Translations under genes and position numbers: made by a program
The notes under the pieces: generated by a model
Seen by the model: the letters and a program-made list of their open reading frames with translations, nothing else
What the model was told of the DNA's origin: nothing
Databases searched by the model: none
Assembly (NCBI GenBank): GCA_032718475.1
Contig: JAUCBJ010007168.1
Span: 58,386 to 122,385 of the forward strand
Direction of reading: 5' to 3'
DNA: 64,000 nt
DNA from: Nemertoderma westbladi
Taxonomy: Eukaryota; Animalia; Xenacoelomorpha
Part shown: positions 1 to 64,000 of the stretch, in pieces
Layout: each line of letters opens with the position of its first letter
Position numbering within the stretch: the first letter of the stretch is position 1

Positions 1-555
1 CTGGTAGCGTAGTTGTTGATGATTCGAACACCTCGCCAATATCGGTTCGGGATTTTCCTTATTCAAACGCATCGGAATCGCATTTCGTTGTTCGCGCATA
101 CAAGAACCGCATTGATAATAAAGTTTATAAACTGAAAATGCTTCCTTGGTTTCTCTATCGTCCCCTCGAGTTCGTCTGTAAAGATGCATTCCATTGAATT
201 CATCGCGTACCGCGGGCATAGGTTCGTGCGCCTTTAGGTATTGCATGGTATGATACAAACGACTAATTTCAGTATCGGGGTCTTCGCTAATGTCTCCCGT
301 ATCACACAAAGCATCGTACGGGTAAAGTTCATTGAAGGTTTGGCGCAAACTTTCGATTCTTTCGTTTAATGCGTTTTGCCTTCTCTTTAATACATTCGAG
401 TCATATTTAGTTCTCGCGAGTTTCGCTGTACTTTCCGATAATTCTTTTATACCAAATATAGTATAATCCTTGGCTCCAAATCTTTCGAATGGCGCTGCTG
501 CCTCCTCTTGGATATCATATCCCCATCTCGGCTCTCCTTGTATCCCTTTCTCCAT
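1..555 (-). CDS. Accessory ORF2 of BEL element 1: unknown protein with C-x2-C-x23-C-x2-H motif, open to the window edge (>=185 aa)
   Basis: Manual translation from ATG 555 with no stop to base 1: MEKGIQGEPRWGYD...ALNERIESLRQTFNEL...DPDTEISRLYHTMQYLKAHEPMPAVRDEFNGMHLY...KLYYQCGSC...ARCSNHQQLRYQ. Homologous to the ORF at 24097-24843. Confidence 0.85.
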   Translation of the reverse strand, partial: MEKGIQGEPRWGYDIQEEAAAPFERFGAKDYTIFGIKELSESTAKLARTKYDSNVLKRRQNALNERIESLRQTFNELYPYDALCDTGDISEDPDTEISRLYHTMQYLKAHEPMPAVRDEFNGMHLYRRTRGDDRETKEAFSVYKLYYQCGSCMREQRNAIPMRLNKENPEPILARCSNHQQLRYQ

Positions 556-1215
556 AATTAGGGTGTAGTTACATAATCATTACTACTAGAGGGAATACAA
601 CAGAGTTTGTAGTTAGTTGTGAGGAGACGTGAGAGTTTCGTCTGCCCTTTGGGCTCGACAACGCTCTAACCTCCTACCCATAGCCTAAGATCTAGGGTTT
701 CTTTAATGACACGCTGCTTCTTATCTAAAATTTTTTGCCGAAATAAAAACGAATTTTGGGCTAAACTGGCCGTGAGTCTAAAATACTCACTTTTTGATCC
801 CAAACTATTATCAGAAAATAAGCAGTCAAGAATTAGTAATAAATATAGGGGAGTCTATTTTGACGTAACTTATTGAAACAAGACCGTGTAAAATTTAATT
901 AAAATTTTAAGAAAGGCTCGCAAGTCTTCCTCTCTTGTTTCTCTAATTTTAAGTTCCACCCGACTGTACCCTGAAATCTATTCACTGGAGAAAATTTTTA
1001 AAAATTTTTCAAATCCAAATGGATTGTCTAAAATTTCGAAAATGTCTCAATATTGTGAGTTCCAAGTAGAATTCCATTTCTTATACCTACAAATCCCGCT
1101 CCTATGTGACACATAAGGGTACTACCCTCAATGTTCACATATAAAGACAATGGAATTCTACCGCTGTCCTTACTACGGTGTACAGGTACGTGGAAATCTA
1201 TTTGTAAACTCCTAA

Positions 1216-4200
1216 TTATTTACTAATACTAGTTGGAGATTTGTAGTCTCCAGACTCATTACGAGTCTCTTCAAGAAGTACGAGACGTTGAGTCGGTCTG
1301 TCTACTGTACGACCGTCAATTGTCCGTACCGTCACAGTTCTTGTCACTCCATCCATAGATGGATGTGTGGCTAAAATTACACCTGTTATCCAGAAGCGTC
1401 TTTTTAGATTCACTTCCGCTAACAGCACGTGATCTCCCGGCTTTAATGCGCGGGTGTTATTGTACCAGTTTGTTCTGGCAGAAATAGAGGGCAAATAATG
1501 GTTTTGCCATATTTCCCAGAATTTGTTAGCCAGTAGTTTCGTGATTTTCCACGCTTTTCTACCGTAGCTGTCGCTTTCTATTGGAATAGAAATCGGCGTC
1601 AAAGTGGTCGGTGCCTGCATTAGCAGGTGTGCCGGTGTCAAAGCGAACTGAGATTGTTTGTCATCGGGTACTAATACTATTGGTCTAGTATTTAGTATTG
1701 CCTCGATTTCAACAAACAATGTTGTCAGTTGGTCGTCTGTTAATATGTGGTTTACTGGAATGACCTTTGCCATGGCTGTCTTTATAGATCTAATCAATCT
1801 CTCCCAGACTCCGCCTCTCCAAGGACTATCTGGAGGGTTGAACTTCCAAACAATCTTGTGAGGTTGTAGTTCGTTCGAGATTTGATCATGATCTAATTTC
1901 TTAAAGGCTCTAGCAATCTCATTCCGAGCACCAACAAAGTTTGTCCCTTGGTCTGAATACAAGCATTTTACTAGTCCGCGTCTAGCGATAAATCGCCTCA
2001 GTGCTAGTATAAACGCGTTGGTGGAAAGATCCATCACACGTTCAATATGAACTGCCCTACTGGACATACATGTGAAAATCAGTCCCCAGCGTTTTACTAG
2101 TATACGTCCACGTTTCGTATGTATGGGACCAAAGCAATCAATTCCAGTCTCTGTAAAAGGTGGTCTGAATGCTTGAAGTCGTGCTTGTGGTAGTTCACTC
2201 ATTTCTTGGGTACCTATTCTAGAATGTACCTTTTTACAAATAATACACGTACGTGTCACTGAACTTAACGCTTTACTGGGTCTAATTAATACAAATCTTG
2301 TACGTAAGTAGGAAAGACAGTGGTGTCTTCCAGCGTGTTTCAGATGTAAATGTGCGTCCAGTATCATTGCACGTTGTAGTTCGTGGTGTTGCGGTATTAT
2401 TATTGGGTACCTAAAGTTTGTGTTAAAGTCAATGTTTTGAAGCCGAGATTTATGACAAAGTAAGCCATTATAAATAATCGGACTCCAACTCAGTATTGGT
2501 GACGACTTGATTGGTTGACCTTGATTTATGGATGTGAATTCGCGCGCGAAATATCGCAGTTGGTAATGGCGAATTAATTTAATCTCACATCTGTCAATCT
2601 CAGCCAATGTAAGTCGACGTGTAAAGTCACGTTTGCCTTTAACGTATTGTACAAAACGTACAATCCACGCTAATTTTCGGCAAACGTTTGTCCAAGAATC
2701 TGTTATGTTTACAATACGGTCGACATGAGTATTTGTGACGTCATCAGGTAAGTCAATTGAGATTTTGGAAGGTTTTGAATTACTAGAAGGGCCCACGGGT
2801 CCGCCGGTAGGTATTCCCTTGTTGACTGTTGATCCGTCCGGGTCTACAAGTAATTTGTCCTTCTTTGTCTTCTTACCTTGATTGTCGGTACTTTGTAAGT
2901 CGATCGTTAATGGTGGTTTGAACTCTATGGGATCAGTGGGTTTCGGTAAACTAATTTTTCTGCCGATATTAATCCCAGGTTTCACCATAGGTTGCAAGTT
3001 CGGTATGTCTCTTGAGCGCAAAGTAACACCTGTATTTACATTAGCGTAGGTACTACCCACATCTGTAATACATGAGGTTTCACCGTGGTTGCTCAAGTGT
3101 GTCAAAATTGATAGTTTGTCAATACAAGGCCGCTCCAATAGGGAAACTGCGGCTTTACTGTTAGTCGATAAATTACTAATGTCCGGTAGAACATTTTGTG
3201 ATGTTTCTGACAAAATGTCTAGTCGACTGTCTAGTAATGTGTCTGGCGATACGTCTGGTAACGTATCTGGTTGTTTGTCAATAGAAGGCCGCTCCAATAG
3301 GGAAACTGCGGCTTTACTGTTTGTCAATACATTACTAATGTCCGGTAGAACATTTTGTGATGTTTTTGACAAAATGTCTAGTCGACTGTCTAGTAATGTG
3401 TCTGGCGATACGTCTGGTAACGTATCTGGTTGTATGTCAATAGAAGGCCGCTCCAATAGGGAAACTGCGGCTTTACTGTTTGTCAGTACGTTACTAGTGT
3501 CTAGTAGAATGTCTGGTTGACCGTCTGGTAACGTGTCTGGTTGACCGTCTGGCAATATGTCTGGTGTAGAAAGGCTCGCAAGTCTTCCTCTCTTGACCTT
3601 TGAAGTTATATCTTTCCATTTCGCCTTCGGTTTTTTCTTGAGTTTTGCCGCCGTCGTCCTTTTCTTTGTCTTCCCCTTTTTTGGTTTCTTGATTTCGGCG
3701 TCCTTGGGGATGGTGTTAGATTTGTTGTCGTATAGTGGCGGCCAATGTAGTGTTGAACCTTGTAAGAATTGTGGTCCGTGTTGCCAAAATTCTTTGTTCT
3801 CCGGTTTACAGAATTCCTCAGGCATCATTCCTCGCGACGCAATATCAGCTGGGTTTTGTGGTCCGGGACAATGTCGCCAATCCCCTTTTATTGAACGGTC
3901 TAGAATTTCCGCGCGACGGTTAGCAACGAATGTCTTGAATTCGAGTGTGTCGTTGTTTATGTAAAATAAAACCAACGTCGCGTCAGTCCAATAAAATATC
4001 TGTAAACTCGACTGTAGTTCTGTCTGTATGAGGTTCACGATGGTGGTTGACAGGGTTGCGGCTTGTAGCTCGGCTCGTGGTGTCGTCATATACTTAGTAG
4101 GCATGGTCTTAGCCTTAGAAGTAATGAGCGAAACATCGAACTCGTCTGAGTCTACTTGTCTGCGCAAGTACGCTGCCACACCAAAACCGTTGTCACTGGC

Positions 4201-4898
4201 GTCAGAAAAACAGTGTAGTTCCAAGTTGTCAGGAAATGTACTTTGTAATGGAAAGTAAACCCTGGGTATGGAATAATCCTCTAGCGAAGATAATTCCGCC
4301 TCCCAGGTCTTCCATAAGTCCACTTGGTCTGATGAGATCGGCTCGTCCCATGTTAGTCCATCCTTCCATATACTACGCATATAAATGCGGGCTTGCAGTA
4401 TCACTGGACTGATGAATCCTAACGGATCGAACAATCGGCTCAACTTTGACAAGCATGATCTCTTTGTCAGTGTGTTCTCTTGACTGTCCAGTCTCACTTT
4501 CACTCGAAAGTTGTCTGTGTTTGGGTCCCAAAAGAGCCCTAACACCTTAGTCGTCGGTAGTGGTTCGAACTCTAGGTCTATGTCACCACCTCCACGCTCA
4601 GTCGTCCCGAATGAGTCTACTAATTCGGCACTGTTTGAGGCGAATTTGGTGAGGTTAAAACCTCCGCCCGCTAAGCAGTCCCGTAATTGATGTGCTACTG
4701 TTGTAGCACGTTCTACTGTGTCGCAACTCTGTAAACCGTCGTCTACATAAAAGTCACGCTCCACAATCCTAATTATCTCTGGGTCATACAGGTGTTTCTG
4801 ATCCCTAGCGGCCTGCTTTAGGGCGTACATCGTGCAATTTGGGCTGTCTCTGGCACCGAAAACGCGAACTTGCATTTGGTAAGTCGCCGGTGGTAGAC
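1216..4898 (-). CDS. pol: BEL element 1 gag-pol, 3' part (RT C-half, RNase H, integrase)
   Basis: FYVDD, FSDAS, PRAELQAA, HCPGPQNPADIASRG and DDE integrase motifs. In frame with 6456-11598 once the TTAA insertion is removed. Confidence 0.95.
3120..3560. repeat. In-frame 159-bp tandem repeat (~2.4 copies, 53 aa) plus short PDGQPD repeats between RNase H and integrase
   Basis: aatagggaaactgcggc recurs at ~3137, ~3296 and ~3455; protein unit SNVLTNSKAAVSLLERPSID..PDTLPDVSPDTLLDSRLDILS. Confidence 0.9.
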
Positions 4899-4902
4899 TT
4901 AA

Positions 4903-6455
4903 CCCTATTAAACCCGGGGGGGGGTCAATATGACCCCCCCGTGGTTTTTTTATTATAATTCTGAAACAAACGCAGTTGGGAATCTGAAACTTTCTGACTT
5001 TTCCTAAAAATCTATTATCTTCCTAGTAGTGAAAACCGTTTTCAAAAATATTGCGTACTTTTTGAGTTATAGCACCATTTTTTAACCCTACTTTTGGCAC
5101 TTTTTTTGAGACGTTTTTTGAAAATTACATTTCATTAAATATGAATTGTAACATCTCTATTTTTGATTTACACCGGTTTTTTGGTGTTAGAAATTGGATG
5201 GAATTCATATAAATTGATTTAGAAATTTCAAACTTGTTTTTTTCGGTGGGTGCCAAATTTTGGTGCCAGCACCAAATTTTGAAATATGTCAATTTTGTAA
5301 ATTGATTATTTGAAACTTGTTTTTTACGCAATTGGGGTTTTTTGTGGTTCTGGATTCGATGAAATATATACGAGTTGCACTAAGCGTATCAAACTTGTAT
5401 TTTTCGGTGCTGTGTGCAAATTTTGGTGCTAGCACGAAATTTTGAAAATCCATTCAATAGATAAAATTGCTTGTGACAATTTATTTCTTGCGTTTTAGAG
5501 GTTTATGGCTGTTCTGAATTCAATGGAATATATAATTATCGAACTAGACATCTCAAACTTGTATTTTTCGGATGTGGGTGCAAAATGTGGTGCCAGCACC
5601 AAATTTTGAAAACCATCAAATATATCAATTGATTGTGTCACCTTGTTTCTTGCGTTATACGGGTTTGTGATGGTTCTGAATTCAATGGAAGCAGTAAAAA
5701 TTTCATAGGAGTTCTCAAACTTGTATTTTTCGCCGTTGGGTGAAAATTGTTGTGCCAGCACCAAATTTTGGAAAATATGCAAATTGATCAGTAGATAGTT
5801 TCACCTTGTTTCTTGCGTTATACGGGTTTATGGGGGTCCTGAATCCGATGGAATCAATAAAAACAGCACTGGACATCGTAAACTTGTACTTTTTGGTGAT
5901 GAGTACGAAATTTGGTGCTAGCACCAAAATTTGCCAAATTACGCCGAAAAATACAAGTAGCAATGATCTGGCATATTTGAAATGTATTCCAATAGAATCA
6001 GCGCCCTCGAAAACCTGAAAATGTGAATTTATAGCATCGTATAAGTGAATTAAAAATTTTGTGTTCTAACTGAAAAGTGCTGGTTACTTGTTTTTTTCAT
6101 TTTTTTCCTACGCAGAGAGGTCTAAACCGCCATTTACAGCAATCATATCATTTTTAAATATTTTCCGATGTATTTTGCACCCCAGAAAACCTGTATTGAA
6201 AAATAATTTGCCGAAAATGTAACTTTCAAATTTTGTGAAAATTGTGCACTACTTGTAATTTTGGTGCTGCAATATAACCACCCCAGTACATTTTTTCGAA
6301 ATTTTTTTTTTTCGGTCGGATCCAGGCAAGTGATATCTACGTACAAACAAAAAATCAGACGTTTTCGTAAATATTTGTAGATTTTAGAGGGAGGGGTCAA
6401 TATGACCCCCCCCCCCGGTATTTGTACAACATTTTATAGCCCGGTACTAATAGGG
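4903..6455. mobile_element. Non-autonomous piggyBac-type MITE (1553 bp) inserted in the RT of element 1
   Basis: TTAA at 4899-4902 and 6456-6459; termini CCCTATTAAACCCGGG / CCCGGTACTAATAGGG; subterminal palindrome ggggtcaatatgacccc at both ends; internal ~162-bp repeats (~5230, 5391, 5555, 5717, 5881); no transposase ORF. Confidence 0.92.
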
Positions 6456-9400
6456 TTAAGTCTCCTTCCGGGTACCAGAGGAACCGCAAACTGTCTCTGT
6501 CTCGCTCTAACGCTCTCACTTGGTGAAACATCGCTTCAACGTCACAAGTAAAAGCTACTTGACGCTGACGGAAGCGCATAATCACCCCCATTAGATAATT
6601 ATTCATGTTTGGTCCATCCATCAACTCACTATTGAGGGACATTCCCTCAAACAGAGCCGCACAGTCGTTGACTACGCGTACTTTGTCTGGTTTATCGGGG
6701 TGTCTCACATAGTGATGTGGCAAGTAATATGTTTGGTCAGTCACTATCTCCGGGTTCGTCATTCGGATAGCGTATCCTTTAGTCAAATACGTCTCCATCT
6801 GGGTGTTGTACTGCAGATGGGCTTTCTCGTCCTTTAATAGACGTTGCCGTATTGAGTGTAGACGTCTCAAGGCTAGTGGATAGTTGTTTATAAGTTTAGG
6901 ACTTTGGCTACGCCATAACATCCCTACCTCATAATGTCCGTCTTTCGTCTGGTGGATAGTATCTTCCATGATCTTCAGAGATTGTTTCTCCTGTTCCGAC
7001 ATACAAGGTTCGTAGCTACCAGGTTCAGCTGTATCTTGTTCTAACCACCTGATAGTCTTCTCCGTTAATTCCTTGTCTAGTACAGCTTGTTCCAACTGAT
7101 GATTTCTCAACGCGTCATCATCGATCTCGACGGGCACTGTTGAGGTTATTGGGGTAGGTAGACTCGCAAGCCTATCATCTGTCGTCGATGGAATCTCTAG
7201 CTGACTCGTCTTCTCCCCAAGTTCTAAACTCCGCTGGTGGGTTAGCTGCTCCTTGTGACTTATCATACTAGTTACACGTCTGTTATGTTTTGTCGACTGT
7301 AGTGTAGTATGGTTCACGTCGTGTGAGAAGGAATGAATTGAATTTGTAGTTAATAAACTACATGTACTCTGTACATCGTCTTCCTCGTCACTTACGTCTA
7401 GTGTGCGCACAGGCGCTCGAGTATACCACCCTATCGGCGTTCTGCAGGCGTATGCGTTTCCCACTACGACTGCCGATGGTCTGGTTTCCCACACCTGATG
7501 TAGGTTGAATTGGTCTGTCCCGATCAGCATTGCTACCGATCTATAATTGACAGGACATTCGGGTACACCAAGGTGTCTGAAATACTTACGGTCCTCTAGA
7601 GATTGTTCCGGCACTGGACCTAGTAGGTTACTAAAGTCCTTCGTGGCCGCAAAGGTTAGATCTCTAAAGGGTAACAAAGACCTCTCCCTCTCGCTGTGCT
7701 GCGATTTTGGAAGAAGAGAGTCTAAGTCCAACTTAACTCGTGTCACTGGTATTGCACGCTGTCCGTGCATACTACTTACTGTATAACTGACGTGCTTACC
7801 TTGTTTAAGATCCGTCACTACGTCAGCTATCTTTTCATCCACGTAGCTATGAGATGAGGCTGAATCTAGAATCGCGTAGATCCTCTTACTCCCCTTTGTG
7901 CCAGTGATCTTAATCGGGATTACACTGAATCCCTTCAGTTGGTCAGTGGTCAGAAGCGCGATCGACGGTTGTTCGTCTCCATTGGAATATTCGTCGTCTT
8001 CTGATTCTTCGTCCGACGATCCGGATTGTTCTGAGAAGCAATCCTCAATATGGGTCACGAAGGTTGGAGTCGTTTTCGATTCTCGTTTTCGGTAAGCCGC
8101 ATCACATCTCGCTGCTGCTTCCGGGTGTTCCCTGGCGAAGCGTTTCGTCGGCGTGTGGCTGTCTGTGTGGAGCAGACCGTCGTGGTTGCGTCCGCAGGAT
8201 GGACAAGTGTCGGTATTTGGGCAATCTTTACGGACGTGTCCGTGTCGCGTACACCGCCAACAAGAGTCCAATGGCCATATTTGCAGCCGTCGTTCTTCCG
8301 AGTTCAACTCGCGAAATTGTCGACAACCTCGTAACTTGTGACCGATATACCGCTTGCCTAGATGCTCGCAGTATTGGCAGCCGCTGAAGTCGGTACCGAG
8401 TTGTTGTCTCGTCTGTTTTGTCCCAATGGGCGCAGATACCCTACTACCGTCCGAGAATTGTCGTGATTCCGTCGGTGTGGTGTAAGTGGCCGTCTTAGTG
8501 GAAGTTGTCTGGGGTTTTTGTCGGTTGGAGGATGGCAATGTGATCCCTTCTGCCACGATGTGCTGGTCGGTGTAGTTAGATCGAGTTTCTACTACCGCCT
8601 CCCTGGATATTAAAAGGTACACATCTTCTAATTTTAAGAATCCTCCCTGCTCTTCTCGCTGGTATTCGACCTTCCTCCACTCCCGACGAAGTCGATGGTG
8701 GAGTCGTCCTATGATCTTTAATAGGACTGTAGGGGTATTCCCGTAATCAAGTTGTCCAATGGATCTTAAAGTTGTGATAGCGTTCTTGATCTCGTCAGCT
8801 AGTTTTAATAAGTCGACGGGTTTAGTGATAGCCCCTCCCTTACAGAGTTCCTCTATTACTGACCTGGCCATACTAACTGTACCTCCGTATATCGAAGTTA
8901 AACGATCGTACGCTAGTTCGAAAGCGTCCGGTACACCGACGAAAGTCTCCGCCAAACGTTTAGGTTCTCCTGACAATGTTTGAAGCAGGTAATTAAACTT
9001 CTCCCGTGATGTAAAGGCGCACACGGCGATCTGGGATTCGATATAGTCTACGAAAGTATGCCAGTGTTTTGAGCTACCGGAAAACTTCGGTGGTTGTTGT
9101 ACCGGCAATCCCTGTCTGGCTGCGAATTTCGCTATCTCCTCTGCAACGTTCAGAGTTTCGCGTCCTTGGTTGGTAACCTTGTTGATATCCCTTCTTGGCG
9201 CTTTTCCCTGATACGATGTGGGGTTTGAAGGTACCGGTCTTTGTGGTTCCTTCGGGTGTCTATTGTGTTCGAATTCGGAATTTCCCGAACTGTCGGTATA
9301 ACCTTCCTCTAGACGTTCCTCGATCTGAGCCAACTTGTTAACAACTGGTCGCAGAATGTCGGCGAACTGTTGTGTACTAATTGCGTCCGTTGGTTGTAAC

Positions 9401-11598
9401 GCCTTCTGTGTTGGTGTATTCTGTGGAGGATTGTCTGCAAAGGAGTTGTCTGAACGCTCGCGTTTGTATTCATCGGCCGCCCCTGTTCTAAATACCTCGC
9501 GTTTCGGGTAATCCGATTCGCTCGAAGTACTACTATCATCCGGATATGGTGGTCGACGTGCTCGCGTTCGTTGCGTCGTTCGAATTCTAACGTCCCGTTT
9601 CGGAACATCGTCCACTGATCTCCGTTGTTCGGTAGGCTCACAAGTCTTCCTCGAAGTTGTAGATTGCGATGTAAATTGGTTGAACGGTCGCGTATCTGTT
9701 CTCCGTTGTTCGGTAGGCTCACAAGTCTTCCTCGAAGTCATAGATTGCGATGCAAATTGGTTGAACGGTCGCGTATCTGTTCTCCGTTGTTCTGTAGGCT
9801 CACAAGTCTTCCTCGAAGTCGTAGATTGCGATGCAAATTGGACCGGTAGTCGAGTAACGGCGTTTGAATCCAAAGGCCTTGTTGGCCTAAACGTCATTGG
9901 GTAAGCGTAGTGTGTAACGGGTTTTGGCGTCAGAGGTGGACTCACCTGTTTAGTCGTCAGTAATACAGGTTCGACTAATAAACTACTACGATCTGTAATC
10001 GGTGGGTTACTTACCTTGACTTTTGGAATGGGCGACGACGTTGCTCTTGGCGGTGTAAACTCGTCCGGAATAACAAACCTGTGTTCCGTCGCACCATGGA
10101 TAGGAGAAATGTTACTACTACCCGCAATCGAAACAGGTTCCTTAGTCGTAACTGGTGCAAACATATGAGTTACCTGTGGGAATCGTTGACACAAGTCCTT
10201 TACTAATTGTCGTTCCCGTCCGGGTGCTCCTACGCTTCCTTCTTTCTTTCGTTCCTGAATTTGGCGATGTCTTACCTCTATCTGGTCCAAGTCATGTCCG
10301 TCTCGAGATCTCATCGATCGATCGCGGGCTTGTAGATCTAGGTCTTCCTTGGCGTTGGCTAATTCTCTCGCCTTCTTCTCGAGTTCGAAACGAAGTTTAA
10401 CTTCTTTCTCGCGTTGTTCCGTTTGTTGTTGTTGCGCCTCGAGTTCCGCTTGTCGTATAGCTGACTGGGCCTTTATTTGCCGTGTCTTCATTTCTGCTCT
10501 GGCTTCTAAAACTAACCGGTTTCTCTCTAACTCCGCCGCTGCCGCTGCCGCTGCCGCTTGTCGCTCTGACTCAGCCGCTGCCGCTGCTGCTGTTTGTTGC
10601 GCAATGTCCAACTCTAACTTTTCCATCTCGGCTGTTTCCAACTCGGCTTGTTCTTGCAGATGGGAGATTCTTGCTATATTTGCAACGCGTAGCTTCTCTT
10701 CCTCTGCAGCTGCTTGTAGCATTAGAAGTTGAGTTTGTTCCTCCCACTCCTGTTGTTGTCTGTAGAGCTGTTGTTGTCGAGCAATTTCTGACGTAGCCAT
10801 ACTTCCCTCGCCGATTTCGCTACGAATACTCACCAGAGATTGATCCAGTATTCCCGGTGCCGATTCGATTCGTACGGGTGAAGTTTCCCTCGTATATTCC
10901 GGCACGGTTTCCAAATCGCCGATGTCTTCGCCGCACATACGTAAGTGGTCCGTCAGATGTTTCAATTGTCCATCCAGTCGGTACAGTTCCTGTTCTTCCT
11001 CGGGCTGTAATAATTCGTCCGAAACTGACTCACCTAACAACTGGTCTGCTTGTTCCTGTTGTATTTGTCTAATCGTCGACTTAAACTGAATCAGTTTCTC
11101 TCTAGCGATCATTAGTTTCTCGAGGATTCTAAGTTGAGTATCCATGTCCTGTCTCTGTCTAGCTAGATCTTGTAGGCCAACTAGATTATCTACGGACTTA
11201 TATACTTTACTCTGTACTCTAACCTGGAGGGTGTAGAATTCGAATCGAGACATCGGAGCGGTCAACCCGTCTAATATGCGTTGGCCTTCTCCAATACTCC
11301 TGGTAATATGCGCCATATAACCACCGACGCTCCTAACAACGCTTTCCTGACTTCCTACTGAACTTACCATGTCCGATTCCCTATATCTAGGTTGCGGAAC
11401 AGTTAGAAAGTCCTCGGTCCTGCCGTCGCCTCGTACTACGGCATCCGGTACTCCCGTTGGATGTACTGGTGACGCACACGGTGTAGGTTCGGTAGGCTCG
11501 CGAGTCTTCCCCTGTTGTTCTTCCGCTGCTGACTTATCCGCGTCACATGAGTCATAGTCAGTAGGTGTATTCTTCGTATAGTCTTGTTTGTCACTCAT
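6456..11598 (-). CDS. gag-pol: BEL element 1 gag-pol, 5' part (coiled-coil Gag, zinc knuckles, aspartic protease, RT N-half)
   Basis: 1733-aa ORF: PPKFSG..W, LLQTLSGEPK, triple knuckle, ILDSAS, YLPHHYV, DVEAMFHQV, LRFLW. The last ~18 aa of the listed ORF are MITE read-through. Confidence 0.95.
9620..9840. repeat. In-frame 81-bp tandem repeat x~2.7 in gag
   Basis: aggctcacaagtcttcctcg at 9634, 9715 and 9796; peptide QFASQSTTSRKTCEPTEQRRTDTRPFN. Confidence 0.9.
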
Positions 11599-13650
11599 TT
11601 CGGTAGTTGTAAGTCAAGTAAAGTGAGTGTCAAAGTATCAAACTTACCGTATTTTATCTAAACGGTACTAATTACAGTCTTATAAAATTAGCCTAAACGG
11701 CCAATTTTACAGCAAATAAATGTCACGGAATAAGTATATAATAAAATTAGCCTAGCGGCCAATTTTATAACAAATAAATCGGATAACGATATGCGTTATC
11801 AAAAGGTAAATTAAATACAATAATACGGACTAATTCAGCAATGAACAAAGAAATCGTACGGAATGCATAAATACTTGAGACAGTGGAACCCACAATAATT
11901 TTAACTAATACGGTAATGCCTAACTTATTTATGCAACCTTTCGAACTCACCCACTCCAATAATTCTCCAGAAAAACAGATTCCCAGATACAAACCGGACG
12001 TGAACCTTTCCGTTTTTAACGTTGCGGACGAAGCGCGATTTTCCCAACCAAAGTTGTTGAGTTATCTATCTCCCAAACTTGCTAAACACGGTCTTGCTCC
12101 CGTTACAGTCTAGAAATGAGTTCTGAATCCTGAAAAACAAAAGAGTTAGGTTTTACTTTACGAAAAATTTTGTACCGGTACAATATGGTATTTAAACCCT
12201 TTTAAACACCGGTATTCAATTCCAAAAATATTTTACACGCGATTCAAATCAAATTTTATTTCAAAAAATTAGCACTTAGCTAATCAAATACAAATTTTAC
12301 CTCAAAATACAAAATTTTCAAATAACTTTAGTCCTACTGAACCGTAGTTCAGTAAAACATATTCCTACTAATTGAAGAGACAGCAACAATACCTGCAATA
12401 TCCTACTGTAAAGTTTGTGAATCAAATCATAAATCCGACCTTCTCACCAAAACAGTAAACTCTACGTAAGCGAATATATTGCAGTATCGATCTCTTATAA
12501 CCGGTGAGGCAGAAAACAGTCTACGAGCAGACAAACTTCGATAAAACAAAATCCCGCGCAGCGAATCCTAAAATCAGGCTGACTCACTGACGGACTAAGA
12601 GGCTCGTATACTTTGCCGCGGTGTGATTTATATGGTTGGGCAAAGGGACACTAGCTAGGTACAGAGGCAGAGATTTGGAGATGTCTAACTAGCGAGCAAA
12701 GTGCAGTAAGGACGAAAGTTAATTTTATATATTTTGAGGTGTAAATAATTTCTAACGCGCGTGTTTTAATTCTGAACGGTCAAAGGCAGTTTTGCTCCTT
12801 CACATATATAATTACTGGGTACGGTGTGCATTTTACGAATATTCTAATTTTGTAACTTGTAGGTCCAATACTCACGAATGATAAGGTTCCTTCCCCTCTT
12901 GCGTATTTCCAGGACTCAAATTCAGGCATAAGGTTAATACTACGCCCAGAATTCGGCAATTTTAGGTACCAGGTCCCTGATACTAAGAAGAGATGTGTTA
13001 GTTTACTACTGTAGGCGTACGGGTACTAATAGCTATCCTGGCTCCTATCTAGAATTTTAGTCACCCAGGTAGTCCGGGTAACTTCCTATTAGGGCGTTGG
13101 CGGGGACACGGTAGATGTTAGTATATCCCTGATAGCCTCAATTTATTTGCGCCTAGTGTAAACTGCCCTACCGCCTGAACGGTACAATCCCAATTCAGGT
13201 GAAAACACAATAACCCTCCTAGCCTACAAGTTCTGATGTAATGGACACCGTTGTACGGCAAATAGTCACAGACGCACCTGTACTTAGCAAGAGTTAAGCG
13301 TACAGTTTGCTGCACCCTAACCAATTTGTATGCTTCGTACCGGTGTGCCTACGTCCTATCTGCGTACTAGTATCTCTGCTCTCTCTCCCTCCCGTAGGAA
13401 TATGAAGGTCTACTGCGGTTTTTCCTGAATCAAGACAGTACAGTCCCTATGATGTAATTTTAGGCTTACAGCGTGTCACTACGTCTACCTTTTGATCTTT
13501 TGGTCTTATACTTAGGTAGCAAGGATCGAACGCTGTCTAACCTTTCAGGCGATGGGCGAATAACTCTAGATGGTATTGCGGGTTATCTCTCGTCTACATT
13601 CCCCCGATGTTCCCGTTCATTACTGCGGCCCGATCTCTAGCCGGCCATCC

Positions 13651-14294
13651 TGTCCCTGAGTTTGTTCACCGTAGTGAATCCATAGTAAAACAGATAGAAA
13701 AGCTGAGAGAATATTCTGACTTTATTACAGAAGATACAATTATAATACAATGTAATCTGAGAATAAACTAAGCACGACAGAATATTGATAAGATAATCTG
13801 AGAAAGATTGAGATATAAGATATAGTGTTTTAATTGATAACTAATGAACAAATCGCGCCTTTATATACTAAATTTGTGCCGCAATCAATCGAGAAAATTC
13901 TCGATTGTTCTATAGATTCTAACAAGGTTTTAAAGATAGCTATTGGTCCAGCTAATATATAACTTGCACGACATTGGTTACAATCAAATAACTACAGCCT
14001 CATTGGTACAGACAAATGCAATTAATTTGTAGCGGTTAATTTAAATGAGTTGAAATTCTGCACAAAAAATAATTCGCACTTACTAGGATTCGAACTCAAT
14101 ACCTACTACACATATAATTTCCAACGCTCTACCGACTGAGCTACTGAACCACTTGACCGATAGATGTACAAATGATAGAACCAATACGAATGAGAACTCA
14201 AAGCAATCTTTACAAAGTTAATTCGAATAAAAAATAAATTTTGAAAATCCACGGCATTTAGGGAATATAATTCTATAAGATATATGATATAACA
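13651..14294 (-). promoter_or_regulatory. Probable 5' LTR / Pol II promoter of element 1 (boundaries uncertain)
   Basis: Minus strand, in order: three CCAAT (~14005, ~13978, ~13946), TATATAAA 13867-13860, Inr-like TTAGTT ~13844, AATAAA 13726-13721. TG..CA end candidates at 13651/13663 and 14294/14710. The partner LTR is outside the window. Confidence 0.5.
14064..14150 (-). ncRNA. tRNA-like Pol III unit (A box, B box, T6 terminator); not a foldable tRNA
   Basis: GGTTCAG-TAGCTCAGTCGG-TAGAGCG...GAGTTCGAATCC followed by TTTTTT (14069-14064); acceptor stem does not pair. Confidence 0.65.
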
Positions 14295-14792
14295 GCACAG
14301 TTGTTCGAAATGATATAGCGGTAATACGATATAATATAGTGAGATAGAAGCAGTATACCGGTAATGGTGGTGACGGTGGTGAAGACGGTACTAAATGTCA
14401 CTGGTCCCCACTGTGTGACTGAGACGACTGAATGGGGCACAAGCACTAACCGGTAATATATATATTGGGTATCTCTACTCTAGCTTGGCCTTACTACTCT
14501 TTTCGTTACTCTCCCCTCCCATTGGTTGTTACTTTCCTCTCCCGGAGGTTTAACCTCTGACCTCCCTTTGTGTGGCCCTTCGGGGTTTGTTGTCCCCGTT
14601 TATTGGGTGTGTGATACGAGGTTAATTGGGGATTAACCTCGTATCCCCAATATTGCTTAAAGGCGCCACTTCCCATGGGGGTTGGTGAGGCGGAATTGAA
14701 TCCGCTCACAACCTTGTTTTATTGATGTCTACCTTGTTTTATTTTATCTACCTTGTTTTATTTTGTATACCCTGTTTTATTGTATAAAATTA

Positions 14793-15085
14793 TACTGTGA
14801 CTCCGAGTTAATTTTACTGTACATATGTGATAAGTTTTAAACTACGTGTTCGTATTTTATTGTACCTTGTTAAATAAATTTTATTGTACCTTGTTAAATA
14901 AATTTCATTGTATGTATGTGATACTACTTTTTAAACTGTAGTTACGTACTGATACTCCGAATTAATTTTACTATACATAATATGTGATAAGTTTTAAACT
15001 ACGTGTTCGTATTTTATTGTACCTTGTTAAATAAATTTTACTGTACGTTTGTGATACTACTTTTTAAACTGTAGCTACGTAACAG
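14793..15085. repeat. ~155-bp AT-rich direct repeat x2
   Basis: atatgtgataagttttaaactacgtgttcgtattttattgtaccttgttaaataaatttta at ~14823 and ~14980. Confidence 0.8.
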
Positions 15086-15705
15086 ATATATTTTAAACTG
15101 TAAATTCTATTTTATTTAAAGTTTAATGTATGTATATACACGTGATTTATTGTAAACTACTGTACAGAGTTAGACCATTTATGTTACCTAGGCAAGACAA
15201 TTTTATTATATAATTTCAAACATGTATTACCATCCATTAATTTACATAATTTACATAAAACAATGTAAAATAAATTACCGGTAAATGGTGATTTATATAT
15301 ATTATTTCAGTATTGTGCAGTATGTATTTTTTTATATGGGAAAAAATTCAATCAATCAAAAAAGGCTCCGTAATTGGAAGCCCAGGAATGTCACCACTAT
15401 ACCAAGCTGCGGCTTAGTAAAATATATGTTCAAATATAGATATGGTAATATATATATTTACTTATATGTATTTAGCTAGGCTAATTATGTAATGAACCCG
15501 TTTGATTTTATGAGTTTTATGCTTGGGTGGAGTCATCGAAATTTGTCATTTCAATGCTTGGGTCTATACAGTATACCCTCACCCTTTTCAAATTTATGCT
15601 TCCTTACAAGGCACTTTCACCCGTTAAACAATTGTGTTATATTTGCAAAGAGGAGCTGCGCAAAACAGAAGGATAGCACATCTGTATTATAAATAAGTTA
15701 CAATC

Positions 15706-17191
15706 TACGGTGGCTGAATGTGGCCAATTTAATTAATTTTAAAAATGGGAAATATAAAAAGAAATTAATGAAATATAATTCCTTTAAAACAGGAATTAAT
15801 CAAATATAATTCAACCAGAAACGGAAATTAATCAAATATAATTCAACCCAAAACAGAAATTAATCAAATATAATTCAATCAGAAACAGAAATTAATCAAA
15901 TATAATTCAACCAGAAACAGAAATTAATCAAATATAATTCAACCAGAAACAGAAATTAATCAAATATAATTCAACCAGAAACAGAAATTAATCAAATATA
16001 ATTCAATCAGAAACAGAAATTAATCAAATATAATTCAACCAGAAACAGAAATTAATCAAATATAATTCAACCAGAAACAGAAATTAATCAAATATAATTC
16101 AACCAGAAACAGAAATTAATCAAATATAATTCAACCAGAAATTAATCAAATATAATTCAATCAGAAACAGAAATTAATCAAATATAATTCAAATATTTTG
16201 GAGGGAAATTTAAAATACTGTCTCTGTGCAGTGCAGTAAATTGTCGTTCCCTTTTCAGTCTATCAGTGCAGTACTGCAGTACCGGTTGCCTGTAGCTGTG
16301 TAAGCTTAGTTCTGTGGTTAGTTGTTATTCTTTTAATCACTACAGCACTACTGACTACCGATCTACCTGATCCTCGTCATCCATTTTCAATAGACTATGC
16401 CTGCCTATAGGCCTACATCTTATTTCTTACCTACAGTACAGTTCTATATACAACTACTGAACTAACTAATCCTACGGAATTACCGGTATTTCTGACTTTT
16501 CTTATCTGCCGGGTTGGCCGTAGTCAGGTCGTATCGGTCTGTCGGTAGTCAGTAGTGATTAAAAGATTAACAACTAACCACAGAACTAAGCTTACAGAGC
16601 TACGGGCAACCGGTACTGCAGTACTGCACTGATAGACTGAAAAGGGAACGACAATTTGCTGCACTGCACTGAGACAATATTTTAAATTTCCCTCCAAAAT
16701 GTTTGAATTATATTTGATTAATTTCTGTTTCTGGTTGAATTATATTTGATTAATTTATTTTTGTGGTTGATTTATATTTGATTAATTTCTGTTTTGGGTT
16801 GAATTATATTTGATTAATTTATGTTTCTGATTGAATTATATTTGATTAATTTCTGTTTCTGGTTGAATTATATTTGATTAATTTCTGTTTTGGGTTGAAT
16901 TATATTTGATTAATTTCTGTTTCTGATTGAATTATATTTGATTAATTTCTGTTTCTGGTTGAATTATATTTGATTAATTTCTGTTTCTGATTGAATTATA
17001 TTTGATTAATTTCTGTTTCTGGTTGAATTATATTTGATTAATTTCTGTTTCTGGTTGAATTATATTTGATTAATTTCTGTTTTAAGGAATTATATTTGAT
17101 TAATTTATGTTTTAAGAAATAATATTTCATTAATTTTTTTTATATTTCCCATTTTTTAAATTATTGAAATTGGCCACATTCAGCCACCGTA
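15706..17191. mobile_element. Foldback non-autonomous DNA transposon, IS3EU-like (TAC..GTA ends, 6-bp TSD), ~650-bp TIRs containing 32-bp tandem arrays
   Basis: Ends TACGGTGGCTGAATGTGGCCAATTT / AAATTGGCCACATTCAGCCACCGTA; ACAATC at 15700-15705 and 17192-17197; unit aaattaatcaaatataattcaaccagaaacag repeated in both arms in opposite orientation. Confidence 0.88.
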
Positions 17192-17250
17192 ACAATCAAA
17201 ATGTAAACAAACCTAATTATATAATATAGTTAGTTAAAATGGTAGATTTG

Positions 17251-18342
17251 CTAAAGTCTGATCTTCATTTCCACTTTATCCATAGGTATGTAGTGGCCAC
17301 CGAAGTTCCACCAAGTTGGTCCCTCCTGACCCTCCTTCCCGTAGACGCCGGTTAGGTTGGAGAAGCTGCACAGCCGATACCACCATGCCCCTTTCTTTAG
17401 GTCAGCGGCGCAGTGTCCGAACCAAACATCGTTATCGCGATCTTTTGTCGAGAATGGTTGTCCATTGAGGTGGTGATCACAATATCCGCCGCTACCCTCA
17501 AAAGTTATCGCATCACCAGCACTACCGCTGTATCCGGATATCTGTAGCGTGTAATTACTATTAGAATCACCGATACTGAATTGATTATACTCGGCGTACT
17601 TGTAATGATCACCAAAGCCATGGTACCATAGATCGATCCTCAGTTTGACTCCGACTTTGGTAAGTTTGTGGATGTTTTCCAAACCTAGAAAAAACTCGCC
17701 CTCCACATTACGAAAGCCCGTCGTATAACTGGCCCAATTCCGATAGAAGTCGACTGATCCATCTACCCTCCTCTGTATGTCTAACCAGGGACCTCCAGCG
17801 ACTGAGTTGTCGCATCTAATGACACCATTTAGTCCATAGTATGGTTCACGTAGGCAGTACCCGTAGTGTTTACTTGAGTGATTGAACAAACCAAAACTGG
17901 ATGAACCTGTTACAACTTGTTTGCCAGGTTGTCATTTCTTTCAATTAGATCACCAATACTTTTCATTTAAATTCATATTACTTTCATCTAACTTACTATT
18001 TATTTTCGTTAGATCACCAATACTTCCATTCATTTTACTAACAACATTATTATTTTGTATTTTAATTAGTTTTATTTCTTCTCTGTAGTTTGACATTATT
18101 ATAAACAATGTTGCTAGTGCCACTAACAACGCAACCACAATACCACCAACAACCCCAACCCACAATCTCCTAACCGAAACAACTCGCCTCTTAGTAACTG
18201 ATTTATTGTCACACTCACTATTCTGTGGTGGATTAACAGGGTTCACGTTCTCTGGAGTAACTTCATAGAAATGTAAATTGGAAATTCTTGTAAATTCTTC
18301 GAGTCGGATTTCTGAATTGATATAACCACCTTGTCGATTCAT
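17251..18342 (-). pseudogene. Intronless type-II membrane fibrinogen-related protein (FIBCD1-like architecture), disrupted
   Basis: N-terminal ORF with TM LWVGVVGGIVVALLVALATLFIIM and a short coiled coil; FBG domain IQRRVDGSVDFYRNW, EFFLGLENIHKLT, FSTKDRDND, GAWWY..C. Three in-frame TGA at 17952-17932 and apparent frameshifts in the linker. Confidence 0.8.
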
Positions 18343-19020
18343 TTTGTAGATCAGGTATTGATTGATTGATTAGATACAATGGCAAAGTTATAGCTTAAAC
18401 TAGTAAACTTTAATAATCTTGATTTCAAAAAAACTTAAAAAAAATGGTTGATATACTAAATGTTTCGTAAGTTTTATGAATTATATAATAACAAGTCCTG
18501 TATTCTAACTTTGTAATATATCATAGCTTGTACGTTTACTGTATGCCCACAAATATGAAGGAATATAGTTTTGTTGTATAAGTAACCACCGCCAAACCGC
18601 TGACCTAATCTTTCAGTTGATAAGCCTTTCATAATATAATACAGTTAAATATTGGCAGCAATTATTACTGTATAATTAAATACCAGTGGAGGTTAATTAC
18701 ATTATATTACTGGGGTCAACTAATGCCTAACATGCTGTATAAGAAGTTAGTAGGCCTATATTTTCTATTCGCAATAATGTTACTGGAGCCAAGAACTTGC
18801 CCAGCTTTGTAAATCCTTCTCTAATTATTAGTATAGGAGGACAAACATTAATTAATTAACGGCCCCAATAATAATTGATATAAACTAATTAATATAATTA
18901 AAATGTTAGTGGTTCATATAGGAAGGAAATAAATATAATGTAGATTTATAAATAAAAATGTAGAAAGTTACAATTTAAGTAGATATTCAATTCCCTGAGA
19001 TACAGCAACATGTTGCTAAT

Positions 19021-19295
19021 GGCCCATATGAAGAATACCAGACTTTCTGCCGTTATTTGTCACTTTGCAGTTACCCCCATGTGAAGAATACCATGTTTTC
19101 ACCAAAAACACAGGTTACAGAAGGGCTGAATCTAACCAAAACAATGAACGAATTAGAACATGTACAGGTTATAAGACAGAAATAAGCGCCAGCAAACAAT
19201 TAATATAGATAAAGTTATGAAATTAAAAATCTTCAAATATAAATTCCAATAAAAAGTCGACCGAAAAATAAAATCCTGGTATTCTTCACATGGGC
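19021..19295. mobile_element. 275-bp MITE with 9-bp TSD (MuDR/Merlin-like)
   Basis: GTTGCTAAT at 19012-19020 and 19296-19304; TIR GGCCCATATGAAGAATACCAG / CTGGTATTCTTCACATGGGC. Confidence 0.8.
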
Positions 19296-19499
19296 GTTGC
19301 TAATATTTATTTGCAAAAGTAATATTTAACTCAATAAATAACAATAATCATGCGATATTCGAAAGTTTGTCTGTTATTTCTCAATGAAGAAAATGTCATT
19401 CAAAATCATGTAATTTTTATATTTACAGATTTCGAATCCTTGCAACACAACCTTCCCATCGGTGCGGTATACCAACGATAGAAAGCCACCCCAATATTA

Positions 19500-19900
19500 G
19501 ATTATAATAACAACATTTCTATTGGGTAAGGAAATGGAGGAAAGCCCTGGTTCGCTTCAGAGGGTATCTCGTCTGCCACGTGCACTATCAGATTGACCCC
19601 ACCCCCAATGAGGACTTCCCAGACCCAAACAACCAAAGCGAATTCCGCTCCTTCCTCGGCCTCGCCAAAAGTTTGGAAATTCGACGGTGGAAATCTAACA
19701 ACTCGTTGAGCCACTTCACAGCCTTATTACAGACCGCGCCGCGCTGCCTGGATTTGGCTGTCACTGCACTAGGACGCATTCCAGGCGACTCCAGCCCATC
19801 GTACCTCTCCGGCTTCCATCCTGATAGAAGAACTGAAATTCTAACCTATGCCTCACATCTACATGGTATCGGCTTCCTTCTGCGCCAGTGGGACCCATCT
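19500..19900 (+). pseudogene. Degenerate Ty3/gypsy RT-RNase H fragment
   Basis: DFPDP...EFRSFLGLA and FHPDRRTEILTYASHLHGIGFLLRQ resemble gypsy LRSFLGL and FDP..T.L.TDAS..G.G..L.Q motifs. Confidence 0.7.
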
Positions 19901-20429
19901 CAGAATCTCGTGCTGTTTTTTTTCAGAAGTTCAGAGGTATGAAAGATCGGCTGCCATTGGAAAAGGTCAAAATTCTTTGTGGTTTTCTGATGTAGAAACC
20001 TTGGTGATTGTTTGAAAACTCGTTACCTTGTGAAACTACCCGTTGTTGGTTGCTAAGGTAACTCACTGCTTGTCGGGTTCCTGTACCTATTTATTAGTAT
20101 GTATGTGAGTGGATATGTTTGTGGTTCCACTATAGCACTCCAGCCTATAAGAACGTCTCGCAGTATATACAGTACATATACACACGTACGAGTAGCGTCG
20201 CGCAGCAAGAACGGCTGCTTTCTCGAGAACGGTTAACCCGAGTACTCGACTCGCGCAGCGCGAAGGCCCTACGAAAATTTTCAAAATATTGGAACTTTTC
20301 TTCTAGTATATAGGTCCATGCAAAATTTGGTTGAAATTGAATAAAGGCTTCAAAAGTTATTAACGATTGAATTTTTAACTTTTAATTTTTAACTTTAACT
20401 TTTACTGTAAAAGTTGTTTTGTATGTAGT

Positions 20430-23400
20430 ACAGGTTAGGGAGGCTACACCACCACCCCCCCCCCCTCCACCTCCGGCTGGCTGTTGCAGAGTAGATCAAT
20501 CATCTCCAAGTACATTAGATCAAAGTAGTTCAATGTAGATCAATGTTAACCAGAATTGTAATAACGAACCTGTCTTTAGACTGGGTAGTTTTTGTCTAAA
20601 GCTGAGGCCGGCAAAAACACGATGGATATATATATATTTACCTATATCACTATATATGTCACTATGTATGTTCACCAAATGGCTTGAAACCACTTGCATG
20701 CATTGTAAAATTGTAAACGCAAGTATTTATCAATTGTTGTCTAGTTGTTGAATAAAAAAGTTGGGAACGATTCGAAGTGCGATATTCGAAATATTTGCAT
20801 ATTTTCAACATTATTGAACGCGAAATTAAATACCCACAACTCCCTTGCTTGAAATGTTTTTCAGGTGATTGATATTTAGCAATTATTATGAGGTTACTTA
20901 CTACTGAAATCTGACAGAATGCCAAACGTATTATTATAGTTCTATCTCTATTCAGCCAGTTAGTGTAATGTCAAGCAGTACATCATTTATATATCGTATG
21001 TATCTATAGGGCCTAATTGTCATCGTTATAATACTGTCATCAACTTAGGCTAAGCTCAATTGGAATGCAAAGGCTTAGTAGGTTTTGTATATCTGGGACG
21101 TTTACAACAGCTGTCGATTAAACTAACAAAACCATAAAACTGAACCAGGGTGGCTGCCAGCCGGGTACCAACGGCTGTTGGGTAGACTTAAGGGAACATT
21201 TCACAAACTTTCATAGGATGCTTGTACATGTACATTATATTGGTTGCTCCGATGTTTTTATTAGGCTAACTGAGAATGTATCTGGTATAAATACTGTAAT
21301 TATAGTGTTCTTTATTTTATTTATCTAATACAGAAAAGACCCCTCCGCAGAATAAACTGCTCTTTGGGCCGTTTCTCAGGTTGCGGATATGGATACCATT
21401 TCACACATCATCGTAGTAATTGTGATTATGATTTGTTTGCCTAGGCGAATGTGTATTACATTAGATGGGAGGCAGTTTTTTGGTTGATGCAAGTCATTCT
21501 TGGTTTGCATCTTCCAATCCCATCTGTTTCTTGGAGTCTGTGTAAGACAGGTTCGTTTAAAGCCATCTTGATGGCGTTCTAGTACAACAATAATGTTAAA
21601 TAAATGTTTATAAATTTATTTTTTTCCTCCAATATTCTCATGAGTTCTTCTTATCTACAGTATTCGCTACTGCCATCCACACTCTCTGCCAAATTCCTGC
21701 GTATTCTCGAAATCCCCTATATCACCCCCTATTTTGGAAATTGATAAAAACGGTTTTTTATTCTATCATGTGCCAAATTTAATGGAGATTTCAAATCTGA
21801 AAGCAGCTTTCTCATACTTTTTTCAAACTTAAGTTATTACCCAAAACGTAAGAACTAACCTGATATTCGAAAAGCCTTCGAGCAGCACTATATTTTACAA
21901 TTGTACGGGGCCATTTTCATAAAAAAGGCTCTCGCACAGTACAGATATGAATAAAATTGTAAAAAATTGTTTTACTAGTTATCTGTTTAGCAGCATGAAA
22001 TATTTCGTTCAATTTCATTCATTTTTGACAAAGTAATTGACAAACTTAGAAAAATGGTATTATCTAAAATAGCGGGAAGGTTTGAATTGTTCCTTTATTG
22101 TGATGTTACATTGGAATGTTTGAGTTATTTCTTTACTGGCGTTGAACTTTTGCATATATTATATTCTATTGTTCTGACATGTTATTAGATAACAATGGCT
22201 TGGCTTTGTACGACATAACACTATGTGGTATTGATGTGAAGCCAAAACCAATAAAGCCCGGTTTATGGATACACTTTCGCGGTGACCACGCGGTGGTTTT
22301 GCATTCGCATTTTGAACGCACTTTCACCTTGACCGTAGCGCTAACACCGCGGTTTCATAGCGCTGTGACCAAAACGCTGTGATTGTGACCAGCATTGCGA
22401 AGGGTCTGTAAAACCCACTTAAGACTAAGTCTAAGGAATGTTGAGAGAATAAGATATCTAAGTAATACAGTAGTAGATTCCAAAAATTTTGTAGATTCCA
22501 AAAACCAAGTTCACATGACCTGAATCTCAAGCGATCAAAAGTTATGACAATTTTTATAAGATATGTTTCAAGGTGATCCGTTATTTTTCAAATTTTAGCC
22601 AAAATTTTTTAATATTGTTTTTCTTATTTCATTCTCAATATTTATTCATCTTTTTTTTAAATATATACACCCCATGATCGGGGTAAATGAGTGTTAATCG
22701 TTATAAATAAAATTAAAATTAAAACAACTTAGTTTAAAATATCACGTTAATGGTGTACCCAATTTTGGTCCAAAATATGTCGAAATTTTTTTTGTGGTCT
22801 ATAATAATGCACCATTAAAAGCTGTTTCCAATTCTGTAAACCGTTATTTAATAGCTCTTTTATTTTTCAAGTTATAACAATTTCCATTAAGGGAATCATA
22901 TTGAAATTACTATTACTATGTATAATGAAAGTTCGATTATCTCCAAATTCAATTTTTTTTTTATGAAATTGTCAACTTCAAAACCCTACTACTTAACTAC
23001 AATTTTTGAGCAATTAGTTTGAAAGTTTATGTGGGTGTCTACATAGCCACTCTGCATAAAAGTATCAGACAACTTTTCGAAATTTTTTGTTACAGTAATA
23101 AAATTTATATTATAAAAGTACTATTTATAACAAACCTAAAAAAATAGCGTAAATTTGCAGCGCCACCTAGCGGTGCAGAATTATTTTCACAAAGTTTCGC
23201 CTGATAGTTATGTTGCCCCGTCTTTGATCTATCATATAAAAAAACTTGTGATTAGATCCAAAAATGTAAAAGCCTTAGGGTTTTAAGCGCAACCAAGTTT
23301 TTTTTATTGTTAACAAGTATTAACTAATATTAAATAGCGAAAAATAAAATTTTTCACACCTGTCATGTAGAATAGCATCTTAGGTACCTATATTCCAAAT

Positions 23401-23657
23401 TATAGCCAAAACCAAACAATTTTGAAACGATGTGTGTGATAAATCGAAGAGAGAGTTGTCCGAAAATGATGTACCCCCCTTAAAATAGACTTTAAAATTT
23501 CACAGAATTGGATAAATAATTTAAAGAGGGACAGTTGGGCAGTCTAGCACGTACGTGGTACAGGTGATGATGGGCTGAGCCACCGCTAAAGCTGCATAAA
23601 CACTAATCCGCTCGATCGTGGAATGGTTTAGAGTTTGTACATAAGTTGGAGTGCCAA
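20430..23657 (+). repeat. Diverged local duplication, copy A (continues at 39184-39890 beyond BEL element 2)
   Basis: Collinear blocks shared with 41790-44610, e.g. ctccggctggctgttgcagagtagatcaatc, gtggtattgatgtgaagccaaaaccaataaa, cacagaattggataaataatttaaagagggacagttggg. Confidence 0.85.
22751..23479. mobile_element. TTAA-inserting MITE (Kolobok-like), 729 bp
   Basis: TTAA at 22747-22750 and 23480-23483; imperfect TIR (tggtgtac / gtacccccc); the empty site tcacgTTAAaattgac is at 43321 in the paralogous copy. Confidence 0.75.
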
Positions 23658-23692
23658 TGTTCGCGCTTTTAGACCTTTAGCAGTTTAACCCG
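23658..23692 (-). repeat. Residual terminal 35 bp of the element 2 3' LTR
   Basis: tgttcgcgcttttagacctttagcagtttaacccg is identical to 37932-37966. Confidence 0.9.
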
Positions 23693-24917
23693 TAAAGCTA
23701 ATTCCTTCACCGCTTGGACTTGTTGCTGCAATTTGCGTTTCTCTAAACAATCGTAAGTTTCTTTTCCGATCTTTTGCCGAATAGCATCTAACGCGTTTCG
23801 TACAACGCTCTCCTCAACTTCCGTGACAGGTTGTATCGGGTTTAAACCGGGACGATTGTACGGGTTGAACGGCGATATTAGATGCCCGCGTCCCAATCCG
23901 GCTAGATAGGAAGGGCGAATATCTAGCAAGCCCACTACCGGAGTGCCACCGATTAATTGTTCGGGTAACAAAAGATCTTTAAATAGTGAGTACAGTTCAG
24001 GGGGATCCGTTATACTATTAGGATCAAGAGTCTGAGGTCTCACTAAGGAATGAGGAGGTCTGACCGAGTATTCCGGAACTCTGATCATGGGTTTATTTAA
24101 GGATCGTCTGAGTTGAGCGAGCGTAGGTGATACATTGAACAAGTTTCGCTCGAAACTCCCATAAGTATAACGAGTAAAACTGTGTTTAGCGCAACGTCTC
24201 CGCGGATGTTATGTCTTTCGGTTTGCTGGTTGGGTCTAGGGCATTCGTTGCAGTAATACCAAAGACGCACGTCCTGCAGATGAAACGCGGGTGATCGTTC
24301 TCCAGTTTTACAATATTCCTCCATCTGTTCGAAGCTATCTGGAACGACAGGTAGCGGTCGATCGGCGGTAAGATACATCATAGTGAAATAGAGCCGTTTG
24401 AGTTCTATCATAGGATCATGATGTATACCTTGAGGATATCGAGTTTCTAGATTTTGTTGGCTGGCGATGTTGAGATATGTTTCTCTCAAGAATTCCAGAT
24501 ATTCGTTGAAGTCGCTGCGTTTATCCGGCTCTTCAACGTCTTCTCTTTCGAGTCGGTTTCGAATAGAGTTCTCGTGTTCGATTCTCGTTTTATCGTTCCG
24601 ACTCCGATGGGTATGATATTTAAAGAGAACCATTTCCCTTTCGGTGTCTACATCGTCCGTATCGTGTAAATCGATAGGATGGCCAGTAGTTAAGAAGTCC
24701 ATATACGTACCATTACGATGCGTGTAGCGAGCGGTGAATTTTCTATAGTCCAATTCACGCGTGAGTTGCTCCTGGGACATTGGCGGTTCGATATAATGAC
24801 CATCGTCCTCTGTAGTAGTTGGACCAGCGTCGCCGCGTATCAAGCTATCAACAAACGCTTGTAACGGTAGAGGTATCGCTCCCTGATACCAAGATCATCT
24901 TCTATCAACTCAGTCAT
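23693..24917 (-). pseudogene. Accessory ORF2 of BEL element 2 (frameshifted; ORFs 24097-24843 and 23669-24142 are one gene)
   Basis: DFNEYLEFLRETY...DPMIELKRLYFTMMYLTADRPLPVVPDSFEQMEEY...RLWYYCNEC, then after a frameshift at ~24208-24194 RRCAKHSFTRY, in frame with 23669-24142. Plausible ATG at 24917 behind another frameshift. Confidence 0.85.
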
Positions 24918-25739
24918 AGCTGCTATATGAGTTTATCAATATTATAATTAGTTATAATTAGGCTAGCGGGCATCGCTGCCTACCCCTCACACCTCACGGC
25001 CCCCGGACAGCGCAAGATCCTCAGCGCCGATGTACCGTCGTCGCTGTGTTTTTCGCCAACGTAGTAGCTACACAACGACAACGATAACCAGCGCGAGTCA
25101 CTCCACTGTCCGTCCCAAGGGCTTAGATTTACTTCAGGTTCTTACTGCAGAGGTAGGGCTACTTTCACAACTGCGACTAGCTACTGTAAACACACTTTAG
25201 TAGTATCATTCACCTATAAACGCACAAATTCCACACAACTGTCACAAATTGTACACATTCGGGCAATTTGTCCGTTAGTCAAGTGCCTTCCAGAATGCCA
25301 CGTTATTATTATGTATCCTTGGATACTAGCAGTTTGCTATTTATTCCCTATGCTATTCAATGGGGTAAGCTTTCTATTGTTCTTTTAACTGGCTTCTAAT
25401 TCTAGCGTGGTTGTTGCTATGGTGACATTATGGAAAGCTAGCGGTAGAATTAGGGTAATTCCCATGCATACAGATCTGGGATGCTATTTAATAGTAATTC
25501 TTTAATTGTCAATATCCCCTTTATACATGATTTTATGAATTTTATCGGCTATTGACTATATATTGGAGATTCTCGCACACTAATACACTTAATAGGGTGA
25601 ATCTCCGCTCCCATGATCTATTAATTAATGGAATTTTGGGAATGTTATAAATTGTATAAAATGACAATTTATCAAATTCATTAAAAGAGATGAATTTAAA
25701 TTTATTCCCGTAAATTTTATTATTTAATATTAAAACAGA

Positions 25740-26105
25740 CACAATTTTATTCCAGAACATGTCTGGGGACTAGAATCCTTAATTCTATGAAATTTGTCTT
25801 TTTAAGAGTATCGGTAAGTGCTACGATATCTTAATCGACTAGAATTTTAAAGGATCTGAATTTTAACAGATTTGGATTTATAGATTTTCTAGAGTTAATT
25901 TGTAAGTATTCACTCTATGATATTTGTTTGACAGATTTTATAAATATTAAATTATTAATATTTAAGATGGGCACCGATTTATTCCAGAACTTGTCTGGGG
26001 ACGTTAACCACTGATTCTAAAATTTTGTCTTTCAAGTCTATCGGTGGGTGCCGCGATATCTTAATCGACTAGAATTACAGATGGTCAAAAGGTTTAACAG
26101 ATTTA
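25740..26105. repeat. ~120-bp diverged direct repeat (period 232) between pol and ORF2 of element 2
   Basis: attccagaac.tgtctggggac ... cgatatcttaatcgactagaatt starting at 25749 and 25981. Confidence 0.8.
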
Positions 26106-26622
26106 TTTTGCTTTTCACGCTACTGTTAAAGGGACATCACGCTACTATATGTATTATTTAATATACGGTATGAGAGCAATATCGCACGAAGCAATGTCAG
26201 TGAGAAGAGGCAAGTCGTTTCCAAGGTCTACCCAGAGCTTGGTTTAGCCGAGACACGAGGATCTGAACTTTGCATTCCTAATACTCTGCCTACCAATAAT
26301 ACTTGAATATAGTAGGAGCTTCATTGTACTTTAATAAGTACGGACATTTCATCTTACTGTAGTCACGTATTTACAATATGATACGGACAGTAAGGAAAGA
26401 GAAAAATAATTATTTCTCGCCATTGCACTAAACATATAATATAAGTAATTATGTAATAAAACACGAATATATATTGCACTAATGTACTAAATAATCGCTA
26501 AAATAACATTCTACTAAATAAAATTAAAGAAAACGATTATAATAAAATTACATAATAATACATACATAAATATAAAAATAATAAAAATATAAAATAATAT
26601 AGTCACACACCCACTCCAAACT

Positions 26623-29600
26623 TTACGTTAGGGAGTCCCTAGATGTTTGTTGAATTAGGGAGGTGGTCGTGGGAAGAAAATCTTGCCTTCCATAGTTTCC
26701 GGAGAGTTCTCTGTCTCTTTCCAGTAAACATGAACGACCAACTGGGCGATTGAGTTGTTGTGTTTCGAACACAATTCCAGGTTTCTTAAAGTTACGTCGC
26801 ATGACGACAAGTTCTACCGTTCGCACCAAACCATCATCTGAGATATGAGTCTCGATGATACGACCTGTCTGCCACCGCTTACGTGGAAGATCTGATTCCA
26901 CAATAAGGACCATGTCTCCGGCGCTGACGTTTTCTTGCTGCGCAAACCACTTAGTTCGAAGTTGTAGCGTAGGCAGATAATGTTTTTCGAAATGGTCATC
27001 AAAACGACGGGATAACAACTGCATAAGTTGCCAAGTTTGCCGGCAGTATTCGTCTCCGTCCGTGATTTCTGATCGTGGGAGCATGGCTACAGGTTTCTTC
27101 AGTAGGAAGTGCGCGGGTGTTAGCGCTTCCAGGGAATCGGGACTCGATGAGACTGGCATAAGCGGTCTCTCGTTGAGATAGGCGGCGATTTCCTCCATTA
27201 ACTTCCGCAAAAGTTCGTCGGTGAGATACGCGCGGCACGGCACTATAAAGTGAAATGCGGTCTTCACGCTCCTAATTAATCTCTCCCAACTTCCTCCCCA
27301 CCGAGGGGCGTCGGCGGCGTTGAAGGTCCAGCTAGACGCTGTTACCCTTAGCTGATCGTCCACCTGTCTTTGGTTCCAATCTGTGACGTAAGCTTTGATT
27401 TCATTGTTGGCACCAATGAAGTTCATTCCCTTATCAGATCTCACCGTGTTACTAGTTCCAAAGCGAGCGATCTATCGGCGTAAGCTCAGTATGAAGCTGT
27501 TGGTAGATAGATCGTTCACCATATCGAGATGGATAGCTCTACAAGTCATACAGACAAAGATGACACACCATCTCTTGACTATAGTCCTAGCACGATATAC
27601 TTCAATAGGGCCAAATAAATCCACGCCGGTATTAGTAAAGGGTGGTTCATAGAAGCTTACGCGTTCCCTAGGTAATTCTGCCTCTCGCTGTGTTAAAGGC
27701 CTACTGAATGCTTTCCTACAGGGTATGCAGTTCCTAAGAACTTGGTTCATAGCTCTACGGGGTTTATGAAAATAATAGCGAGTTCGAATTTCGCTAAGAA
27801 CTCGTTCTCTACCAGCATGGTAAAGCTTACTGTGAACATCTACAATCATCTTGATTTGTATTTCAAGATTTCTAATGAGTATGGGAAACTTAGTGTCAAA
27901 GGATAATGGAGCATTAGTTAGTCTTCCTCTAACGCGTATTAACCCATCTATCATTGTGCTAGAGAAACGATCCCTTAAGCGCATCTGTGGATTTCTCAAC
28001 AACAGAAAATACTTATCGGAATACTCATAGCATTGCAGGAGTCTCAGTATCTGCTTATTGGTTTCTTCATGCTCCTGGTAACTGATCTTTTCCTTCAGAA
28101 ATCTGTCTGATATCTTGTATTTGGGAAGATCTTTAACAACATGGACCTGCGCAGATGTCAGTGGAGCAGTATCACTAGCGATTTTCTTTCTGGAGTAATG
28201 ATAATGAAAACATCGCTTCAAATATGCAATGGCCTTACAGAGCCGATTCCAGGAGCTATAGTGATGTATCGCTCTTTGCAGGAGGGGTGAGAGTCCCTGC
28301 GAGACGTCTGGTGTTCCAGATTTCCAATCTCTCTGTCTGATTTCCACAACAGTCTTCTTTGTTGCTGGGAATTTTGGATCCAAAGCGTCGTCTCCGGAAA
28401 TGTGCAGTACAGACAGATCTATCACTGGTTTAAATAACTTCGATTTACTCGCCCGGGTTTTAGGTTTGACTTTCTCCGCTCCCTTGGCTTGTCTAATCTC
28501 AGCCGTGGTAAGATGAGGAGGCCATTCATCTTCTTCCTTGCTTAGGAAGTCGGGTCCACCTAACCAGTCTGGAGTATCTATCAGTTCTTGTGGAGTTGCT
28601 CCTCTGGAGGCGATGTCGGCTGGATTAATCGTCCCAGGGCAATGTCTCCATTGATCTATCTTCGTGCGACTAAGTATAATGGCTACTCTGTTGGTAGCGA
28701 AGACGCTGAACTTACAGACTTCATTGGTTATATACTCCAACACGAGTAAAGCATCGGTCCAATAGACAGTTTTCTCCAGTGGATAGTCGATCTGTTCTGT
28801 TACATTCCGGCCGATGGCTGTAGTGTATAGAGCCGCTTTTAACTCTGCTCGAGGAACTTTCAGCTTGTTGTTTATCAAAGCCTTAGAGGTAACCAAGGCG
28901 AGCTTAATTCCATCCGGAGTTTCAACCCTCAAGTAGGATACTATACCTATTCCCATGTTGCTGGCGTCTCCAAACACATGGAGTTGATAGGAATACGTGG
29001 GGAGAACGTGACCAAAATATGAACGGGAAATAATAAAGTTCTCGATGGAAGGTAGAGAATCTTCCCATTTCATCCAATTCTTTAGCAGTTCTCCCTTAAG
29101 TGGATCGTCCCATGAGTGGTTTTCAAGCCACATTTGTTGTACTAAACTCCGAGCAATCAATATAACTGGGCTAATAAATCCCAATGGATCGAAATAAGTG
29201 CTCAGGATACTTAGACAAATCCGTTTAGTTCGAATTGGATTATCTTGCTGTTTTAACTGGAAAAACAGGATATCTCTCTCCGTGTCCCATTTCAAACCAA
29301 GCGTCTTGGTTTCTGGAAGATTGTCTTTGATAAGGTCTAGATCTTTAACTCCTCGGTCTTCTACTGGGATCGATTCCAGAAATTCACTGGAGTTACTGGT
29401 GAATTTAGTTAATCGAAATCCACCTCTTTTCAAGCACTTTACCGTTCCCTTGGCGACATCAATGACTTCTTCCACCGATGGGAGGGATTTTAAATTGTCG
29501 TCTATGTATATATCCCGTTTGATGTTGTCGATAACCGCTTTAGAGAAGGCGTCCCGGTTGTCATCAGCAGTGGTGCTCACTACTGAGCAGGCGTTTGAGG

Positions 29601-32600
29601 AGCTCGAGATGATCCCAAAAGCCTGGATGGTCATCCAGTACTCCACTGGTTTCTGGTTGAGGTCTCCTTCAGGCCACCACAGAAATTGTAGGCTATCTCG
29701 ATCCCTATCCAGCGCCTTAACTTGTAAAAACATGCCTTCTAAATCCGAAGCAAAAGCGATCGAATATTGTCGTAATCTTAAGAGTATTCCCAACAAGGAT
29801 TGGAGTAAGTTGGGTTCCGCCAACAACTCTGAGTTAAGGGATTGGCCCATGTAAAGGGCGGAGCCGTCAAATACTACCCGGACTTCGTTGGGTTTACCGG
29901 GTTTGGGAACGTAATGATGTGTTAAATAGTACGTTCTCTCAGTTATGGGTGTTTCTTCCAGTACTCGCTCCGCATATCCCTTGTCAATGAATTTCTTCAG
30001 CTGGGTCTTGTACATCTCCTTCGCCGAAGCATTTGCCGTAAGGTGTCGATGTAGTTGCGCGATTCTCTTCTCCGCCAAGGGTCGGTTATTTATAAAATTG
30101 GGTTCTCTCCGTCGGAAAGGCAGGCCAATCTCATACCTACCTTGATCTTTAAGAAAACGTGTGGTCGTTTCCTGTATCTGCTTGGCTCTTTCTTCTTCTA
30201 CCGATAGGGCCTTATCGTAGGAATTAGGCTCTATAGCTTCTTGAGTAAAGAATCGTACGGCATGTTCATCGCAAGTCTTCGTTGTTGTAACGATCTATCA
30301 CTTCATTCAGTTCGTCGCTGTAATCGACTTGTCCCGCTGGATGGATGAGGTGACACAGGTTCACTTGGTTTTTCCAAGTTTCATTTTCCGTAAGGAGGTC
30401 GATGGTATTCTCCTCGTCGAATAGTTGATGAATATCGTCATTATCTGAGGAGTATGGTGTTCCCTCAGGTGTATCGTCTCCCTCACTGATTTCCTCTTCC
30501 CATTCACTCACCTGGTGGACTTGATCTTTAGGTGGCCTTTCCATGAGTGTCCTACGGGAAGGTCCAGTAAAGTACCAACCTACTCTAGTTCTTCCCGCAT
30601 AGGATTGCAGTGGTTGCGGTTGAGCAGGCCGTTTCTCTAATGTCTCCAACGCCTCATGCGCATTTTGGCCGATGAGTATTTGTACCCCTGGGTAGTCGGT
30701 GTTGAATCTAGGTATATCATGCTGCTGGGTGAAATCATCTTCATCCCAGTTATAAGGTTCCACTTGGCTGGTAGCGAAGTTCTTTATCGCCACCATTTTT
30801 ACTGACCTTACACTGTGTTCTCCTAGTTTATCCTGGGGGGTGGACAACGCGCCTACATAGTAGTTTGTAGCTACTGTAGATTTCCAAACCTGCATAATTC
30901 CTGAAAGGTTCAACTTAGTTCGGAACTTGGGTTGTCCAGCAAAAATGTCTTTGGCTAGTTCTTTGTCGATGAATGTTCCTGTGCTGCCGGAGTCAAGGAG
31001 GGCGTTCACTATATAGCTCTTTTGTAACCCGTGGACTCTCAACTGCACTACGGGAAATTCTCGGATTCCTACGTTGGAAGTTGGCGCTTTCCAAGATGGT
31101 TGTCGATCAGGAATAGTTAGGGGGAGCTCACTATCAGTTTCAGTCTCATACGTAAGTGCTCGATACACTGCGGTGTTTATCATATAGCAGGATTCGTTTT
31201 CGTCGGAGAATTTGTCCGTATAAAATCCTTCCATCGCAGAACTGTGGTCAGTGTCGTTCACATCACTGAATTGGACATGTAGTTCGGACTCACTTACCTG
31301 ACTCGGGCTGTTTCTTTCAAATTCGGTGTGCAACAAGATATGATGTTTCGCGCCGCACTTAGCGCACCTAGCATCTGAGTAACAGGACCGCCGTTGGTGT
31401 CCTCGTCTGAGACAATTATAACACAACCGCTTATCCCACATGACATCACGTCTATCCTTAAGGGATTTCTTCAAGAATTCATCACATACACTTAAACGAT
31501 GGGGCCCGTCGCACAGCGCACATTTTGGTTTGATGCTACTTACTTTAACTTGGGTAGTGTTGTGCACACTCGTTCTTTCCTCGGGCTTTCTTCCATGAAT
31601 TATCTTAGGAGACGTAGGAGGAGTTTTTGTTACCTGTTCTCTCCTGTCACTTGTTCGAGACTTAAATTTACTTATGTCTTTAGGTGTTTTGTTGACATAG
31701 TAAGACCTTTTGGTGTCTTTCCCGCTGTTCTCCTCTTGAGAGGTTTGGCATTCGCCGTTGTCTGTATAACACACTGGTGTTACCTTTCTCCTAGAAACGG
31801 GTTTTACACTCACCTTATTTTCCGGTGTCTTCTCTCGGGACTGCTTTAGGAGCTGTAATTTCACCTCTCCATTTAAGAATGACATGAGATCATCCATGGT
31901 AGGGTCTCTTTGTTGTTGTTCCATCATATATAGAACTCTTTTGTCCCAACGAGTACCCACTCCACCCTTTGGCAAGGTAGATGCTACAGCTCCAATAACC
32001 ATAGAACTCTGATATTCATGAGACTTACCTAGCCAATCTAATTGTCTACAGATCTCCTGGATCTCATCGGAAAATTCTATAATCCCGCTGCTAAGAAACT
32101 TTCGGGGCGCTACCAATTTCGCATACAAATACCTAGCTATGTTAGTCCTATTACCATACCTGATGTTCAGTGTATCCCAAACTTGTCTTAATCCATCTGG
32201 ATGTCCAATAAACTTTAACGCCATTAACTTGGGAGATCCTTCCAAGCACTCGATGAGGAATCTAAGTTTCTCTCCGTTAGATAGTATGTTATCTTTATAA
32301 TATTCATTAAAAGGTAACCATTTCATCTCATCTCTGTTGAACTTGACGATCTCTCCCACCTTTACCGCTTGACGGGCTTCGGTTCTAGCCATTTGATGCG
32401 TAAAACTTTCTTGGGCCATCGTATTATTTAATATCGAGTTATCGGTATATAAATTTCTCGGATTATGATCAGGTCTATATGGAATATCATTATCAACAGG
32501 TTTATAATTACCCTTTATAGGGTTTATTATAGGAGTTTCTACTTCACTAGCAGTATAGATGCGTGTAGGCTCCACACCTTGCGCATGAAATACTTCAGAC

Positions 32601-35012
32601 CTAACAGGTTGACACATTGTTACAGGGGGTGGTGGTATGGTATACCCCTTTGTATATTTACTAATTTATCGCGTTCTAACGCGATACTCTGCTGCACTTC
32701 TTGCAGTTCTAACCTACCCTCTCTTACTGTTCCCTTTAACTGCTGCACAGTCCCTTCCATTTCTCGGACGTGCTGGGAGGAACGTATGCGCTGTTCCTCC
32801 AATTGTCCGAGCAAGAGATCCATCCACCGCCGTCCCTCATCCACCCACTCGACTGCCGAAGCGGGAGCCGCCAACATAGTAGCGGGTAGACGAGGGACGA
32901 CGGGCGATAAATCGTTGATGTCTCGCTCGGCGTCCAAGACTGGGACTGTTTCTGCAGCTATTCTATTGGGCACAGGTTATTTAGTACTGTGCAAAGGGAA
33001 TTTAGAGTTAGGTTCTGGAAGTACAGGGGTCTCTATCACAGAAGGGGTGGCTTCAAGAACAGGCCCAATTATTTCAGGCTCATCTACTATAGTAGGAAGT
33101 CTTTCTACTCTAATAGTTTGGTCTGTGGGTTCTGTACTACCTAAGTCTACACTAGCTAGTTGCCTTCTCACAGCTGGGGGCAAATTAGGCAATTTCTGAC
33201 GGTGGGGTGTTCTTCTACGTCTGCTGGAACGAGATCTATTTCCTCCGCCTTCAGGATCTGTTGTATCGCCTTCATCAGATGATGTAAAGCCCTGTCTCTC
33301 GGGAGTAGATCGACCTATCAGCTGCATCTGACTAGCTGTTATATGTTTATTTATGTAGTCTTGCTTCTCTTGAAGATTTTCCAACTCTAGTTGGGTTGTC
33401 TCTTCAGATGCCTTCCGTTTTGCTTCTACCACTGCCTCTGCCGCAGTTCTTTCTGCTTCTGCCGCTCCTGCTTTTCTTTCTGCCTCTGCCACTGCCGCTT
33501 TTCTTTCTGCCTCTGCCACTGCTGCTTTTCTTTCTGCCTCTGCCACTGCAGCCTTTCTTTTCACTTCTGCCGCTGCCGCTGTTGCTGCCTTTCTGTCTTC
33601 TATTTGTTGTTCTTCTATTTTTTTCTTCCTGTTCCCTAACGATGCGGATTCTTTCATCAAATTTAGCTCGATCCGCTTCTAACCTTTCCGCATCTAAAGA
33701 GTCTAGCACAAATTTGGCTTCCTCACTATTAGGGTGAAGTCCAGCTAGCCGTCTCCTTAACTCTTTGTCACCTATAAATCGTTGATAGTCTGACAGATAG
33801 ATGTCAATGGCATCCTTCTTCGGAGGTTTCTCTGATGTCGGTTCGCTTTCCACTTGAGAAAAGGTAGCGTCTGTTGATTCTCCGTGGGTTGAGCGCTCAG
33901 TTAGCTGAATTTTCCATTGGGTTGTTCCTTGGACTTTAAGACTCACTCGTTGGAACCAAGTCTTTACGGCAACTTGCAACGACGTGTCTTGGCTTCTCTT
34001 CAAGGCTTCCTCAAAGGCCGAAAGGATTAGTCTGATTCTTAGAATGCGTTCTCGAACTTGATAAAGCAGCTCTCCCTGCTCTTGAGGTCCGTGAGGTTGT
34101 TGAAACAGGTGTTCCTCTAATCGCTCCAAAGAGCTGAAGAATCCCTGGACATATCCTGCTGCCGACCTCTTCCACACAGCTGGATCTCGAGTGTCCCTTA
34201 CTACTCCCATCCTATATAAGTCCTCCCAGGCAGCCTCTTCAAGGCTTCCTCAAAGGCCGAAAGGATTAGTCTGATTCTTAGAATGCGTTCTCGAACTTGA
34301 TAAAGCAGCTCTCCCTGCTCTTGAGGTCCGTGAGGTTGTTGAAACAGGTGTTCCTCTAATCGCTCCAAAGAGCTGAAGAATCCCTGGACATATCCTGCTG
34401 CCGACCTCTTCCACACAGCTGGATCTCGAGTGTCCCTTACTACTCCCATCCTATATAAGTCCTCCTAGGCAGCTTTCGATAAGTTAAACGGGAGTCCGGG
34501 TCCGGGAAAGTTCCATTGCTCCTCGACAATAGACCTTAATTCCTCCATCATGTATACTGCATAACTCTCCCTGGCCGATCGCTAACTTCTTGCCCAATCG
34601 ATTTGATGTTCTTCCACAGCAATCAATACTCTCGTGAGTACAGCCTCAGGAAGAATGAGAAGCGGATCAGAATAAACTGCTTCTGCCATCTTTGCTCCGA
34701 TCTCCGGTGTCAACTCTACAGTATCTGTACTACTGGAGCGATCGGACCGCTGAGAAATAAGTTCTCGGCTCGGGTGTTGCTGGTGCTGCTGTTTAACAGC
34801 TGCCTCTTGGTCCCGCTTGACTTGAGCCCGCATGCCTATAATAGACCTACGGTGCTTGACTAGCCTAGGGTCTGATACTACTACTAAAGGGATGACCTTT
34901 CTTACAGTAGGAGGGGACTTGGACTTGGTCTAGGATGTTCTACACTCTTGTCTGAGTCGCAGACTGTTTTTTCTAGCAGACTATCTGACAGATTTTGCTT
35001 TGTGTCAGCCAT
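26623..35012 (-). pseudogene. gag-pol: BEL element 2 gag-pol, broken by stops and frameshifts
   Basis: ATG at 35012 (MADTKQ...CDSDKS, cf. element 1 MSDKQ...CDADKS); knuckles CALCDGPH, CYNCLRRGH, CAKCGAKHHILLH; LLDSGS; IYIDD; FGDAS; GVDLFGP; SDKGMNF; WERLIRS, spread over about 9 ORF pieces. Confidence 0.93.
33996..34473. repeat. 239-bp near-perfect tandem duplication in element 2 gag
   Basis: caaggcttcctcaaaggccg at 34001 and 34240; one visible mismatch. Confidence 0.92.
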
Positions 35013-35048
35013 GTTTGATTGTACAGTTGAATGCCTACTACTATAACA

Positions 35049-35409
35049 GTAATAACTACTACTACATGCACACATCTCCAACCAGACACTATATAACATT
35101 GGAGGTTTCTCATTGGTTCCCCCAAGCTTGACACTAGAACAAAATCGCCTCCGCTTTGCAGGACATTGCTTTCGCCGTGAGGACCAGCCAGTGCATAATC
35201 TTGTACTTTGGCAGCCTCATGGAGTGAATAAGCATGGTGCACAGCCCATGACTTTCTTGAGACGCATCTTAAAGGACACTGGCCTTAAAGATGCTGATGA
35301 TCTAACAAATGTCATGGGTGATAGGGAGTTGTGGCGGTGCAATTTTGTTGACAAGCCGGCACAGCATTCTTAAAAATGCAGCTGCAATGCAGCATGCCGA
35401 TCCTAGTAG
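35049..35409 (+). mobile_element. 5'-truncated RTE-clade LINE insertion just upstream of element 2 gag
   Basis: RLRFAGHCFR...NLVLWQP...DRELWR; 3' end matches ~54830-55095; TSD TACTACTATAACA at 35036-35048 and 35410-35422. Confidence 0.88.
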
Positions 35410-36856
35410 TACTACTATAACAACAGTTAAAGCAAGACTAGTAATTCAATATCAACTGTAAGCCTAGTGATCAATTACAATTACTGATACCGTTACTCAA
35501 TGTAACGCGATATATATAGTATTAGAATACCGGTATACACTTATAGTATATATATAAGCACTGCCACAAACTATGTTTAGTCACAGAATACCGGTATATA
35601 ATTTCAGCCTAAATTTATATAGATATATATAATAAGCCGACCTCAAATACCGGTATACAGCATACACTTATAGTATATATAAGTATGATTAAAGACCAGA
35701 GTTAATTACAGAATACCGGTATATAATTTCAGCATAAATTTATATAAATAAATATAATAAGCCTACTATAAATACCGGTAATGTCAATTATTTTATAATA
35801 ATTGAATTTCTGAATTTAAAGGTTACTTTCTTTTACTCTATTACTGTTATCAAGCAGTAGCCCATCTGCTATTAAGACCTAATTGATGTATAACAGGCCT
35901 ACTATTTTATAAATCGGTTTGAGTTGATTTATAATATATTTATATATACCCGTATAATGGGTTTTGTCAATATTGAAACAAATGTTATTATTTCTAGTTA
36001 AGGGGGTCACTACACAGAAGCTAAACGCTCTCAGTGAAGTGCTACTTGTTGGACACTAAAACAAATAATTCTACTTGACTAAGTAAATTATTACTACAAA
36101 TTACGTACAATTACAGGGTGAGATTACAATCTCTAAATAAACACAAAAAATTACAAGTACAAATTTTAGGGTAATTTTTACAGGGAATTCTACAAACCAG
36201 TCTAACAAGGAGTTAGAATTTCTGGTTATTACCAACGGGCAGGATACTACGGTATTTGAAAATAATTAAGCAGTAGTAAATACACTGTGTTGTCCAGATA
36301 AGAAATTACCACCGTCTGACGACTTATAGTCTTTTTGCTATACAGCACTATAAGTACTACGTATGTACCCGGAGTGTCTCTACCTACCTGGAAGTTAATT
36401 ACCGCAGCCTACCATAGCTAACGTGCCTATTAACCACTTTACAACACAAATATACTGCCTACAAACTAATTACCTTCGGAAAGTACTGTACACTAAACCC
36501 TAGATTAGGTACAAATACTTGTATAACAAATAACCAGCAGTTAAATATACTTGTACAGCTAAAGGAACCACGGTATCTGCTGGAGTGACTAGCGCATAAA
36601 ATCACCAGTCTTTACCTACGCCGAGCAGCCCTGATGTAGTACCGGGGTTAATTTAACTATAACGGTATGTATAACAAGCACAATTACTGAAGGAATAAAC
36701 TTGGGGAATTTGAAGGTTGCGATTACTTGCATAAACTCTGAATCATAAATATTAGACTACTATTAGACTTATTACTACACAAACAAAATACAGACCAAAT
36801 GCTGGCAGATTACTGTCAGGCCTAAATAAACTACAGTATATGCAGACTCCGAAGTT

Positions 36857-37588
36857 GTGGGGCGAGCCACGAAGTTGGTTTGCATAAATTGACCCACCCC
36901 CTAACAGTGTCAATTCGATAAGGCTCTGCCAACTTCGTGCTGCGCGAAGTCCCCACTTCGTGTTAGTTAGTATGCGTTCTAACCTAGTAGTACGACTTAT
37001 TCTTTCGGGGAGGGGGGGGGGTGATTTACCTTACTACACTGGCTGCCCCCACGTTCCTAACTAGCACTTTATCGGACCTACACTCTACACAAAGTGGGGA
37101 CTTCGCGCAGCACGAAGTTGGCGGAGCCTTAGCGAATTGACACTGTTAGGGGGTGGGTCAATTTATGCAAATAGTTGTCGTTGTCACGTTGGCCTTCTAG
37201 CGGCAGACTGGAGAACTGCAGATGGATCATTGAAAGTCACAGCTAATGGTCTAATACATATCTGCCAAGTTTCAGCTTAAACGGATTAAAAGCAAAGAAA
37301 TGGGAGGGCATTTAATGTTTAGACATGTGGCCCTCTAGCGGGAGACCATTGCACTGATGGTGTCTGAAAGTCTCTCAAAAATCTCAACTTTTGCTCATAT
37401 TGATACCTACAAATTTTCAACTTGGCAGCTTTAAATCCGACAAAGTTATTAGCATGTCAAAATCGTAACGACGACGACGACGACGACAACGACGACGACG
37501 ACGACGACGACAACTATTTGCATAAATTGACCCACCCCCTAACAGTGTCAATTCGCTAAGGCTCCGCCAACTTCGTGGCTCGCCCCAC
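36857..37588. mobile_element. Two oppositely oriented copies of a Helentron/HINE-like or MITE element (internally deleted 36857-36956; full 37094-37588)
   Basis: Long subterminal inverted repeat cacgaagttggcggagccttagcgaattgacactgttagggggtgggtcaatttatgcaaa, terminal hairpin cttcgcgcagcacgaag and (ACG)n microsatellite at 37468-37510. Confidence 0.75.
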
Positions 37589-37931
37589 ACACACTGCAAT
37601 CTCTCGACTCAACAGCAACCAGACAACAATCAGCCTACAAATTATTTATACAATCTGAGCAGGCTTACACGCCTTCTGCTCAATATTACTCTTACAGATA
37701 AATAAAACTGACAGAAGTAAGTAAAATCCCAATAAAAACCAGGGCTGCAGTCCCTGATTAAATATCAAACCTACGGGTATATAATTATCAAAATCTAATA
37801 ATACTGATGTACCTGTACTGCTGTAAGTACCGGTTCTGGTAGTTATGTAGTTAGGCCTACAGGTTACCGGTCGACCGGTACTTTCGACTTTATTGCCTAC
37901 GTTGCAATAAAGAAACTAAAATAACTGTTAT

Positions 37932-39178
37932 TGTTCGCGCTTTTAGACCTTTAGCAGTTTAACCCGCTAATTTTAGGTGTCTTCTAGTTTATAAATCGAC
38001 TTTAGCCTATAACAAGTATTTGTTGCATATAAGATATAAAGTTACACTAGCCGAAGCCAGCCTATGCGCGACCATTCACCCACTGTTAAGGGAGACTGGA
38101 TTCGGAGGCTCTGACCTTATTGCGGTGTAGACTTACGGTACTATTCGATTGATCGTTAATATATAATCTCTGACAAATATTATTTATTTTCGGGAAATAT
38201 TAACAGTTCCTTTAGGACGTGGCGCTCTAAGTATGTAAACAGAGTTATGACTTACACTAAACACAATGGGATGGCTAGTGATTTTCGTATAAAGCGCATT
38301 CTTTAGGAAATGCTTTGTTATCTGTCACACTCATGCACACTACCGCACACTGCTGCACACTGATCTGCTGACCTTCACTGAATTTGATCATATATAAAGA
38401 GAATAGCAACCGACAAATGTAGGGATTATGAAATAGCATTCAATTCACTCAAAAACCACTATAATGTAAGTCGCAATTGCTACAGGTAACCGGTCTCTCT
38501 AACTATCATATACTATATATACTATATATACTATATATATATCTTGATATACTATCAAGAAGATTGGGGTTTTATGATCATTTATCGATATTCTCCAAAT
38601 ATAACAACATATCCATCAACTTCTAACAATTAATAACCGACAGTGAATAGCAGTAAAATAATGCGGTGAAAGGTATGTATAGTATTATATATTATGGTTT
38701 GCTGAGCCGTGTCAGGTGTCAGGTAAGATAACAGTTATACGTTCCTATAATCAAAGCCGTCGAATGTTTTGCTAAAGTCTGAAACTAAGAATAATTCCAA
38801 AGCCGATGTTCTAGGCTCAGGAAAAAGGTAAACAAAGACCGTCATGCATTGCGCGATTTCCCATAGGCTTCTGTACAATATAAAATCAAAATCGCCCTGA
38901 TTGGTCGAGCGAGCCGAACAAAGAGAGTTAAAAGCTCCACATTGACATCAAATCAGCTGATAGATTTCGTCATCGGAACTATACTGTATTAAGAGTATTT
39001 GGCGCATTGCGGCATAAAATGGCTTGTTATGTCCGCTAAAGTACACATACAGAAAAAATGGCTTTTTATGTCCACTAAAACACCTACACAGTAAGAAAAC
39101 GGCTTTTTATGTCCGCTAAAACACCTACAGAGTACTTTGCGGGGAGAATGACTAGTTATATCCGCAAAAGCCTTTACA
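37932..39178 (-). repeat. 5' LTR of BEL element 2 (1247 bp)
   Basis: Sense TGTAAAGG...CGCGAACA; homologous to 23658-23692 and 62912-64000; ~38-bp repeats at 39015-39130; CCAAT ~38900. Confidence 0.9.
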
Positions 39179-39183
39179 GCCAA

Positions 39184-39890
39184 CCATTGGCCGTAGTTCT
39201 ACTGTAGTTATATGATATGGCGGTTCTGTTGGAGAGCTCCTTTCCGAGAGGAATTTATAAACGCCGGTCCATTTAAGTAGCCCTGGTTTATAAAATTATC
39301 ATCACGCTCTCGTTTGTCATCACGAATGTTTACGGCTCTGAGAGCCATCGTAGCTGAAGCAGTTTTTGATAGTCCTAACAGGCGTTTAACAAATCTTGCC
39401 TTAATTATATCGAGTTCTTTTGTGGGTTACGGTTAGAAATTTTCCTATGACAGGGATCCCCCTGTCAGAAGAAGGTAGAATTTCATATGGAAGATTTTCA
39501 TTCCAGTAATAACTAATAAAAGATGGAGATTCGAAAGGCATTCCATTGCAACAAACGCTTTACGCTACTTCCGCATTATATTGGGTTGGAGAGTCACTCC
39601 TAAATATTCATATTTATTACAGATCTCAATGAAATTCCCATCATACAGTAATATAATTTATCAGAGTTGGCGAGCCGGCCACCTTCCTGAACTTTATAAT
39701 TTTCGTTTTGTTCAGATTTAGTTCCATACCGTTTTGATTACACCAGTGATGTATTGCGTCTAAACCATTCTGTATAAAATACCAGGTCATCCGCAAAGAA
39801 CAGGAATACTGATGATATTTGTCGGGAGGAAACTCAGAATATCTAATTTAAATATGATGAAACACATAGGAGAGACACATAGGGAGGAGT
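39184..39890 (-). pseudogene. Degenerate non-LTR RT fragment (copy A), the target of BEL element 2
   Basis: Minus strand LFFADDLV (~39810-39780) and KYEYLGVTL (~39615); paralogous to 44082-44610. Confidence 0.75.
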
Positions 39891-40163
39891 TGTAGGCCTA
39901 TAAAAGAGGAGATAATTTATCTCCCTTAACAATGATCAGGTTATTATATATGCAATGAAGATTATAGATAATATATGTACCGTATTGTTTATACATATTT
40001 TGTTCATTTATAATATAATGGGCTACACAGAATATACAACAACTACCACCATTCATAGATAACGAATAAATATAGTCTCAGAGATCTCTGTAACTACAGA
40101 ACATACGGTGATGTCCATAGAGTAGATTAAGTCTTCTAACATATCAACAGCCTCGGTTCCGTA

Positions 40164-40747
40164 TTAAAACAGTGATAAATTGCTCCTTTTACTTCTCATA
40201 AAAATCTCCGGCATATCATCCTCCTTTATGTTCTCTATGTCTAATGTTCTAGAAACATAACAAACCCTTTTGTTATCCCAATCTTATCATATACAGTATA
40301 ATTACTGTAATTCCTAATAATTCATATAATCTAATAGGGCCTAATATATTAATAATACTTATATAAATACTGCTGCAGTTCTATTTACTGTAGTTCGAAA
40401 AATAATTCTATAAAGCAGATTAATTCTAGGACGACTTTAATTTCATCGTAATTGATAATGATGAATCTCTATTAAGAACATTCAGCTCATACAGTAGTAG
40501 TTTGTTTTTACAAACTGTATCCTATTGAGTTTAATTAATCTATCGGGACTTATACCAACCTTCGAGCAGCAGTTAACCTGGACCCTCTCGTACGAAATGT
40601 CTCTTTGATTGACTCCCGCAATCGCAAAGGTCGCACCTTCAGGAATCCGTCAGACTCGGACTTCGCTACATCATGGTAAGGAAGATTCGTGCCAAGGGTC
40701 AAACAGATGTTTAACAGAACAATACATAATATCAACTTAGAGTACAT
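40164..40747 (-). CDS. Candidate two-exon secreted pre-pro-peptide (~90 aa): exon 1 40747-40560, exon 2 40248-40164
   Basis: Signal peptide MYSKLILCIVLLNICLTLG; donor AG/GTTGGT and acceptor tttgttatgtttctAG are phase-compatible; exon 2 reads RTLDIENIKEDDMPEIFMRSKRSNLSLF*. Confidence 0.5.
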
Positions 40748-41789
40748 CTTGTTTGATTAATAATTAATATTAGACTAAATCCGTTATTTAATACTATAAT
40801 TGATTGATATAATTGACCGTTTATACTTCTGTAATTGTAAACTACCAATTACACGATCGTGGGGCCTTCGCGCAGCACGAGACGCACCTTAGAGGAGACC
40901 CATAGAATCGGTAGTCTGACAGTATTGGCGAGCTTAACGGATTATTCTAGCTGGAGACTTGAAATTGACTTTATTTCCTATGGAAACGTTATTTTAAACT
41001 TATTGCAGACTAAATGTGTAACAATTAATTGTTAACCTTCAAACATTATCCGACAGACTATCAGACCGACCGTTTAAATTGCGGTTCCCATTCCCTAGGC
41101 TTTTTGACTTTATGGCTTGCACCCCACCCCCCCCCCCCCCCCCCCCCCCCCATAAAAATATAAAAATAAAAAACTAAACGAGTATGTTGAAATTTCGTGG
41201 ATGGTTGGCGCCTGTCAATGTACATAGAATAATGCATAATTCATATGTATTCACAAAAATTCACTGGAATATCGCCAAACCCTGCAAAAGAGTGTGAATT
41301 GCTTGATACTCTTTCAATACGAATGCATTTTAGTGACTAGTACGGGTGCAGCAGATCTTTCTTGCATCCAAACATGATCCATAATTGAGTACAAGTTGCC
41401 TTTGGGGAGCTCAGAATTTGGGGGGGGGGGGGGGGGGCACGGGAAATAGACTGCTGAGACTTTTTGTGTAATCCCTGAGAAAACAGCCTTACTTAACTTT
41501 TACTTGTGAGTGTGGTTGTGATGGGAATTCACCATCACTATATAACACTACTCTATGTGCGAAAAAATTAAGGACACGTGGAGTGTGTTGAAGATACCAG
41601 CTGTTTGTATGTACAGTACCAGTATATAGAATGCTGTCTGAAGGACATGTTATCGTATCGCGTGTCGGAGAGTCTGAGTTATTTTTAATAATCGTAAATT
41701 ATTAACCAAGGTTGCAATCTGTGTCTATGTATGCCAATAGGTTTTGTTGCATGGATAAACGAAGTAAAAGTTGCTTTGTACGCAGTACC

Positions 41790-44610
41790 GGTGCGGCTAC
41801 ACCAACACCCCCACACTCCCCCCCCCCCCACCCTCTCTCCGGCTGGCTGTTGCAGAGTAGATCAATCAATTCAAAGTACAGTAGATCAATGTTAACCAGA
41901 TAACCAATTGAATTTACCAGAAAATAAATATAATACAACAATAATGTTAAATAAAGGTTTATAAAAATGTTTTTTTTCCTCCAATATTCTCAGGAGTTCT
42001 TCTTATCTACAGTTAGTCGCCACTGCCATACCGCTCTCTGTGCCATACCGCTCTCTGTGCCATACCGCTCTCTGTGCCATACCGCTCTCTGTGCCATACC
42101 GCTCTCTGTGCCATACCGCTCTCTGTGCCATACCGCTCTCTGTGCCATACCGCTCTCTGTGCCACACCGCTCTCTGTGCCATACCGCTCTCTGTGCCACA
42201 CCGCTCTCTGTGCCATACCGCTCTCTGTGCCATACCGCTCTCTGTGCCATACCGCTCTCTGTGCCATACCGCTCTCTGTGCCATACCGCTCTCTGTGCCA
42301 TACCGCTCTCTGTGCCATACCGCTCTCTGTGCCATACCGCTCTCTGTGCCATACCGCTCTCTGTGCCATACCGCTCTCTGTGCCATACCGCTCTCTGTGC
42401 CATACCGCTCTCTGCCGTTACGATCAACCACAAATATCAATTCCTGCGTATTCTCGAAATAATACCTCCATATTATTGTATAACTTTATCCTGACTACCA
42501 ATACTCCACACTTTAAAACTGAATTTCATATATTTTTCAATTTCACCATTGAAATTTACAGTTGGAATGTTTGACTTTATTTCTTTACTGGCGTTGAGCA
42601 TTTGTAAATATTTTCTAATCTTCTGGCATGATAAGAATGGCTTGGCTTTGTACGACATAACAGTACGACATAACATAACAGTATGTGGTATTGATGTGAA
42701 GCCAAAACCAATAAAACCCGGTTTATAGATTCACTTTCGCGGTGACAGCGCGGTGGTGTCGCCTTCGCATTTTGAACGTACTTTGAATTTGACCGCAGCG
42801 CTAACACCGTGCTGTGACCAAAACGCTGTCATTATGACCAGCATTGCGAAGTGTCTGTAAAACCCACTTAAGACTCTAAGGAATGTAGAGAGAATAAGAT
42901 ATCTAAGTAATTAGTTTTAATAAGGTGGTCGCAAACCAAAAAATTTTAAATTGCTGAATTTTTCATAAAACATCTCATGGAGCAAAATTAGATGTAGATT
43001 CTAAATATCAAGGTCACATGACCTGAATCTCAAGCGATCAAAAGTTATGACAATTTGGTTTATTTCTTTATGACAATGTTTCGAGGTTGTCCGTTATTTT
43101 TCAAATTTTGGCCCAAATTTTTAAATATTTTTTTTCTTATTTCATAATCAAAATTTATCCATCTTTTTTTAAAAATATATACACCCCATGATCGGGGTAA
43201 ATGAGTGTTTAATAGTTATAAATAAAATTAAAATTAAAACAACATGTTAGGGACTTTCGCACAACATAAGGGAATTCACTCCAACATAGTTTCACACAAT
43301 TCACAACATAGTTTAAAATATCACGTTAAAATTGACTTTAAAATTTCACAGAATTGGATAAATAATTTAAAGAGGGACAGTTGGGGCAGTCTAGCACGAA
43401 CGTGGTACAGGTGATGGGCTGAGCCGCCGCTAAAGCTGCATAAACACTAATCCGCTCGATCGTGGAATGTTTCAGAGTTTGTGCATAAGTTGGAGTGCCA
43501 ACCATTGGCCGTAGTTCTACTGTAGTTCTAGTTGATATGGCGGTTCTGATTTCCTCCGTCCTGTTGCTTCTTTCCGAGAGGAATTTATAAACGCCGATTC
43601 ATTTAAAATTATCCTGGTTTATAAAATTATCATAACGGTCTCGTTGTGGCAATTTCCGTATAAAGCAACATTAACTATCTTAATTAGTAATTTATTCTAA
43701 TTAGCCCTTTGACAATATCACACCATTACTCATTGTATACAGTCCTATTCCTACAGTAGAATGTGCATTGTTTGTACAGTAGCTAGTTAGTTAGTAATAC
43801 GTTCAGCTGTAGTAAGTGAATGTAGTAAATTGGATATATATATTGGACTTGTTTCAAGATTTATGTGTGTTACTCATTTATTCATTATAATAGTATAGTA
43901 TTGTAAAAACGCCCCATTTTGTTTCTTTGAAACTTCATCCTGTCTTTATGACAAACTCATTTGACTTCGGTCAAACCAATTTACGCAATACTCGTCTGTA
44001 TTGTCTGTAGTCTTCAATTATTTCGAGTTTGAAGACGTTCGGTGTTTTATCAATAATTTCATCACAGAGTGTTTTTTTCATTTACGGCTCTGAGAGCCAC
44101 TGAAGCAGTTTTTGATGGTCCTAGCATCCGTTTAACAAATCTTGCCTTAATTATATCGAGTTCTATTGTGGGTTACGGTTAGATATTTTCCTATGACAGG
44201 GATCCCCCTGTCACAAGAAGGTAGAATTTCATATGGAAGATTTTCATACCAGTAACAACTAATAAAAGATGGAGATTCGAAAGGCATTCCATAGCAGCAA
44301 ACGCTTTACGCTACTTCCGCATTACATTGGGTTGGAGAGTCACTCCTAAATATTCATATTTATTACAGATCTCAATGAAATTCCCATCATACAGTAATTT
44401 AATTTATCAGAGTTGTTGGCAAGCCGGCCACCTTCCTGAACTTTATAATTTTCGTTTTGTTCAGATTTAGATACCGTTTTGATTACACCAGTGATGTATT
44501 GCGTCTAAACCATTCTGTATTTCGCGGGGATCTTGACGGCTGATGAAATTTGTCGGTGGACACACGAAAGATCTGATATAAATATGATGAAACACATAGG
44601 AGAGAAGGAG
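41790..44610 (+). repeat. Diverged local duplication, copy B
   Basis: Collinear with 20430-23657 plus 39184-39890; lacks the BEL and Kolobok-like insertions. Confidence 0.85.
42024..42416. repeat. 17-bp minisatellite x~23
   Basis: Unit tgccataccgctctctg. Confidence 0.97.
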
Positions 44611-45170
44611 TTCCCCTCAAGTATACCTCTAAGTTGTCTGATCACGTTAGAATATCGTATCCCATCAAAGATTTTAATGTTGTTAATGAAGAGTGATTTT
44701 ATAAACCCATAGAATTTTCCTTTTTTAGTCCAAAAGGATTGAATAATTTGTTTAAGAGAATAGATCTGTTGACGACATCAACAGCTTTTTTAAAGTCTAT
44801 AAATGTAGCGTATACATACAGTCCTAGAGTTATTGTTCCTTGATAATATTGGTGATCTCAGTGCGTCAAAAATATCCCTTAATAATCTGTCTATCGGCTG
44901 TAGTAGTGTTGCGATCGCCCAGAGATAAATCCAAACTGTTCCGTTGGAAGTACGTTTCTTACATTTTGTTGTGTTCGTTTACTTATTACGGATGTAAATA
45001 TTTTCAGGAATATTGGAATGAGGACAATGCCGCGGTAGTTGTTTGGGTCACGTAAAGCTCCCTTTCCTTTATAAACTATTTTAATAATACTAAGATTAAG
45101 ATATTCTGTTCTCGTGTGTTGAGTGTTACGCTTTTTGGCATATGGGCACTCGTTTCGCTCGTATTAGAAA
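43360..45170 (-). pseudogene. Degenerate non-LTR retrotransposon RT (clade uncertain, possibly RTEX/L2-like), copy B
   Basis: Minus-strand motifs across frames: KGKG..DPNNYRGI, EQFGFISGRS, FIDFKKA.D.VNR, GILEGNSFSPMCFIIFISDL, KYEYLGVTL, and a Cys/His-rich C-terminus. Confidence 0.8.
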
Positions 45171-45983
45171 GTTATCAACTCGAGCAAAACTCGACCACTG
45201 TGATATAATTATAGTCGAATATTACTAAACTAAAAATAACATTGAAAAAAGCGCTGCTTTCCGAATAGTTATTGTTATCGAATAATATTAATATTAACCC
45301 GATCTTGTTTGGTAAAACGTATGTAACGTGGTAGCAGGCAAAGAAAGATGAAATTAGATGTTGAATTTTGACGATCACATTGATGGAACATCGGTATAAA
45401 TAAACTCGGGTCATAACGCTGCAAAGTGCTACTTTGCACACAATGATGCATATACATTAGTTATAGAAACATTTGTTTTTTCTTGAGCAACAAGTTTCTG
45501 TGTGTGAGGGGGGCCAGAACAAGTTGCAGAAACAAGTTTCGGAACCAAGTTGCAGAAAGAAGTTGCAGCAACTTGTTTCTGTGTGTGAGGGTATCAGTGA
45601 TTTCCGCCATCATAGCCTAGCCTCCCAAGCCCAACTGTCAATACCAATTATTATACAGAATAGGCATGGAGACCACAATTGCGAATTTATTCCATCAAAC
45701 AAGAAACCTGCCGGTTGCCTAATAGTTACGTTACCGGTAGTTTCACAACTAAACTTACTTTCTCGAATTCTGCTAGAAGTAACATTGAATTTACAAAACA
45801 TTTGATTGCATATTTGATTATGTAATAATTAGGTAGTAAGTCGGCCTATTTATGTAATTATGTAGCGGTGTTTGTATTCACTTGGAAAATCAGGAGCACT
45901 CTGATGTAAGTTTTACGAGCCGAATATAAAATATTACTGTTAGCATTCTAACAAAAAATTATGAGAATTCTGACAATTTAGAA

Positions 45984-48900
45984 GGCTAGAGTTCCGTATT
46001 TCTCCCCATTTGATATTTTGGTTATATTAATTGAATTAATATATTTACTTACGTTACACTGTTATGTCCTCCTATATGTTGCGCAACTTTTAATAAAACA
46101 ATTTTAGTTCTAGAACACTAGCTAGTCAGCTAGCAATTATTTTAAAAAAATATTGTTTGAGTCCTTGAGTTTGAATTTTCATTAATATTCCCATTGATCA
46201 AAATGTAGAACATTATTAGTTACTTATTGTTATTTAATCTAGCTAGTGTTTTTAATGTTAACTTGGTTTTTCATGGTAGATAGTGTTTAAAAAAAACTAT
46301 TTTCATTTTTTGGTGTTTGTTATGTTATTGATTAATGTTTAAGCAACACTGAAAATATATTTTTTTAAAACATTAGCTAATGGCGAGCTACTATTTTAAA
46401 AAGTATTATCGTTTGATAATATTATTATATTTTAACTTTGAATTTTCACTAACACAGTTGTGTTTATGTTAATGAGATATAAATTAATTTATTGTTATTC
46501 CCACTTGTTCCGTACTCCGCCCCACTACTGTAGTTCCTTACTCCTCCCACTAGTTCCGTACTCCTCCCCACTACTCTAGTTCCGTACTCCTCCCACTAGT
46601 TCCGTACTCCTCCCCACTACTCTAGTTCCGTACTCCTCCCACTAGTTCCGTACTCCGCCCCACTAGTTCCGTACTCCTCCCCACTACTGTAGTTCCTTAC
46701 TCCTCCCACTAGTTCCGTACTCCGCCCCACTAGTTCCGTACTCCTCCCCACTACTGTAGTTCCTTACTCCTCCCACTAGTTCCGTACTCCTCCCCACTAC
46801 TCTAGTTCCGTACTCCTCCCACTAGTTCCGTACTCCGCCCCACTAGTTCCGTACTCCTCCCCACTACTGTAGTTCCTTACTCCTCCCACTAGTTCCGTAC
46901 TCCGCCCCACTAGTTCCGTACTCCTCCCCACTACTGTAGTTCCTTACTCCTCCCACTAGTTCCGTACTCCTCCCCACTACTGTAGTTCCGTACTCCTCCC
47001 ACTAGTTCCGTACTCCTCCCCACTACTGTAGTTCCGTACTCCTCCCACTAGTTCCGTACTCCTCCCCACTACTGTAGTTCCTTACTCCTCCCACTAGTTC
47101 CGTACTCCGCCCCACTAGTTCCGTACTCCTCCCCACTACTGTAGTTCCTTACTCCTCCCACTAGTTCCGTACTCCGCCCCACTAGTTCCGTACTCCTCCC
47201 CACTACTGTAGTTCCTTACTCCTCCCACTAGTTCCGTACTCCTCCCCACTACTGTAGTTCCGTACTCCTCCCACTAGTTCCGTACTCCTCCCCACTACTG
47301 TAGTTCCGTACTCCTCCCACTAGTTCCGTACTCCTCCCCACTACTGTAGTTCCGTACTCCTCCCACTAGTTCCGTACTCCGCCCCACTAGTTCCGTACTC
47401 CTCCCCACTACTGTAGTTCCTTACTCCTCCCACTAGTTCCGTACTCCGCCCCACTAGTTCCGTACTCCTCCCCACTACTGTAGTTCCTTACTCCTCCCAC
47501 TAGTTCCGTACTCCTCCCCACTACTGTAGTTCCGTACTCCTCCCACTAGTTCCGTACTCCTCCCCACTACTGTAGTTCCGTACTCCTCCCACTAGTTCCG
47601 TACTCCTCCCCACTACTGTAGTTCCTTACTCCTCCCACTAGTTCCGTACTCCGCCCCACTAGTTCCGTACTCCTCCCCACTACTGTAGTTCCTTACTCCT
47701 CCCACTAGTTCCGTACTCCGCCCCACTAGTTCCGTACTCCTCCCCACTACTGTAGTTCCTTACTCCTCCCACTAGTTCCGTACTCCTCCCCACTACTGTA
47801 GTTCCGTACTCCTCCCACTAGTTCCGTACTCCTCCCACTAGTTCCGTACTCCTCCCCACTACTGTAGTTCCGTACTCCTCCCACTAGTTCCGTACTCCTC
47901 CTCACTACTGTAGTTCCGTACTCCTCCCAGTAGTTCCGTACTCCTCCCACCTAGTTCCGTACTCCTCCCCACTACTGTAGTTCCTTACTCCTCCCACTAG
48001 TTCCGTACTCCTCCCCACTACTGTAGTTCCGTACTCCTCCCACTAGTTTCGTACTCCTCCCACTAGTTCCGTAATCCTCCTCCCCAAAACTGTAGTTCCG
48101 TACTCCGCCCCACTATTGTAGTTCCGTACTCCTCCCACTAGTTCCGTACTCCTCCCACTAGTTCCGTACTCCGCCCCACTACTGTAGTTCCGTACTCCGC
48201 CCCACTACTGTAGTTCCGTACTCCTCCCACTTGTTCCGTACTCCTCCCCACTACTGTAGTTCCTTACTCCTCCCACTAGTTCCGTACTCCGCCCCACTAC
48301 TGTAGTTCCTTACTCCGCCCCACTACTGTAGTTCCTTACTCCTCCCACTAGTTCCGTACTCCTCCCCACTACTGTAGTTCCGTACTCCTCCCACTAGTTC
48401 CGTACTCCTCCCACTAGTTCCGTACTCCTCCCACTAGTTCCGTACTCCTCCCACTAGTTCCGTAATCCTCCTCCCCAAAACTGTAGTTCCGTACTCCTCC
48501 CCACTACTGTAGTTCCGTACTCCTCCCACTAGTTCCGTACTCCTCCCACTAGTTCCGTACTCCTCCCACTAGTTCCGTAATCCTCCTCCCCAAAACTGTA
48601 GTTCCGTACTCCTCCCACTAGTTCCGTACTCCTCCCACTAGTTCCGTAATCCTCCTCCCCAAAACTGTAGTTCCGTACTCCGCCCCACTACTGTAGTTCC
48701 TTACTCCTCCCACTAGTTCCGTACTCCTCCCCACTACTGTAGTTCCGTACTCCGGTAGGCTAGAGTTCCGTATAGAACCGCATTTTTAAAACATATGTCA
48801 TTGTTACTATGGCAACATTGAAGAGTTCTAGAATAATAGAAAAGTATTATATACTATTCTAGAACATAAATAAAATAAAAAATATAATGTTCTAGAACAT

Positions 48901-49656
48901 GTAGCTAGTTTTTTTAAATTTAAAATAGCTAGTAAATTTAAAAAAATATCAAATTTGGTAGATAAATTTTTTTGTATTACTGTTTTTTGTAATACTTTTT
49001 TGTATTTTTTTGTAATGTTTTTGCTATTTTAAACTTAAAAAATAACTAGCTATATGTTCTAGAACATTATATTATTTGTATTATTTATGGTCTAGAATAG
49101 TGTATACCGGTAATACATATAAATAAATATTATTATTATTATATTATATTAAATAAATAAAATAAAAAATAATAAAACATATATCTAGTTTTTTTTAATT
49201 TTAAAATAGCTAGTAAAATTAACAAATAATACAATTTGGTACCGTTAGATAAATTTTTTAATAATAATATATATAAATAAATTTTTTATTATTACTAGCT
49301 ATTTTAAATTTTTTAAAATTACTAGCTATATGTTCTAGAACAATATTTATTTTATTTTATTTTTGTTCTAGAATAGTGTATATTATATATTTGTTGTTCT
49401 GAACTCTTCACTGTTTTCATGGTAACAGTGATTTATGTTATAAAAATGCAGTTCTACACGGAACTACATTTTTTTTGCAGAATTTTTGCGGAATTTTTTT
49501 TAAACACTAGCTAAACCAAAACTAGCTAGGCCTATCATAAAAATTAAATTATTTTTTTTGCCGTGGGATATGTTTAGACATTTATATATGTCAAAAACTG
49601 CTTTAAAATAGATCGAAAAAAAAATACAAAATTGGGAGGAATACGGAACTGTTCCC
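45984..49656. mobile_element. Merlin-like non-autonomous element containing a satellite array and a nested related copy (48758-~49467)
   Basis: Ends GGCTAGAGTTCCGTATTTCTCCCCATTT / AAATTGGGAGGAATACGGAACTGTTCCC, the same termini as 51203-52010. No TSD match visible here. Confidence 0.65.
46500..48753. repeat. 2.25-kb satellite of mixed ~20/21/27-bp units with AGTTCCGTA core
   Basis: ccactagttccgtactcctc, cccactagttccgtactccgc and ccactactgtagttccttactcctc in higher-order alternation. Confidence 0.97.
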
Positions 49657-50659
49657 CAAAGATGTGAATTTATTTAATGGCCCACACCCTTCTGTTAAAC
49701 TCTGCTCTTCACAGAAGTCAAACCCACTCAAACCATGGCGCCACTATTTAGTTTTACCTGGTTTGTTCGCTCTGATTTCTGAACTCTTACCTTACTCTTA
49801 CCTCCCGAAATTCGCCGTTGAGTTGGGGTTTGAGAAATGATATTGAGAATGAGATAGGGACTGTACTTCTAACGGTAACAGTTTCGTATAGAACTGCATT
49901 TTTATAATCATAATCATAGCACTCATAATCATTGTTACCATGGCAACAGTGTAGAGTTCTAGAAAAAAAAAAATGTAATATACACTATTCTAGAACAAAA
50001 ATAAAATAAAAAAATTATTGTTCTAGAAAATATAGCTAGTATTTTTTTTTTAATTGGACCAAAAGATTTATTTTCTTATTTTTTTTTTATATAAAGAGGA
50101 TAACTAGGCCTATATTATTACTTATCCTGCCCTCAAAGGCGGCACACTGCCGCCTTAATCATTTGTAACACAATTATTGGTTACATTGCAATTTAATTGC
50201 ATAAATAATGTAATTAAAAATACAATCAAACCCATAGGAATCCCTCCAAGCATATTAAATTAACTTTTCTAGAGTTTTTCCTGCCCAACACGAATATGAA
50301 CTCCATAAGCAAGTTATACTACTACTACTAATAGGTCGAGCGAACTCGGACAGTGGAAATGAGATCCTTCCAGGCTTCCCGATTCTCCATAGTTGTCGCA
50401 ATTTCGTTTCTCCCAAGTTCAGTATCCCTTAAGTTATTAAGTAAGTAAGTTATAAGAGGTTTTAAAAAAAGGCGGCACCCTGCCGCACTGGGGGTCAGGA
50501 TAATATATGTAATGGCGGCACTTCGCCTCCCTAGGGGTTAAGTTATAATTATATAAAGGCGGCACACTGCCGCCTTGATGAGCAAATGTATGAATGAATG
50601 AATGAATGACCCTGAATTAATTAGAATGAAATAGGCGGCAGAGAGTCATAGCGGCAGTT

Positions 50660-53600
50660 AGGCGGCAGGTCAACGATAAAGAAAACTTGCCACCTCCATA
50701 CAGCATAAAGGAGGTGCCACCTGTGGCTGCATAGACCCTCTTACCAGGGAAAATCTGTTCCTGCAACTAGAACCCCCTTCATTCTGGGATAAGGACGCCC
50801 TTGGTCCTGGATTAAGGATCCATATACTGGCTGCACGGGTATATGGCATGGCCAGGTAGATGGTTATCTACCAATGGTTGGTTAGGAGTAGAGTATTCTA
50901 ATGTCCACACTTTGAATGCACTTCACTGCGACCTGCTCCTGGCAGCAGGGTTACAGGGCATGGCTCATCAGATGAGCTGCACGCACAGCCAATGGTGGGT
51001 CATGTGCGTCAGAGTAGGTATGGGTGATGGGCCTCATATCTGACTCCATTGCGACACCCACCCTGTGGAATGGCAAACCAGGGTGTGGTATTTGCCCCGA
51101 GAGCTGAATCGGCAAAAAAGCATCCCCAACCCCCACTATGAATTTCATTAGTAATGCGGAGGTCCGGCCACTAGATGCCAGTGGAATTACCGGACACAAT
51201 TGGGCTAGAGTTCCGTATGTGCCAACATTTTCAGTTTGCCCTAAAATTTGTTTAGTTTACTAGCTACTACTTTTTAATGTTAGTGTGAAGTATTCTAGGC
51301 TATTTCGAATTATTTTTTTGTTAAATACTGTTCTAGAACATATAATTTTTTGTTCTAGAACATTTTTTAAAAATTGTATGTTTTGTTTTATTAACACTTT
51401 TTTGTATAATTAACATATATCTAGTAATTTTATGTACCGGTACTCAAGTAATAATTTACAATTTTAGCTAGTAATTTATATATATAGTCTATAGCTATAG
51501 CCTATAGTCTATAGCTATAGCCTATAGTCTAGGCCTAGTTATATCTATAGCTAGCCCTAGCTAACATTTTAAAAAATGTTCTGGAATGCTATCGTTATGG
51601 TTAGTTGTTCTGTATTCCAATTTTTTTTAATTAAACAATCATTTTAATAATTCTTTTTAAAAGAACAAATATTCTAGAATATTTTTTTTCTCGAAAATTG
51701 ATAATAAAAATGTTCTAGAACATTTGGTAAATGTTCTAGAACATTTAATAAATGTTCTCGATCTCTTGCCAATAGAAAAAAAAAGCAGGCAAAATAGCAT
51801 AAACAATTTTAAAAATTGTTTTCTTTTAAAGAGTAAGTAATTTATTTTCTCGAAAATTCATAATTAAAATGTTCTAGAACATTTTTTTAAAGTTCTAGAA
51901 CACTCAATATACTTTCTAGAACATTTATCAAGAGAAAAACCTGACAAAAGAGCATGACAATTTGTTGAAAAAAAAACAACGAAAATGTTGGCACATACGG
52001 AACTGTTCCCCACAATTGGCCTCACCTCACAGGCGTCAGTTATCTCCTAACCGGCTGTCTGTCTCACCCCCTAGTGGAGAGAGAGCGGCCAACAATTCTG
52101 TGAGTCGCATTCCTGACGACCTTTCTGGCCCAAACTCTGGGTCACGAGGGAGGCCAGATTGTGAGGGGGAGAGGGATTCTGGAGTTGGAGGCTACTCTCA
52201 TGTTCCACCCTGACCAACCAAGCCATTGGTGAATCTGAGGCAAGTCACTAGACTATCCTCAGTTAACACCCTAACACTCGGGTTCACAATGCGAAAAGGT
52301 GAGCTGACTGCCTTGGCAGATAAGCTTTCTCTTAGCGCAGTGGGTATTCAACAGCACCGAATGCAGACTGGATAGACTGATGTGGTTCTAATTAAGTACA
52401 TGGGAGGCGGTTTGCAACCCGCCCTGGCATCAGCAGATGATAGTGGCAATGGTGGAATTTGTCTATTGATGAATCCAACTGCACATGCAGCATTGGACAA
52501 AATAGACCAAATCTCCAACCGCATCATCCGTTGCCACTTCTCATGTTCAGGAAGACTGGCTAAGAAGTTTCCTAAGGTGGTTCTGATTGTGTGCGAGTAG
52601 CACACACCAACTAGTGTAGCCCCTGTAGAGGAGGTTGACAAGTTCTAAGATAATCTACAAGCAGCTACTGATGGAATGAATCAGCATGCATTCTTAACAT
52701 TCCTGGGAGACTTTAATACAAGTCTGCATCAATCACCTACATCTCCTTGGGTCAATACCGATAGTGTTAACCGAAATTCCGTCCATCTACAGGATTTTAT
52801 CTCTGGAAATGGATTGTTTACGGCTGGAACCCAGTTCAAGAAGCGAACTGGAAAGCTATGGACTCATAGTGGACCCAGTGGTCACAAGACCCAGATAGAC
52901 CATGTTCTGTTTCATAGAAAATACAGGAGCTCGATACCAGACTGTATTGCATTTACACTTCGACCCTTCGCCAATGATGATCGCCTTATTGTGGCCAAGG
53001 TAAGACTTAGTCTGCGTGCTAGCAGAACAACGAATTCTGCCTTGCCTCGGCATGACTGGTCCTCTCTGTTGCAACAGCCAATTGTGAGATCCAGCTTTAC
53101 ACTACAGCTGAGCAACAGGTATGAGGTTCTTGCCTCTGAGGCGGCAGATCACTGCGAGGACTATACTGCCTTCACAGAAGCAGTTAAGTGAGCAGCTGCA
53201 GAAACAGTTCCTGTATGATCTCGAAACCGGAAAAGGGCCCCTGGACTCACCACAAAATTCGGAAGTGCCGAAATGACCTCTATACGGCGCAGAAAGAGTC
53301 CCGACTTAAACAGGCTATAGCGGCCAATAATGCAGTTAAAAGGCTGCATCTAGGTCCCTGAACAGGCAGTACTGTAGTTAATCTACAGGAGCTAATAAAC
53401 CAACAGGTCGAGGCCATCAATGCTGCTGATGACAGCAGGCAACTTGATTACTGGGAGGTAAAGCCAACCAACCACCAAGGTTAAGGCAGAATCACCAGCC
53501 GATCGCCTCAATGGTTGGAAGGCCCACTTTGAAAAGCTCCTTAATAATGACAGGAAATTGCTTGATAACTTTATAGAAGTAAAAGTGTCTGAGTCTGTAC

Positions 53601-55110
53601 TCCCAGATATTCCCATTGGCGATATCTCCTTTGCAGAAGTGAAGGCTGGTGCAAAGAGCATTAAGACCAATCCTGCCAGTGGAGTAGATGGTGTTCCACC
53701 TGAGGTTTTTAAAATACCTGAGTGTTTAAAGCTCATCTATCCCATCATAGTAGACATGTACAGAACAACAAGAGTCCCACAAAAAATGAAAACAAATAAG
53801 TTGGTGCCAGTTCCCAAGAAGTGCAACCTAACACTCTGGTTCTTTTCGGGGAATCTCATTGATCTCGATTGCTACAAAGCTATACAATAGAATTCTATTA
53901 AATCGCATCAGGGATCCAATTGAGAGACTGCTCCGTGGAAATCAGAATGGGTTCCGTAAAGGTCGTCGGACCTTTTAGCCCATTTTGGCACTTAGAAGGA
54001 TAGTTGAAGAGTTATCATAAAAGAAAGACAGGCATATGGCTGTTATCTTTGTTGACTTCTTCGGAAGTCAACAAAGTTTGATTCAGTCTCTCGCTCACGT
54101 ATGTTCAGCATAGGCCTACTTTCATTAAATGGGATTCCTGATGAAATTATTGCAGCAATCAGATCAGTATACGATGGTTCGACAACATTTGTGTCTACTG
54201 TTGATGGTGATACAGAACCATTTGAAGTATTATGGGGAGTCCTTCAAGGAGACACACTTGTGCCATTCTTGTTCATAATTGTGGTTGACTATGTTCTACG
54301 CATGTCCTTAGATCATCATAATGATGATGGGTTGATGGAAACTCCACCTACTGGCTCCAGAAGTCGAGGAAAACCTGCCAAGTACCTAACTAATCTAGAC
54401 TTTGCTGATAACTTAGGAGTACTCTCAGAATCACGAGAGGGAGCCCAACGGCTCCTCAGCTCATTAGAACAGGCTGCTTCTAGTGTTGGTATTTTTATTA
54501 ACTCCAAAAATACCAAAATTTTACAGTTAACTTTGAAAGTCCTCAGCAATTCTCTGACCGGATGAGCATAAGCTCAAATGATGGTATGCTTGAGCAAGTG
54601 GTCGACTTGTGAGGACCTTCGAATAAGTAGGGAAAGGCCTGGGCATCCTTGAACGGGCTTTCCAGAATTTGGAAGTCACATAGAATTCATCGGAAACTTG
54701 AGGTCCGATTACTTAGAGCAGCAGTAGTTCCAGTAATACTCTATGGGAATCCATGCTGGGACCAGATCTCTGGATGGCACATTCACAAGAATGCTACACA
54801 GGGTTTTCTGTGTCAAGTACAATGCACTCATCACCAACCAGACACTATATAACATTGTTTACATTATTATAACATTTGCTTTGGCGGCCTCATGGAGTGA
54901 ATAAGCATACGTGACACCCCATGACTTTCTTGAGACGCATCTTAAAGGACACTAGCCTTGAAGATGCGGATGATATAGCAAATATCACGGGTGATAGTGA
55001 GTTGTGGCGGCGCAATTTTGTCAACAAGCCGGCACAGCATTATAATATCTATGTGATATATATATAATGCAGCTGCAATGCAGCATGCCGATCGTAATAG
55101 TAATATATAG
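50660..55110 (+). mobile_element. Near full-length degenerate RTE-clade LINE (APE endonuclease + RT); 5' boundary approximate
   Basis: APE: VGIQQHR, ISNRII, LGDFN, KTQIDHVL. RT: GVDGVPPEVFK, NQNGFRKGR, GVLQGDTLVPFLFIIVVDYVLR, LDFADNL. Many stops and frameshifts. Confidence 0.9.
51203..52010. mobile_element. Merlin-like MITE (808 bp) inserted in the RTE 5' region
   Basis: TSD CACAATTG at 51195-51202 and 52011-52018; TIR GGCTAGAGTTCCGTATGTGCCAACATTTTC / GAAAATGTTGGCACATACGGAACTGTTCCC; GG..CC ends. Confidence 0.88.
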
Positions 55111-55834
55111 TAGATCGTAATAGCTTCAAGAATCAAAACGTTAAAATTAAATAGCTGCAAGCAACCGAAGCAAAATATTATAATGTAAGTCATGGGTTAC
55201 AGTTATATAATAAAGAAACTGAAGAGTAAACATCTACAATTTGAACAGTTAATTATTTTTCTATTAACGGGGGTGTGAGTGAATAGTAATATATGATGGA
55301 ACATAATTTTTCTGTAGTTGAAGAAGAACACCCGAAGAAGGCCTACCATAATTTAACTTTCTATGAATAACAATATGATGGAACATAATTTAACTTTAGG
55401 TGTACAACAACTTTTGATTTGACGAACCTATCAGATATGGGAGATCACGACAGCCGGTTTACTGATGCATATGATTTAATAGATTTAGCATTACGTGAAT
55501 CCACCACAGGGACTGCAGGTCAAGTTACTCCCCATACTAGAAGTAGTTTGATTCAAGGTACATCGAATGATCAAGCGAATCTGCCTTCAAGTCAACATCA
55601 ACATAGAGCTAGTGTGAGTCGTTCAATGATATATCAACAGAGTGGTACAGAGGGTCATTTTCTTCCATCTCAACATCAACAGAGAACTAATGTTAGTGAG
55701 AGTGCTACTTGGAGTGATGTGCCTAGTTCGATTCACAGTCAAATATTACCTAATCCTTGTGGTGAAAGATTTCTAACAAACCAACCGACATTGAGATCTG
55801 ATCCTGTGAGTTCTATTCTTAGACTATAATATAA

Positions 55835-57055
55835 GTGGCGGTGCATAAAATCGAAATTGAGTTTTTGGATTTGGAATTTGGTATATAATTTTTTGCTCTT
55901 TCAGATGGTTTATTTTTGTAATGTATTTCGATTTTTTAGATGTGACTAAAATTTGAAATAAACAGGTGCGGTTTGTGTGAAATATCAGTTTTCATGGTGT
56001 CAAACAAAAAAACGACATATTTTGCAGATACGATATTCGATCACTATATTCGATCACATATGGGGTTTTTTGAGGTGCTGCTTACAATGTAACCTGTTTT
56101 AGGGTTACCCAGATGTGTGAAATTGAACTTTTTGGCACCCAATATGGTGCACGAAATGTGCTGGTAGCCATAAAATTTCATTTCTCAAAAGCAGTAGATC
56201 GTCAAAATTTAATCTAGATTGGTTTTTTTTGGGACGCTGATTCGAATGGGACATGTTTTAGGGTTACCCAGATGTGAGAAATTACACTTTTTGGCACCCA
56301 ATATTGTGCGCGAAAAGTGCTGACAGCCATAAAATGACCAACTCTATTTCTGTGTCTGTATGTATGTCTATGTATGTCTGTCTGTCAAAAAATAAGGAAG
56401 CATATGTAATAAAAACACACGCCATGGGGGTTTTCCAGGTCTTTGAGTTCATTTCTGATGTCAGTTTTTACGACTGACCAACTCAAGGATGTCTGTGTGT
56501 GTATGTCTGTTTGTTTGTCTGTCAGTCTGTCTGTCATATAATAAGGAAGCCGAATATGTAATTAAAACATTCGCCTGCTCGACTCACGACACACTGTGAC
56601 TGTATGTATAAAATACTTCCATATTTTTTAACAGTCTGACTGACAGACAAACAGACATACATACAGACACAAACATTCTAGAGTTGGTCAGTCGTAAAAA
56701 CTGACATCAGAATTAAAATCAGAGACCTGGAAAACCCCCATGGCAAATGTTTTTATTACATAATATGCTTCCTTTTTTTTTGAAAGACAGACAAACAGAC
56801 ATACATACAGACACAGCCAGCCTAGGTTTGGTCGGTCGTAAAAACTGTCATCAAAAATGAAATCAGAGACCTGGAAAACCCCCATGGCAAATGTTTTTAA
56901 TATATAATATGCTTCCTTATTTTTTGACAGACAGACTGACAGACAAACAGTTTTCGGGGAACACATAAAATATTGAATTAGGCGCGAAAGGGTTAAATGC
57001 GTTTTTCTCAGAAACATGGTTTCTGCGAATAACGCCTTTCTATATGCACCGCCAC
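55835..57055. mobile_element. TIR element with internal direct and inverted (GTCT)n-containing repeats
   Basis: GTGGCGGTGCATA / TATGCACCGCCAC termini; direct repeat ~56095/56255; inverted blocks 56350-56575 vs 56634-56950; no clear TSD. Confidence 0.6.
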
Positions 57056-58241
57056 ATGATCAGATTTTGAATCCACAAAATAATAACAATAAACCTGATA
57101 GAGTCTATAAGATGCATTATTCATTGTCGAATAATTCCAGTTTACTAACCCTCACTACTCAGGCTAGGGGCTAATACCTCCTATACCTACTACCAAATAG
57201 AAAAGTCTCATATAATTATTTAGAGCAGCAGTAAAACCAGCACACCCATATGAGAGTCCATGATGGGCTCTAACTGCTGAGCACACAAAAACTCGGCTGT
57301 GTACCATCTTGTGCTTTGGTAGTCTGGTAGGAGAGAATAAGCGGACAGCTCATGACTTTCTTGATGCGCCTTCTGATGCTTGATGCTTCTTTTCTTTCTT
57401 GAGGCTAAGGCATTGTCCAACCAGAATCACATTATTAATTAAGAAGTTAGGAATATTGTAACAGCACCAAGAATTATTTTGTAAATTTGGATAAAATTCC
57501 CTTTGACAAAATCTTATTTGCAAAAAATCTAAAAATCGCACAAAAAAATAAATGACACTACGAGATTCACCAGTAATTTTAGGAAAAGTCAATAAATTTC
57601 AAGTGCATAGTCCTTAAATACATTCTCAAATTCACAGCATTTTAAAATAGACCCAGGTTGGATAACCATGGACATGAAGTCTAAGCAATTATTGCAAGCT
57701 GTATTCCAGGTGTAGCATGTCGATTGTGAATTGCTTGGTGGCAGCACACTTTTATTGTGAAGTCAGCATAGCAAGAGTGCAACTGAGAAGCAGCTTGCCA
57801 ATTATAGCAGTAGAAGTAGTACCGGTAGTCAATATCACAGCTGTTATCTTTCAGACACATTCTCTCATCCAGGTCTAGTTTTTCAACATGGGTCATCCGT
57901 GCCGGATTAATCCTCGGGTGGGGCCCTAAGGCACATTTTAGTAATTTCCATAAATGGCCCGAAAATTGATATTTTTCCACAAACCCTTTCAAAAGAAAAA
58001 GCTGCTAAAAACAACAGAAATGGTGAAAATGTTACGAAGGAAATATAAATTATTTTCGCTGGATGAATGCATGCAAATAAGTACTAAGTACTTTAATAAT
58101 AAGTACTTTGCAAAAATAGTTTTCATCAAGAATTGTAATATTACTAAAGTGCATATTATGCCTATAAAACCTTATAAAAACCTTAAAAAAAGTGTAATGG
58201 TTTTGGTAGAATTTCTCAAACTTTAATTTTTAATATATTAA

Positions 58242-59026
58242 GGGCAGCATTACCCCAAATCTATTTTTTTATTTATAAAGCTAGTGTTCTAAAACTTTAG
58301 CACAATGATCTGTGATCTTTTATATCTTATGAAAACTGAGTATAGATAGCTTCATAAACCGTTGGATCGAAAAATGGCACTTTTGTGCAGGTCGGTTTTT
58401 TCAAAAATTTTATAAATTTTGCGGCATTTATATGTAAATTAGCTCATGTTTAACGATCTGTAATACCACCTGGATTGAAGTTCTTGGTCCAAGACTTTGG
58501 CAAAATGGACCCAGATATGTAGGCTATTTTCTATGTAAATTTTACCACAAAATTATTGTTTATGAAAAATTTATGGGGGTTAGGTTTTTTATGTAATTCC
58601 GGGCTATATTTTTGGAATCAAATATTTTGTGATAGACGAAGGGTATCAGTTACAAAATTGGTTCTAGAAGGTCCAATGACCATGTTTTACAAAACCAATA
58701 CTCAGGATCGTAGCCATAAAGCTGCTGAAAATTTTGGTACTGTATAAATGTTCGATGCCAATTGGGTAAAAAATAAAAAAGTAGTAGGGAATTTAGTGAT
58801 GGAAAATATGTCAGAATCGACAAACTGATAAAAAGGTTCATTTATACAGAGAAATGAATAACAGCAATAAATTATGTTGTTGAAAAGATCAGTTTTGTGG
58901 TGCAAAATAATTCAACATTGAAAAACCGATATCACCACCACAGTAATGAAAGCCCTTCTATCAAACTACAGAAAATTTGTAAATTTTCTAAAATTCCACT
59001 TCTTTTGGGGGTAATGATCGGTCCCC
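58242..59026. mobile_element. Kolobok-like MITE (785 bp)
   Basis: TTAA at 58238-58241 and 59027-59030; GG..CC ends; imperfect TIR ggg..cattaccccaaa / tttgggggtaatg..cccc. Confidence 0.7.
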
Positions 59027-59280
59027 TTAAGGCTGGCAGACCCCTGTAGGCCTTGGGCCTCTGGCCTTTTATCTTTCAGACACCATCCAGGTCTTGTTTT
59101 TCAATATGGTTTATACTTTGTAACTCAAAGTTGTCTTCCTGTAAACTTCCAAACTGCTCCATACAACCCTAATCCAATTCCTTTATGTGACGAGCTACAA
59201 AGTGAGAGAGATTTAGTATAGTGCAATAACTAACATTAGTGAACCTTTTGTTGTTTCTGTTGAACAAATTGTAATTCTAA

Positions 59281-59534
59281 TAAATAAAGCAAGCAAGCAA
59301 ACAGTTGGGTGAAGCCGCCGGAGACGACTCGAAGGCTCCTCCTCCAATAGCTGCTGTGGGCTCTACTCCTATCGCAAGTAATACTTCCAGTACTTTACTG
59401 CAACTACAAGTAGTCCTCATTCTATCAAACCCAGGGGATGAATGGCTGAGTAGAACCTGTGGGGGGGGGGGGGCTTGAACCTATACAACCAATTGATTAC
59501 AGGTTCGGCATTCAACCAACTGAGCTACCCCACC
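59281..59534 (-). mobile_element. tRNA-derived SINE with Nin/Deu-like central core and (TTGC)n tail
   Basis: A box TAGCTCAGTTGG, B box GGTTCAAGCC, then actcagccattcatcccctgggtttgatagaatgag (resembles the conserved core as I recall it) and tttgcttgcttgcttt. Confidence 0.75.
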
Positions 59535-61715
59535 TTTAAACAAAAAATTAAGTAAAATATACAAAGGGTTATATTATTTCCTGAATATTAGAAATATATC
59601 TAACAGCTTTGTATATAGCCAATTATTTAAAAATTAAATGGCCTTCAATTTCTTCGCACAGAACTAAACGATTTCAAAACGAAGGCAAAACGCACTTCTT
59701 CATCTTAGCCTTTCCACCGTAGTAACTCAATACCGACCACGCGGCTTTAAACTTTATTAATAATTTTATTATTATTAGGCAAGGCGCTTTAGAAATATTT
59801 GCTTTATTATAACCTTATTATATTATTATGCCTATCTCTGCTGTTTTACGACGAAATTCAGATTGTGATATTTGGAATCCTTGCATGGCCAGCTTTCCGT
59901 CAATATCAACAAATCACTATAAGGTTGAAGAATAACTGCGCTGTAACTGGCGCAATACCGACGGAGACATTTTTTTAAACGCTTGTAGCTAAAGAATGAA
60001 AGCGAAAATAAAAATTCTGGCTCACCCAGTCAGTGGTCGGGAGGTGGAACTATCTCTGTTTCAAATTTCATGCAATCTCATTAAGATTTGTAGAAAAATT
60101 TGGGGGGGGGGGGGGCATGTACCTGAATAACGACACTATATTCCAGGGCATGGTGTAGATACGTAGTTTTTAAATCAGTTTAACGTATTGTAATCATCAT
60201 TTTTTAAATATTAAAAATCAAAGTTGGTTATTAATACTTATTAATTATTTTCATATTTTCTTATAGAGGCTATTTGGCCTTCCATACAGTGGTTGGCCAT
60301 GACAAAATACCAATATTATCATTTAACACCAATTGACAGTCATTTTAAAAAAAGGTTCATGGGGGTATACCCCCCCCCCCCCCCCCCCCCCCCCTTAATC
60401 TAAAGTCACAGAAGTGTTTACATTGGTTGTTGAGTATATGGAGTTATGAATGTGATTAATAGTCAATGCTGCTTGTCCATATTAATGCACCCCTTGCAAC
60501 TATATAAGTGGTATAACTATTGTTGACATAATAGTATAACATTTTTTTAATTGTTGTAAGTCACTTTATTTGTCAAATTAGTCAACAAGAACACATTTTT
60601 TGTCAACAACAAGTGTAATGCTTGAATTTAAGTTCAAAGAAATTTCCATGACGTTTATAATAAATATTGCATTTAAATAGATAGCGCTGATGGTAACCAC
60701 ACAGGTTATTTAATAATATTCTAGAATATTTTAATATCATACTAGTGCCTATATTACCTATTTAGCTATTTCTCTTTATAAACCGGAATTTCACTATGGA
60801 AGAAGCTTCGATGGAAGAAACGGAAGCTTCGGTGGAAGAAGTTTTTTTTTTCAAAGAGTGACTTTCAACAAACAAAACGACGGAAGCATTGGCAAAAAGT
60901 AACATTTTTTGTCTTGCTTTTTTATTTGTCTCGATAAGCTAGTCAAATAATAACCCTCGACAAAAAAAAGTCAAATTTTTTTGCCACCAAGTAAATAATT
61001 ATTCTGGTACTTGTGTGTATTTTTTAATTGCAGTAAAAGCTTAGGGATAATGAGCCTGTTTCAAAAGCCGATTTGGTAACGTTGGAAAATTCGCAACTTT
61101 GGACAGCACTAGCTCAAGCAGATGTGACTTAAATCAAACAAAGTTTGTGCTAGGAATAATACTGTAGCTAGGAATAATATGCTAGAATAATTAGTTCAAC
61201 TAGGCTGACCTATTGTGTATATCTTCTTTTTTATAAGAGCCATGTTTATATGAGCACAATTAATTGTCGCTTTTGTTCTTCACGGTAACGCTTTTGTTTT
61301 TCAGCGTTTGTTAACGCCATACTGTATTAATACCGGTAGCTGAAGTGTAGGCCTACAGTGTGTACCTATGGGAAGTATGAAGTACAGAAGGGCAGTGATT
61401 TTTTATGTCATTTTATTTGACTTTTTTTGTCATCTTTTTTTTACGAATTATGCATAATGACTTTTGTTGTCCATTTAATGACTTTTATTGTCATTTTAAT
61501 GACTTTTTATGTATGTATTTCTTCAAACTGTCAGACTGGTGATTTCTGGACTGTCAGATCGTTGATTTCACTATGCCTGTGCCAAAACATTCCATGATTC
61601 CATGATTTATAGACTATGAGATAGAATTCCATATGCGCCTGTGGTAAAAAGACTCTATATTTAATAGTTTGTGGTTGTTGTCGATAATCGATTACCACAT
61701 GACGTAGCAAAACAC

Positions 61716-62329
61716 TCATTTTATAGCCAAAAACAATTACCAATTGATGGAAAGGAGCAGGTTAAGGCCGAGTTTTCTAACCAAAACAATAAACAGTCAC
61801 TTTACCAAATCAGGGAAAGGAGCAGGTTACAGAGACGGGATTTTCTAACCAAAACAATAAACGATCACTTAACTAATTGAGGGAAAGGAGCAGGTTACAG
61901 AGGCGGGATTTTCTAACCAAAACAAAAAACGATCACTTAACTTATTGAGGGAAAGGAGCAGGTTACAGAGGCGGGATTTTCTAACCAAAACAATAAACGA
62001 TCATTTAACAAATTGACGGAAAGGAGCAGGTTACAGAGACGGGATTTTCTAACCAAAACAATAAACGATAACATTACCAATTGAGAGAAAGGAGCAGGTT
62101 ACAGAGACGGGATTTTCTAACCAAAACAATAAACGATAACATTACCAATTGAGAGAAAGGAGCAGGTTACAGAGGCGGGATTTTCTAACCAAAACAATAA
62201 ACGATAACATTACCAATTGAGGGAAAGGAGCAGGTTACAGAGGCGGGATTATCTAACCAAAACAATAAACGATCATTTAGCTAATTGAGGGAAAGGGGCA
62301 GATTACAGAGGCGGGATTTTCTAACCAAA
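61716..62329. repeat. 68-bp minisatellite x~9
   Basis: ggaaaggagcaggttacagag at 61882, 61950, 62018 etc. Confidence 0.95.
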
Positions 62330-62580
62330 CTGTCAACGTCTGAGAATGTACGAATCCGTATATACCCTTTATTGGACGAACCTCTTGGCCGTCCGATCCT
62401 TTGGGCTAAAAACGGGTCGTTGTTTTCGCTATCATTGTGACTACCGGTATCAAACGGTAACGGGGTATAACATGTATAAGTAGTTTTTTCGAGTACGGAT
62501 GAGTTTATGAACTGATCTGTGCTGTTGGAAGTAGTGGTGCCGCTATCCGTAACACTACTCAGACAGTAGTCATGATCCAT
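62281..62580 (-). other. Short ORF with DHDY (HCF-binding-type) motif and AT-hook, running into the 68-bp array
   Basis: MDHDY...RIGRPRGS; the C-terminal ~16 aa derive from the repeat. Confidence 0.35.
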
Positions 62581-62911
62581 TATTGATTATAAAAATATTA
62601 CAGTAATAGGCCTAAATTATGTGAAAGATATTATTCTCCTATCAATTATTTAAAATTTATTAACACAACCGGTAGGCCAGTAGGCCTACCATTACCGTAT
62701 TTAAATGGTAGGCTACACAGTAGGCCTATAGCAGTACCAGTGCCGGTACCGGTACTAAAATACAGAATAACATTAGACTTTTGGATGACATAAAAAATAA
62801 AAAAAAAATGACAAAAAAAGGATAAAAACGGACAATAAAAATTATTGCGGTACAGAAGTAGGCGAATCAATAAAACCTCTACCGGTAAAGTTATTTTAAC
62901 CAAAGACATGG

Positions 62912-64000
62912 TGTTCGCGCTTTTGAAGACCTTTAGCAGTTTAACCTGCCAAAATTTATATGTCTTTTAGTTAATTAAAACACCTTTAGCATACGACAAT
63001 ATTTTATGCTAATAAACAAAACATTAACCGAAGCCAGCCCATGCGCGATCATTCACCCGATGGATCTACACCCGGGAGGCTGAATTCGGCTGCTTAAATT
63101 TTATTATTGCAGTGTAAGGTTGCAGTGTAAACCTACTGTATTATTCGATTGATCGTTAATAATTAATTTCTGACAGATATTATTGGCTTTCGGGAAATAT
63201 TAACAGTTCCTTTAGGACGTGGCGCTCTATCTATTTAAACAAAACTAGGACTTATACTAAACGCAACGATACTGCTTATGATTAAAGTATAAGGCGCATT
63301 CTTTAGGAAATGCTTTGTTACCAATCACAATCATGCACACTATTCTGCCGACCGTCAGTAAATTTGATCACACATAAAGAGAGCAGCAATTGACTCATGT
63401 AGGGTCTGCTAAATAACATTAGATTCAATACACATCACATTGATATAAATCGCAATTGTTATATATAGCCTGTCTCTCTAACCTGTAGTGTATCAAGAAA
63501 ATTGGGAATTTTGGGTGATTTATCCGTATTCTCCAAAGGGCAATAATTCATCAACAAATAGATACAATTAATAACTGACGGTAAATAACAGTACAAACAA
63601 TATAATTAATAAGTAAAGTTCGGAAGAATAATATGATTACCAGTGAGTTAGTTAGATAGGTCGGATAACAGTTATACTTTCGATAATTTAAGCAGTTTTA
63701 CTAGAGTTCTTCCCAAAAGCCGGTGTTATGGCGAAAAATGGGAACACAACAACAGAATCATATAAAGAATCATATGACTACATAACTATACGAGGATACC
63801 AACTACCCTTATTCCCCGAAGCTCCCGTCCAACACAGAGGATGAGCATACAGATTAGGAAATTCAGTTCAGTAGCTCTGGGATAGGTCAAAATCAACGCC
63901 CACTCAAATTCTATTGGCCGATACGGACAGCAGGGCTGAGGCAACCTCCCTAAGCTGGTTGGCCGATCGAACAGAACCCAGATACCTTCGTACAGCCCAT
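62912..64000 (-). mobile_element. Diverged LTR of the element 2 family (solo or 3' LTR; runs off the window)
   Basis: tgttcgcgcttttgaagacctttagcagtttaacc, ccgaagccagcc.atgcgcga, ttcgggaaatattaacagttcctttaggacgtggcgctct and other blocks collinear with 37932-38930. Confidence 0.9.

Follow-up and report, generated by a model that had tools for sequence, protein, structure and literature searches.

A conserved open reading frame downstream of pol in two large BEL/Pao retrotransposons of Nemertoderma westbladi, probably expressed from a spliced message

The window that we analysed, a stretch of 64,000 nucleotides of Nemertoderma westbladi DNA, contains two BEL/Pao retrotransposons, both on the minus strand and both with Pfam matches to DUF1759, Peptidase_A17, Integrase_H2C2 and DUF5641 (Table 1). 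Each carries a further open reading frame after pol, which we call ORF2. In element 1, ORF2 begins at ATG 555 on the minus strand, 660 nt downstream of the pol stop (1216-1218), and runs for 185 codons without a stop to base 1, the window edge. The first-pass annotation had described the frame in the same way, and all of the peptides that it quoted are present. Within the window we found no second LTR of element 1, whose 3' end lies outside. One contig of run X1 extends about 1,390 nt beyond the window edge at ORF2, and in three runs ORF2 was covered together with pol as a multi-copy family. The RT of element 1 is split by an insertion that we take to be a piggyBac-like MITE; it is non-autonomous and high-copy, with inverted termini and internal 163-nt repeats. 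A joint that skips the insertion (4898/6456) was present in four of four runs, which makes a single gag-pol frame probable in other copies of element 1. Between the A17 domain and the integrase of element 1 lies a low-complexity insert with 159-nt tandem repeats (window 3050-3600), through which the frame stays open.

Table 1. Features of the two elements in the window.
Feature	Position	Strand	Basis
Element 1 ORF2, very probable accessory gene, first 185 codons; exits window	1..555	-	ORF and sequence analysis
Splice-acceptor-like site, pyrimidine tract, AG at 587-586	586..612	-	Joint 585/11951, context
3' part of element 1 pol, with the C-terminal segment of RT, Pao A17 domain, integrase H2C2 and DUF5641	1216..4898	-	Pfam PF05380, PF18701, PF17921
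High-copy insertion, 1,557 nt, TTAA ends and terminal inverted repeats; splits RT	4899..6456		Joint 4898/6456; ends
Element 1 gag-protease-RT N-terminal part	6457..11598	-	Pfam DUF1759, zf-CCHC; translation
Splice-donor-like site GG/GTGAGT, GT at 11950-11949, about 350 nt upstream of gag ATG	11945..11952	-	Joint, context
Probable 5' LTR of element 1, TG...GAACA, AATAAA near 13,725; boundaries inferred	13665..14710	-	Sequence
Last 35 nt of element 2 3' LTR, fused directly to ORF2 through deletion	23658..23692	-	100% match to 37932-37966; 94% to 62912-62946
Element 2 ORF2, broken; probable ATG 24917 behind AG-CAG acceptor-like site; C-terminus lost at 23,692	23693..24917	-	ORFs, BLASTP, sequence
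Decayed gag-pol of element 2, with several frame breaks, a stop in frame near 27,472 and a 239-nt tandem duplication	26623..35030	-	ORFs, repeats, Pfam
Element 2 5' LTR, TG...GAACA; target duplication GCCAA at 23653-23657 and 39179-39183	37932..39178	-	Repeat and boundary comparison

Element 2 extends from TG at 39,178 to CA at 23,658 and is flanked by the 5-bp target duplication. The target repeat also occurs uninterrupted at 43,326-43,645, where a single GCCAA at 43497-43501 represents the empty site. Its ORF2 frame begins 1,728 nt after the pol stop, in keeping with the roughly 1.8 kb given earlier. Since it lies inside the TG..CA ends and the duplication, ORF2 belongs to element 2. This copy of ORF2 is interrupted near 24,875-24,895 and between 24,240 and 24,194, and a deletion took its end together with most of the 3' LTR. 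Only the last 35 nt of that LTR are left, and this remnant supplies the stop of frame 23669-24208, which we rejected as the true end of the gene. The C-terminus of ORF2 is thus missing in both copies, at the window edge in element 1 and through the deletion in element 2. Many further copies of element 2 have loose ends at 24,874.

Several other features were observed in the window. A deletion (24681-24890) takes out part of element 2 ORF2 in runs X2, X3 and X5, and joints in several runs show element 2 copies with internal deletions (26764-28469, 28658-30431), suggesting non-autonomous subfamilies. The segment 62912-63601 matches the element 2 LTR at 73-75% and is probably a solo LTR from a related subfamily. 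LTRs end in GAACA in both elements and measure 1.0-1.25 kb, and the leaders 2-3 kb. On the minus strand at 17251-18369 lies a host frame with a fibrinogen C-terminal domain (PF00147), and the frame before it contains a hydrophobic stretch; the locus probably encodes a membrane-anchored fibrinogen-related protein. A foldback-like element with long inverted arms of 32-nt tandem repeats occupies 15706-17191.

The ORF2s of the two elements are homologous, as had been proposed from the sequence. BLASTP aligned element 1 ORF2 to the element 2 frame 24894-24097 with 35/100 identical residues (E 5e-12), and a Smith-Waterman comparison scored 125 against a shuffle mean of 33 (sd 5), a score reached by none of 2000 shuffles. 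A block of 35 residues common to both is identical at 18 positions by hand count. Amino-acid identity between the elements was 35% in ORF2, 44% in integrase, 42% in RT-RH and 25% in gag-protease. Their non-coding parts (leaders, LTRs and spacers) gave no blastn match better than E 0.26, which bears out the earlier description of the LTRs and UTRs as unalignable. Over 94 aligned codons, ORF2 identity at codon positions 1, 2 and 3 was 0.47, 0.55 and 0.28, compared with 0.49, 0.65 and 0.29 for integrase and 0.41, 0.49 and 0.28 for gag-protease, the alignment having been made on protein, which inflates positions 1 and 2. Third codon positions of ORF2 are saturated, like those of pol. Judged from the only two ORF2 sequences known, both without the C-terminus, this codon pattern is that of long selection on the protein. 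Two differing sites were displayed inside ORF2, one synonymous and one not, which are too few to use.

In element 1, ORF2 is laid out as a predicted helical core followed by C-x2-C-x23-C-x2-H, with the Cys pairs at 111-100 and 30-19. The first-pass annotation took this motif to be shared, and on this point it needs correction. In element 2 the WYYCNEC and RRCAKH segments lie in different frames (24097-24894 and 23669-24208, respectively), and the distance between the pairs is 47 nt, about 15-16 codons across the frame break, as against 23 residues in element 1. The C-x2-H half alone gave no significant alignment between the ORF2s (614/2000 shuffles as high). The Cys3-His of ORF2 is a probable zinc site. 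The suggested link to THAP domains also had to be dropped. THAP domains are defined by C-x2-4-C-x35-50-C-x2-H and an AVPTIF box in the excerpted text of bioRxiv 2021.02.01.429122, and ORF2 shares with that definition the Cys-Cys-Cys-His ligand order and the final C-x2-H. The ORF2 spacer, however, is 23 or about 15-16 rather than 35-50, there is no Pfam THAP match, and no AVPTIF box follows the His in element 2; the window part of element 1 ORF2 stops 6 residues past its His.

No transmembrane or signal-like stretch was present in the 185 residues of element 1 ORF2, in agreement with the earlier reading; the highest 19-residue hydropathy was 0.07, and the signal peptide was judged by this hydropathy scan only. 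The sequence is acidic to neutral (28 K+R against 30 D+E) and contains no strong basic RNA-binding or nuclear-localisation stretch. AlphaFold reached a pLDDT of 38.5 for ORF2 alone and 53.1 with two sequences, and predicted three helices in the core at low confidence. That ORF2 is not an env gene, as first proposed, holds for the sequenced part, but the element may bear an env gene further 3', where both copies are cut.

ORF2 of neither element matched a Pfam family. Word-seeded searches returned 62 candidates for element 1 ORF2, none at E<=0.01, and 163 for element 2 ORF2, none at E<=0.1. The sole phmmer match among 1.84 billion proteins (E 5.6e-4) was a repetitive singleton without the conserved ORF2 blocks, and we rejected it as chance. 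A metagenome scan with ORF2 gave 62 stretches, none confirmed, and viral contigs scanned with the integrase gave none either. PDB sequences contained no match to ORF2, ESM Atlas no usable one (only scores under 0.85), and protein searches no host homologue. The proposed fold search was run with Foldseek, and neither PDB nor BFVD held a match at E<=0.001, the pLDDT 53 model being a weak query. With the integrase, 1370 relatives were found, the best at 44%; the searched collections are thus poor in genes of the host lineage, and these blanks are no proof of novelty. No description of the ORF2 gene was found in the literature, with Repbase, Dfam, subscription papers and supplements outside the scope. 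Early papers on C. elegans Cer7-type elements are said to mention an extra 3' region.

Both elements have the gene order of Belpaoviridae, with Gag (DUF1759, CCHC) followed by PR-RT-RH-INT with Pao A17 and DUF5641. The TG..CA LTRs and target-site duplication of this family were found in element 2, and for element 1 a 5' LTR only, with inferred boundaries. By eye, no TGG directly follows either LTR end, where the family is expected to have an 18-nt tRNA-Arg or tRNA-Gly primer-binding site. A length of >13 kb without the MITE and a non-env ORF are outside the Belpaoviridae profile; size and extra ORF mark a variant, and membership in the family is unaffected. In an integrase tree, elements 1 and 2 were sisters (SH-aLRT 99, stem 0.61, tips 0.85 and 0.84), a grouping that could be partly long-branch attraction. 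This tree, made by a quick method, comprised 141 rows, namely elements 1 and 2, 79 of 80 loci and, from a list of 120 protein hits, the first 60. The named BEL/Pao groups Sinbad, Suzu, Pao, Tas, Bel, Flow and Dan had no reference elements in it.

Among 80 other BEL loci, all on metagenome contigs, none had an ORF2 homologue (best E 0.39 with tblastn and 0.36 with a profile whose element 2 row ended in out-of-frame residues). A direct repeat followed pol in 35 of the 80, within 700 nt of the stop in 28 of these 35, and many of the other 45 contigs were too short to judge. Some related loci also have a long ORF behind pol: those of L006, L039 and L051 are repeated gag-pol by Pfam, those of L078 and L065 are tyrosinase and DUF3504, and those of L036 and L037 were taken as gag by eye. 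The long ORF of L052 had no family match and is situated beyond its repeat. Two of these loci have features of their own. A BEL gag at L039:4043-6745 carries an N-terminal SAP domain. In L078, which is among the nearest tree relatives, the tyrosinase-domain frame (6549-7187) lies about 450 nt after the integrase; no LTR was found at this locus, and the frame may be a host gene or cargo.

The position of ORF2 inside the element 2 boundaries, its conservation pattern, the sister relation of its carriers and the 0/80 result at other loci uphold the earlier claim of an element-borne, selected and lineage-restricted gene. We conclude that ORF2 is very probably a real accessory gene of these elements, and its restriction to one lineage is supported by the two sister carriers and the 80 negative loci.

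One X1 contig joins position 11,951, in the leader of element 1, to position 585, so that 11,365 nt are skipped and all of gag-pol is removed. The skipped segment has CT..AC ends on the plus strand, which are GT..AG on the element strand. A spliced subgenomic form, which the first-pass annotation had proposed to look for, therefore has a candidate in one run of uncertain type. The donor (GG/GTGAGT) is one of two consensus donors found by scanning the 2-kb leader. The acceptor (TAG/) lies 30 nt before ATG 555, and the ORF2 frame has three stops just after it, which leaves no upstream in-frame extension or signal exon. Less favourable to this reading are nine upstream ATGs in the spliced leader and an ORF of three codons behind the acceptor. 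Support for the junction consists of a single contig from one run, whose short side measures 30 letters, at a likeness of 85; the joint occurred 0 times in X2, X3 and X5, and was the only one with intron-type ends among 15 displayed of 279 joints. For element 2, no equivalent junction was present among 15 displayed of 436 joints, and a scan found no consensus donor in the leader. Tandem AG acceptor-like sites stand before the ORF2 start in each element (TAG TAG at 586 and TAG CAG at 24920). A joint at 20999-21222, found only in X1, has GT..GC ends.

Run X1 is recorded as 'DNA?', which is a guess. Single-copy host DNA appeared as long exact contigs at depth 21-36 in X2 and X3, and none were listed in X1. 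Within X1, the host fibrinogen-domain frame had a depth of 473 versus 62 for one RT bin of high-copy element 2, whereas the relation was reversed in X2, X3 and X5. Contig depth is a poor measure of RNA versus DNA nature, and we take this coverage pattern as a hint that X1 is RNA-like. Taking junction and context together, ORF2 is probably expressed from a spliced message, and a protein is likely made from its frame.

A potential model for these elements has two messages. A full-length transcript would serve for gag-pol and packaging, and a spliced form would place ORF2 behind a non-coding leader with all of gag-pol skipped. The genomic RNA would keep an 11.4-kb intron with a consensus donor and would have to get past nuclear retention. 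The ORF2 protein, predicted to be soluble with a three-helix core followed by the probable Cys3-His zinc site, could act like Rev or CERV and let unspliced genomic RNA evade splicing and exit the nucleus. By analogy, a role in RNA export or splice regulation is possible, at rather less than an even chance; the lack of a basic patch in ORF2 counts against direct RNA binding. As a whole, a post-pol accessory gene of a large BEL/Pao clade that is expressed from a spliced message and gives Rev/CERV-like export of unspliced RNA is a tentative reading, falling a little short of even.

The same gene and spliced message could instead provide a protein that counters host silencing, acting on piRNA/RNAi or on chromatin, which we regard as unlikely. 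Small soluble Cys-rich accessory proteins of viruses are often silencing suppressors, both families are high-copy in DNA runs, and the missing basic patch suits binding to protein rather than RNA. No homology or fold, however, links ORF2 to a known suppressor, and 35% identity between families with unalignable LTRs is rather conserved for an arms-race protein. Less probable again is a protein that activates transcription from the LTR, as foamy-virus Tas and Tat do. In its 3' position and probable spliced expression ORF2 resembles genes of complex retroviruses; the C2CH ligand order is found in DNA-binding THAP domains, and the LTRs and leaders are long. Yet ORF2 falls outside the THAP definition, it matches no DNA-binding family, and the LTRs of the two families have no alignable motif in common.

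There is a slimmer chance still that ORF2 encodes the first part of an infectivity factor, or precedes an env gene outside the window. The 185 residues contain no signal peptide or transmembrane segment, in-frame stops leave no room for a signal exon upstream, the roughly 400 codons available for element 2 have no transmembrane segment in the homologous frames and no env family match, and each frame has few Cys and 0-1 sequons. These findings stand against the known occurrence of BEL/Pao elements with env-like genes, the 3' truncation of both copies, beyond which env may lie, and a donor before gag with an acceptor after pol, which is the layout of env messages in the excerpted text of PMC10309623. 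Least probable of all, and very unlikely in our view, the joined form would stem from misassembly or from a DNA copy that was processed or deleted, and ORF2 would be a fragment captured from the host or from a transposon that does nothing for the element. A DNA derivative would fit the 'DNA?' label of X1, the internally deleted element 2 forms that are common in DNA runs and the single contig behind the junction, but the joint is absent from X2 and X3, where single-copy DNA is well covered, and its ends are exact GT-AG with consensus context. Against a captured fragment, no host homologue was found, and it takes long selection to conserve a protein while third positions become saturated. We rank the export role, on the analogy to known systems and with a confidence below even, ahead of anti-silencing, transactivation and an env-related role.

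The ICTV profile of Belpaoviridae describes elements of 4.2-10 kb, as against >13 kb here, with gag, pol and sometimes env, and with poorly understood replication (PMC8742986). In the excerpts of PMC3118150, PMC8220671, PMC554778, PMC13524379 and PMC2774666, the extra ORFs named for BEL/Pao are env-like genes. The env-bearing members (Tas, Cer7, roo, Atlas and those with a mosquito gB-like protein) resemble the present elements in having a further ORF after pol inside the LTRs (PMC8742986; in part also the excerpts of PMC554778 and PMC13524379) and in the layout of donor before gag and acceptor after pol as for env messages. ORF2 differs from their env genes in that the sequenced part has no signal peptide, transmembrane helix or env family match. 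No sequence match to F, gB or Gn-Gc proteins was found, the fold searches being weak (pLDDT 53 model). The sORF1 and sORF2 of the Drosophila MDG1-group are likewise conserved non-env accessory ORFs in a clade of LTR retrotransposons (PMC11952523, excerpted text). In these gypsy-type elements the small ORFs precede gag, and the same excerpt describes sORF2 as a small membrane protein of the FAST-like kind, whereas ORF2 lies 3' of pol and is larger and soluble.

The closest parallel that we considered is Cer1, a Ty3/gypsy element of C. elegans, whose Cys-rich protein CERV is made from a spliced message and solves the nuclear retention of genomic RNA (PMC10309623, as excerpted). Set side by side by description rather than by sequence comparison, CERV and the putative ORF2 protein are each an extra protein of no known family from an invertebrate LTR retrotransposon, with a spliced message, a probable one in the case of ORF2, and a Cys-rich putative zinc finger; further points in common would be a single gag-pol frame and a genomic RNA that keeps its splice sites. 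In that excerpt, cerv differs in having five exons, three of them in the gag frame, and a C-x-C-x4-C...C pattern, whereas ORF2 belongs to BEL/Pao, stands by itself 3' of pol with a non-coding leader in front, and has C-x2-C...C-x2-H. These elements raise the question of how an invertebrate LTR element with a strong donor retains and exports its full-length RNA, and the exact junction coordinates make it directly testable. If a conserved non-env gene is indeed expressed from a spliced message, Belpaoviridae would have complex expression in the style of retroviruses, together with a new protein family. More doubtfully, a giant 'complex' clade of Belpaoviridae may have evolved its own Rev-like gene, with a new Cys3-His finger family and a spliced message, independently of retroviral Rev and nematode CERV. 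If so, the splicing and export control of complex retroviruses would have arisen in a third family of Ortervirales.

What the first reader, a model, noticed from the sequence alone, without database searches (positions are those of the whole stretch)
23693..24917. Second ORF2 copy: a frameshift hides the zinc motif and fakes a TM segment
Seen: after CNEC the listed ORF drifts into TVLLVILMGV, but the homologue of element 1 RCSNH..RY (RCAKH..RY, Cys at 24193) lies in the frame of ORF 23669-24142. That frame is closed by TAA at 24211-24209, so the shift is at 24208-24194. The joined protein has an acidic N-terminus, the conserved core, C2CH, a Pro-rich region and a helical end. This predicts what the off-window part of element 1 ORF2 should resemble.
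Basis: seen in the sequence. Interest (0 to 1): 0.7.

Follow-up and report, generated by a model that had tools for sequence, protein, structure and literature searches.

The report
Orphan zinc-finger gene in BEL/Pao retrotransposons
Two distantly related jumping genes in this animal genome carry the same extra gene, which matched nothing in the libraries searched and is broken in this copy by two frame slips and a deletion; it likely encodes a soluble zinc-binding helper, predicted to act on the element's own RNA, rather than an envelope protein.

Summary
The ORF lies inside a BEL/Pao-type LTR retrotransposon (23658-39178, 5-bp target duplication) after integrase, and is homologous to the same-position ORF of element 1 (E 5e-11). 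The CxxH half of the zinc motif is in the next frame and the hydrophobic tail is out-of-frame. Other copies in three studies differ in length at 24208-24210, and copy-to-copy changes fall on third codon positions in both predicted frames (12 of 15; 24 of 34), so this is one selected gene with a lesion. No homologue or fold was found. No signal peptide or membrane segment occurs in the parts held, so it is not Env-like. Best guess (about 0.35): a Rev/CERV-like nuclear factor made from a spliced RNA. In passing: the element lacks a tRNA primer site and carries an 11-base self-primer signature, already noted elsewhere in this scan.

The parts
23658..39178 (-). Element 2: decayed BEL/Pao-type LTR retrotransposon, 15,521 bp, termini TG...CA
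   Evidence: 5-bp duplication at 23653-23657 and 39179-39183; an uninterrupted copy of the host repeat at 43497-43501 shows the empty site
37932..39178 (-). 5' LTR, 1247 bp
   Evidence: ends defined by the target duplication and by the 35-base match to 23658-23692; 73% like a second LTR at 62912-63601
23658..23692 (-). last 35 bases of the 3' LTR, fused directly to the extra ORF by a deletion; supplies the false stop at 23671-23669
   Evidence: 100% match to 37932-37966; loose ends at 23692 in 18 and 13 contigs, and long contigs that go on differently
26623..34249 (-). gag-pol of element 2 in pieces (two in-frame stops, three frame changes, a 239-bp duplication)
   Evidence: Pfam DUF1759, Peptidase_A17, Integrase_H2C2, DUF5641; frames; duplication D10
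24918..26622 (-). 1.7-kb non-coding spacer between integrase and the extra ORF, high-copy like the rest of the element
   Evidence: covered by contigs in every bin in runs X1, X3, X5; 6 of 34 folding windows with z under -3
24999..25112 (-). long RNA stem-loop just upstream of the extra ORF
   Evidence: z = -4.97, 0 of 200 shuffles; not found at the same place in element 1 (z = -0.54)
24873..24917 (-). extra ORF, N-terminal piece from the ATG at 24917, up to the first frame break near 24872
   Evidence: three-frame translation; length difference at 24872 in 14, 10, 2 and 1 contigs of X1, X3, X4, X5
24211..24872 (-). extra ORF, acidic linker and conserved helical core ending in CxxC (24252-24241)
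   Evidence: homology to element-1 ORF2; 12 of 15 listed variable places at third positions
24208..24210 (-). second frame break (the finding)
   Evidence: length difference in contigs of X1, X3, X5 and loose ends at 24209/24210
23693..24208 (-). extra ORF, 3' part: CxxH (24193-24182), basic stretch, Pro-rich linker, helical segment, cut at 23692
   Evidence: 24 of 34 listed variable places at third positions, 25 synonymous of 35 changes, no stop
24139..24195 (-). spurious hydrophobic segment read in the wrong frame
   Evidence: hydropathy peak 1.70; no match to the element-1 tail in this frame
1..555 (-). element 1 extra ORF, unbroken as far as the window goes, with CxxC-x23-CxxH (bases 111-19)
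583..615 (-). splice-acceptor-like site upstream of the element 1 extra ORF (branch motif, pyrimidine run, AG at 586/583)
   Evidence: the only 2 of 25 YAG sites in the spacer that pass my rule; inferred, no RNA seen
1216..11598 (-). gag-pol of element 1, interrupted by an insertion at about 5023-6396
37921..37931 (-). first 11 bases after the 5' LTR: no TGG, exact complement of 38738-38728
   Evidence: 16 of 14,202 internal 11-mers have a complement in the LTR
38728..38738 (-). candidate self-primer site in the LTR, also kept in the related LTR at 63675-63665

Best explanation
The region is a damaged copy of a real third gene of a BEL/Pao-type retrotransposon, lying after integrase and kept under purifying selection, whose product is likely a soluble zinc-binding accessory protein that is predicted to be made from a spliced RNA and would help the element's unspliced genomic RNA leave the nucleus, as Rev does for HIV and CERV for Cer1. 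Shown: position inside the element, homology between two diverged elements, one reading frame under selection on both sides of the break, three copy lesions, no membrane segment in the parts held. Inferred: zinc binding by CxxC..CxxH, splicing, nuclear location, RNA binding, export. Odds: anatomy about 0.9; nucleic-acid-binding accessory protein of some kind about 0.65; export role about 0.35.
For: Inside the target duplication. Same place and strand in elements whose Gag is 27%, RT/RH 43% and integrase 41% identical; ORF2 core 40% over 91 aligned residues. Third-position bias 12 of 15 (p 3e-4) and 24 of 34 (p 1e-5); wrong frames 1 and 2 of 15, 3 and 7 of 34. All four candidate zinc ligands are in both elements. 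Net charge +10 over the 60 residues that start at the CxxH. An ORF 0.7-1.7 kb after the pol stop needs its own message; element 1 has an acceptor-like site 30 bases upstream. A long stem-loop lies upstream of element 2's ORF, where a spliced message would lose it. Precedent: Cer1's non-env ORF after pol is part of a spliced, Cys-finger, nuclear export protein (PMC10309623).
Against: No homologue, family or fold ties the protein to any function; models are low-confidence (pLDDT 38.5 and 47.2). Element 2's nearest AG sites have weak pyrimidine runs (7 and 6 of 15). The stem-loop is not shared with element 1. NLS- and NES-like strings are short, common and not at matching places. CERV's cysteines are spaced differently and Cer1 is not a BEL/Pao element. 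The share of depth with the length difference at 24208 is 0.6% in X1 and 1.0% in X3 (48% in X5): clipped short contigs explain this, but other copies may share the window's form. The true C-terminus is unseen. The variant counts use only the rows the tool printed (40 of 224, and 10 more from 40 of 564).
Confidence: 0.4

Rival explanations
1. The protein is an anti-silencing factor or trans-activator: the zinc finger binds LTR DNA, chromatin or a host defence protein, and the acidic N-terminal region activates or recruits.
For: Acidic N-terminal region (net -10 over the first 90 residues of the 5' part) plus zinc motif and basic stretch; very high copy depth of the family; nuclear accessory proteins are known in other LTR elements (MDG1 sORF1; Grande GENE23).
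Against: No THAP or other DNA-binding family hit; the N-terminal region is poorly conserved between the two elements and varies in length between copies (joint 24681-24890, weak: short sides).
Confidence: 0.3
2. It is a membrane or transmission protein whose anchor lies in the C-terminus that this copy has lost.
For: It sits where env sits in belpaovirids; the real end is missing.
Against: No hydrophobic N-terminus in either element, hydropathy peaks 0.07-1.29, 0-1 N-glycosylation motifs per piece, no Env hit in Pfam, PDB or viral folds; far longer than sORF2/FAST proteins of 63-107 residues.
Confidence: 0.1
3. The break at 24208-24210 is an assembly error, or the whole set of breaks is.
For: No listed long piece crosses the site in the window's form (table 8: the 3 listed pieces that cross it have one gap each); the reads behind the window were not seen.
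Against: The copy also has two in-frame stops, a nested MITE, a LINE fragment and a large deletion, the usual marks of real decay. It changes nothing about the gene family.
Confidence: 0.12
4. The frame change is programmed, or the two ORFs are separate genes.
For: The two frames overlap (24097-24208); the 5 variable places in the overlap do not decide between them (1 vs 2 third positions); low depth share of the length difference in X1 and X3.
Against: Element 1 has CxxC and CxxH in one frame; other copies differ in length at the site in three studies; no slippery heptamer in 24211-24194.
Confidence: 0.03

Closest known systems
Belpaoviridae / BEL-Pao LTR retrotransposons (ICTV profile, PMC8742986, whole text read)
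   Same: LTR-gag-pol order PR-RT-RH-IN, Pao-type Pfam domains, TG...CA ends, 5-bp duplication, a third gene between pol and the 3' LTR
   Different: the third gene is not env-like; no 18-nt tRNA primer site; 15.5 kb with insertions against 4.2-10 kb; clade not assigned because no reference sequences were at hand
CERV of C. elegans Cer1 (PMC10309623; abstract, passages and section 9 read)
   Same: non-env sense ORF between pol and the 3' LTR, lineage-restricted, cysteine finger, helical regions
   Different: Cer1 is a different LTR group; CERV joins gag-frame exons to the ORF, has C193/C195/C200 spacing and a G-protein-like domain; sequence homology was not tested; export function is shown for CERV and only inferred here
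Env-bearing BEL/Pao elements: Tas, Cer7 (PMC554778, passages), Atlas virus (PMC9094657, search listing only)
   Same: third ORF at the same position
   Different: those are glycoprotein fusogens; no signal or membrane segment here in the parts held
MDG1-group sORF1 and sORF2 (PMC11952523, passages)
   Same: accessory ORFs of animal LTR retrotransposons; sORF1 is nuclear
   Different: short ORFs of Metaviridae; sORF2 is a 63-107-residue membrane protein; no C2CH motif reported in the passages seen
Extra ORFs of bdelloid and plant LTR elements (PMC5408684 abstract; PMC7264820 parts 1-2 of 3; PMC6317226 passages)
   Same: captured third ORFs of mixed, often unknown function are common
   Different: those named are esterases, exonucleases, env-like or antisense ORFs; none matches this anatomy
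THAP (C2CH) zinc finger (spacing recalled, not from a call)
   Same: ligand order C, C, C, H
   Different: 23 and about 16 residues between the pairs against about 35-53; no Pfam THAP hit
Tf1/Tj1 self-priming (PMC4600332 and PMC6317226, passages)
   Same: first bases after the 5' LTR pair with a site inside the LTR; no tRNA site
   Different: BEL/Pao-type element; the site lies 807 bases before the LTR end and the transcript start is unmapped

Membership tests
Belpaoviridae (BEL/Pao) | Gag and Pol with PR-RT-RH-IN order and Pao-type domains | tested here: met
   DUF1759, Asp_protease_2 (weak), Peptidase_A17, Integrase_H2C2, DUF5641 in order
Belpaoviridae (BEL/Pao) | LTRs of 0.2-1.2 kb with target duplication | tested here: met
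   1247-bp 5' LTR, 35-base 3' remnant, 5-bp duplication
Belpaoviridae (BEL/Pao) | 18-nt primer site complementary to tRNA-Arg or tRNA-Gly | tested here: not met
   no TGG after the LTR; hence filed as BEL/Pao-type variant, not as a textbook member
Belpaoviridae (BEL/Pao) | polypurine tract before the 3' LTR | not testable with these tools
   that region is deleted in element 2 and off-window in element 1
Belpaoviridae (BEL/Pao) | RT phylogeny with reference elements | not tested
   integrase tree held only window and metagenome rows; E1 and E2 join on long branches
Env / fusogen third ORF | N-terminal signal or anchor | tested here: not met
   hydropathy peaks 0.07 (element 1), -0.56 and 0.69 (element 2 N-terminal pieces)
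Env / fusogen third ORF | C-terminal membrane anchor | tested here: inconclusive
   none in 24208-23693 (peak 1.29), but the true end is lost
sORF2/FAST-like | 63-107 residues with a central membrane segment | tested here: not met
   about 400 codons, no membrane segment
Rev/CERV-like export factor | non-env sense ORF between pol and 3' LTR with a Cys finger | tested here: met
Rev/CERV-like export factor | made from a spliced mRNA | tested here: inconclusive
   acceptor-like site good in element 1, weak in element 2; no raw RNA reads
Rev/CERV-like export factor | nuclear location and requirement for genomic RNA export | not testable with these tools
   needs cell work
Rev/CERV-like export factor | sequence or fold homology to CERV | not tested
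   no tool returned the CERV sequence; fold models too poor
THAP domain | C2CH with long spacer and Pfam THAP match | tested here: not met
   spacer 23 residues in element 1, 47 bases in element 2; no hit; spacing rule recalled
Tf1-type self-priming | 10 or more bases starting 0-5 bases after the 5' LTR complementary to a site in the LTR (criterion of PMC6317226) | tested here: met
   11 bases at offset 0
Tf1-type self-priming | the complementary site is the 5' end of the transcript | not testable with these tools
   no start-site data; the nearest TATA-like string (38691) lies downstream of the site

The most novel reading that the evidence does not exclude
A 'complex' BEL/Pao lineage: tRNA-independent, self-primed elements that carry an old Rev-like regulatory gene with a new C2CH zinc-finger fold, which binds a long stem-loop in the pol-ORF2 spacer to export unspliced genomic RNA. 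It would be a non-env regulatory gene of a kind not listed in the ICTV profile of Belpaoviridae, and an independent origin of the Rev/CERV solution.
Probability: 0.25. Interest if true: 0.75.

Novelty: new variant of a known kind. Interest (0 to 1): 0.45.

Why it matters
The frame break itself is ordinary decay, but it hides a real gene that annotation would miscall as two ORFs, one with a membrane anchor, and so as env-like. The ICTV profile lists only gag, pol and env for this family. A soluble zinc-finger accessory gene kept by two deeply split elements points to a regulatory layer (RNA export or counter-silencing) not described there, and gives a testable protein family. Extra ORFs of unknown function are common in LTR elements generally, which limits the surprise until a function or fold is shown.

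Tried and rejected
Homologue searches, all blank: 5.8-billion-protein set with the 5' part (31 candidates), the two-sequence profile among longer proteins (3239 candidates) and the 3' part (90 candidates); 1.84-billion representatives with element-1 ORF2 gave 1 hit at E 5.6e-4, a repetitive protein without the motif, rejected; PDB sequences; Pfam, PHROGs, NCBIfam; ESM Atlas; viral and metagenome contigs. These collections are thin in animal transposon proteins, and Repbase, Dfam and GyDB could not be searched, so the blanks do not prove novelty. Guilt by association: 79 BEL/Pao loci found with the integrase; 0 of 79 hold an ORF2 relative (best E 2); the long ORFs after integrase in those with enough flank are mostly Gag of a following copy; in the 6 loci with a defined 3' LTR only 612-837 bases separate integrase from the LTR end. 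Structure: pLDDT 38.5 and 47.2 (the third row of the alignment was partly misplaced); fold searches gave nothing at E 0.001. Rfam 0 hits; no tRNA. Expression: no RNA holder listed. Run X6 laid 0 contigs. Element 1's 5' LTR and primer site could not be defined. No complex prediction was sent: no partner claim is made. Literature: ten searches listed no paper on a non-env zinc-finger ORF or on self-priming in BEL/Pao; the library lacks most subscription papers and Repbase Reports, and no supplements were read (additional files 1 and 6 of PMC3118150 hold BEL/Pao sequences that may include this ORF).

Full report
Setting. The window is animal DNA rich in repeats, with a fibrinogen-domain gene; no whole genome is held. 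It has two BEL/Pao-type retrotransposons on the minus strand (Pfam DUF1759, Peptidase_A17, Integrase_H2C2, DUF5641). Element 1 runs from gag at 11598 to integrase at 1216, then an extra ORF from 555 off the window edge. Element 2 has broken gag-pol at 34249-26623 and the extra ORF of the finding.

Boundaries. Element 2 spans 23658-39178. It sits in a host repeat whose uninterrupted copy at 43497-43501 shows the empty site; the same five bases flank both ends. So the ORF is part of the element. The 5' LTR is 37932-39178. The 3' LTR survives only as its last 35 bases, 23658-23692, identical to 37932-37966.

The observation. Every stated feature is present. Element-1 ORF2 matches the 5' part at 34% over 98 columns, E 5e-11, and no shuffle of 1000 came near (68 vs 129). 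The element-1 tail after CxxC matches only the frame of ORF 23669-24208 (6 of 1000 shuffles as high). The hydrophobic stretch at 24195-24139 is the only 19-residue window above 1.6, and it is out of frame; the true frames peak at 0.69 and 1.29, element 1 at 0.07.

Other copies. Six public runs hold part of the stretch, from 4 studies. Laid contigs show a very high-copy family: summed depth of 1e5 to 2e6 along the element in X1 against 133 just outside it (not a copy number). A length difference maps to 24208-24210 in 11, 6 and 3 contigs of X1, X3, X5 (three studies), with loose ends at 24209/24210 in 30, 21 and 4 more; X6 laid nothing. Its share of depth is 0.6%, 1.0% and 48%; short contigs are clipped at such a site, so this is no allele frequency, but I cannot exclude that some other copies share the window's form. 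All 3 listed pieces that cross the site carry one gap, as do the 2.

Selection. Among the variable places that the tool printed (40 of 224 rows; 10 further rows, 24408-24781, from the 40 of 564; rows outside the two frames or repeated were left out), 12 of 15 in the 5' part and 24 of 34 in the 3' part are third positions of the predicted frames (p 3e-4 and 1e-5); the other frames give 1 and 2 of 15, 3 and 7 of 34, the last with 4 stops. Places where the window alone seems to differ (over 95% of depth) show no bias (2 of 6), those polymorphic among copies do (22 of 28). The 5 places in the overlap zone do not decide. Both halves are therefore one coding gene selected during transposition, and this copy has decayed since insertion.

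(i) The ATG at 24917 opens a third frame that stops at 24842-24840; a second length difference lies at 24872 in 14, 10, 2 and 1 contigs of four runs. (ii) At 23692 the ORF runs straight into the LTR end; 18 and 13 contigs have loose ends there, and records of 365, 802 and 730 bases go on unlike the window for about 160, 400 and 390 bases. The stop at 23671-23669 is LTR sequence. The rest of the gene, the polypurine tract and most of the 3' LTR are deleted. (iii) gag-pol has two in-frame stops and three frame changes, so the finding is one lesion among many.

What the protein is. No sequence, profile, language-model or fold search found a relative, and 0 of 79 other BEL/Pao loci hold it. These sets are thin in animal transposons. 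Anatomy: variable acidic N-terminal region, conserved helical core, CxxC-x23-CxxH in element 1 and a shorter spacer (47 bases) in element 2, a basic stretch (+10 over 60 residues), a Pro-rich linker and a helical segment (helices from low-confidence models). The core is as conserved (40% of 91 residues) as RT/RH (43%) and integrase (41%), more than Gag (27%); the two integrases join on long branches, 1.29 and 1.15 changes per site, a join the tree program flags as unsure. The gene is thus old in this lineage.

How it likely works. An ORF 0.7-1.7 kb behind the pol stop needs its own message. Element 1 has a branch motif, pyrimidine run and AG 30 bases before its ATG, the only 2 of 25 YAG sites in the spacer to pass; element 2 has branch motifs but weak pyrimidine runs. 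Element 2 has a long stem-loop just upstream (z -4.97), not shared by element 1. An element that splices must also export unspliced RNA. The nearest precedent is Cer1: its non-env ORF after pol is part of CERV, a spliced, nuclear protein whose Cys finger is needed for genomic RNA export (PMC10309623). I commit to this reading at about 0.35; anti-silencing or trans-activation is close behind (0.3); a membrane role through the lost C-terminus is 0.1. All steps beyond the anatomy are inferred.

Comparison with what is known. The ICTV profile gives belpaovirids gag, pol and sometimes env, an 18-nt tRNA primer site and 4.2-10 kb; the BEL/Pao survey mentions only env as an extra gene in the passages seen. 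Extra ORFs are common elsewhere. This element fits BEL/Pao by its Pol domains, fails the primer-site feature and has a non-env third gene: a new variant of a known kind. It is not Env, not sORF2/FAST and not THAP on the features tested. Passages of PMC6238403, PMC3601003, PMC8220671, PMC2774666 and PMC12451622 added nothing on this ORF.

Side result: priming. After the 5' LTR there is no TGG; the first 11 bases are the exact complement of 38738-38728, a site kept in the related LTR (16 of 14,202 internal 11-mers do this). This meets the self-primer criterion of PMC6317226. In metagenome loci, 12 rows had an end defined by two copies; 2 (L031, L041) were matches of coding sequence and were dropped; the other 10 form 6 families, none with TGG, with complements of 9, 9, 9, 7, 10 and 5 bases and different sequences. 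After seeing earlier finding e1-7811049 I tested splicing: the complement grows to 11-14 bases across a GT..AG junction in 5 of those 6 families (controls 0-1 of 300 each), but not in L065 or in element 2, whose 11 bases are unspliced. Against: the motif in element 2 is nearly palindromic, lies 807 bases from the LTR end, and has no TATA-like string upstream. The scan had already noted self-priming BEL/Pao elements in other genomes, so I do not count it as new here.

Verdict. Observation confirmed; interpretation partly supported. The break is ordinary decay of a real, orphan, non-env accessory gene. Interest 0.45; 0.75 if the Rev-like role holds.

Noticed in passing
window 37921-37931 and 38728-38738; related LTR 63665-63675: No tRNA primer site after the 5' LTR of element 2; the first 11 bases pair exactly with a conserved site in the LTR (self-primer signature).
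   Followed up: yes
L002:4419, L012:105, L026:55, L028:1384, L044:53 (5' LTR ends) and their 3' LTRs: In 5 of 6 metagenome BEL/Pao families the primer-site complement grows from 5-9 to 11-14 bases across a GT..AG junction inside the LTR, as earlier finding e1-7811049 describes; L065 has 10 bases unspliced.
   Followed up: partly
L009, L013, L018, L019, L034, L036, L041, L045, L051, L057, L077: Gag of a following BEL/Pao copy starts 0.6-2.3 kb after integrase on the same strand: tandem copies or collapsed assemblies.
   Followed up: no
window 24681-24890: A joint that skips about 69 codons in frame in the acidic N-terminal region is seen in runs X1, X3, X4 (short sides, weak); element 1's N-terminus is shorter by a similar amount.
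   Followed up: no
window 25550-26100: Spacer holds a 165-bp direct repeat (25711-25873 vs 25941-26104, 76%) and several well-folding windows.
   Followed up: partly
window 62912-63700: Second LTR of the same family, 73% like element 2's 5' LTR; probably solo.
   Followed up: partly
window 36856-37589 and 35056-35419: A nested inverted-repeat (MITE-like) element and a piece of a LINE (like 54822-55109) inserted in element 2's long 5' leader.
   Followed up: no
window 33996-34473: 239-bp tandem duplication, 99.6% identical, in gag of element 2.
   Followed up: no
window 5023-6396; 3109-3585; 9615-9857: Element 1: an insertion of 163-bp repeats splits RT; in-frame tandem repeats of 159 bp (pol) and 81 bp (gag) enlarge the polyprotein.
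   Followed up: no
window 17251-18369: Fibrinogen C-terminal domain ORF (E 5e-46) directly behind a short ORF with a hydrophobic stretch: a membrane-anchored fibrinogen-related gene, possibly one gene with a break; it lies beside a large fold-back repeat at 15784-17085.
   Followed up: no
window 52649-54565: Decayed LINE with endonuclease and RT pieces.
   Followed up: no

Follow-up and report, generated by a model that had tools for sequence, protein, structure and literature searches.

Probable self-priming of reverse transcription in a marine clade of BEL/Pao retrotransposons, with primers predicted to be assembled across an LTR intron in most families

Background

In Tf1 the first 11 bases pair with the PBS (primer-binding site), and the RNase H cut falls between bases 11 and 12 (PMC7175516), while the PBS begins with ATAAC (PMC11042837), as given in the available portions of these two papers. 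Self-priming has been described for Tf1 and Tf2 of Schizosaccharomyces pombe, for Tj1 and for the Tf1/sushi group of Ty3/gypsy chromoviruses, and it has been predicted for the plant element Tcn1 and the copia element TAR, according to the accessible parts of five sources (PMC6317226, PMC4600332, PMC5341516, PMC6934838, PMC3601003). As far as these parts go, the described elements share the absence of a tRNA PBS and the presence of about 11 LTR nucleotides complementary to the sequence that follows the LTR. Concerning plants, the prediction for Tcn1 (gypsy) and TAR/Houba/Osr-1 (copia) was made from a complement of at least 10 nt to the first bases after the LTR; since only unbroken complements were sought, by the account in the available sections of PMC6317226, a primer split into two pieces would have been missed.

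For Belpaoviridae the ICTV gives an 18-nt PBS for tRNA-Arg or tRNA-Gly and tRNA-primed replication (PMC8742986). A term search of the accessible text of a BEL/Pao survey (PMC3118150) and of the Sinbad paper (PMC554778) found primer, PBS and tRNA unmentioned. Neither a self-primed BEL/Pao element nor a splice-built primer was found reported in the literature listings searched, which took in few subscription journals, and a prior remark may exist. What we add here is an intron-less family defined by its target-site duplication, together with a test on 35 loci with cross-family controls.

Loci and data sets

The window (the whole stretch of DNA that was analysed, 64,000 nt) holds two related elements, here called element 1 and element 2, and no tRNA gene was found in it. 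We gathered 83 related loci from metagenome and MAG contigs with a pol alignment; 69 homologues were found, nearly all with PF05380. In 36/83 loci a terminal repeat flanked the coding region at either end, and the 47 loci with no terminal repeat within the contig were left out. One locus (L069) was dropped, its 33-nt repeat not being at the LTR, so that 35 were analysed. They were divided into a first set of 13 families plus element 2, whose LTR ends were mapped by the second LTR copy, a second set examined after the idea had been formed, in which the LTR end was inferred, and a third set of leftover partial LTRs. Some of the loci (L046/L050, L007/L008, L061/L062/L068 and L031/L027) come from the same host or family, and locus counts therefore overstate independence; statistics on sites, distances and helices were based on 21 independent families, including element 2. 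Four of the loci, L080-L083, are BEL/Pao elements on contigs filed in four bacterial MAGs, where they most likely represent host DNA binned with bacteria.

Boundaries and classification of element 2

The limits of element 2, from 39178 (TG) to 23658 (CA) on the minus strand, follow from the flanks, which overlap by TTGGC on a paralogue of the target at 43326-43645; this paralogue is uninterrupted and contains TTGGC only once, and it represents the empty site for the 5-bp duplication at 39183-39179 and 23657-23653. The 5' LTR terminates in ...GCGCGAACA at 37932, and the same LTR end recurs at 23658, the end of the element, and at 62912, in a diverged LTR that is 73% identical to the 5' LTR over 599 nt (Table 1). 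Only the last 35 nt of the 3' LTR were kept and the rest is missing, a point absent from the initial annotation. In the simplest reading element 2 would be an old copy that lost most of its 3' LTR. A special replication mode with split terminal repeats, in which the 35 nt would be what the two ends have in common, was rejected, and deletion was preferred because a diverged long LTR copy exists elsewhere in the window with no PBS after it, the basis of this choice being that one copy. AATTAGC is found just upstream of the 35-nt LTR end at both ends of element 2, as expected of a microhomology deletion.

Table 1. Features of element 2 and of the related LTR in the window
Feature	Coordinates	Strand	Basis
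Element 2, whole BEL/Pao copy, 15.5 kb, decayed	23658..39178	-	TG...CA ends, TTGGC duplication, empty-site paralogue, Pfam
5' LTR, 1247 bp	37932..39178	-	left end abuts target duplication; right end common to 23658 and 62912
3' LTR remnant, 35 nt, 100% identical to 5' LTR end	23658..23692	-	
Gag-pol remnants, five frames, with stops and frameshifts	26623..34249	-	
Extra ORF 3' of pol, with a homologue in element 1 (552-1)	24097..24894	-	BLASTP
Predicted primer-binding site ATAACAGTTAT, offset 0 from LTR end, no TGG	37921..37931	-	sequence, host contigs
Predicted self-primer ATAACTGTTAT, unbroken (no intron)	38728..38738	-	perfect complement of 37931-37921
Possible distal helix arm, pairing with 37916-37911 beyond a 2x4 internal loop	38741..38746	-	duplex energy
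Sequence pairing with the distal arm, on the 3' side of the PBS	37911..37916	-	duplex energy
CCAAT box, probably promoter-like, some 160 nt upstream of the primer	38900..38904	-	sequence
Diverged LTR of the element 2 family, either solo or a 3' LTR, followed by unrelated sequence and not by a PBS	62912..63761	-	alignment

Element 2 had been recognized as a BEL element from its letters alone, and Pfam bears this out: DUF1759, Peptidase_A17, the integrase zinc domain (Integrase_H2C2) and DUF5641 were found in this order in the remnants 34249-26623. The Pao peptidase/RT-RH region, DUF1759, DUF5641, an integrase placed after the RT (gag and pol domains in the order PR-RT-RH-IN), TG...CA LTRs (the 3' one reduced to 35 nt) and the 5-bp duplication are all as in Belpaoviridae. 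Element 2 differs from that family in its length, 15.5 kb against 4.2-10 kb, in its extra ORF and, together with its marine relatives, in the absence of the 18-nt tRNA PBS for tRNA-Arg or tRNA-Gly (PMC8742986): no TGG was present in element 2 or in 24/24 relatives. Judged by these sequences, the tRNA-PBS description of the ICTV does not hold for this marine clade.

A post-LTR site and its complement inside the LTR

It had been proposed that element 2 has no tRNA PBS, and indeed ATAACAGTTAT, which lacks TGG, directly follows the LTR end at 37932. The perfect 11-nt complement on the same strand inside the LTR, ATAACTGTTAT, was likewise confirmed, and it is also present in the diverged LTR (63675-63665). 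Element 2 therefore carries the Tf1-type signature, i.e. no tRNA PBS and an LTR complement of about 11 nt to the post-LTR sequence, and in this it is also like Tcn1 and TAR/Houba/Osr-1, which differ in having plant hosts and in belonging to other superfamilies (PMC6317226, available sections). Concerning the 14-mer around the complement, which had been called invariant amid divergent flanks, the identity stands (63677-63664), and the upstream 346 nt, which are 60% identical, contain no longer perfect run; however the 14-mer is not uniquely conserved, since the LTR holds runs of 42, 27, 20 and 20 nt further downstream. One of these parts of the LTR, that most covered by host contigs, contains a 42-nt block (38229-38188) identical in both LTR copies. 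A CCAAT...GGGCG...TTGATTTT tract recurs in the diverged LTR.

The primer of element 2 is unbroken, with no GT-AG intron inside it; a spliced alternative was also sought in its LTR and rejected, the best match being only 8-9 nt.

The same pattern in related loci

TGG was not found after the LTR in any of the 15 loci with a mappable LTR 3' end, and it was likewise absent from the 8 nt that follow the LTR in element 2 and in all 24 related loci (first and second sets) whose LTR end was placed. We then counted perfect complements between each post-LTR sequence and its own LTR. When canonical splice sites were allowed, a complement of at least 10 nt was present in 12/14 members of the first set, compared with 3/180 cross-family pairs and 0/14 controls taken from the 3' flank; with any GT-AG intron the figures were 13/14 and 7/180, and without splicing only 4/14 showed such a match. 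An own-LTR complement was present in 10/11 loci of the second set (17/106 cross-family controls) and in 7/10 of the third, one of them doubtful (5/90 controls). Altogether a perfect complement of 10-15 nt was found in 29/35 loci, in 22 of them only across a GT-AG intron inside the LTR and in 7 unbroken. Four analysed loci (L070, L081, L014 and L051) gave no match, and a fifth (L082), outside the 29, has a spliced match with one mismatch.

The post-LTR sites vary, with 19 distinct 10-mers among 21 families, each matching its own LTR, and from the comparisons in the three sets it is evident that the post-LTR sequence covaries strongly, across families, with its LTR-internal complement. In relatives the LTR and the paired site are 0-5 nt apart; the site opens with GT or AT in 20/21 families (background 14%), and the AT of element 2 fits this rule. 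The inference of the initial annotation, that the element primes itself, is thus supported both by the absence of TGG in 24/24 relatives and by this covariation. Self-priming is likely a property of the whole clade, given that 29/35 loci possess their own complement and none of the 24 has TGG.

Predicted introns in the LTRs of relatives

In several relatives a short unbroken match began right 3' of a pyrimidine tract and AG, and the match length rose to 11-15 nt once one intron in the LTR was allowed. The predicted introns are 66-366 nt long, with near-consensus donors (GTAAGT, GTAAGC, GTGAGT or GTACGT) and YAG acceptors after a pyrimidine tract; only 4-9 perfectly paired nucleotides precede the donor, and the exon junction lies 4-8 nt from the primer 3' end. 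In most families, then, splicing of an intron inside the 5' LTR would be what assembles the primer, a pattern absent from the initial annotation. Element 2 belongs to the minority with an unbroken primer, most likely through intron loss, the direction of loss being our reading.

Sequence upstream of the cut would be copied from the 3' LTR, and survival of an intron therefore requires its removal at the 5' LTR together with its retention at the 3' LTR; we assume that one RNA undergoes both, losing the intron from its 5' copy while keeping it in its 3' copy. Splicing of both copies would presumably give rise to an intron-less family like that of element 2. With moderate confidence we favour a broader model, in which tRNA-independent priming would be normal and ancestral in this marine BEL/Pao branch, the spliceosome would build the primer by removing the LTR intron from the 5' copy while the 3' copy keeps it, splicing would both license reverse transcription and stop the 3' copy from priming, and intron-less families would have arisen repeatedly through splicing of the 3' copy and loss from both LTRs.

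The LTRs of L046/L050 and L047 have a second strong donor upstream of the primer-forming one, which in L046/L050 follows a TATA box by about 50 nt, an arrangement that suggests a pair of introns in the LTR and transcription starting well upstream of the primer.

Proposed priming mechanism and start of the RNA

In the family of element 2 the primer of minus-strand DNA synthesis is likely the element's own RNA and not a tRNA. Pairing is predicted in the transcript between the 11 nt at 38738-38728 and the 11 nt that directly follow the 5' LTR; by analogy with Tf1, the RNase H of the element would cleave immediately 3' of this helix, near 38728/38727, and the resulting 3'-OH would be extended by reverse transcriptase into U5, yielding, if Tf1 is followed, a strong-stop DNA of about 800 nt. 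In most families the primer would be made ready by splicing of the 5' LTR intron, element 2 being among the minority for which this step would not be needed. For this clade we infer the transcription start, splicing, pairing in vivo and cleavage. Compared with Tf1/sushi elements, whose membership rests on a Ty3/gypsy chromovirus RT and integrase, element 2 has BEL/Pao domains, of another superfamily, and a primer about 800 nt from the LTR end, and most of its relatives have an intron-split primer, which is unmentioned for Tf1-type elements in the portions of the sources available. Element 2 likely works like Tf1 without being a member of the Tf1/sushi group.

Folding of the 860-880-nt leader is consistent with this pairing. 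The helix was predicted with a probability mostly of 0.9-1.0 when the fold started between 38738 and 38760 (0.8-1.0 from 38746 or 38760), falling to about 0.54 when it started at 38800. A possible distal helix brings the predicted duplex to -16.4 kcal/mol, compared with -10.1 for the core; it is not significant for element 2 alone, 3/20 swapped arms doing better, and is marginal family-wide (permutation p 0.04).

These data bear on whether self-priming follows the strict Tf1 geometry, with an RNA that starts exactly at 38738 and its first 11 nt as primer. The paired stretch is exactly 11 nt at offset 0, a CCAAT box lies about 160 nt upstream, and the first five letters of the PBS, ATAAC, are those of Tf1 (PMC11042837, available part), a likeness that may be coincidence, as element 2 is the only one of 21 families to start so. 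However no canonical TATA, as had already been remarked, is present within 120 nt upstream of the primer, the distal helix, itself weak, needs at least 8 more nucleotides at the 5' side, and in relatives the 4-9 paired nucleotides before the donor would make an extremely short first exon if the RNA started there. We consider the strict geometry unlikely. The weak distal helix and the exon-junction primers of relatives suggest instead that transcription may set in somewhat upstream of where pairing begins, unlike the exact start of Tf1.

If self-priming by the element's own RNA is true, it reaches a third LTR superfamily, the ICTV description of Belpaoviridae is corrected for a widespread marine clade, and it is explained why such BEL/Pao elements look devoid of a PBS; a testable annotation rule would be to look across the LTR intron. 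A splice-made primer would moreover link reverse transcription to intron removal that depends on position, a control point that we did not find described for LTR elements, and this BEL/Pao clade would presumably stand outside silencing by 3' tRNA fragments. Intron-less families like that of element 2 offer a natural comparison for the purpose of the LTR intron.

Other explanations of the 11-nt pair

The two 11-mers could instead be unrelated to priming, either a palindromic motif acting at the DNA level, such as a site bound by a protein, or an AT-rich word that arose by chance or duplication, the real primer being something else. The initial annotation had cautioned that the 11-mer is near-palindromic, and we found it to be a full odd palindrome, ATAAC-W-GTTAT, AT-rich, so that the primer "complement" doubles as a direct repeat with one mismatch and only the middle base separates the two; this base is complementary, not identical, which speaks against a repeated motif. 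This complement was present in 11/5000 dinucleotide shuffles of the 1247-nt LTR, and one of 11 nt in 30/5000 when offsets 0-5 were allowed. The primer is also unusually far from the LTR end, 796 nt compared with 62-203 nt in 20 relatives, and longer conserved runs exist elsewhere in the LTR. On the other hand the pair is the only rule-conforming one of at least 10 nt in 36901-39178, besides the inserted inverted repeat, and it falls exactly at the LTR edge, while the sites of relatives are non-palindromic, family-specific and match only their own LTR. Because the 11-mer of element 2 is palindromic, the case for self-priming from this copy is suggestive, not strong, and its weight rests on the relatives; with these included, a DNA-level motif or chance word is quite improbable.

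A host tRNA, half-tRNA or other small RNA pairing with the post-LTR sequence would agree with the tRNA-Arg or tRNA-Gly primer given for Belpaoviridae (PMC8742986) and with the half-tRNA priming of copia lineages mentioned in the accessible sections of PMC6317226. However the absence of TGG means that no intact tRNA 3' end could pair, the 19 different sites found in 21 families would call for a large variety of primers from the host, and the match of each site to the LTR junction of its own element would be left unexplained, so that we regard a host primer as highly improbable.

The last explanation, that a normal TGG-type PBS was lost by deletion from a copy that is old, with broken gag-pol, insertions in the leader and most of its 3' LTR missing, is already largely refuted and retains hardly any probability, as contigs from 4/4 host runs cross the LTR/PBS junction, one of them with 0 gaps over 37852-37950, no junction insertion is among the variants listed and no relative has TGG.

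These contigs came from four public runs and were placed on 37700-38480 only (3536, 6306, 1832 and 51 pieces), numbers that indicate a very large family. Because they span the junction without a gap, no tRNA site appears to have been deleted in element 2; the possibility that other copies might have a TGG-type PBS found no example either in same-family copies among host contigs or in relatives. Neither a substitution in 37921-37931 nor an insertion at the junction was among the variants listed for the host contigs. In some of them 1-3 nt at 37916-37918 are left out, in or at the edge of the distal-helix loop, and a subfamily (one loose-end row, 7 contigs) differs at 37923, position 9 of the PBS, breaking the palindrome; its primer end falls outside the covered region. 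The LTR-end pattern of element 2 had no match in metagenome or viral contigs, and viral contigs yielded no relatives.

Phylogeny and element 1

A quick maximum-likelihood tree of the RT-RH region was built with the two elements of the window, 20 scored families and animal proteins. Elements 1 and 2 are sisters (support 98) inside a clade of 32 rows (support 100), which holds all 20 scored families on the tree and marine animal proteins, with insect BEL/Pao apart. Families with an unbroken primer are scattered among the spliced ones, for instance L048 with L055 (99); the scatter fits repeated intron loss and does not prove its direction. Element 2 shares only 41-43% protein identity with its nearest readable relatives, and its closest relative is element 1 (44% at the amino acid level).

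That no equivalent of the 11-nt pair could be found in element 1 was confirmed by two scans of its 5' region, one strict and one allowing one G-U, which gave only AT-rich low-complexity matches; the LTR of element 1 (11613-1216; upstream 15700-11600) was not delimited, and its gag and pol frames are open. A tRNA-like stretch at about 14150-14075 and a CCAAT/TATA cluster at about 14000-13860 are found upstream of it.

Extra ORFs and other features of the window

The extra ORFs of element 2 (24894-24097) and element 1 (552-1), both on the minus strand, are homologous by BLASTP (35% over 100 aa, E 5e-12) and have in common a CxxC near the end. No relatives of this ORF were found in Pfam, in the protein database or among the 83 loci, and it probably is a lineage-specific accessory gene placed after pol. 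A strong splice-donor motif is present on the minus strand in both LTR copies (GTAAGT at 38136, GTAGGT at 63136), 200 nt before the LTR end, and might allow the extra ORF to be expressed from a subgenomic RNA in which the PBS is skipped.

The leader of element 2 is interrupted by an inverted-repeat insertion (37577-36879) and by a dispersed repeat (35419-35206), of which another copy lies at 54879-55109. Elsewhere in the window, a long inverted repeat at 15691-17179 consists of two 32-bp tandem arrays that face opposite ways, beside an ORF with a fibrinogen-C domain (17931-17251).
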